Shown here in pieces: positions 1-33,136 of a stretch of DNA of 33,136 bases. The notes beneath the pieces are model-generated. The model searched no databases and was not told the origin of the DNA. It saw only the letters and a program-made list of their open reading frames with translations. Within the stretch, counting starts at the first letter, position 1. Every line of letters starts with the position of its first letter. Origin of the DNA: a virus (Duplodnaviria; Caudoviricetes); IMG/VR virus record IMGVR_UViG_3300044647_001298, positions 1 through 33,136 of that record; one strand, written 5' to 3'. Made by a program: the position numbers and the translations under genes.

Positions 1-2
1 AG

Positions 3-221
3 ACGGCCACGCGGTTGGAGGGCATCGTGGATGCCATCGCGACAGGCGAGGTTGATGCCACGCCCGCGCAGGTCACGCTGTTGCAGTTCCGCTTGAAGGG
101 TCTGCGCCCCGAGGTCTACCGCGACAGAGCGAGCGTGCAGGTCGATCAGCGCACGACGCTGACGGCCGATGCAGGCGAGGGCGGTCGAGCGCGCCTGCTG
201 CTGGCGGAGTGGCAGTCGTGA
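3..221 (+). CDS. terS: Terminase small subunit, C-terminal part (ORF open at window start)
   Basis: Frame open from base 3 (TATRLEGIVD...); TLLQFRLKGLRPEVYRD resembles the LLxFxLKxxxPExYR motif of small terminases; lies directly upstream of terL. Confidence 0.7.
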   Translation, partial: TATRLEGIVDAIATGEVDATPAQVTLLQFRLKGLRPEVYRDRASVQVDQRTTLTADAGEGGRARLLLAEWQS

Positions 222-445
222 CGGCGCGGGGAAGGCAACGCACGCGCGCGCAGGACATGGCAACGCACGCAGGCTCGCGCGATGTCGGGCGCACACGCGC
301 GGCTATTCGCGGGGGCGCGCGCAGGCACACCCGGGCAGGCGCGCGCACGCACCCGGGCGCACCCCCCGGCGAGCGCGCGCGTCAGAACCTAGTATCTAAT
401 ACCCCCCTCCGTTGACACAGTACTGACCCCTAAATCCGGACATCC
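222..445. other. terS-terL intergenic region with short direct repeats; candidate pac/packaging-initiation region
   Basis: GGCAACGCACGC at 234-245 and 259-270; CACCCGGGC at 328-336 and 350-358; alternating CG/CA runs and C-tracts at 362-367 and 402-407. Confidence 0.4.
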
Positions 446-2167
446 ATGTCTGAAATTGCACGACTTCGGAAGAAGTTCTTGGACGCAACGGTGGACAGCC
501 CATCGACGCAGGCGGACTTTCGTGCCGCGTTTGCGGAGGACATCTGCCTGTGGCTCCGTCTGACGGGGTGGACATACGCCCCGAAGGAGGTGAATCCGGT
601 GTCGGGGCGCGAGGTTCCGAGCGTGAAGCCGAACCGTCCGTTCGTGCTGTGGCCGTGTCAGGAGCGCGCGGTGCAGGAGGTGAACGCGGCGGTGTCGGAC
701 GGCCGGGATGTGGTGGTTCGGAAGAGCCGCGACATGGGTGCATCGTGGCTGCTGGCGGCGGTGGCCTCGTGGGGGTGGCTGTTCAAGGGGTGGCAGAGCC
801 TGCTGGTGAGCCGCGTGGAGGACGGCGTGGATCGCCCGGGCGACCCGGACTCGCTGATGTGGAAGGTGGACTACCTATTGCAGAGCCAGCCTCCGTGGCT
901 GTTGCCGGGCGCGGCGGACGAGTTGCTGCGGCGCGGCAGCGACACGCGGCAGCACATGATGCTTCGGAACCCGGTCTCGGGCGCGACGATTGCGGGACAG
1001 GCATCGACGGCGCATGTGGGCCGAGGCGGCCGGCGCACGCTGATCCTGTTCGACGAGTTTGCGTCGATGGGGGAGGCGGAGGCGGCGTGGCGGTCGGCGG
1101 CGGACGCGAGCGCGTGCCGGATCGCGGTGAGTACCCCCTTGGGGAGCGGGACGCAGTACTCGACGCTGGTGCGGATGGCGCGGACGCAGGGCGATCCGAG
1201 GCTGGTGGAGTTGCTGTACACGGAGCATCCGCTGAAGGGGGCGAACGCGGAGACCCGGGTGGATGTGGACGGGCGGGTGACGGGGGTAGCGGGGTCTGAG
1301 TTCGTGTGGACACCGTGGCTTGGGGAGCAGTTGAAGCGGCGCGACACGGTGGACATGGCGCAGAATGTGTTTGCGACCGAGGTGGGCAGCGGTTCGAACT
1401 TCTTCACGCCGGGGGTGGTGACGGCGCACATGAACGAGAACGCGATGCCGGGCGAGCGTTGCGAGTTGCTGCGCGGCCGGTTCGTGGCGGACCCGAACGG
1501 TCGGTGGCGGGTGTGGCGGCACGGGGAGACGGAGCGGGAGTATGTGATGTTCGCCGACCCGTCCTACGGAACGGGGAGCGCGAACGCGGCGGTGTGCGTG
1601 ATGGACGCGGACAACCGGGAGGTGGTGGCCGAGTTTGCCGACCCGAACTGTCCTCCGCACGACTTGGCGCAGGAGATGGTGGAGGTGGCGATGACGGTGT
1701 ACCGTGGGCGGCGGCTTCCGCTGGTGGGGTGGGAGGTAAACGGCCCGGGCGCGGCGCTGCACCACGACTTCCAGCGGATCGGGTACTCGTCGGTGTACCG
1801 TCAGCGGATGGTGGGAACGACCACGGAGCGTCTGACGGTGAGGATCGGGTGGAACAGCAGCCGGCGCGCGAAGCGGACGCTGCTGGGGGCGTTGTCCCGC
1901 GCGATCAGTCAGGGCAATGTGCGGATTCCGGGCGAGGACACCTTGCGCGAGATGTTGGATTATGTGATCCTTGATGACGGGTCGATCGAGGCGGCGAGCG
2001 TGCGCGACATGGCGAGCGGCGCGCGCGAGTCGCACGGCGACCGGGTCATCGCGCTTGCGGGCGCGCTGATGCTTTGCGAAGAGGGCGTGAGCGCGGAGGT
2101 TCGCGAGGCGGCGTTGCCGAGCGAGGCGCTTGGAGTGATCCTAAAGCATCACGAGGTGTTCCGCTGA
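446..2167 (+). CDS. terL: Terminase large subunit
   Basis: 573 aa; LWPCQ adenine-binding motif, Walker A-like VVRKSRDMGASW, GRGGR plus Walker B LILFDE, coupling motif VSTP, nuclease ADPSYG and C-terminal HGDRVIALA. Confidence 0.95.
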   Translation: MSEIARLRKKFLDATVDSPSTQADFRAAFAEDICLWLRLTGWTYAPKEVNPVSGREVPSVKPNRPFVLWPCQERAVQEVNAAVSDGRDVVVRKSRDMGASWLLAAVASWGWLFKGWQSLLVSRVEDGVDRPGDPDSLMWKVDYLLQSQPPWLLPGAADELLRRGSDTRQHMMLRNPVSGATIAGQASTAHVGRGGRRTLILFDEFASMGEAEAAWRSAADASACRIAVSTPLGSGTQYSTLVRMARTQGDPRLVELLYTEHPLKGANAETRVDVDGRVTGVAGSEFVWTPWLGEQLKRRDTVDMAQNVFATEVGSGSNFFTPGVVTAHMNENAMPGERCELLRGRFVADPNGRWRVWRHGETEREYVMFADPSYGTGSANAAVCVMDADNREVVAEFADPNCPPHDLAQEMVEVAMTVYRGRRLPLVGWEVNGPGAALHHDFQRIGYSSVYRQRMVGTTTERLTVRIGWNSSRRAKRTLLGALSRAISQGNVRIPGEDTLREMLDYVILDDGSIEAASVRDMASGARESHGDRVIALAGALMLCEEGVSAEVREAALPSEALGVILKHHEVFR

Positions 2168-2307
2168 TGGCAAAAGGGCGATTCAACTTTAGAAAGGCGA
2201 ACGCAAGCGTTGCGCTTCGGATCAGGGACGTGGAAGGGCAGTTGATGCTGGACTTCTCCGCCGTGTCGAACTCGATGTACCTGATGTTCATCCAAGACCC
2301 ATTCTGA
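2167..2307 (+). CDS. 46-aa protein MAKGRFNFRKANASVALRIRDVEGQLMLDFSAVSNSMYLMFIQDPF
   Basis: ATG overlaps the terL stop (TGATG); N-terminal 14 aa identical to the 3733 ORF with only synonymous changes, which supports translation. Confidence 0.75.
   Translation: MAKGRFNFRKANASVALRIRDVEGQLMLDFSAVSNSMYLMFIQDPF
2179..2220 (+). repeat. Diverged 42-bp repeat, copy 1 (encodes RFNFRKANASVALR)
   Basis: 36/42 identical to 3745-3786; all 6 differences at synonymous third positions. Confidence 0.95.
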
Positions 2308-2317
2308 GAGAACCGAC

Positions 2318-3502
2318 ATGCCGACACTTATCCCTGTGAAGGACGCGAACGGGAACACCGTGAACATGGTGTTGAACCCGGGGTACGACTCGCAGGATGA
2401 CATGATCAAGATGAAGAGCGTGCAGAAGAAGTGGCGCGACTCGTTCACGGTCAACGGGTCTCCTGACGCGACGAAGTGGGTGACGGATGTCGGCACGGGC
2501 GGCTCCGCGTCGAACTCAAGCGGCGCGCTGGTGATGGCGAACGGAACGACGAACGGATCGACCACGATGGTCACGAGCGTGGAGACATTCACAATCCCGT
2601 TCCGCGTGAGCATCGGCTTGACCCTGAGCCAGCGGATTGCGGGCGGAACCTTTTTCGTCGAGGCGATCAGCGTCGATCCCGTCACGCTTGCTCCCAACGG
2701 ACAGCACACCCTCGCGTGGGCGTTTGAGGGAACCAGCAACGCAACGCAGGGAATCTACGAGGTGCAGAACGGGGGTCTTGCGCGCCTGCGGTCGGCGCAG
2801 TCCGCGATCCCAACCACCGCAGGATCGGGCGTGTACGAACTGGAGGCGTTCGCCGACGAGGCGTGGTTCCACGGCGGCACGCTCGACGCGGCCACGGGAC
2901 GCGCGAACTCGTACCGCCGCCACCAGCAGATTCCCGACCCGAACGCGGTGTACAAGGTTCGGCTCCGCTGGACGAACAGCAGCGCACCCGCGTCACCGAC
3001 GAACGCGACGATCCAGTACCTCTCGGTGCAGGACTACGCCGAACTGACAGCCGAGATCACGGCGGGGCGCGGCAACTCGGTCGCTGGCAACGCGATGAAT
3101 GTCGTGGTTGTCTCGGCCCCGACTACCACCGTGACGGGAACGGTCACGGCGAACGAAGGAACGCCGGTCACGCCCTCCGTCCTGTTCCGCAACAGTACGG
3201 GCGACAACAACCTAGTCGCGGCCAAGGGTTCAGCCGGAACGCTCTACGGGTTCAGCGTGAACAACACCAACGGGGCGCTTCGATACCTCAAGTTGTACAA
3301 CAAGGCGACTGCGCCCGTACTCGCGACCGATGTCCCCGTGCTGGTCATACCGATCCCCGCGAACGGAACCGTGGCGCAGGACTTCAATGTCGGACTACGG
3401 TTCGCAACGGGAATCGCGATCGCGATGACCACGGGCGCTGCCGACAACGACACGGGAGCCGTGACGGCTGGTGAACACAAAATCGCGATCTCCTACATCT
3501 GA
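2318..3502 (+). CDS. Putative virion accessory/fibre protein (Thr/Gly/Ala-rich, predicted beta-sandwich domains)
   Basis: 394 aa; TTTVTGTVTA linker followed by a C-terminal domain (KGSAGTLYGF...RYLKLYNKATAP...GLRFATGIAIA) of a type common in phage structural proteins. Confidence 0.6.
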   Translation: MPTLIPVKDANGNTVNMVLNPGYDSQDDMIKMKSVQKKWRDSFTVNGSPDATKWVTDVGTGGSASNSSGALVMANGTTNGSTTMVTSVETFTIPFRVSIGLTLSQRIAGGTFFVEAISVDPVTLAPNGQHTLAWAFEGTSNATQGIYEVQNGGLARLRSAQSAIPTTAGSGVYELEAFADEAWFHGGTLDAATGRANSYRRHQQIPDPNAVYKVRLRWTNSSAPASPTNATIQYLSVQDYAELTAEITAGRGNSVAGNAMNVVVVSAPTTTVTGTVTANEGTPVTPSVLFRNSTGDNNLVAAKGSAGTLYGFSVNNTNGALRYLKLYNKATAPVLATDVPVLVIPIPANGTVAQDFNVGLRFATGIAIAMTTGAADNDTGAVTAGEHKIAISYI

Positions 3503-3509
3503 GCAGGCC

Positions 3510-3731
3510 ATGCCGCGCAACTACCGAGACGAGTACCTCAAGCATCAGTCCTCGACTTCCGCGAAGAAGGACAGGGCATCCCGCAACCGCGCGCGACGTG
3601 AGGCCGAGCGTTCGGGCCGCGTTCGCAAGGGCGACGGCAAGGACATCGACCACAAGAACGGCGACCCGCGCGACAACCGGAAGTCAAACCTGCGCGTGAC
3701 GAGCCGATCTTCAAACCGATCGAGGAAGTAA
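3510..3731 (+). CDS. Small HNH endonuclease
   Basis: 73 aa from ATG 3510; GDGKDIDHKNGDPRDNRKSNLRVTSRSSNRS is an H-N-N type beta-beta-alpha-Me motif. Confidence 0.85.
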   Translation: MPRNYRDEYLKHQSSTSAKKDRASRNRARREAERSGRVRKGDGKDIDHKNGDPRDNRKSNLRVTSRSSNRSRK

Positions 3732-3732
3732 C

Positions 3733-4653
3733 ATGCCGCGAAGTCGGTTCAATTTCAGAAAGGCAAACGCGAGCGTTGCGCTCCGGGTTCAACTGTGGAC
3801 TCCAAAAAGAATCGAATCTGATCTTCTTGCGTGGTACGACGCGACGGACACGCCGACGATTCTTCCTCCGCTTGGTGGACTTCCGGCTGTTTCATACTGG
3901 ACGGACAAAAGCGGTCTTGGCAACGACCTTGAGCAGACTGTTGGTGCAAATCAACCCCAGTACAACGCGACTGCGATGAACGGAAAGCCGGGGGTTGTGT
4001 TCGACGGATCGAACGACACGCTGCGGTCAAATCCGAATGACTATTCAAACTGGCCGCAAAGCCCAAACGGCGAACCCCAGCCGTTCGCCGTGTTCTACAT
4101 CTGCAAGCCTCCTCCGTATTTGGGATTCCCGACAACCAGTATAAGGCCGTGGAGCGGGTATACGCGAAGCAACGGCGGCACAAACGCAACCTACACGTTT
4201 GACTACTGGGTTTACGGTGGTGGATCAAATCCTGTAGGGATCATTGGCGGCGTAGGCGGGCTTGGTGGTTCAATAGAAACATTTGGCGCAGACTACACCG
4301 TCTACAGTTCCGCTGGCTTGACAAAAAATCCAAGCGGGTTGTGGCTCAACGGAACCGTATTCAATGGAGCGTTGTTCTGTTTACGCAGGTCATACGGGTC
4401 TACTGTGGATTCGCAGGTTGGATTAACAGCAGTAGCAGAACTCAACGGTCTGTGCCTTGGCGCTGACGGAGACAACGGATCGCCGGCTCTTCATTCAGCA
4501 ACTACATTTGGTGAGTTCATTGTGGTGAGGAACGCGAACGCTGTTACTCAATCGGTGTGGGAAAGGATCGAGGGATACCTTGCGTGGAAGTGGGGAGTGC
4601 AAAGCGGTCTTCCATCGGCTCATCCTTTCAAGAACTTTGCTCCGAGGTTGTAG
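3733..4653 (+). CDS. LamG/concanavalin A-like (lectin-fold) virion protein
   Basis: 306 aa; LLAWYDATD...VSYWTDKSGLGNDLEQ...NGKPGVVFDGSND and C-terminal ERIEGYLAWKWG, typical of phage LamG-like proteins; lower GC (28-29/60 in hand-counted lines 4321-4440). Confidence 0.75.
   Translation: MPRSRFNFRKANASVALRVQLWTPKRIESDLLAWYDATDTPTILPPLGGLPAVSYWTDKSGLGNDLEQTVGANQPQYNATAMNGKPGVVFDGSNDTLRSNPNDYSNWPQSPNGEPQPFAVFYICKPPPYLGFPTTSIRPWSGYTRSNGGTNATYTFDYWVYGGGSNPVGIIGGVGGLGGSIETFGADYTVYSSAGLTKNPSGLWLNGTVFNGALFCLRRSYGSTVDSQVGLTAVAELNGLCLGADGDNGSPALHSATTFGEFIVVRNANAVTQSVWERIEGYLAWKWGVQSGLPSAHPFKNFAPRL
3745..3786 (+). repeat. Diverged 42-bp repeat, copy 2 (encodes RFNFRKANASVALR)
   Basis: Matches 2179-2220. 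Confidence 0.95.
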
Positions 4654-4920
4654 ATGACGCAGTCGTGGTACATCTTCCCAACCGAGGCTCTCGCATTGCA
4701 GGCGGAGGCGGAGGTGTCTGCGTTGATCGGATGTCCGTTGTCGAACGACGCTCACGAAAGGGCAAAGATGATGCGGTGGGCGTTGCCGCGAGAGACCACG
4801 AACGGATCGTGGGCGTTTGAGGTTCCGAGTGAACCCGCGCATCAGATCGGCGCGGTAGTGGTAGACTCGATAGAGTTCAAGCAGCCGATCATGTTTCCAA
4901 ACACTTTGAGAGAGGGCTAG
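4654..4920 (+). CDS. Hypothetical protein (88 aa), possible partner or chaperone of the upstream lectin-fold protein
   Basis: ATG directly abuts the upstream TAG. Confidence 0.65.
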   Translation: MTQSWYIFPTEALALQAEAEVSALIGCPLSNDAHERAKMMRWALPRETTNGSWAFEVPSEPAHQIGAVVVDSIEFKQPIMFPNTLREG

Positions 4921-4986
4921 CGCGATGGCGGCGCTGATACTGTTGACAGGTAACCCCAACAAGCGCGAAACGCGCAGGAGCATGTG

Positions 4987-5127
4987 ATGTACGGAACAAG
5001 CAAGAAGTCGGGAAACGCAAGCACCCGCCACGGTAAGGGCGGCGGCATGAATGGTGGCAAGGGCGGCGGCAAAGGCGGAGCAAAGAGCGGGGGTAAGAAG
5101 ACCAAGATGAAGGGCAAGGGCTGCTGA
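4987..5127 (+). CDS. 46-aa Gly/Lys-rich basic peptide MYGTSKKSGNASTRHGKGGGMNGGKGGGKGGAKSGGKKTKMKGKGC (not in ORF track)
   Basis: AGGAG SD at 4976-4980, ATG at 4987, stop overlaps portal ATG (TGATG). Confidence 0.75.
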   Translation: MYGTSKKSGNASTRHGKGGGMNGGKGGGKGGAKSGGKKTKMKGKGC

Positions 5128-6905
5128 TGCTCGATATGTCGTTCATGGCGATGCGGCGAGAGATCGAGAGCGCGGAAAAGTTCCGTGACGCTCACCTGTC
5201 ATCGCTGCGGACGATGGTCGAAAAGTACCACGGCCCGGGATATCGCGACGATCGCAACGATCCCGACACCGACGATCCCGAGAACTTCGGCCACGAGTAT
5301 GTGTCGCTGGTGCTGCCGCGCATCATCCACGACACGCCTAAGTTTCGGGTGAAGTTGGGCGAGCCGATGCTCGACCTGATGCTTGGGAAACGGCTTCAGA
5401 TCGCCGTGAACCGGTGGGCGCGCATCGTCAAGTTGCGCCGCACGCTGGAGCGTGTCGCGGTGGACATGATCTTCACCTACGGCGTGGCGCTGACGGTGAG
5501 CGAGCCGAGGCCGGAGGCGCGGCAGGTTGACGGCAAAGAGCCTTACCTTCCGCGCGTCTACCGCATCTCGCCCGATCGGTTCTTCATCGACCCCGCCGCG
5601 ACGAGCGTCGAGGACGCGAGGTTCATGGGCCATTGCTACGCGATGGACAAGAACGACCTTCTTGCGATGGCGAAGACCGACGAGAGTTGGGACATCGACG
5701 CGATCTTTGCGATCCCTTCGGGAACCGACATTGACAAGGTTCGCGATGATAACGGCCGCGATCTTGAGGATCGCAAGGAGTTCGCGGTCTACGAGATTTG
5801 GGTTCCGGAGGCCGACATCGCGGAGGCCGAGATTGCCGACGAACTGGCCGGGCCGGGACTGATCAACGGAACGATCTTCACGATCGTCAAGGGCCGGAAC
5901 GGTCAGTCCAAGTGGGACGGGTTCATCCGCGCGCCGCGACCGTACTTCGGGCCGAGAAACGGCCCGTACACCGTCTTCGGCGCGTACACCGTCCCCGACG
6001 ATCCGTACCCGCTGTCGCCGATGATCGCGATCCAATCGCAGAGCCAAGACCTCAACGCGCACCTGATCAGCCTGCGCGCAAGCGCGGCGGCGTACAAGCG
6101 GCTGATCATGGTTGATTCGCGGAACAGCAAGTTGGCGCAGGACTTGAAGGACAAGCCGCACGACTTCGTGATCGTCTCTGAGAACCTCGACAAGGAGAAG
6201 GTAGTCAACCTTGAGGTCGGCGGCATCACGCAGCAGCAGGTGCAGTATTCGCAGATCGCGCAGGACAGGCTCGACCGGGTGTCGGGCATCCATGACGCGA
6301 TGCGCGGCAACATCCAAGGCAGCGCGACCGCGACCGAGGTCGCCGTGGCCGAGTCGAGCGCGACGATGCGCATGGCCCACCTCAAGCGCCAGTTCCAAGA
6401 GGCGGTGGATGACATCGCCCGATCGGTGTTGTGGTTCATGTGGCACGATGACCGGGTGGCGTTCCCGCTCGGGCGCGAGGGCGCGGAGGCGCTGCTGGAG
6501 GCAAACCCCAAGTTCACCGGCGGCGTTCAGATGCCGGGCTGGGAAGACCTTGAGGTCGCGGTCGATGCGTACAGCATGGAGCGCGTGTCCGAGGCGCTCG
6601 TGCAGAAGCGCGCGATGGAACTGCTTCAGATCACCACCAGCGTGGCGCAGGGCATGATGACGATGCCGTTCATCAAGTGGCGCGAAATCCTGTCGGTGGT
6701 CGGTGACGCGCTCAACATGCCCCACTTGCCCGACATGATCGATCAGAACGCCATGCAGCAGATGGCGCAGGCATCGCAGGCGGCGGCAGTCGGCGGCATG
6801 CCGGGGCCGGCCAGCGGCCCACCGACCAACGCAATGGGCGAGCCGAGTCCGATACCCGCAAGCAGCCTAGCCGGCCTCCAAGCCGCCGCGAACAGGGCGA
6901 TGTGA
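5127..6905 (+). CDS. Portal (head-tail connector) protein
   Basis: 592 aa; position between terL and scaffold/capsid; RISPDRFFIDPAAT and SGIHDAMRG...TATE motifs typical of P22/podovirus-type portals; Q/M/P-rich tail. Confidence 0.9.
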   Translation: MLDMSFMAMRREIESAEKFRDAHLSSLRTMVEKYHGPGYRDDRNDPDTDDPENFGHEYVSLVLPRIIHDTPKFRVKLGEPMLDLMLGKRLQIAVNRWARIVKLRRTLERVAVDMIFTYGVALTVSEPRPEARQVDGKEPYLPRVYRISPDRFFIDPAATSVEDARFMGHCYAMDKNDLLAMAKTDESWDIDAIFAIPSGTDIDKVRDDNGRDLEDRKEFAVYEIWVPEADIAEAEIADELAGPGLINGTIFTIVKGRNGQSKWDGFIRAPRPYFGPRNGPYTVFGAYTVPDDPYPLSPMIAIQSQSQDLNAHLISLRASAAAYKRLIMVDSRNSKLAQDLKDKPHDFVIVSENLDKEKVVNLEVGGITQQQVQYSQIAQDRLDRVSGIHDAMRGNIQGSATATEVAVAESSATMRMAHLKRQFQEAVDDIARSVLWFMWHDDRVAFPLGREGAEALLEANPKFTGGVQMPGWEDLEVAVDAYSMERVSEALVQKRAMELLQITTSVAQGMMTMPFIKWREILSVVGDALNMPHLPDMIDQNAMQQMAQASQAAAVGGMPGPASGPPTNAMGEPSPIPASSLAGLQAAANRAM

Positions 6906-6906
6906 A

Positions 6907-7197
6907 ATGCTCTACGAGTTCCTCGACCCCAACGGAAATGTTGTCGAAATCGCCATGCGCATGAGTGAAGCGCCGTCGATTGGCAGTATTATCACCCACG
7001 ATGGGGTAACCCTTACCCGAATTGCCAGCACGTTGCAGGTCGATCCGGGAACGAACCGTCACCAGTATCCCTATGTCAGCACGGCACTTCCGCGCGGACT
7101 TCATGGATGCAAGACCAATCGTCAGGGCAAGCCCATCATTATGTCGAAGCGCCATGAACGCGATGTCATGGCGCGGCACGGTTTCGAAAAGGACTGA
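6907..7197 (+). CDS. Small protein following portal; resembles FmdB-type zinc-ribbon N-terminus but lacks the cysteines
   Basis: 96 aa; MLYEF...GNVVEI..RMSE pattern; position after portal. Confidence 0.55.
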   Translation: MLYEFLDPNGNVVEIAMRMSEAPSIGSIITHDGVTLTRIASTLQVDPGTNRHQYPYVSTALPRGLHGCKTNRQGKPIIMSKRHERDVMARHGFEKD

Positions 7198-7198
7198 G

Positions 7199-8065
7199 AT
7201 GTCAGAACCCGAAGTACCAGCCAAGCCTGACGATGAGATCGTCAATCCTGTGCAGCAACTCGCTGCGGAAGCCGCCGTTGAGGCGGACAACTCCGAAAGC
7301 GAGGACGCTGTCCTCGATCGTCTCCTCGGCATCGACGAGCCTGCGCCGCAGCAGGTCAATCGCACGTCCGAACCGTCTGCTCCAGCGAACGACCCCGACT
7401 TCGATCGGGCGCTGAAGGCATTGCAGCGGGACGGCGTTCCGGCCGACATCATCGCGTCCCTCAAGTCCGACCCTTCCAAGGTGAAGGAGTGGGGCTTGAA
7501 GGCCGCGAAGAGGCAGGCCGATGTGGACTCGTTCGGAGCGGCAAAGGGCAACGACAAGAAGCCCGATGCTGCGAAGACTGAGAATCCGAAGGCATCCACG
7601 CAGTCGGGTGACGGTGAGGCCGATGCCGATCCGCTTTCCGAGTTCGGGGAAATCTTCGGGGACGAGGCCGCAAAGCCTCTCCGCAACCTCGCCGAGCGCC
7701 TTGAGAACTCGTTTCAAGAGCGCGCTCGTGCGATGGAGATCAAGTACGAGACGCGGAGCGCATACGACCGTCTCGCGTCGATGTACGGCAGCAAAGCGCC
7801 GTCTCTCGACGAGATCACAAATATGGCAGCGACGATCGGGCGCGAGAATCCCGGTCAGTTTGAATCCATCTCGGATATCGTCCAAGAAGCGTTCCGCATG
7901 AAGGCAGGCGAGCCAAGGCGCGCCGACCCGAGGAACCTAGCGAAACCGACTGTCGGCAAGCCGCCGGCGCGCACGGTTCGCGAGGTCGATCAGGACGATC
8001 GCGCGCTCGACATCTTGCTTGGCGGCGGAACGCGCGACGATGTCCGCAGAGTCCTTTCCCGATAA
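7199..8065 (+). CDS. Capsid scaffolding protein
   Basis: 288 aa from ATG 7199 (MSEPEVPAKP); acidic, helical, low-complexity; immediately precedes the major capsid gene. Confidence 0.75.
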   Translation: MSEPEVPAKPDDEIVNPVQQLAAEAAVEADNSESEDAVLDRLLGIDEPAPQQVNRTSEPSAPANDPDFDRALKALQRDGVPADIIASLKSDPSKVKEWGLKAAKRQADVDSFGAAKGNDKKPDAAKTENPKASTQSGDGEADADPLSEFGEIFGDEAAKPLRNLAERLENSFQERARAMEIKYETRSAYDRLASMYGSKAPSLDEITNMAATIGRENPGQFESISDIVQEAFRMKAGEPRRADPRNLAKPTVGKPPARTVREVDQDDRALDILLGGGTRDDVRRVLSR

Positions 8066-8080
8066 CCAAACGAGGGCAAC

Positions 8081-9415
8081 ATGCCTGCAATTTCCACCTT
8101 CAACGACTTTATGACCACAACCGGGCCGTCATACCTGACGAGCGCCGATCAAGTCATCAACGAGGCTGTCAAGAACACCTACGCCTTCAGCCGTCTGCTC
8201 AAGGGCAAGAGCAAGGAGCAGACGATTCAAGGCGGCACGGAAATCCGCGATGTCATCATGTTCGATGACTCGCGCACCTACGACCACTACCAGCCGAACG
8301 ACACCTTCGTTTGGCGCAACCCGCAGGTGACCGACTATGTGCGCGCGCCGTGGCGCTTCCACATCGACCACATGTCGTGGACGGACACCGAGGTCGAACT
8401 CAACACCGGCGAGACCTCTTCTAGCACCAAGGTCGCCTACAAGCGGCTGAAGCGCATCAAGGAGCAGCGCATGTGGACGAGCATGCTCAACGGGTTCGAA
8501 GAAGACCTGTGGGCTGCTCCGTCCATCGCGCAGATGGAGAGCGACAACGGCAAGTTGCCGTACTCGCTTCCGTTCTTCCTCACCGAAGTCGGCCAATTCC
8601 TCGGCGGCGCTCTTGGCCTTCGTGGTCAGGCTCCGTACACCGCATCGAGCAACGCCTCGCACACCGTCATGCGCATCTCTCCGTTCACGGAGAACCGCTG
8701 GACGAATTTGCTGGAACTGTACGACGCTTCGGATGACCGGTTGACTCCACTCGGCACGAACTGGGGAAACGACCGTGTCGTGACGTTAGACGATTTGACG
8801 GTCTACAACCAAAGCGCAGCAGACCGCGTTGGTGTCAGCATCTCAAACCTGTTCAACGCGATGGACTTGATGTTCATGCGTCTCAAGTATGAGGCTCCAA
8901 GCACCCGCCAGCAGTACTTTGAGAACGACAACCTCAACCGGCAGATGATCCTCACCAGCCGGCAGGGCGTTCAGATTTACCGCAACGCGCTGCGCCTGAG
9001 CAACGACACGCTCGTGTCCTATCAGGACGCTTCGTACAGCAGCCCGGCATATGCCGGCATCGATGTGACTTACTGCTCCGACCTTGACACGGCAGAAATT
9101 TTCCCCGCCCATAGCGGCGCGGTGACTCAGAACATCGGTGGATACAACGGCGTGACCGCGACAGCCGGAGCGTTCAACCGGTTCGGTTCGGAATCCGGAG
9201 CCAACACGATCGTGAAGGCTCCGCGCTTCTTCTTCGTGAACGGCAACTACCTCACGCCGATTTTCCACAGCCGGCGCTACTTCAAGCAGCACGAGGTCAT
9301 GCGTCACCCCAACCAGCCGTTCACCTATGTGCAGCCGGTTGACTGCTGGAGCAACCTCTTCTGCAACAGCCGTCAGCGCCACGGCATCGTCGCGCCCATC
9401 TTCGCGAAGACCTGA
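8081..9415 (+). CDS. Major capsid protein (HK97 fold expected)
   Basis: 444 aa; GAGGG SD; TIQGGTEIR near the N-terminus and C-terminal NLFCNSRQRHGI pattern; position after scaffold. Confidence 0.9.
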   Translation: MPAISTFNDFMTTTGPSYLTSADQVINEAVKNTYAFSRLLKGKSKEQTIQGGTEIRDVIMFDDSRTYDHYQPNDTFVWRNPQVTDYVRAPWRFHIDHMSWTDTEVELNTGETSSSTKVAYKRLKRIKEQRMWTSMLNGFEEDLWAAPSIAQMESDNGKLPYSLPFFLTEVGQFLGGALGLRGQAPYTASSNASHTVMRISPFTENRWTNLLELYDASDDRLTPLGTNWGNDRVVTLDDLTVYNQSAADRVGVSISNLFNAMDLMFMRLKYEAPSTRQQYFENDNLNRQMILTSRQGVQIYRNALRLSNDTLVSYQDASYSSPAYAGIDVTYCSDLDTAEIFPAHSGAVTQNIGGYNGVTATAGAFNRFGSESGANTIVKAPRFFFVNGNYLTPIFHSRRYFKQHEVMRHPNQPFTYVQPVDCWSNLFCNSRQRHGIVAPIFAKT

Positions 9416-9451
9416 TCCACAAACAACTGATCCCCAAGGAGGGACACACAC

Positions 9452-10003
9452 ATGATTCCCGGACTCATCACTCCCGCAGGAAACCTCGGCGGCCTCACGC
9501 CGCATCAGGTTTGCGTGGCCCCGATCGCAGCGGTGAACCTTGCCGTTGGCGATCTCGTCATGTTCGACCTTTCGGGGTCGAACACCACCTACACCGACCT
9601 CACGAAGATCAACGACCTCGATGACAAGAAGAACCCCTTCAATGTCGTGGTTCTGTCGGTCGCCGGCGCGGCTGGAAGTGCTTCGACCACGCAGACCGGA
9701 AAGGGTGGCATCTTCGGCGTGGTTCTTGAAGCCGCCACCGCAGGCAATCGCGTCAAGATTTGCGTTGCCGGCCTTTGCCAAGCAAAGGTCACGACTCTCT
9801 CGACATCTCCGATCACCGCCGGAGTCACCGTTCTTACGAACGGTGCTGGCGTTCTCGTTTCGACGCTCGGTGTGGCCGCTGTGGCGGCGCAGGGCGCACC
9901 GATGGCGATCGGCTTCACCACGGTCACCACGGGTGCGCCCGTGACTGCATCGCTGATGACCGTGCTGATCAACGGCTACCAGTTCGCAACTGGCGGCGCG
10001 TGA
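9452..10003 (+). CDS. Capsid decoration/cement protein
   Basis: 183 aa, Ala/Gly/Thr-rich; strong AAGGAGG SD; follows the capsid gene and precedes a hairpin. Confidence 0.65.
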   Translation: MIPGLITPAGNLGGLTPHQVCVAPIAAVNLAVGDLVMFDLSGSNTTYTDLTKINDLDDKKNPFNVVVLSVAGAAGSASTTQTGKGGIFGVVLEAATAGNRVKICVAGLCQAKVTTLSTSPITAGVTVLTNGAGVLVSTLGVAAVAAQGAPMAIGFTTVTTGAPVTASLMTVLINGYQFATGGA

Positions 10004-10018
10004 CCTGACACCAACTAC

Positions 10019-10048
10019 CGGCTGGCCGTGGGAAACCACGGCCAGCCG
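10019..10048 (+). terminator. 13-bp perfect hairpin with GAAA tetraloop after the capsid genes (terminator, attenuator or stability element)
   Basis: CGGCTGGCCGTGG-GAAA-CCACGGCCAGCCG; followed only by CTTCC then the next ATG, so no real U-tract. Confidence 0.65.
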
Positions 10049-10053
10049 CTTCC

Positions 10054-10830
10054 ATGCTTACCTACGGCGGCCTCAAGCAGCACATTCTCCTCGCGCTCGG
10101 CGGCCAACCGTCGATCGTCAGCGGTGTCACGCACAACCAGCGGATCGCCGAGATAGTCAATCAGGCCGGCAACTACCTGTTCACGAAGGCGTGGCGGTTC
10201 CGCGAGCGCACCGGCCGTCCGCTGTCGCTCGTCGCAAATCAGAACTGGGCGGCGCTCCCGGGCGATGCCGAGGACATCATCTCGCTCGTCAGCAAGGCCG
10301 GACTCGGTTGGCGCGTCGAACTCACGACACCCGAGCAGATCGAACTCTTCCGCAACAGCATGGCTCCGGCGTTGCTCGACAGCGTGTACTACGCCGCGCT
10401 GACGCGGCCGTGGGCGCAGGACGGCGTGACACCGGCAACGCCGATCGTCCCCGGCACGGCGTTCCCCGCGCCGCGACTCGACCTGTATCCGACCCCGCAG
10501 GCCACCACGACCGATGCCATCATCATCCGCTACCGGGCGGGGTGGACGGCCGTCTCGGGTGAGACGGACGCGGTTACCCCCGACACCTACATCATCCCCG
10601 TGCCTCCGTTCGTCGAGTCTCTCTTGATCGCATACTGCCGCGCGTTCGCCGTTGCCTACGAAGACGAGGGTCTCGCCGCGCGCCTGATCGAGATCGACAA
10701 CGGGCCGGTTTGGAACGCGGCCGCCACCAAGGACGGCATTGCGCAGCGAGACTACGGGAGGCTTCCGCCGGTGCGCGCTGGAGCCTTCGTCGCCGACCCC
10801 GTCCGCTACCGAAGAGGCTTTGTGCAATGA
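10054..10830 (+). CDS. Head-tail adaptor / tail tubular protein A-like
   Basis: 258 aa; MLTYGGLK...IVNQA...WRF...LP.D and LDLYPTP...IIIRY...IPVP pattern of podovirus adaptor proteins. Confidence 0.7.
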   Translation: MLTYGGLKQHILLALGGQPSIVSGVTHNQRIAEIVNQAGNYLFTKAWRFRERTGRPLSLVANQNWAALPGDAEDIISLVSKAGLGWRVELTTPEQIELFRNSMAPALLDSVYYAALTRPWAQDGVTPATPIVPGTAFPAPRLDLYPTPQATTTDAIIIRYRAGWTAVSGETDAVTPDTYIIPVPPFVESLLIAYCRAFAVAYEDEGLAARLIEIDNGPVWNAAATKDGIAQRDYGRLPPVRAGAFVADPVRYRRGFVQ

Positions 10831-11087
10831 CCGACGAGAGCAACAGGAGTTCCCGAACCGCACCGCCGCACATGATGCTCGCAGCCATCGTGTCGCTGAT
10901 CACGATCGTGAGCGCCATACTTGGCGTGGGCTGGAAATTAGGATCGATCGCCACGGGCATCGAGACGCAGATCGTCGAGGTCAAGGGAGAGATGCGGACA
11001 TTGAACGCCGTCAGCGGAGAGCGGATCAACGGGATCGAGCGCAGGCTGACGGATATCGAGACAAACCTAAGAGGAATCAACAGATGA
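10827..11087 (+). CDS. Single-TM membrane protein with coiled-coil C-terminus (lysis cassette, holin/antiholin-like)
   Basis: 86 aa from ATG 10827 (ATGA overlap); TM LAAIVSLITIVSAILGVGW followed by heptad-like tail. Confidence 0.6.
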   Translation: MTDESNRSSRTAPPHMMLAAIVSLITIVSAILGVGWKLGSIATGIETQIVEVKGEMRTLNAVSGERINGIERRLTDIETNLRGINR

Positions 11088-11296
11088 AACAGATGAAGAA
11101 GTCTTGGAAGACCACAACCGCCGGCGTTGCCGCCATCGTTATCGCAATCGCATCGGTCGTGCAGGCTCAGTTTGACGGCGACCCTTCAACAGTTCCGAAC
11201 TTTGAGATTGCATTGGCTGCGATCATGTCGGGAATTGTTGGTTTGTTTGCCCGTGACAACAACGTCAGCAGCGAAGATGCCGGAGTAAAGGGCTGA
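11084..11296 (+). CDS. Putative two-TM holin with dual-start motif MKQMKK
   Basis: 70 aa; KSWKTT followed by two hydrophobic helices and a charged tail (GLFARD); GAGGA SD at 11071-11075. Confidence 0.7.
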   Translation: MKQMKKSWKTTTAGVAAIVIAIASVVQAQFDGDPSTVPNFEIALAAIMSGIVGLFARDNNVSSEDAGVKG

Positions 11297-11300
11297 TGCC

Positions 11301-11522
11301 GTGTCCGACTTCATCGCGGGAATCCTTGGCGCACTACTCAAGTGGATGCAATGCTTGTTGGAGCGTCCACACATCAGCACGGATGCGACTTCTGATCGCG
11401 ATGCTCTTGGCCGCGCTGGCAGGAGCATCCGCGATTGGATGCGCCGCGCGGACGATCCTCGTTCCGGAGTCAAGTCCGATCAGGATCGGCCCGGAAACGA
11501 AGGGGAGAATCTACGCCCGTGA
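11301..11522 (+). CDS. Putative inner-membrane spanin (Rz-like)
   Basis: GTG start; short N-terminal hydrophobic segment FIAGILGALL then a polar tail; overlaps a lipoprotein gene in another frame. Confidence 0.5.
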   Translation: MSDFIAGILGALLKWMQCLLERPHISTDATSDRDALGRAGRSIRDWMRRADDPRSGVKSDQDRPGNEGENLRP

Positions 11523-11607
11523 GGGCGGAGAGTGGGTGTTGGGAACAAACCGCGTCTCCATTCCTGAGGGGTGGTACGCGGTTCCGCCGAGTTTCGTAGA
11601 GGAGTGA
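11383..11607 (+). CDS. Putative outer-membrane lipoprotein spanin (Rz1-like)
   Basis: 74 aa from ATG 11383: signal MRLLIAMLLAALAGASAIG-C with lipobox-like AIGC; starts inside the 11301 ORF. Confidence 0.6.
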   Translation: MRLLIAMLLAALAGASAIGCAARTILVPESSPIRIGPETKGRIYAREGGEWVLGTNRVSIPEGWYAVPPSFVEE

Positions 11608-11610
11608 CTG

Positions 11611-12591
11611 ATGACCGCGAAGATTCAAGTCCGCCGCGACACGTCCACCAACTGGGCGGCCGGAACGCCGCCAACTCTTGCCGCAGGCGAGTTCGGACTC
11701 GACACCACGCTGAAGCAGATCAAGATCGGCGATGGGTCGAGCAACTGGCCGGCGCTCCCGTGGCTTGGCGGAACGCTGCCGTACTTTGCATCTCCGAATG
11801 TCGATATCGACGATCCGTCGATGCGTGTGATGGGTTTGTACCGGTACGCCGGCATCGCGTCGATTACGGGCGGCGTGCTTCCTGCTGCTCCGATCGACAT
11901 CAAGGCCGCTGACGGTGGCATCAACCTGATGGTGCTTCCATTCGGATCGGTCGTTGTCCAACATCTGTGGACTGACGGTGACGGCACGCAGCCGCAAAAG
12001 TCGTACGCGCGAATCTACGACTCGACGCAGACACCGCCTTGGAGACCGTGGACACCGCAGAACCTGTGGGGAGTTGACAACGCCGAAGGTGTCGATGCAA
12101 AGGTGCGCGACATCGAGGTGCAGAGGAACGCCACGGTCGATGGCAACGCTACGGTGACGGGCGACGCTACGGTGACGGGCGACGCTACGGTAGTTGACCT
12201 ACTGTCGGTGACAAACGGCCCATTGCTTGCGGCGGCGTTGCACTCACACGTCATGCGAATGGATGATCTTGCTCGCATGAGCGCAATCAGTATTGCAATC
12301 GTTCAGTTTGTTGGCCCGGGGACGCAGAACATCACGTCTCTCGACGGCAACATCACATGGGAGGTTACAAACTTCGATACAGCGTCGAATCAGGTTGCTA
12401 CCGCCAAGGTTGGAGGGAACCCATTTGGAAATTGGTATGGGTTTGCATTGCAGATTGACAGAACAGGCGGAAACAACCTCTGGAAAAACACAACGGCCAT
12501 TTCATATTCGTCCGCGTCTTCAGCATGGACTCTTGGGTCGGGAACAGACATCGACGGTGTCATCATCTTTGCGTTGCGTAAGTTCCCATGA
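11611..12591 (+). CDS. Tail fibre / receptor-binding protein with Mtd/hyaluronidase-type N-terminal anchor
   Basis: 326 aa; IQVRRDTSTNW...LAAGEFGLDT..KQIKIGDG..W..LP motif; AGGAG SD; internal VTGDAT repeats. Confidence 0.8.
   Translation: MTAKIQVRRDTSTNWAAGTPPTLAAGEFGLDTTLKQIKIGDGSSNWPALPWLGGTLPYFASPNVDIDDPSMRVMGLYRYAGIASITGGVLPAAPIDIKAADGGINLMVLPFGSVVVQHLWTDGDGTQPQKSYARIYDSTQTPPWRPWTPQNLWGVDNAEGVDAKVRDIEVQRNATVDGNATVTGDATVTGDATVVDLLSVTNGPLLAAALHSHVMRMDDLARMSAISIAIVQFVGPGTQNITSLDGNITWEVTNFDTASNQVATAKVGGNPFGNWYGFALQIDRTGGNNLWKNTTAISYSSASSAWTLGSGTDIDGVIIFALRKFP
12146..12191 (+). repeat. 18-bp tandem repeat (ACGCTACGGTGACGGGCG x2.5) in the tail fibre gene
   Basis: Encodes ATVTGD-ATVTGD-ATV, preceded by a degenerate unit (ATVDGN). 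Confidence 0.9.
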
Positions 12592-14891
12592 CCCACATGC
12601 CCGTCCAACTTCCGTTCAAGGGCTTCACGGAGCAATCGCAGTTCTCTGCGATCCCTCCGGGCATGACACCGTCCTGCGTCAACATGATGCCTTCGGACAT
12701 TTGGAACGGGCGCACGCGCATCAGCACGCGCAACGGCACGCAGTTGTACAACCTCGGCAGCGTGCAGTTCATGGGGACTTTTCGCGCGTTCATCGCTGGC
12801 GCGCTCGTCGAGAAGATCATCTTCGTCCGCGCCGGAAAGGTCTACTACGCAGACCCACGGAGCAATCTGACGGCGACCGCCACGGAATTTCCCGGTCAAA
12901 CAACTGCGCCGTTGAACGCGACAGGACTTGTCGAGGGCGTGCAGTTCAACGAGTACTTCTACTTCGTCGATGGCACGCATTATGTCAAGGTTCTTCTGAC
13001 CGACACCACGACAGGCGTTTCGGTTTGGGGTGCGACAACCGGAAACCACAAAGGGCCGTATCACACCGATCCTTTGTCATCTCCGGCGGGAAACCGCGCA
13101 ACGCTCATCTGCCGGTGGGGCGCTCGTGTGGTTCTCGCTGGGTATAAGAAGACCCCGACTGTGTGGTTTGCGTGCGCTCCCGACAAGGTTGTCGCCGCCG
13201 CCGGAAACGGGTCTGATGATGGCTGGACAGGTACTGACTTCATCGGTGCTGTCTCGGGAATCGGTGGCGCAATCACCGATGTCTATGGAACGCTGGGCGA
13301 CCCCATCGTCGCGATCTTCCCATTCGCGCAGACCGGCCTGATGTTCGCATGCACGAACTCGTTCTCGTTTCTGACCAGCGATCCCGAGTTCGATCCCAAC
13401 GCGCAGATTGTCAGCCTGACCAAGTCGATTGGAATCACGGGGCAGCGAGCGTTCTGCCAATCGCAGGAGAAGGGGTCGTTCATCCTTGCGAGCGATGGGC
13501 TGTACTTCATCAACGCCAACGACTTCAACTTCAACCGTGCCAATCGCGTGAGCGCAGGACGGCTGGACTCGTTCTTCCTCCGGCTCGACTTCGGAACTCC
13601 CGCGATCGGCGGGACAAGTCCGCTCGCAGGCGGAACGCTCCGCGCGATTACCACGGAAGGCGGAAGCGGGGCCGGCGCTGACACAAAGACTCAGACAACC
13701 GAAGGCGGACTGACCTCTGAATCAACAGCAAAACCAATTGATGTTGGCGAAGCGGTCTCGTCTCTGTTAGGTGGTATCGATGCCGGAAATGTGTTTCCGT
13801 GCTTGTGCTACGACCCCGACCGGGAAGGCGTGTGGATTCTGCTGGCCGTGAACGGCGTGGAGAACGCTAGCCTGCACCTGTTCTACGACCTCAAGACCGA
13901 TTCGTTTTGGCCGCAGCGGTTCGCAGACCCGAACATCTACGCCCCGACCTCCGCATGCTTTGTCGGCACATCGCGAACCGATTCCGGACGGCTGTTCCTC
14001 GGTGGGGCAAAGTCCATCAGCATCATCGACCGCTCGTATCCGATCGGTGTCGATGGGTGGAATGAGGAGATGACCGACGAGGATCAGCGTCGGCAGTTCG
14101 TAAGGAGCAGCCTGACCTTCGGCCCGATCATCGGTCAGTTGCCGTACCGCGCGATGCTCAGCGAGGTGCGCATCGACCTTGCCGATGACAAGTACGAGGT
14201 TCCGTCGAACTTCACCGACCGGAGCGAAGCCCCGATCGTGTCGGTCTCCACCGGTGACACGGCGCAGAGCGCGCTTGGCGTTCAGACCGACTCCCTGTTC
14301 GTGATCAACCTCAATCCGCTTGTGATCGACGGGGGGAACGCCGCAGCCACGGGTTCTGCGCCGCTGTATGACGGGGGAGACCCCGGGGCTACCCCTCCAA
14401 GTCCCGACTTCGTCGATGGGCGATTCGCGGCTAGGCCGTTCGGACAGTACACGCAGGCCGATCCATTCGTGGCCGGCATCAACCGCGTGTACAACGGCCC
14501 GGGCGATTGGATCATCCGGTGGGATGTCGCCGCCTCGGTGGCTCCGTGCTGGGTGATCGAGCGCGTGATCTCGACAGGGCCGAACGTATACCAAATCGAG
14601 TACGAGCAGATCACGCCCGATGAGGGGTCTCCTGACGGCGCGATGATCACCGTTACCCAAGACCCGGTCGCCCCGGACATCCGCGACAACGCTTTGGTGT
14701 CGGGAGCGTCATTCCCCGAGGCGAGCGTCACCGAGATTGGATCGCTCGTTCCGGGACGAAACACCGCGAAGAAGTGCCGCATTCGCTCGGAGGCGATCTA
14801 CATTACCGTTGCCTCGGACGGAAAGCCGTGGTCGGTCGAGCGGATGTCCGTGGTGGTGTCGCAGGTCGGAAAGAGCAGAGGAGGCGTGTAA
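12588..14891 (+). CDS. Tail tubular B / DNA-stabilisation (nozzle) protein, beta-propeller expected
   Basis: 767 aa; LPFKG...VNMMP...TRNGT start, DPIVAIFPF, GSFILASDGLYF, CYDPDRE and YDLKTDSFW motifs of P22 gp10/T7 gp12-like proteins. Confidence 0.75.
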   Translation: MTHMPVQLPFKGFTEQSQFSAIPPGMTPSCVNMMPSDIWNGRTRISTRNGTQLYNLGSVQFMGTFRAFIAGALVEKIIFVRAGKVYYADPRSNLTATATEFPGQTTAPLNATGLVEGVQFNEYFYFVDGTHYVKVLLTDTTTGVSVWGATTGNHKGPYHTDPLSSPAGNRATLICRWGARVVLAGYKKTPTVWFACAPDKVVAAAGNGSDDGWTGTDFIGAVSGIGGAITDVYGTLGDPIVAIFPFAQTGLMFACTNSFSFLTSDPEFDPNAQIVSLTKSIGITGQRAFCQSQEKGSFILASDGLYFINANDFNFNRANRVSAGRLDSFFLRLDFGTPAIGGTSPLAGGTLRAITTEGGSGAGADTKTQTTEGGLTSESTAKPIDVGEAVSSLLGGIDAGNVFPCLCYDPDREGVWILLAVNGVENASLHLFYDLKTDSFWPQRFADPNIYAPTSACFVGTSRTDSGRLFLGGAKSISIIDRSYPIGVDGWNEEMTDEDQRRQFVRSSLTFGPIIGQLPYRAMLSEVRIDLADDKYEVPSNFTDRSEAPIVSVSTGDTAQSALGVQTDSLFVINLNPLVIDGGNAAATGSAPLYDGGDPGATPPSPDFVDGRFAARPFGQYTQADPFVAGINRVYNGPGDWIIRWDVAASVAPCWVIERVISTGPNVYQIEYEQITPDEGSPDGAMITVTQDPVAPDIRDNALVSGASFPEASVTEIGSLVPGRNTAKKCRIRSEAIYITVASDGKPWSVERMSVVVSQVGKSRGGV

Positions 14892-15853
14892 TGGAACCAT
14901 TGTCAATGGCGCTTCTTGGTGGTGGCCTGCTGGCTGGAGGAGGAATCCTCGGCGGATTCGGCGCTCGATCGAGACGGCGGGCGCTCAATGCCTTGGCACA
15001 GCAGGCGAAGAAAGAATACAGGGAACTTTCCACCGAGTATCAGGGCATGTTTGAGCCGATCCTCGACCAATACACGCGAGAACGCACCGCGAACATGGAC
15101 TTGTACCGGTCGGAGATGCGGCGCGCGGAGCAGTCGTTTTCGCAGTACTTCGATCAGGCAAGGCAGCAGTACGGCGAAGGCATGGATCGCGCGCTTGGCG
15201 AGATGCGCATCGGACGCGAGTCGAGCATCGAGGCGACACGGCAGGAGACGCGGCGGCAGCAGGCGGCGGCGACCTCTCGCAACGCATTCACCGGCCTCGG
15301 TCAGACCTCTTTCGGATCGCAGCGCGTCGAGGGGATAGGCTCTCGCGGCGCGTTGCAGGAAGGCATGATCCGCGAGCAGTACGCCGGCCAGTTGTCTTCG
15401 CTGGAAGCCTCTCGCGCTCAAGGTCTATCGACGCTGTCGGCACAAATGGGTCAAGGCCTGTCTGGAATTCAGCAGTCGATGGCGACGAATCTGTCCAACA
15501 TCTACCAAACTTACAGCGGCAACATCGCGAACATGCAGCAGGGAGCCTTGACAAACAGGATGAACCTGATCCAGCAGGGCTACAACATCGGGTTCCAAAA
15601 CCAAGGTCAGGCCGCGAACCTCGCTGGGGCCATGACCAGCGCGTTCGGTTCCGCGATGGGTTCGTTCGGCGGAGCGATGTTCGGCGCTGGTCTTGCTGGC
15701 ATGATGTCACCTGCTGCTGGCGCGCTTGGTTCTGCCGGGATGGGCGCGGCGACCGCCGGAGGCACATACTCGGGAGTCGGCCCACCGCCATCAAACTACG
15801 GAAATCCGGGAAGCCCTCAGTACAACATGAGCGGCGGCGGCACTTGGGCATAA
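14891..15853 (+). CDS. Internal virion / DNA ejection (pilot-like) protein
   Basis: 320 aa from ATG 14891 (TAATG overlap); Gly-rich hydrophobic N-terminus, Q-rich coiled coil, Gly/Ala-rich hydrophobic C-terminus. Confidence 0.7.
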   Translation: MEPLSMALLGGGLLAGGGILGGFGARSRRRALNALAQQAKKEYRELSTEYQGMFEPILDQYTRERTANMDLYRSEMRRAEQSFSQYFDQARQQYGEGMDRALGEMRIGRESSIEATRQETRRQQAAATSRNAFTGLGQTSFGSQRVEGIGSRGALQEGMIREQYAGQLSSLEASRAQGLSTLSAQMGQGLSGIQQSMATNLSNIYQTYSGNIANMQQGALTNRMNLIQQGYNIGFQNQGQAANLAGAMTSAFGSAMGSFGGAMFGAGLAGMMSPAAGALGSAGMGAATAGGTYSGVGPPPSNYGNPGSPQYNMSGGGTWA

Positions 15854-15866
15854 CGAAAGGCTGGGC

Positions 15867-16571
15867 ATGGCGAAGCAACGAGAACCATTCTTCACGCAAA
15901 ACCGGATGCGAGCGATCGGACTCGGAATCGGTCGCGGCTTTCAGTCGCACGATCCGAACAACCCGCTGGCGGCCGGCGGCGCTGCGCTTGAGGCGACGAT
16001 CGGCGCTGAGATGGCGTTCGAAGGCCAAGATCGCGACCGTAAGGAGCGTCTCGACGATCTTGAGTCGATCCGCAAGGAGAAACTCGATGCCGAGCGCCGT
16101 GCGGAGGAGGCCGCGATCCGCGAGGACAAGCGCGCGCTTGAGAACCGCAAGAAGATGGGCGACATCGACACCGAGTTGATGATCGAGCGGCAGCGCAGGC
16201 AGGAAGCCGAGGAGAAGGCGCGCCGGGAACGGATGGCGGTTGTCGGAATATCCCGTGGTCTTCGGACGCAACAACCCGAGTCGCGCGAGACGGCGGTCAA
16301 CCGCCAGTTCATGCAGGACTTTATGCGCATCGTCGGCGGCAGCGTCCCAAAGATTCCGGGATCAGCGCCTATCGACCCATACGAGTCAGCCCCGGAATAC
16401 GAGCGGCGCGGACTCCAGCGCGGCAAGGACTACTCGATGCCGCAGGACAAGCCCACCAAGCGGTCTCGCGGCGTGATGCGCACCGCCGATGGACGCATGG
16501 TGAAGGCCGTCGAGGACACCGATCAGGACACTCCGCTGTTCGGCGAGGGAGGACGCAACTATGCCTATTGA
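15867..16571 (+). CDS. Putative internal virion / ejection protein
   Basis: 234 aa; Gly-rich N-terminal segment then a highly charged coiled coil; position between nozzle and giant protein. Confidence 0.6.
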   Translation: MAKQREPFFTQNRMRAIGLGIGRGFQSHDPNNPLAAGGAALEATIGAEMAFEGQDRDRKERLDDLESIRKEKLDAERRAEEAAIREDKRALENRKKMGDIDTELMIERQRRQEAEEKARRERMAVVGISRGLRTQQPESRETAVNRQFMQDFMRIVGGSVPKIPGSAPIDPYESAPEYERRGLQRGKDYSMPQDKPTKRSRGVMRTADGRMVKAVEDTDQDTPLFGEGGRNYAY

Positions 16572-17787
16572 TCCGATGGAGACGGCAGAACCTGTGTCGC
16601 CCGAGATGGTCGCCGGCGGCTCTTACATGCCGCAGGAAGACGAGTTCGAAGCGCCGCCGCCACCCGAGCCGGGAATCGCAGACGAGCGCGCGCTTCGCGG
16701 ACGCGCGAGCGAGGTCAACGACTTCAGCCTGACCATAAGCGGAATCTCTGACGGCGATCCTCTCGGCATGGAGACATTTGACCTCGGGTTCTTCGAAGAC
16801 GGAACGCCGTCGATCACCATCAACGGCGCGAATGTTCCGATCCGGCACGAGCAATGGATGGCTCTGCTCACGCAGCGCAACAGGACGCGCGGCGAGATCA
16901 AGGCGCGCATGGAGTTTGAGTTCCAGCGCCGCAAGGCCAAGGACGGCATCAACCGCATCCTCGCCTCCGCTCCGAGCGTGCCTCCGCAACTGGGGGAACT
17001 GCTCCTCACGATCGCGGACATCAACCCCGAGGTCGCGCTAAATGAGACGCAGCAGTTGCTCGTGAGCATGTCCAAGGACAACGGACGGACGCAAATCGGC
17101 AAACTCTCGACGATGATTCAAGACACGGCCGTTGTTACCGAACGGCAGCGACTCGATAGCCCAATCGATGATCCGGTCACGGAGACGATCAACGGGAAGC
17201 AGTTCCCGATGTACGACAACAACGGCAAGCCCGTGGTTCGAACGACATCGCCGATCCGGAAGCGCATCGAGCAACTGTCGGCAGACCCGAAGGACAAGAA
17301 GAAGCAGAAGACCGCCTACGCGCTGAGCAACCTCAATGCTCTGTTCCCTCCGACCGGGATGAAGTCCGATCCGTCCGTGGGAGGCAAGCCTGTCGGCGCG
17401 TTCGACCTGATGCTTATGGCCGATGGCGGAGACACGGGAGAACTCTCCCGTTTCGACCTGCTCAGGCATCTCGCCTCGTACAGCGGAGACCTGTGGCCGT
17501 CATCGGTGGAGTGGATGGACACTCCGGTGTCATCCAACTTCGTTCCCGGCCGTCCCGCCGATACGAACGAGGTTGCGCGGTTCCGCGAGTACATAATGCG
17601 GCTGGACGAATGGGCATCGAAGGCGCTCAAGTGGGATCGCTCCGATTCTCGCGTCATTGACCTGTTCATCAATCAGGCCGTGATGAACAACCGCGTGATG
17701 TACAACCCGAACGCCCCGCAGTCCGGCAAGGCTGATCAGGGCAAGGCGACCGACGAAGAACTTGACATCACCGTGGATGTTGGCTAA
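16561..17787 (+). CDS. Putative internal virion protein
   Basis: 408 aa; GGAGG SD; stop overlaps the start of the 4008-aa gene. Confidence 0.6.
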   Translation: MPIDPMETAEPVSPEMVAGGSYMPQEDEFEAPPPPEPGIADERALRGRASEVNDFSLTISGISDGDPLGMETFDLGFFEDGTPSITINGANVPIRHEQWMALLTQRNRTRGEIKARMEFEFQRRKAKDGINRILASAPSVPPQLGELLLTIADINPEVALNETQQLLVSMSKDNGRTQIGKLSTMIQDTAVVTERQRLDSPIDDPVTETINGKQFPMYDNNGKPVVRTTSPIRKRIEQLSADPKDKKKQKTAYALSNLNALFPPTGMKSDPSVGGKPVGAFDLMLMADGGDTGELSRFDLLRHLASYSGDLWPSSVEWMDTPVSSNFVPGRPADTNEVARFREYIMRLDEWASKALKWDRSDSRVIDLFINQAVMNNRVMYNPNAPQSGKADQGKATDEELDITVDVG

Positions 17788-20700
17788 TGACCCAGTTGAA
17801 CCCACAGACTCAAATTGAGGCCATCCGCACCCGTGCCGCCGCGAAGGCGCGAGAGCGCATTGTGTCGCAGGGCATCAACTTGCAGAGCGACGATGCTGCC
17901 GCCGCGATGCAGGCGGCGCTCGACGGGGCAGAAGACAAGGCATGGAGTGCCGCACGGTACAAGGCGCTTGAGGGTCTGATGAAGCGCGGCATCCCGGGCG
18001 TGTCGATCGCAGGCGACGAAGCGGAACCCGACGAGCGCGGCAAGCCGTACACCATCGACGATGAACTCGATTCGTATTCCCAACTCGTGGCGGATCAGTT
18101 CGTCAAGGGAATGACACCCGTCACCTACGACGAGTGGAGCGCGAAAAAGCGGACGCTTCCCAAGGCGATGGCCGAGGGAACGGCCGGAGGGTTTCTGACC
18201 GCACTTGAAGGTGCTGTCGGAACTGCGTGGGCCGGCGCGGTCAATACGTGGGAAGAATACGGGTGGGACGGCATCAAGTGGCGTGACGAGGCTCCGACCG
18301 TGCAGGAGCGGATCGCGCAACTCAACAAGATCGAGTTGAACCGCCGCGAAGGTGCAGAGGCTACGCGCCTCATGCTGTCGCTCAAGTTCTCGGAGATGTT
18401 CGGAAGCGGAGATGTCGGAGACACGGTGGCAACTGGATTTGAACAGTATGCCGAGGAACTTGCTGGCCCTCCCGGACAACCTGTTCTGAAGAGCGAGCGT
18501 TACGGAGCGCCCGGAGGGGAATTCGGCGCAACATTCGTTGAGGAATCCGAAAACATCGGATCGGCACTCGGGTCGCTCCCGATGTCCGCGCCCTCCATGC
18601 TGGCTCCGAACAAGGCCGCGCGCGCCGTAGCAATGCTTCCGTTCGCGTTCTCGGGGTACGCAGACGCGAAGTCGGCGCGGTACGAACTTTGGAAGGAGCA
18701 GGTGCGGATGGCAGAGATGCTCGGAGTGTCTCCTCCTCCGCTGCCGTCCACCGGCGAGTTTGAAGCGTGGGGCGGAACTGGCATGGTCTTTGAGGTCGGT
18801 TCTGAGTTTGTCGGCGACACCGTGCAGGTAGGCGCTTTGAAGTTCTTCAGCGGCAAGCGTATTGGGCAAATGGGCGCTTCTCGGATCGGACAAGGACTTG
18901 TCGAGTTGCAGAAGAGCATGCTTCGCAGTCGTGGCGCTCTCGGCGCGTTGAAGAAGTACGGCGGTGGGGTAGCGGTAGGAGCAGTCACAGAAGGCTTGGA
19001 AGAAGTTGTCCCGCACGCCGGTATGGAAGTTCAAGATGTAATTACACAACAGATAAACCTGTGGAACGACAACCCCGAGTACTTCAACACCGATCGCGAC
19101 TTCTTCAGCGAGAACACTTGGCAGTCGTTCAAAGTCGGCGCATACGCCGGCGGCCTAATGTCGGGCGGATCGTCTGTCGCAAGCCCGTCCGCTTTCCGCG
19201 AGCGATCCGCGCAGCGCAAGGCGCGCAAGGAAGTCGCGAAGGGAACCGAGTTCGTAACCGAGACCTTGGTGCAGGCTCAGGAACAGGATGCCGCGCAGCG
19301 TGTCGGTCAGGCTGCAAATCCTCCGGAAGGTAAGAGAGCGATCGCAGAAGAGCGGTTCCGCAGGAATGTCCCTACAACGCGCAGCAGCGCGATGGCAGCG
19401 CACCATGTCGAGCAGATGGATGCCGGCAACCGGGCTGCCATGTTCGTCGATCCCGCCGACATGGACACAACCATCACGCCGGAGGTCAAGGAGCGGATGG
19501 TCGCGCTTGGCATCTCGACGAAGCCTGTCGGAACGGTGAACGGGAAGAATGTGTTCGTGGCGACCGGAACGGTCGATGCTGTGAAGGCGATGGTCAATAC
19601 GGGGAACTTCTCCGCGCTGACCGGAAGCCCGGTGTCGAACGATGGCAATCAGATGATGGGCGCGATCGTCCTCCGGGACAGCGCGGGTCGCATCGTCGAT
19701 GTCATGCCGTACTCAGACCCGGCGCAGATGTTCTCCGCTGCTCCATCGGTTGGAACGATGGCGCAGCAGAACGGTCTCACGATGGATGTCGTGAACCACG
19801 AGACGCAGCAGACCTACTCGGGGTTGATGGACGCGCTGTCCCGTCAGCAGGACGCGGATGCCGTGCAACTCGGCATCACTCGTCGAACCGACAAGCCGGC
19901 TCCCGCCAAGCAGACCAACCGTGGTGTCAAGGCTCTGCGTCTCGACATCGACAAGGCCGCAAAGGGAAGCAAGAACAAGAAGCGCGCCAAGGCATCAGAC
20001 CCGTTCACATCGCCATACCTGACTGCCGACGAGATCGGCGATGCGACGAATGGCGATGTGACGGTGACCACGGTTCTGACCAAGGTCAATGAAGACCAGT
20101 TGTCGGAAGGCGAGCGCAATCTATCGCGAACCACCACCGCCAACGCGACGATCCTTGACGGCAAGGTCATGTTCGTGATCAAGCAGAAGGACGGTTCGGT
20201 CAAGAAGGTCGAGAAGCCGATCCGTCTCGACGGCGCGTACCTTGCGCAGGCATCGCCTGACGGCGTGTTCCTCGTCAGGGACAACGGAACGGCGATGAAC
20301 TCGCGCTCCGCATTCGTCGTGGCGCTGCACGAGATGCGGCATCGGATTCTCTCGCGTTCGCGCTCCGGCGCTCAGTACTTCGCCAAGTTGCTGCAACTCG
20401 ACCCGGTCTACGCGATGCGCGGCGGCGCGCAGTACATGCGCGCCATGTACGGTGGAAAACTGTCCACGATGTCGGACGCTCAGGTCATCGCGTACTTTCG
20501 TGGCCTGCACGAGGCGGCGTATGCCGTGCATCAGGGAACGGCCACGGCCGAGCAGCAGCAGATGGTCTCCGAGAGCCGTGTCAATGCCAAGGGCGCTCCG
20601 GTAGGAACCCCGGGTTCTGCGCTTGCCGATGTCCGGCAGTTCTCCGAGGAGAGCGTGACCACGACCGCGAACCGGGCGATGGGTCAGACGATGACGATGG

Positions 20701-23700
20701 CCGCCGAGTGGGATGGCATCTACCGGGACGCGCAGGAGCGGTCGTTCCGGTCTTTCTCGCGGTGGATGGCGAACGCGCTCGTCAAGAACGGCTTCGTCGG
20801 CGCGGAGGCGCAGCAGGCGCTCTTCGAACTCCGGCAGCGGCTGGACGGCGTGCGCGAGGAAGAGGTCAAGGTTCATCGCAAGTTCAGCGACACGGTGTCG
20901 AACGCCGTCCGTCAGGACTTGGAGAAGGCCGAGCGCCGCCGTCAGGCGCGCGCCGCGCTCGCAGGGTCGCCCCAAGCCGGCGCTGCGCCGGCCTCAACGC
21001 CGGCCGCAGCAGCCCCGCCGGCGGCTTCCGTTCCTGCCCCCGCCCCAGCGCCCCCGCCTGCCTCGCCCGGGGGGGGAGGCGCTCCTGCGCCCACCGTGGC
21101 CCCCTCTATGCGCATGCCGGAACCTACCGGCGGCACGACGATCGGCGGCGACGATGAGAAGTTGCAGGCGGCGATGGCCGCCGTGCAGGCGGCTCAGGCC
21201 GCGCCGCCCGAGCAGCGCGCCGCGATGCTGGCCGATGCGGTCGGGATGCTGACGCAGATTGTTCCGGCGCTGACGCAGACCACCGCACAGTTGGCCCCGG
21301 GCAGCCGGGGAAGCCGGCCCCAGTTGCAGCCTCCCAGCACGCGGCAAATCCCGGCCGCGATGCGGGATGTCGTGCCTGCCCCGGCCGCCGAGCCTGCGGG
21401 AGCCGTCGAGGCCGCCCCGCCCGACTTGGAAGCCGCCGCGATCCGCCAGCGCAGCGTGCAGGGCGCGATGGCGATCATGCGCGGCGAGCGCCCGACAGCG
21501 CCCGTCCAGCCGGGTACGGTCGCGCGCATCGAGCGCGCGCGCACCCTGATGCAGGACGCGGACGAGGAAGTGCGCGGGTCGCTCCGGGAGCGTCCCGGCC
21601 GGCGCGAGGCCAACGACGATGTCCGATCCGCGCGGAACGAGTTCATGTCCGCCGCAGGCATCGAGCCTGAGCAGCGGATCGAGGACACCTACGCCGAAGT
21701 CGATCCCGACTTCGCGTACCGCCTTGCCGATTGGTTCGAATCGGCGAAGGTCAACTACGACGATCCCGAGATGCTGTCGGCGTACCGCCAGTTCGGCAAG
21801 GAGACGCTCGACCAGTACGAGTTCTTGCGCGAGCGCGGATTCGAAATGGTTCCGTGGGCAGGCAAGGGTCAGCCCTACGCCGACAGCGCGGACATGATCG
21901 AAGACCTGCGCGAGAACAAGCGGCTGTTCTACTACAAGACGAACAACGCCGCCGAGGTCAACTCGTTCGGTTCGAATCCCGAGGCGTACCAAGAGGCTCT
22001 CCGGCGGAACCCCCTGCTGGAGGACACCGGCATCGAGGTTCTCGACAGCGAGGGCAACCCGTACCGTCAGACCTACAACGATCTGTTCCGCGCCGTTCAC
22101 GACATCATGGGTCATGGCGCGGAGGGGTTCCAGTTCGGGCCGCGCGGAGAGGAGAATGCGTACCGCAGCCACGCCGTGATGTACTCGCCGATGGCTCGGC
22201 AGGCGATGGCGACCGAGACGCGCACTCAGAACTCGTGGGTGAACTTCGGGCCGAACCGGCGTAACTCGGACGGAACGGTGTGGGGTCAGGACGATCCGCG
22301 CTACGCGCCGTGGATGGAGCGTCTCAAGAACGGCGAGGGATACGCGGATCAAAAGCCCGTTCTCACGCCGCCCGAGTTCCTTGGGCTGTACGAGGCTCCG
22401 CAGCAGGCGCGCGCATCGCTGCGTCCGATCTCTCTCGCAGAGATGTCGCCGACGATGCGCGTGTGGAGCCGTGGCGCTGTTGCGGTTGATGACACGGGCA
22501 GTTTGCTCGCTCTCACTCACGGAACCAAGAAGCCGTTCGAAAGTTTCACCCCGTCAACTAGAGGCGCTTACGGCCCGGGCATCTACCTCGCCACCGAGAC
22601 CGACGAGGCAAATCGGTTCGCTGGAGAATCCGAAGGTTCGCAAGTCGTTCCCGTAGTGACGAACATAAAGAACCCGCTGGTTGTCGATGCAGGACGGGGA
22701 GAGCAGTTCGTTGCAAAGGCGCTCGACACGCTGGGCAGGAATTTCAACGACTTCGCTCTCGACAAAGACAATTCAATCGACACAGCATTGAATCAGGCGC
22801 TTCGTGCCGCTGGATATGACGGCGTTCATGTGAAGGCTCCGCGCGGTTACGACATCATGGATCGTTCGCGAGGAGACTACTGGGTTGCATGGGAACCGAA
22901 TCAGGTCAAGGGCTACTTCAACGAGAACCCGACCGCAGACCAGCGCATCATGTACTCGGCCGCAGAGCAGCCGGCCAAGAAGGCGCGCGCGCCGAAGGTC
23001 GTGACACCCGAGCAGGAGGAAGCAAATCGCGCCAAGAAGGCCAAGGCTGCTCAAGATCGCGCAGCGGCGCGAGTCGCGATGAAGAACGCGGAAGAAGCAC
23101 GGCGCACGATCTCAGGCGCTACGAAGATCAGCATCAGCGCCGAACCTACCGCGCAGCCGTTCGTGTCGGAGAACATCATCGTGTCCCGCATCCGCAAGGA
23201 GCCGGGATTCTCGCAGGAGATGGCGTACCGCCGGTCAAACGAACGAATCCGCGCCCTCATCGCGACCGACAGTTTTGCGGTTCAGTTGAACGAACTCATC
23301 TCCCGCATCGCTCCGAATATCACGAACAAGGTCGGGTTGCGCAACGCGATCAGCGAGGTTCTCGGCAACTACGCCGGCCGAACCGAAGAGGCGATGCGCA
23401 TCGAGATTCCCGGACTGACCCACGAGCAGAGCGTCGATGTCGGCCACCTTCTTGGATCGCTGCTGCTACAGGAAGCGGTCATCACCACGAGTCCGGCCAC
23501 GCCGAAGACCGATGTCGCCGAGCAGGGCTTGGCGGTCATGCTGTTTTCGCAGGACACGAAGCCGATGGAAGATTCGGCTCTTCGCTCGCTTCTCGGCGAT
23601 GCGGGTTCTATGCTCAACGGAGCGACTACGCACGAGAGCAATCGAGGCGTGTGGTCGGTGTGGAGCGACTACGAGGGAAACCCCGTAAGCCGCGAGGAAT

Positions 23701-26700
23701 TTGTCAAGCGTGCGACAGATGTGGCGAAGCGGCACGGCATGCTCGTGGACACCACGACCATCCGCAGCACCTACACGAAGATTGGAGATCGCGATGTCTT
23801 GGGAGCAGTTCAGACGAATCTGCGCGGAACAACAGGTTCCGGTGTCGGACAACCCGTGGTGGGCGAGTTCAATTCATGGGTGCAGCCTGCGGCCAGCATC
23901 GCAGAAGTCCTCCGCGACGAAGGGTTCGACATCGATGTCCGTGGGTGGACAAAGCAGGTCGGCGGAGCCAACGGCAAAGCCCTCGGAGATGCCCTCCTCG
24001 CCGAACTTGCCAAGCGAGAACGGCAGCGCAGGCACGGACTTGATCCCCGGCTCCTGACCACATTTGACGGAAGCATGCAGGGCATCGTCGCGGAGCCGAA
24101 GGTTCCCGCGTCCACCACATCCGCCAACGCGGAATCGTCGTTCCGCGAAGTCGATGCGCTGCTTGCGCGACACCCAGCGCCGTTCGAATCCGAGGATGCG
24201 TACAAAAGGTTCCTTGCCGATCTGTTCGGAGAGCGGACGATTCCGATCGTTCCGGTGCATCTGCTGAACAGGGTCAAGGACAACTTCGCCGGCATGCGCA
24301 AGGACATGTCGCTGCGCGAGGACGGCGGCCGTCTCACGCACAGCATGATCAACGACGCGATCCACGGGATGGAGATGGCGCAGCGCCTCCGCGCGCTGTA
24401 CGCATCGGGAGCCGTGCAGCCGAAGCACACGGTCGCGCTCGCGATGTGGGGATTCCTTTCGAAAGGAGTTTCGCCGTACATCCAAGAGAGCCTGTTCCTC
24501 GACATCGTGAACTTCAAGTCGAAGAAAGGTGTCACATACGGCGATTTCGTCGATATCGCAGTCAACGGCAACTGGAACAAGAAGACCGACACCGCCCGAT
24601 GGGTTTCGTTCATCAACGAGATGTTCAATTCGCTCGCATACGCGAAGACCGACGAGAACAACCGTCCGACTACCGATGACAAGGGCAATTCGATCGTCGT
24701 AATTGGCACGCCCGGGTCTTCCGCGAAGCACAACGCGAACGCATTCGGCAGGAACTTCCTCGCGAACATCGGCAAGCGCGTCACCATCGGCGACAAGACC
24801 ACGACCGGACTGATGCACTTCCACGGCGCTCTCGCCAATCCGAACACAACGGGCAAGCAGGTGCGCCGCACCTTCGCAAGCATCGGCGAGTCGCTCGGCA
24901 TCGACAACAAGGTCGTTTCGTTCGGATGCCTTGTCGCCGGAAAGACCGATGTCAGCGTGTACGACCGCGTCCGGGTTGGCGACCACTACAACCGTGACGG
25001 GAAGTACCCGAACGCATATGACGGCTTCACCATCGGATACCGCGTCTTCGCATACGGCGAACCGAAGGCCGACTTTGAGATTCCGCTGAACCTCAAGCCT
25101 GCGTCCGCAACGCCGCAGGGCTACAAGACCGCCTACGAGGATGCGCTAAAGAAGGCCGAGAAGACCGCAAAGCGCAACTTCAAGTCGATCAAGGAGGAGA
25201 AGGTCGCGGAACTTGCGCCGCTGGTGCAGCGGTTCGAAGCGTTGCCGACCACCGACGATGCGCGGAGGGACTTCATCGCGCGGCTCCTCAAGACCGGATA
25301 CCTCGATCCAAAGGACGAGTCGTACATTGATGTCGTTCCGGTAAAGGCTGGCGGACTTGCAAACCTGTTCAACGGCGCGCGCGGTCTTGCGCTGTACGAG
25401 GCGGTCGAACGGGCGATCGATCCGAACGCCGTGTTCAGCGAAATCGTGAAGAAGCGCCCCGACCTCAAGAAGCACGCGAATCACGGCGCTGAGCATTGGC
25501 TCAACTGGACGGGCGCGAGCGCGCAGGACGCGAGCCACGGCACGCTCGACGGCATGATCGACATGGTCTCCAAACGGTCGGAGACGATCGTCGGCGTAAA
25601 CGCGAAGGAGGGTCGGTACGACACCTACGCCTACGGCGCGCAGTACGGATATGTCGTTGAGGGCGACGAGACCGTCCCGCAGTACCTATACACCGCGAAC
25701 GGTGTCAAGTACAAGTTCACGCCAAAGCAGTTCACGGACTTCATCACGAAGGTGACGAAGTTCGATTGGGCTTCGGTCAACTGGAACAAGGCCGCAGGCA
25801 AGAAGCCGAAGTTCCTCGTCACGAAAGATTCCATTACGGGAGATGACCGAACCGCTCCGTGGTTCGACGATGCGATGTTCGGAGGCAAGGCGCAGGCGCA
25901 GATCGCCACGATCGCCGAAAGCACCGGCGTTCGCGCCAGCATGCGCGACATGAGCGACATCGATGCCGTGATGTCGTTCACGGATGCGCTGCACAAGTCG
26001 TTCACCGACGATCCGGCCATCAACGCCGTGACCGGTGTCGATCCGAACAATCCGCTGTCGATGGAGTTCGCTCGGCAAAACATCGCCGCTACCGACCACG
26101 AGCAGGCGTTCGGGCTGTACCAGCGCATGGTCGCACGGGCGTTCCCACGGCCGAGCGTTCCTCGATACACCCGGTACTTCGCGACCAACAACACGCTGAA
26201 CGGCCTCACGACCAACGACCTGTGGTTTCACGCTGGAGGGAGGCAATGGACGGTTCCGAACTACGACATCTCGCCGAACCAGTTCGGCCTGCACATCGGA
26301 ACATTCGACCAAGCGTCAACTTTCTTTGAGCGCGCGCTGGAGGAACAGCGTCGGCTTGTTAGAAACATCGGGTTGGCACAGGATGCGGGAGCGCGCGCAC
26401 GAAACGAAGCGGTGTATAAGGCGCACCAGCCGGTGATGTTCCCGCTCTACGCTCGCGCGTCGAAGCACATTGAAATTCCCGATCAGGTATCGTGGGAGCC
26501 GGAACTGATCATCAACGCGATGATGAGGATGGAACTGATCGATCCGGGTCAGCGCGATGACATGATGATGGAGATGTACCGCGAGATCATTGCGGAACAC
26601 GGAATCCCGCAGGGTACTGCGTTCTCAAGCCTAAACATCGACAACATGGTCGATGCGGCGAAGAACTGGTCGTGGAAAAACGACAAGGGAGTCCTTGACA

Positions 26701-29700
26701 TCGTCAAAATTGATGACCACATCCGCATGTCAGCAAACCGGTGGCTCAAGGAGTACTTCCGCGATCAAGGCATTGAGTCGGTCGTGTATCAGAACTGGAT
26801 CGAGGGTAAGGATTTGTCCCAGTTCAGCCGGGAGGAGAAGTGGGGTCGCATCGAGACCGATGCGCAGCGCGAGCATCGAATCGCATGGGACAAACGCACG
26901 TCATTGGCGATGAAGTGGTTGCTGTCAAATTCCAAGGCAAGCGAGAAAGAGAAGTACGCCAAGGAAAAAGAGATTCTTGGCTCTGCCCCGAGCGCGATCG
27001 TGTGGAACACGGGTCAGGTCAAGAGCGCGAGCGTTGACGATGTCGGCTTCCGCATCATCGATCCCGACATCCGCGCGTCGATCAGGCTTGAGTCCCCGGC
27101 GATCGTCAAGTTGAACCCGATGGTGTTCGAAGACGGTTCCGAGACCCGCATGTCGATGCGCGAGGGTCTCCCCGGCATTTCCGACCGCGCCACGCTTGAG
27201 TTCATCGACAAGTTCGACCCGCTTCGCAGGTACGGCGAGATCGCCGAGCGCGCGCTGGGCGGAAACCTTCCCGACATCGCGAACCCGTACCTTGGCGCGC
27301 GCACGCTTGTCGGCCGTCTTGGATCGATGCAGCAGAACGCGAACCGCGTGTACGCCGACATGCTCCGGGACATGGCCGAAAACAACATCTCGCTGGCGGA
27401 CATGGACGAGTTCCTCACCGCGCAGCACGCGATCAACGGCGGCAACGCCTACATCGCTGGTATCAATCCCCGGTTCCCTGACGGCGGCACGGGCATGTTC
27501 ACCGCCGATGCGCAGCAGGTGATCGCTCGCGCTCAGGCGGCCGGCCGGTACGGAGACATGAACCGCATCGCGGAGGAGTGGCGCGAACTGCTGCGCGCCG
27601 GACTCGCTCAGCGCCGTGACGCTGGCCTTGTCACGCAGGAGACCTACAACATCCTCACAAACCGGTACACCCACTATGTGCCGCTGCGAGGAGCGCCAGC
27701 GCGTCCGTTCGACGAACTCTTTGAGGACTACGACTCGGGCGAGGTGTTCGGTCGCGGCATGTCCACTCAGGGTCGCGGCATGCCCCAGCGGCTCGGCCGT
27801 CAAAGCCAAGCCGAAGGCGTGACCTCGCAGGTCGGTTTTATCCACGAGGACACGATGCGCCGCGTTGCGCGCAACGAGATCGGTCAGCGGTTCCTGCGGC
27901 TCGTACTTGCGGTCAACGACCCCGGGATGGCGACCGTAATCACTCCAAACCCGACCACAAACGCGCTCGTCAATGTCCCGGCAGCGCCCGGCCGGCCGGC
28001 TCGTCGCGAGGTGCGCGCGATTTACGATGCCAACTGGATGAACGATCCTCGGAACTTCGGCGTGTACGTGAACGCCCCCGTCGAGATCAACGGCCACCAG
28101 TTCGAACCCGGCGACCTCGTAGTTATCCGCCTCAACAACCCGCTGCTTGCCACGGCCATGAACGCTCCGAATGTGCAGTTGAACGCGCTGGAGCGGGGTC
28201 TGCGGCACGCCAACAACGCTTGGCGGTTCGTCACAACGGGCATGGGCAACCCGACCTTCGCCCCGGTCAACCTCGTGCGGGACATCGGCGCGGGAACAAT
28301 CAACAACGCGGCCGCGCACGGGTTGCGGGACACCGGGCAGATGCTCCGGCGCTACCCGCGCTCGTTCATGCGCGTGTTCATGGACGCTTGGCGAGACCCG
28401 ACGAACCCGACCGGGTCGTACCGCGACTTTGTCGAGGCCGGCGGCGACCAGTTGTACTGGCGGCCAAACGACCTCGACACAAAGAACACCGACTTCGATG
28501 CGCTCGCTGAGCGCGTACAGCGCCGAGACCCGAACGACCGCTCGCTCGCTCGCGCGCTTCTCGGTTGGTATCCGGCGTTCTTTACGGCCGCAGAGACGGC
28601 GACCCGTGTCGCGCAGTACGAGCAGCGGAGGTACGCAGGAGCGTCACGAGAGCAGGCTGCGCTTGCGGCTCGCGACATCACCGTGGACTTCGCAAAGGGC
28701 GGCCGCCGCAAGGCTGGACTCAACACCTACTACATGTTCCTCAACGCAAGCCTTCAAGGCAGCGTCAATGTGGCGAGGGCAATTAGGCGCGCGGCGGCGT
28801 TTGCGCCGGCGCTCGTGACGTTCGGCGCGGTGACGGCCATGCTTGGACGCGCGATGTCGGGAGAGGACGATGAGACCGAGGAATCGCTGTGGGACGCTCT
28901 GCCCGATTGGGAGAAGGCGGCCAACATTGTCCTGTTCGATCCGTTCGGAAGCGGAAAGCACATCAAGATTCCGCTTCCATACGGGTACTCGACCTTCTTC
29001 AGCGCAGGAGTCCGCATGGTCGATGCGGCCTTCGGCAAGAAGACCGCAGGCGATGCGGTGGCAGGCATCGTGACGGACGCGCTCAACTCCTTCAATCCGT
29101 TCGGTGGATCGGGCATCAAGTCCGGTGTCGGCAATGTCCTCGCGGCGTTCACGCCGACGATGGCGCGTCCGATCGCGGAACTCGGACTCAATCAGAACTT
29201 CATGGGCAGGCCGATCTACCCGAGCGCGATCGGCCGGCAGGAGAAGGCCGATGCCTATTCGTACTTCTCAGGCACGCCCGAGTTCTACACCGACACCGCG
29301 AGAATCCTCAACGACTCGACGGGTGGAGACATGTTCGAACCCGGCATAATCCACATGTCGCCGAACACGATGCAGTACCTCGTCGGCTACTACCTCTCGG
29401 GTGCTGGACGCACGGTCGATCGGCTCGCCAAGATGGCGTACAGCGCCGAACCGATCGACATGTCGGACATCCCGATGGTGCGTTCGTTCGTCGGTGACGC
29501 TCGCAGCGACACCCGTGCGCTCTCGGAGCGGTTCAACGCGATCGCATCGCGCACGCTGCCCGATGTGAACCGGATGGAGGCGCTGCGCGATCCCCGGGTC
29601 GATGCAGACATCCGCTCCGGAATCGCTGAGCGCGGAGTGTCGGAGGAGAACATCGCGATTGGACGCGCCGTGCAGCAGGCCGACAAGGAAATTCGCGGAA

Positions 29701-29813
29701 TCAACAAGGCGCTCCGCACCGCCAACCCCGAGCAGCGGCAGCGGCTCATCGAGGCTCGCGAGCGTGCGATGAAACGGGTGATTCGCACCAACAACCGCTT
29801 GACTTCCGATTGA
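17787..29813 (+). CDS. Giant polyvalent internal virion (ejection) protein: zincin HExxH, HDxxGH domain, two ART-like domains, HhH-glycosylase-like domain, C-terminal LPD38-like region
   Basis: 4008 aa; ALHEMRH (20328), AVHDIMGH (22098), THGT...GPGIYL...GYDGV...NQVK (22518), GIDNKVVSF...VYDR (24897), WFHAG...GLHIGT...GQVKS (26229), PDWEK...IKIPLPYG...NQNFMGRPI (28900-29220). Confidence 0.85.
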   Translation: MTQLNPQTQIEAIRTRAAAKARERIVSQGINLQSDDAAAAMQAALDGAEDKAWSAARYKALEGLMKRGIPGVSIAGDEAEPDERGKPYTIDDELDSYSQLVADQFVKGMTPVTYDEWSAKKRTLPKAMAEGTAGGFLTALEGAVGTAWAGAVNTWEEYGWDGIKWRDEAPTVQERIAQLNKIELNRREGAEATRLMLSLKFSEMFGSGDVGDTVATGFEQYAEELAGPPGQPVLKSERYGAPGGEFGATFVEESENIGSALGSLPMSAPSMLAPNKAARAVAMLPFAFSGYADAKSARYELWKEQVRMAEMLGVSPPPLPSTGEFEAWGGTGMVFEVGSEFVGDTVQVGALKFFSGKRIGQMGASRIGQGLVELQKSMLRSRGALGALKKYGGGVAVGAVTEGLEEVVPHAGMEVQDVITQQINLWNDNPEYFNTDRDFFSENTWQSFKVGAYAGGLMSGGSSVASPSAFRERSAQRKARKEVAKGTEFVTETLVQAQEQDAAQRVGQAANPPEGKRAIAEERFRRNVPTTRSSAMAAHHVEQMDAGNRAAMFVDPADMDTTITPEVKERMVALGISTKPVGTVNGKNVFVATGTVDAVKAMVNTGNFSALTGSPVSNDGNQMMGAIVLRDSAGRIVDVMPYSDPAQMFSAAPSVGTMAQQNGLTMDVVNHETQQTYSGLMDALSRQQDADAVQLGITRRTDKPAPAKQTNRGVKALRLDIDKAAKGSKNKKRAKASDPFTSPYLTADEIGDATNGDVTVTTVLTKVNEDQLSEGERNLSRTTTANATILDGKVMFVIKQKDGSVKKVEKPIRLDGAYLAQASPDGVFLVRDNGTAMNSRSAFVVALHEMRHRILSRSRSGAQYFAKLLQLDPVYAMRGGAQYMRAMYGGKLSTMSDAQVIAYFRGLHEAAYAVHQGTATAEQQQMVSESRVNAKGAPVGTPGSALADVRQFSEESVTTTANRAMGQTMTMAAEWDGIYRDAQERSFRSFSRWMANALVKNGFVGAEAQQALFELRQRLDGVREEEVKVHRKFSDTVSNAVRQDLEKAERRRQARAALAGSPQAGAAPASTPAAAAPPAASVPAPAPAPPPASPGGGGAPAPTVAPSMRMPEPTGGTTIGGDDEKLQAAMAAVQAAQAAPPEQRAAMLADAVGMLTQIVPALTQTTAQLAPGSRGSRPQLQPPSTRQIPAAMRDVVPAPAAEPAGAVEAAPPDLEAAAIRQRSVQGAMAIMRGERPTAPVQPGTVARIERARTLMQDADEEVRGSLRERPGRREANDDVRSARNEFMSAAGIEPEQRIEDTYAEVDPDFAYRLADWFESAKVNYDDPEMLSAYRQFGKETLDQYEFLRERGFEMVPWAGKGQPYADSADMIEDLRENKRLFYYKTNNAAEVNSFGSNPEAYQEALRRNPLLEDTGIEVLDSEGNPYRQTYNDLFRAVHDIMGHGAEGFQFGPRGEENAYRSHAVMYSPMARQAMATETRTQNSWVNFGPNRRNSDGTVWGQDDPRYAPWMERLKNGEGYADQKPVLTPPEFLGLYEAPQQARASLRPISLAEMSPTMRVWSRGAVAVDDTGSLLALTHGTKKPFESFTPSTRGAYGPGIYLATETDEANRFAGESEGSQVVPVVTNIKNPLVVDAGRGEQFVAKALDTLGRNFNDFALDKDNSIDTALNQALRAAGYDGVHVKAPRGYDIMDRSRGDYWVAWEPNQVKGYFNENPTADQRIMYSAAEQPAKKARAPKVVTPEQEEANRAKKAKAAQDRAAARVAMKNAEEARRTISGATKISISAEPTAQPFVSENIIVSRIRKEPGFSQEMAYRRSNERIRALIATDSFAVQLNELISRIAPNITNKVGLRNAISEVLGNYAGRTEEAMRIEIPGLTHEQSVDVGHLLGSLLLQEAVITTSPATPKTDVAEQGLAVMLFSQDTKPMEDSALRSLLGDAGSMLNGATTHESNRGVWSVWSDYEGNPVSREEFVKRATDVAKRHGMLVDTTTIRSTYTKIGDRDVLGAVQTNLRGTTGSGVGQPVVGEFNSWVQPAASIAEVLRDEGFDIDVRGWTKQVGGANGKALGDALLAELAKRERQRRHGLDPRLLTTFDGSMQGIVAEPKVPASTTSANAESSFREVDALLARHPAPFESEDAYKRFLADLFGERTIPIVPVHLLNRVKDNFAGMRKDMSLREDGGRLTHSMINDAIHGMEMAQRLRALYASGAVQPKHTVALAMWGFLSKGVSPYIQESLFLDIVNFKSKKGVTYGDFVDIAVNGNWNKKTDTARWVSFINEMFNSLAYAKTDENNRPTTDDKGNSIVVIGTPGSSAKHNANAFGRNFLANIGKRVTIGDKTTTGLMHFHGALANPNTTGKQVRRTFASIGESLGIDNKVVSFGCLVAGKTDVSVYDRVRVGDHYNRDGKYPNAYDGFTIGYRVFAYGEPKADFEIPLNLKPASATPQGYKTAYEDALKKAEKTAKRNFKSIKEEKVAELAPLVQRFEALPTTDDARRDFIARLLKTGYLDPKDESYIDVVPVKAGGLANLFNGARGLALYEAVERAIDPNAVFSEIVKKRPDLKKHANHGAEHWLNWTGASAQDASHGTLDGMIDMVSKRSETIVGVNAKEGRYDTYAYGAQYGYVVEGDETVPQYLYTANGVKYKFTPKQFTDFITKVTKFDWASVNWNKAAGKKPKFLVTKDSITGDDRTAPWFDDAMFGGKAQAQIATIAESTGVRASMRDMSDIDAVMSFTDALHKSFTDDPAINAVTGVDPNNPLSMEFARQNIAATDHEQAFGLYQRMVARAFPRPSVPRYTRYFATNNTLNGLTTNDLWFHAGGRQWTVPNYDISPNQFGLHIGTFDQASTFFERALEEQRRLVRNIGLAQDAGARARNEAVYKAHQPVMFPLYARASKHIEIPDQVSWEPELIINAMMRMELIDPGQRDDMMMEMYREIIAEHGIPQGTAFSSLNIDNMVDAAKNWSWKNDKGVLDIVKIDDHIRMSANRWLKEYFRDQGIESVVYQNWIEGKDLSQFSREEKWGRIETDAQREHRIAWDKRTSLAMKWLLSNSKASEKEKYAKEKEILGSAPSAIVWNTGQVKSASVDDVGFRIIDPDIRASIRLESPAIVKLNPMVFEDGSETRMSMREGLPGISDRATLEFIDKFDPLRRYGEIAERALGGNLPDIANPYLGARTLVGRLGSMQQNANRVYADMLRDMAENNISLADMDEFLTAQHAINGGNAYIAGINPRFPDGGTGMFTADAQQVIARAQAAGRYGDMNRIAEEWRELLRAGLAQRRDAGLVTQETYNILTNRYTHYVPLRGAPARPFDELFEDYDSGEVFGRGMSTQGRGMPQRLGRQSQAEGVTSQVGFIHEDTMRRVARNEIGQRFLRLVLAVNDPGMATVITPNPTTNALVNVPAAPGRPARREVRAIYDANWMNDPRNFGVYVNAPVEINGHQFEPGDLVVIRLNNPLLATAMNAPNVQLNALERGLRHANNAWRFVTTGMGNPTFAPVNLVRDIGAGTINNAAAHGLRDTGQMLRRYPRSFMRVFMDAWRDPTNPTGSYRDFVEAGGDQLYWRPNDLDTKNTDFDALAERVQRRDPNDRSLARALLGWYPAFFTAAETATRVAQYEQRRYAGASREQAALAARDITVDFAKGGRRKAGLNTYYMFLNASLQGSVNVARAIRRAAAFAPALVTFGAVTAMLGRAMSGEDDETEESLWDALPDWEKAANIVLFDPFGSGKHIKIPLPYGYSTFFSAGVRMVDAAFGKKTAGDAVAGIVTDALNSFNPFGGSGIKSGVGNVLAAFTPTMARPIAELGLNQNFMGRPIYPSAIGRQEKADAYSYFSGTPEFYTDTARILNDSTGGDMFEPGIIHMSPNTMQYLVGYYLSGAGRTVDRLAKMAYSAEPIDMSDIPMVRSFVGDARSDTRALSERFNAIASRTLPDVNRMEALRDPRVDADIRSGIAERGVSEENIAIGRAVQQADKEIRGINKALRTANPEQRQRLIEARERAMKRVIRTNNRLTSD

Positions 29814-29826
29814 CCCGGCCTATACT
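29799..29826 (+). promoter_or_regulatory. Sigma70-like promoter TTGACT-N16-TATACT
   Basis: 5/6 match in both boxes within high-GC DNA; overlaps the end of the giant gene and points into a non-coding gap. Confidence 0.6.
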
Positions 29827-29832
29827 CGGTTC

Positions 29833-29960
29833 TATCTTTTCCCCCGCGCGCCGCCCTGATCCGATCAGGGCGGTTGCGTTTGACGGAGGAACAGTCCCGC
29901 AGCAACGAAGAAATGCTCAGGGGACAAGCGAACAGGCCGCCAACTGGCGGCCTGTTTTGT
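29833..29960 (+). ncRNA. Candidate ~130-nt structured small RNA
   Basis: Bounded by the promoter above and the terminator below; contains CCGCCCTGAT/ATCAGGGCGG stem (29851-29873) and GTCCC..AGCA/TGCT..GGGAC stem (29894-29925); no convincing ORF. Confidence 0.45.
29931..29960 (+). terminator. Intrinsic terminator between convergent operons (possibly bidirectional)
   Basis: AACAGGCCGCC-AACT-GGCGGCCTGTT followed by TTGT. Confidence 0.8.
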
Positions 29961-29962
29961 CA

Positions 29963-30169
29963 TCAGTTACCGAACCGCTCGTCGCGCAGCCGGAGCATCT
30001 CGTCGGCCATGCGCGCGCACTCCTCCATCGTCCGTGGCGTGGCCGCGTCCCGGGTCGTTCCGGGGTGCAGGCTCATCGAGAGGATCGACGCGGCGAACAT
30101 GTCCCACGCCACCATGCGCAGGTTCTCGTGCTGCACAATCTCCTCGTGGGTCGGTCTCAGAGAGTCCAT
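29963..30169 (-). CDS. Hypothetical phage protein (68 aa)
   Basis: GGAGG SD; WDMFAAS...[10 protein letters not shown] pattern typical of small phage proteins. Confidence 0.7.
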
Positions 30170-30642
30170 TGGTCGCCTCCCCGGAGCAGATCGTCCAGCC
30201 CGTTTGCGCCATCCCCGCGCTTGACGGCGGAACGAAAAATCTCGATCGCGTCATCTATGCGGCGCTGCGCCTCTCGCCGCATGGCCGACGATCCGCCATC
30301 GATGGCAAGGAACACCATCATCTTCTCCTTCACCTGCTTGCAATAGGTCACATTGACCACGGTGATCCGGCTCATCGAGGAGTCATCAGACCACCACTTC
30401 GCATCGGTAAGCCCGTCGATCGCCGGCTTTAGGCTTGCAAGGGCGTTGTCGATGTCCACCCCCTTCCGGACAGGCGAAACCGGCAGGACGGCGCAGACGG
30501 GATCGTGGAGGGTTTGGTGACCCCGTCCGAGAATCGCGATCTTCTGCCGGTAGTCTTTCTTGGCGCGAGCCTTCGTATAGTAGTGGGGTCTCGCGTTCGG
30601 CGACAGGGTGTAGGGAGGCCACGGGAGTGCGATGGCGTTCAC
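30157..30642 (-). CDS. rusA: RusA-like Holliday junction resolvase
   Basis: LPWPP..LSPNAR.H start, DIDN...KPAIDGL and W.DDS acidic catalytic pattern. Confidence 0.8.
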
Positions 30643-31196
30643 GATGCTTGCTCCTTCCGGTGCTGCGCGATCATCGTGCGCAGACGGGCTTGGTGTTCGG
30701 CGGTCTCGTCAGGTACAGACAGTCTCGGTAGAGGCAAGCCAGCCCCTTGGGGCGCTGGCGCAGCCTCGCGCGCGCGTGGTGTAATACCCACGCTTGATGT
30801 TCTCTTTTGGTTGTGGTTGTGGCATGCCATCGAAGAGCCATTGGCTGAGCCATTGGCTGAGCCATGCCATCTCGATGCCGCGCCTCTCCTGCCGGCCTCG
30901 GCGCGCTCGTCCGCAAACCTTTGTCGCTTGAACCTTTCCCTCTCAAGACGGGTCTGCGACAGCCCCGGGCTTCCATCGTCGCGGGTGCATGGTGAGAACC
31001 TCGGGCAGATCGTGCGCCACACTTGCAATCGACAGCCTGCGATCCGGCAGATCGCCTTGTCATCGATCGGAAGCGCGCCCCGCGTCCAGCAATGGCAGAG
31101 AAGGCGCATGTACGCGCCGAACTCCTCGGCGCTCATGTCCACCGTCGAGGCAATCAGATCGTCACAGTACAGAGGCATCCACGGGGTTCGTTTCAT
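30639..31196 (-). CDS. DUF1376/YdaU-like replication initiator
   Basis: PWMPLYCDDLIAST.DMSAEEFGAYMRLLCHCW..G.LP.DD..I.RIAG; then AGRRGA..RW and a low-complexity linker. Confidence 0.8.
   Translation of the reverse strand: MKRTPWMPLYCDDLIASTVDMSAEEFGAYMRLLCHCWTRGALPIDDKAICRIAGCRLQVWRTICPRFSPCTRDDGSPGLSQTRLERERFKRQRFADERAEAGRRGAASRWHGSANGSANGSSMACHNHNQKRTSSVGITPRAREAAPAPQGAGLPLPRLSVPDETAEHQARLRTMIAQHRKEQAS
30835..30865. repeat. 12-bp tandem repeat GAGCCATTGGCT x2.5 inside the initiator gene (iteron-like)
   Basis: Each unit contains the palindrome AGCCA-T-TGGCT; adjacent T-rich tract at 30795-30822. Confidence 0.8.
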
Positions 31197-31476
31197 GCGC
31201 CAGCCTCCCTTCCACGAGCCTAAGCCATCCGTACCGTTCCCGCCAATCTATCTCGCGCCACGCATGCAGCCATTTGATGCAGCAGTTATGGGAGCATCCG
31301 ATTGCAGATGCCAGTTCGGGGTATGACGGTTTGATAACCGCCATTTCCCACCCAATGCCAACCAGCAGCATGTCGCGGTGGTTCCGCATCAGCGCGTGGT
31401 TTGCGTGCCGTTCGTTCTGCTCCGGGATCACAGCATCTGCGGCGTTTACGACCGTTTTCAGACTGTAGTTTTTCAT
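31162..31476 (-). CDS. Helix-turn-helix protein (DnaA C-terminal-like)
   Basis: 104 aa; PSYPELASAIGCSHNCCI resembles the S.P.IG...HxT HTH; ATGA overlap with upstream gene. Confidence 0.55.
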   Translation of the reverse strand: MKNYSLKTVVNAADAVIPEQNERHANHALMRNHRDMLLVGIGWEMAVIKPSYPELASAIGCSHNCCIKWLHAWREIDWRERYGWLRLVEGRLAHETNPVDASVL

Positions 31477-31874
31477 GGCTCGACACTCCGTCTCAGCACA
31501 TCGTGCGCGTATTCGGCGCAGAACGGTTCGTCCTTCATCTCCGCGATCTTCTCCAGCGCGGAACGCAGCCGGGCGATCTCTGCATTGACCACTCGTTGTT
31601 TGCGCGAAGCGCGATACATTCGCTGCATCACGATCGGAGTGCGATCACCAATCCAACCGCCAATGATGTTGTGGTCGATCCACTCGGTTGCCTCCTCTGG
31701 CGTGATGAGGTCGCGTTCAACCAGCACCTTGACGATGCGGTCGTAGTCGTAGACTACAACTGGTGGCTGGCCGCATCGGTGGCCGATGCCAACCACGGCT
31801 CCGTCTAGGCCGTCGTAGATCACGGCTTCTTCGTCCTGCTCGCGGAGCCATTGCTGCGTTCGGTTGAGTTTCAT
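31473..31874 (-). CDS. Conserved-type hypothetical phage protein
   Basis: 133 aa from ATG 31874 with AAGGA SD; DGLDGAVVG...VVYDYDRIV..L...EEA.EWID.NIIG.WIG..TP pattern. Confidence 0.75.
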   Translation of the reverse strand: MKLNRTQQWLREQDEEAVIYDGLDGAVVGIGHRCGQPPVVVYDYDRIVKVLVERDLITPEEATEWIDHNIIGGWIGDRTPIVMQRMYRASRKQRVVNAEIARLRSALEKIAEMKDEPFCAEYAHDVLRRSVEP

Positions 31875-31993
31875 GGTTCGTCCTTTCTGACGTAAGCGGA
31901 CAGACATGCACCACAGACGGCTATGAGTACTCCTGCGATCGCTCCCACTACGAACGCCGCGACGAATACCGCCTTTACTTCGTGGTCGCTCAC
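31871..31993 (-). CDS. 40-aa single-TM peptide MSDHEVKAVFVAAFVVGAIAGVLIAVCGACLSAYVRKDEP
   Basis: GTG start overlapping upstream TGA, AAGGAGGT SD; stop overlaps the next ATG. Confidence 0.65.
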   Translation of the reverse strand: MSDHEVKAVFVAAFVVGAIAGVLIAVCGACLSAYVRKDEP

Positions 31994-32283
31994 GGCTTCA
32001 CCTCCTTGAAGCAGTCCCAGCCGCGTTCCTTTGCGATTTGCTTTGCACTCATTGATGGCGCATACGCTGAAATCCTGACGCATATCTCCCGCCGCGCCTC
32101 GTCTCGCTCGGCGGTGCGCTGCGCGAGTTCGACTGCTAGAGCGACGCGCTCGACCTTCTCGGCGTTGAGGTCGCGCTCAAGTGTGCGGGCGACGCATGCT
32201 TCCACGAAAGACCCGCTGCGAAGACCAACACCGCTGTTGTAGAAGTGCTCCGTGACCGCGTCCGTTCTCGGTGTGTCGCTCAC
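31990..32283 (-). CDS. Small phage protein, ERDEARR...RGWDCFKE family (copy A)
   Basis: 97 aa; MSDTPRTDA start; AAGGAGGT SD; GTGA overlap. Confidence 0.8.
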   Translation of the reverse strand: MSDTPRTDAVTEHFYNSGVGLRSGSFVEACVARTLERDLNAEKVERVALAVELAQRTAERDEARREICVRISAYAPSMSAKQIAKERGWDCFKEVKP

Positions 32284-32708
32284 AGATTCACCTCCTTCGC
32301 GCGGCGGATCGCGGCGATGGCCAACTGCGCCGCCTCATCCACCGAATTCTTTGTCGCGTTCGACTGAGATCGCGAAACTGCGAAAGCCGCATGCCCAGCG
32401 GCACTAGCGGCGAACGCTTCTGCCGCCGCGTTTGCTGCGTTCCACGCGCTAGCGTTTGTCCGCTCGTGGCACATCCTTCGCCACGACTCTCCATGCCCGT
32501 CTCGGTCTGCTTGCGGCTGATAGTCAGCAAGCGCCGCCCACATCTCCGCGAGCGGGTCGGGCTTCGCCTTGAGCGCGGCGAGTTCGTCAAGCAGCGCCCG
32601 CAGCGCCGCTGCGACCTCTGCCATGTATTCGCGGCTCCATCTGACGCCACTATCCGAACTCAAGTCGAACAGCGCGAGATCGAGAATTTGCCGTTGTTCG
32701 TCGGTCAT
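32280..32708 (-). CDS. Hypothetical phage protein (142 aa, Ala-rich C-terminus)
   Basis: ATGA overlap; GAGGG SD. Confidence 0.7.
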   Translation of the reverse strand: MTDEQRQILDLALFDLSSDSGVRWSREYMAEVAAALRALLDELAALKAKPDPLAEMWAALADYQPQADRDGHGESWRRMCHERTNASAWNAANAAAEAFAASAAGHAAFAVSRSQSNATKNSVDEAAQLAIAAIRRAKEVNL

Positions 32709-32899
32709 CGCTGCCCCTCATCTCGCGGCGACGCCGCATCCTCAAGGTTCCTGACGAGGTCTTTCGCAGCCCGCGCCGTGAAACTCTCGTTCTCGTCGGT
32801 GAGTGCGCCGCCGAGCGTAATGGTGTCGGCCACGACCGCGACGGGGATTCGCACGACGGCCACGCCTGCGCGAAGCAGGCTCTCTGCGAAGTTCAGCAT
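32705..32899 (-). CDS. Hypothetical phage protein (64 aa, MLNFAESLLRAGVAVVRIPVAVVADTITLGGALTD...)
   Basis: ATG 32899 with AAGGA SD. Confidence 0.7.
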   Translation of the reverse strand: MLNFAESLLRAGVAVVRIPVAVVADTITLGGALTDENESFTARAAKDLVRNLEDAASPRDEGQR

Positions 32900-33135
32900 G
32901 TCTTGTTTCCTTCCTTGAAGCAGTCCCAGCCGCGCCGCTCGGCAGCAGCCAGCGTCTCCGCTCTCGAACCGTATGCGTAGCACACCTCCCGCCGCGCCTC
33001 GTCGCGCTCGGCGGTGCGCTGAGACAACACGCCGTCGATGCCGTCGAGCGTTCGCTGCGTGATTTCGCGAGCGTCGAGTGCCGCGTTGCGCTGGCCTGTC
33101 ATGCGGTCAAGATCGGCGGTGCGCTGCGCGAGTTC
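32893..33135 (-). CDS. Small phage protein, ERDEARR...RGWDCFKE family (copy B), 5'-truncated by the window end
   Basis: Frame is open to the window edge (ELAQRTADLDRMTGQ...); paralogous to 31990-32283. Confidence 0.75.
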   Translation of the reverse strand, partial: ELAQRTADLDRMTGQRNAALDAREITQRTLDGIDGVLSQRTAERDEARREVCYAYGSRAETLAAAERRGWDCFKEGNKTC

Positions 33136-33136
33136 G

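Follow-up and report, generated by a model that had tools for sequence, protein, structure and literature searches.

The window analysed comprises all 33,136 nucleotides of the uncultured virus record IMGVR_UViG_3300044647_001298, which is estimated to be 80% complete. Genes for terminase, portal, major head or capsid, adaptor and fibre proteins lie upstream of a giant open reading frame of 4008 aa (17787-29813, plus strand), the last gene of the structural module; the terminase, portal, major head and adaptor genes are on the same strand. The giant protein has Pfam matches to LPD38 and ART-PolyVal and PHROG matches to 14770, 616 and 10691. With ART-PolyVal, LPD38, HDxxGH and HExxH domains in a single chain, encoded beside phage terminase and portal genes, it has the make-up of a phage-type polyvalent protein. 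No tRNA genes were found in the stretch and no relatives in GTDB genomes. The source is an uncultured short-tailed phage that probably packs and injects the 4008-aa chain, a probable internal virion or ejection protein by analogy with the virion location of its relatives.

We defined a family of 54 relatives with the N-terminal and C-terminal chassis in common. The N-terminal chassis holds a candidate zincin-like metallopeptidase (20067-20936, plus strand). H848, E849 and H852 of the HExxH helix (20328-20342) and the downstream E955 (20649) are invariant in all 49 members with the region, two of which have an extra residue (HExxxH). In a model of the domain (pTM 0.44), strands are followed by the HExxH helix and then the Glu helix, an order of elements that fits a gluzincin core. 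The domain had no Pfam hit, and a fold search with this model matched neither a zincin nor any other fold, a result that carries no weight because the model is too poor. No relatives of the peptidase with 509-2000 aa were found; a search of all representatives gave 20 matches, 16 of them strong and inside the family.

The original prediction listed seven copies of a short motif, and all seven lie at the nucleotides it gave. On the plus strand they are APSMR within a Pro/Ala linker (21099-21113), RGSLR (21573-21587), RASLR (22410-22424), the degenerate RIMYSAA (22944-22964), RASMR (25932-25946), RASIR (27072-27086) and RMSMR (27147-27161). The last marks the start of the conserved C-terminal chassis (27162-29813, plus strand), which includes LPD38 at aa 3702-3889 (28890-29453). 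In 17 aligned proteins, the first copy retains Ser in 15 and Arg in 14, the second Ser in 17 and Arg in 15, and the fifth and sixth both residues in all 17. The third and fourth copies coincide with swap junctions detected blind to the motif, at aa 1542 and aa 1726. A copy stands at the seventh position in 54 of 54 relatives, and similarity to distant members often begins no more than a few residues from its Ser. The two copies put forward as near matches, APSMR and RIMYS, proved to be true members: the former has the counterparts AFSLR, QSMR and YSLR, the latter IMYSQR, IMYSVR, MASMR and MGSRR, its Arg having been lost in this protein. KDMSLR at aa 2174 was rejected as a copy, as its Ser is not conserved.

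The cargo modules lie between these copies, all on the plus strand. M0 (21588-22409; phrog_3170) is an HDxxGH...GEE domain, zincin-like by motif only and with no PDB match by profile. Its H[DE]xxGH signature occurs in 32 of the 54 relatives, and in P0134, P0147, P0149, P0165 and P0219 the M0 domain is followed by the end of the protein, 13-18 aa past an ADQK-like anchor. M1 (22959-25931) is about 990 aa long and travels as one unit in 29 segments. It had been called glycosylase-like, and a stretch near aa 2371-2395 is reminiscent of an HhH glycosylase; the label found no usable match in Pfam, the PDB or the Atlas, HhH-GPD included. M2 (25947-27071) had been named a second ART domain. It drew no hit from PF18760 or the rest of Pfam, but its profile matches ART-type regions of four other proteins (L033, L032, L037 and P0056), and by these matches it is a second, divergent ART-like domain. 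M3 (22425-22943) is an ART-PolyVal ADP-ribosyltransferase domain (PF18760, E 2.9e-19), scoring 70.6 bits, above the curated cut-off of 31.2. Its structure matches, to the anti-CRISPR protein 6kyf (E 2e-3) and to PARP catalytic domains, are weak, and all matches of a model combining M0 and M3 fall on the ART part, none on the HDxxGH part. A match to cyanophage A4 chain 9k3a_B was dropped (rmsd 26 A); the available text of the A4 structure paper (PMC12002296) does not mention an ADP-ribosyltransferase.

Across the 54 relatives the motif is wider than first stated, [FYMA]-[SA]-[LMIVQR]-R, or hydrophobic-Ser-x-Arg. RxS[LMI]R, as first proposed, describes this lineage and not the family, since the leading Arg is lineage-specific. 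Of the 23 closest relatives, 22 carry two or more strict copies; of the next 27, only 7 carry any, and among 70 distant LPD38 proteins just 2 have the pattern. The original prediction had proposed looking for conservation in homologues, and a junction motif is indeed kept across the chassis-sharing relatives. In cargo, [FYM]S[LIVMQ]R was seen 154 times against 9.7 expected, about 16-fold, and it is not enriched in the N-terminal chassis (3 against 5.8) or the C-terminal chassis (1 against 5.5). The form of the motif shifts in concert at non-homologous joints, tracking the peptidase tree (R-M/A-S-x-R versus M-F-A-M-R). In four held-out proteins the motif again stood at module borders. A family-wide word count was discarded as confounded by relatedness. 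The motif profile also matches a look-alike inside the peptidase domain in most members, here DPVYAMRGG (aa 872-880; 20400-20426, plus strand). It is helical in the model, with D872 and P873 conserved in 49 of 49 members and A876 and R878 in 47.

Neither BLAST HSP ends nor maximal segments resolved the swaps, which they bridged, and a two-state segmentation was used instead to place junctions blind to the motif. S.R was the top word of 6,695 at these junctions, occurring at 29 of 62 non-redundant ones against 7.1 expected. The broad motif, defined after the junctions had been seen, lay within 12 aa of 34 of the 62, compared with 5.9% of random windows. As the junctions are related by descent, their p-values overstate independence. 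When segments were cut at the motif, 49 of 3394 pairs (1.4%) had a segment straddling two of another protein; shifted cuts gave 2.5-6.6%. Motif-delimited modules are reshuffled as whole units in many orders. Cargo in aligned homologues changes at the motif, where modules begin and finish, and this upholds the proposed swappable cargo slots within a chassis conserved at both its N- and C-terminal ends. Its predicted placement at domain boundaries is borne out by the homologues and, for three copies, by an AlphaFold2 model in which they occupy low-confidence linkers outside folded domains: pLDDT is below 50 at model residues 30-37 (RGSLR) and 309-314 (RASLR) and low at 481-507 (RIMYSAA). A conserved site at joints outside folded domains is what would mark a self-processing polyprotein. 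Independently of the mechanism, the motif delimits the domains of about 30 segment clusters; most of these have no Pfam name, and they are candidates for anti-defence effectors delivered by injection.

The most likely reading is the one proposed at the outset, that the motif signals cleavage by the upstream HExxH domain; we give a probability of about 0.5 to the junctions being autoproteolytic cut sites for the chain's own predicted zinc protease. On this reading the giant protein is a polyprotein of chassis and cargo, with the hydrophobic-Ser-x-Arg peptide at the joints of its modules. The predicted zincin in the N-terminal chassis would cut these joints, splitting the chain into separate effectors either in the head or after injection. 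Cutting at all seven sites would give products of about 1106, 158, 279, 180, 994, 380, 25 and 886 aa. New modules would most likely enter by recombination at motif codons, and working cargo would be released only from fusions that retain the site. In this scheme we infer packaging and injection from relatives, and likewise an active HExxH protease, its cutting of the motif and the timing of the cuts. Zincins cut beside a bulky hydrophobic residue. Among 120 other proteins with an HDxxGH domain, many of them perhaps fragments, junction-like words were no more enriched in the 24 that bear HExxH than in the 96 that do not. Other observations also run against autoproteolysis: the poor peptidase model matched no zincin and the domain has no Pfam hit, the protein's own fourth site has no Arg, the look-alike lies inside the peptidase, and the HExxH-bearing N4 vRNAP is packaged unprocessed, according to the available text of PMC5512222.

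Could the motif be a chance pattern chosen post hoc? In this protein RxS[LMI]R occurs five times against 0.18 expected, and none of 5000 shuffles reached four copies. It is also the best four-letter gapped word of the protein, but 8 of 40 block shuffles yielded an equally rare one; the enrichment over shuffled sequence thus holds for the fixed pattern and is lost in the single protein after look-elsewhere correction. Because the pattern was picked post hoc and those shuffles do equally well, this protein alone leaves the motif unproven. On sequence comparison, it is the homologues that establish its reality, and their conservation and junction enrichment refute chance, to which we give practically no credence. 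It is also quite improbable that the motif is a mere recombination scar, a short DNA homology for module swaps with no peptide function. Crossovers do fall there: in L001 and L002, whose chassis DNA is 90% identical, both ends of a swapped module lie inside motif codons. Of 237 codons compared between paralogous copies (near-duplicate loci included), 114 are shared where 72.6 would be expected, and the motif Ser shows a mild bias to TCG, which is used in 24 of 34 cases and in 16 of 53 context-matched ones. Orthologous Ser codons, however, switch between TCG, TCC, TCT, AGC and AGT. That of RASMR may be TCG, AGT or AGC, and one relative, L029, uses AGC, TCG and TCC at its own copies. Synonymous identity at motif Ser and Arg is 22/39 and 16/42, no excess over 310/664 and 530/1307 elsewhere, and at three joints both residues are kept in 17 of 17 proteins while their neighbours drift. 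The motif is therefore conserved at the protein level, as originally proposed, and the codons point to selection on the peptide, although crossovers fall within them.

A peptide under selection could instead be an uncut docking signal, each copy having as its partner the chassis, a smaller ejection protein, scaffold or a host chaperone, so that the modules can be packed, ordered or unfolded for tail passage. This is compatible with all the positional and conservation data, the helical look-alike in the chassis is a hint of structural use, and HExxH-bearing giant proteins have been reported as packaged whole (PMC5512222, in the text available). We nevertheless think it rather unlikely: a docking tag would have no need to occur at every joint or to be recoded on transfer of a module to a different chassis, sites are commonly doubled at a spacing of 8-25 aa, and the catalytic Glu849 is invariant besides the metal ligands. 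Cutting by a different enzyme, whether a phage protease encoded outside the available sequence, the cargo's own HDxxGH domain or a protease of the host, seems less likely again. The record is only about 80% complete, proteins without HExxH also carry repeated junction words (FMPE six times in P0127, FSP seven times in P0176), P1 DarA is cut by prohead proteases (PMC12810830), and one weak profile match, MSFMAMRRE, lies at the N-terminus of the portal. But the HDxxGH motif is absent from 22 of the 54 relatives, all of which keep the junction motif. The motif profile found no copy in the scaffold candidate, the capsid or three upstream ejection-type ORFs, which argues against a shared head protease. 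Nor did scans of 19 and 14 window ORFs show a recognisable prohead protease, so that in the part of this genome covered we see neither the shared capsid or scaffold site nor the protease gene of prohead-processed cargo.

If autoproteolysis at the junctions is right, it may extend beyond this family. We suggest tentatively, as something possible that falls short of probable, that such proteins are plug-and-play effectors in which each lineage's zincin co-evolves with a private junction word of 4-5 residues. The word would serve as both cut site and crossover point, and acquired modules would be recoded to it. In 16 hand-picked unrelated giant proteins the same modules are flanked by the host chains' own words. 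Tested blind for repeats, one protein at a time, 113 non-redundant distant proteins gave a weak result (30 beat their shuffles, 16 expected), and for that reason generality outside the family rests on the hand-picked cases. If true, there would be a readable general cleavage code from which one could predict the mature effectors that many giant phage genes yield. With a defined site and an invariant enzyme as candidates, and with natural variants of the site in different lineages, the hypothesis of self-processing becomes testable with short reporters.

Prohead-protease processing of internal head proteins is familiar from T4 gp21 and phiKZ gp175. Such systems, including that of P1 DarA (PMC12810830), resemble the arrangement here in having short repeated sites cut in packaged proteins. 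They differ in that capsid, scaffold and propeptides are all substrates of a separate serine protease, whereas here the motif is restricted to the joints between cargo modules of a single chain, with no copy in the capsid or the scaffold candidate. Closer in architecture are the LPD38 giant proteins phi24B gp47 (bioRxiv 10.64898/2026.04.10.717836) and Bcep22-like JC1 gp69 (PMC9144972), both placed in virions by proteomics. They have the C-terminal chassis type in common with our protein (25-29% identity class) and differ in their cargo. The available texts report no processing, and the phi24B authors attribute a role on peptidoglycan to the metallopeptidase. The motif profile of our family had no match in the three cultured relatives examined. 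N4 vRNAP is likewise an ejected protein of about 3500 aa with an HExxH domain, but it has a single polymerase cargo and was assayed as the full-length protein, with no junction motif mentioned in the available text (PMC13434306).

The polyvalent proteins described by Iyer et al. in 2017 (PMC5512222) are, like ours, giant multidomain chains encoded within the structural module, and ART-PolyVal, LPD38 and HExxH...E are among their domains. Autoprocessing by an embedded peptidase was proposed there (section 8), so the idea is already published. What this family adds is the candidate site sequence, together with its location at swap points and its lineage-specific recoding. The text of that paper available to us names no junction or cleavage motif, and we found no junction motif in print. 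Self-processing has thus been a hypothesis since 2017 for which we found no named substrate site in the literature. The same paper draws an analogy with the polyproteins that RNA viruses of eukaryotes encode (section 34), and the likeness is a single chain with an embedded peptidase and repeated interdomain sites. The enzymes and domains are unrelated, and the phage modules are also exchanged between genomes at those sites.

The giant protein, a 4008-aa LPD38-type polyvalent protein, is encoded by ORF 17787-29813 (+), the last gene of a structural module of terminase, portal, major head, adaptor and fibre genes on a virus contig with an estimated completeness of 80%. Its start overlaps the stop codon of a 408-aa upstream ORF at TAATG (17784-17789), which suggests translational coupling of the two. 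Downstream of terminase, a small ORF between two accessory genes (3471-3731) presumably carries an HNH-like motif, judging by resemblance.

The original prediction was that RxS[LMI]R marks domain boundaries in this protein. Its five copies (RGSLR 21573, RASLR 22410, RASMR 25932, RASIR 27072, RMSMR 27147) and both near matches (APSMR 21099, RIMYS 22944) were all found in place. Five copies compare with 0.18 expected, four were reached by 0 of 5000 shuffles, and the pattern is the protein's rarest 4-letter gapped word. As it was chosen post hoc, and 8 of 40 block shuffles held an equally rare word, the case for the motif rests on relatives.

The C-terminal 876 aa, used as query, matched 162 proteins, the best 120 of which were analysed; among these, 50 (P0002-P0051) show 41-76% identity over that region. 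Four further full-length members (P0242-P0245) were added from a peptidase-domain search. The relatives share an N chassis (about aa 220-1200) and a C chassis (3123-4008) and diverge in between. Junctions in this cargo region were called blind to the motif, where homology to one relative stops and homology to another starts, giving 87, or 62 non-redundant. S.R ranked first among 6,695 short words at these junctions (29 of 62, 7.1 expected). A broad form of the motif lies within 12 aa of 34 of the 62, against 5.9% of random windows, with p-values that are optimistic because the broad expression was composed after the junctions were viewed and many junctions are kin by descent; the other 28 have no broad copy within that distance. 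The motif is thus most improbable as a chance pattern.

The strict pattern is near only five of the 62 junctions. Among the best 120 of 162 matches, at least two copies occur in 22 of the 23 closest relatives, and at least one in 7 of the next 27 and 2 of 70 distant LPD38 proteins. RxS[LMI]R is the form of the closest relatives, and the true motif is broader, as a weight matrix built on 183 different instances shows: [EDG][AISP][MRLQ]-[FYMA]-[SA]-[MLQRVI]-R-[ERPD]. Ser and Arg are kept in 17/17 at aa 2718/2720, 3098/3100 and 3123/3125 while neighbouring residues drift; it is these two that are conserved. A copy precedes the C chassis in 54/54 relatives. For [FYM]S[LIVMQ]R, cargo regions hold 154 copies where 9.7 would be expected, against 3 (5.8 expected) in N chassis and 1 (5.5 expected) in C chassis.

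Cutting 51 proteins at motif matches, with three window sites of weak score (aa 1107, 1723, 3097) added by hand, gave 188 segments in 32 clusters. In 49 of 3394 pairs a segment spanned the border between two segments of the other protein, compared with 2.5-6.6% when cuts were shifted 60 or 90 aa. Whole modules are reordered: the window's M0-M3-M1-M2 (HDxxGH domain, ART-PolyVal, a module of about 990 aa, divergent ART-like) becomes M0-M5-M1-M2, M10-M3-M0-M12, M3-M10-M0-M12, M6-M4-M8 and others elsewhere. The motif stood at module borders in all four held-out proteins (P0242-P0245), with module ends that were themselves motif-cut. The predicted swappable cargo slots in a conserved chassis, with cargo changing at the motif in homologues, are thus borne out; the junction code is real and conserved and module shuffling is directly shown, in a protein class already known. 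M1 may contain a stretch resembling HhH proteins, and 6kyf, a weak structural match of the ART-PolyVal module M3, is AcrIF11.

Motifs often come in pairs 8-26 aa apart (27072-27161; P0026, P0033, P0037, P0048, P0049, P0243), as if recombination from one site to the other had deleted a module and left only a short spacer behind. In a family of lake-type viral contigs (L012-L024), another giant protein has a module akin to P0033 aa 1671-2208 at its C-terminus, preceded by the words AMSLRQG and RF[AS]K.

The boundary placement also agrees with predicted structure. Three of the seven motif sites fall within aa 1230-1780, modelled with AlphaFold2 (mean pLDDT 83, pTM 0.59); they lie at model residues 34-38, 313-317 and 491-497, all in or bordering linkers of pLDDT <50 (these stretches include 30-37, 309-314 and 495-507). 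In five unrelated proteins the HDxxGH domain is the protein end, 13-18 aa past an ADQK-like anchor, that is, before the RASLR position.

The motif could be a pure recombination scar. L001 and L002, loci with 90% identical chassis, differ by one exchanged module with both crossovers within motif codons; paralogous copies share 114 of 237 codons (72.6 expected, near-duplicate loci counted in), and the motif Ser is TCG in 24/34 against 16/53 context-matched. Motif codons thus likely serve as crossover homology. Yet orthologous serines are coded TCG, TCC, TCT, AGC and AGT, a single locus (L029) mixes AGC, TCG and TCC, and synonymous identity is near background (Ser 22/39, Arg 16/42; background 310/664, 530/1307). 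To us this indicates that selection acts on the peptide, in line with the predicted protein-level conservation, and a pure scar is very unlikely.

Lineages differ in wording. A quick tree built from 53 peptidase domains places the window in a clade whose words are R-[MA]-S-x-R and Y-S-Q-R; in one subclade, several joints that are not homologous carry M-F-A-[MR]-R. At positions -1, 0 and +1, copies from one protein agree better than copies from different proteins (0.49/0.28, 0.36/0.24, 0.90/0.77), partly through relatedness. Unrelated giant proteins contain the family's modules too, bordered there by different repeated words: K[AF]S[LI][RN] six times in L033, [LM][FY]AL four in L032, L[AS]ARR five in L037, FMPE six in P0127 and [KR]LAR seven in P0240 (0.01-0.13 expected for each word), from 16 unrelated module-bearing proteins selected, with their patterns, by eye. 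Shared modules with own words (FMPE, FRPE, FSP, KFSLR, LAARR, KLAR) were seen in L032, L033, L034, L037, L038, P0127, P0139, P0142, P0152, P0155, P0176 and P0240. In a blind repeat-word test, 30 of 113 distant proteins exceeded their own shuffles (16 expected). In a cultured Vibrio phage, the giant LPD38 protein (L041:6272-15664) contains six [QML]FS[QRN] words, possibly its own junction word.

We give a probability of about 0.5 to a mechanism in which the giant chain is packaged alongside the phage DNA and its predicted zincin (20067..20936) cleaves it at the motifs, so that the HDxxGH domain, both ART-type domains and M1 (990 aa) would come free of the chassis. H848, E849, H852 and E955 are invariant in all 49 of the 51 members that span the region (the other two are fragments); two of the 49 have HExxxH. 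In the peptidase model (pTM 0.44) strands precede the HExxH helix and E955 lies on a later helix; fold searches with this model gave zero zincin matches. Zincins prefer hydrophobic residues. A motif look-alike, DPxYAMRGG (20400-20426), sits within the peptidase, on a helix predicted after the HExxH and before the third ligand, reads DPxFSLRAG in P0050, P0051 and P0245, and may possibly be a pseudo-substrate or self-inactivation site. Another HExxH domain travels as cargo module M10 (P0028 about aa 1294, P0244 aa 1527). The HDxxGH cargo domain cannot be the general enzyme, as its motif is present in only 32/54 relatives.

Junction-like words in outside proteins were no more enriched with HExxH (24) than without (96), which counts against a strict link to a same-chain enzyme. 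Cutting by another protease we consider unlikely. A docking signal, left uncut, would fit copies in linkers and is somewhat doubtful. The motif profile matched nothing in the scaffold candidate, the capsid or the three ORFs that precede the giant gene; at the portal N-terminus it gave a single weak match (MSFMAMRRE, 5127-5160, score 9.7).

A search of titles and abstract openings, with subscription journals thinly covered, found no junction motif described in polyvalent proteins. Excerpts of PMC5512222 describe an MPTase whose residues agree with HExxH...E here, propose autoproteolysis by such domains in polyvalent proteins, and have N4 vRNAP packaged unprocessed; excerpts of PMC9144972, PMC9024508, PMC12002296 and PMC12810830 served for further comparison. 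In the available parts of the respective sources, N4 vRNAP was assayed as a full-length protein (PMC13434306), and the LPD38 protein gp47 is present in virions, with its peptidase assigned to peptidoglycan (bioRxiv 10.64898/2026.04.10.717836).
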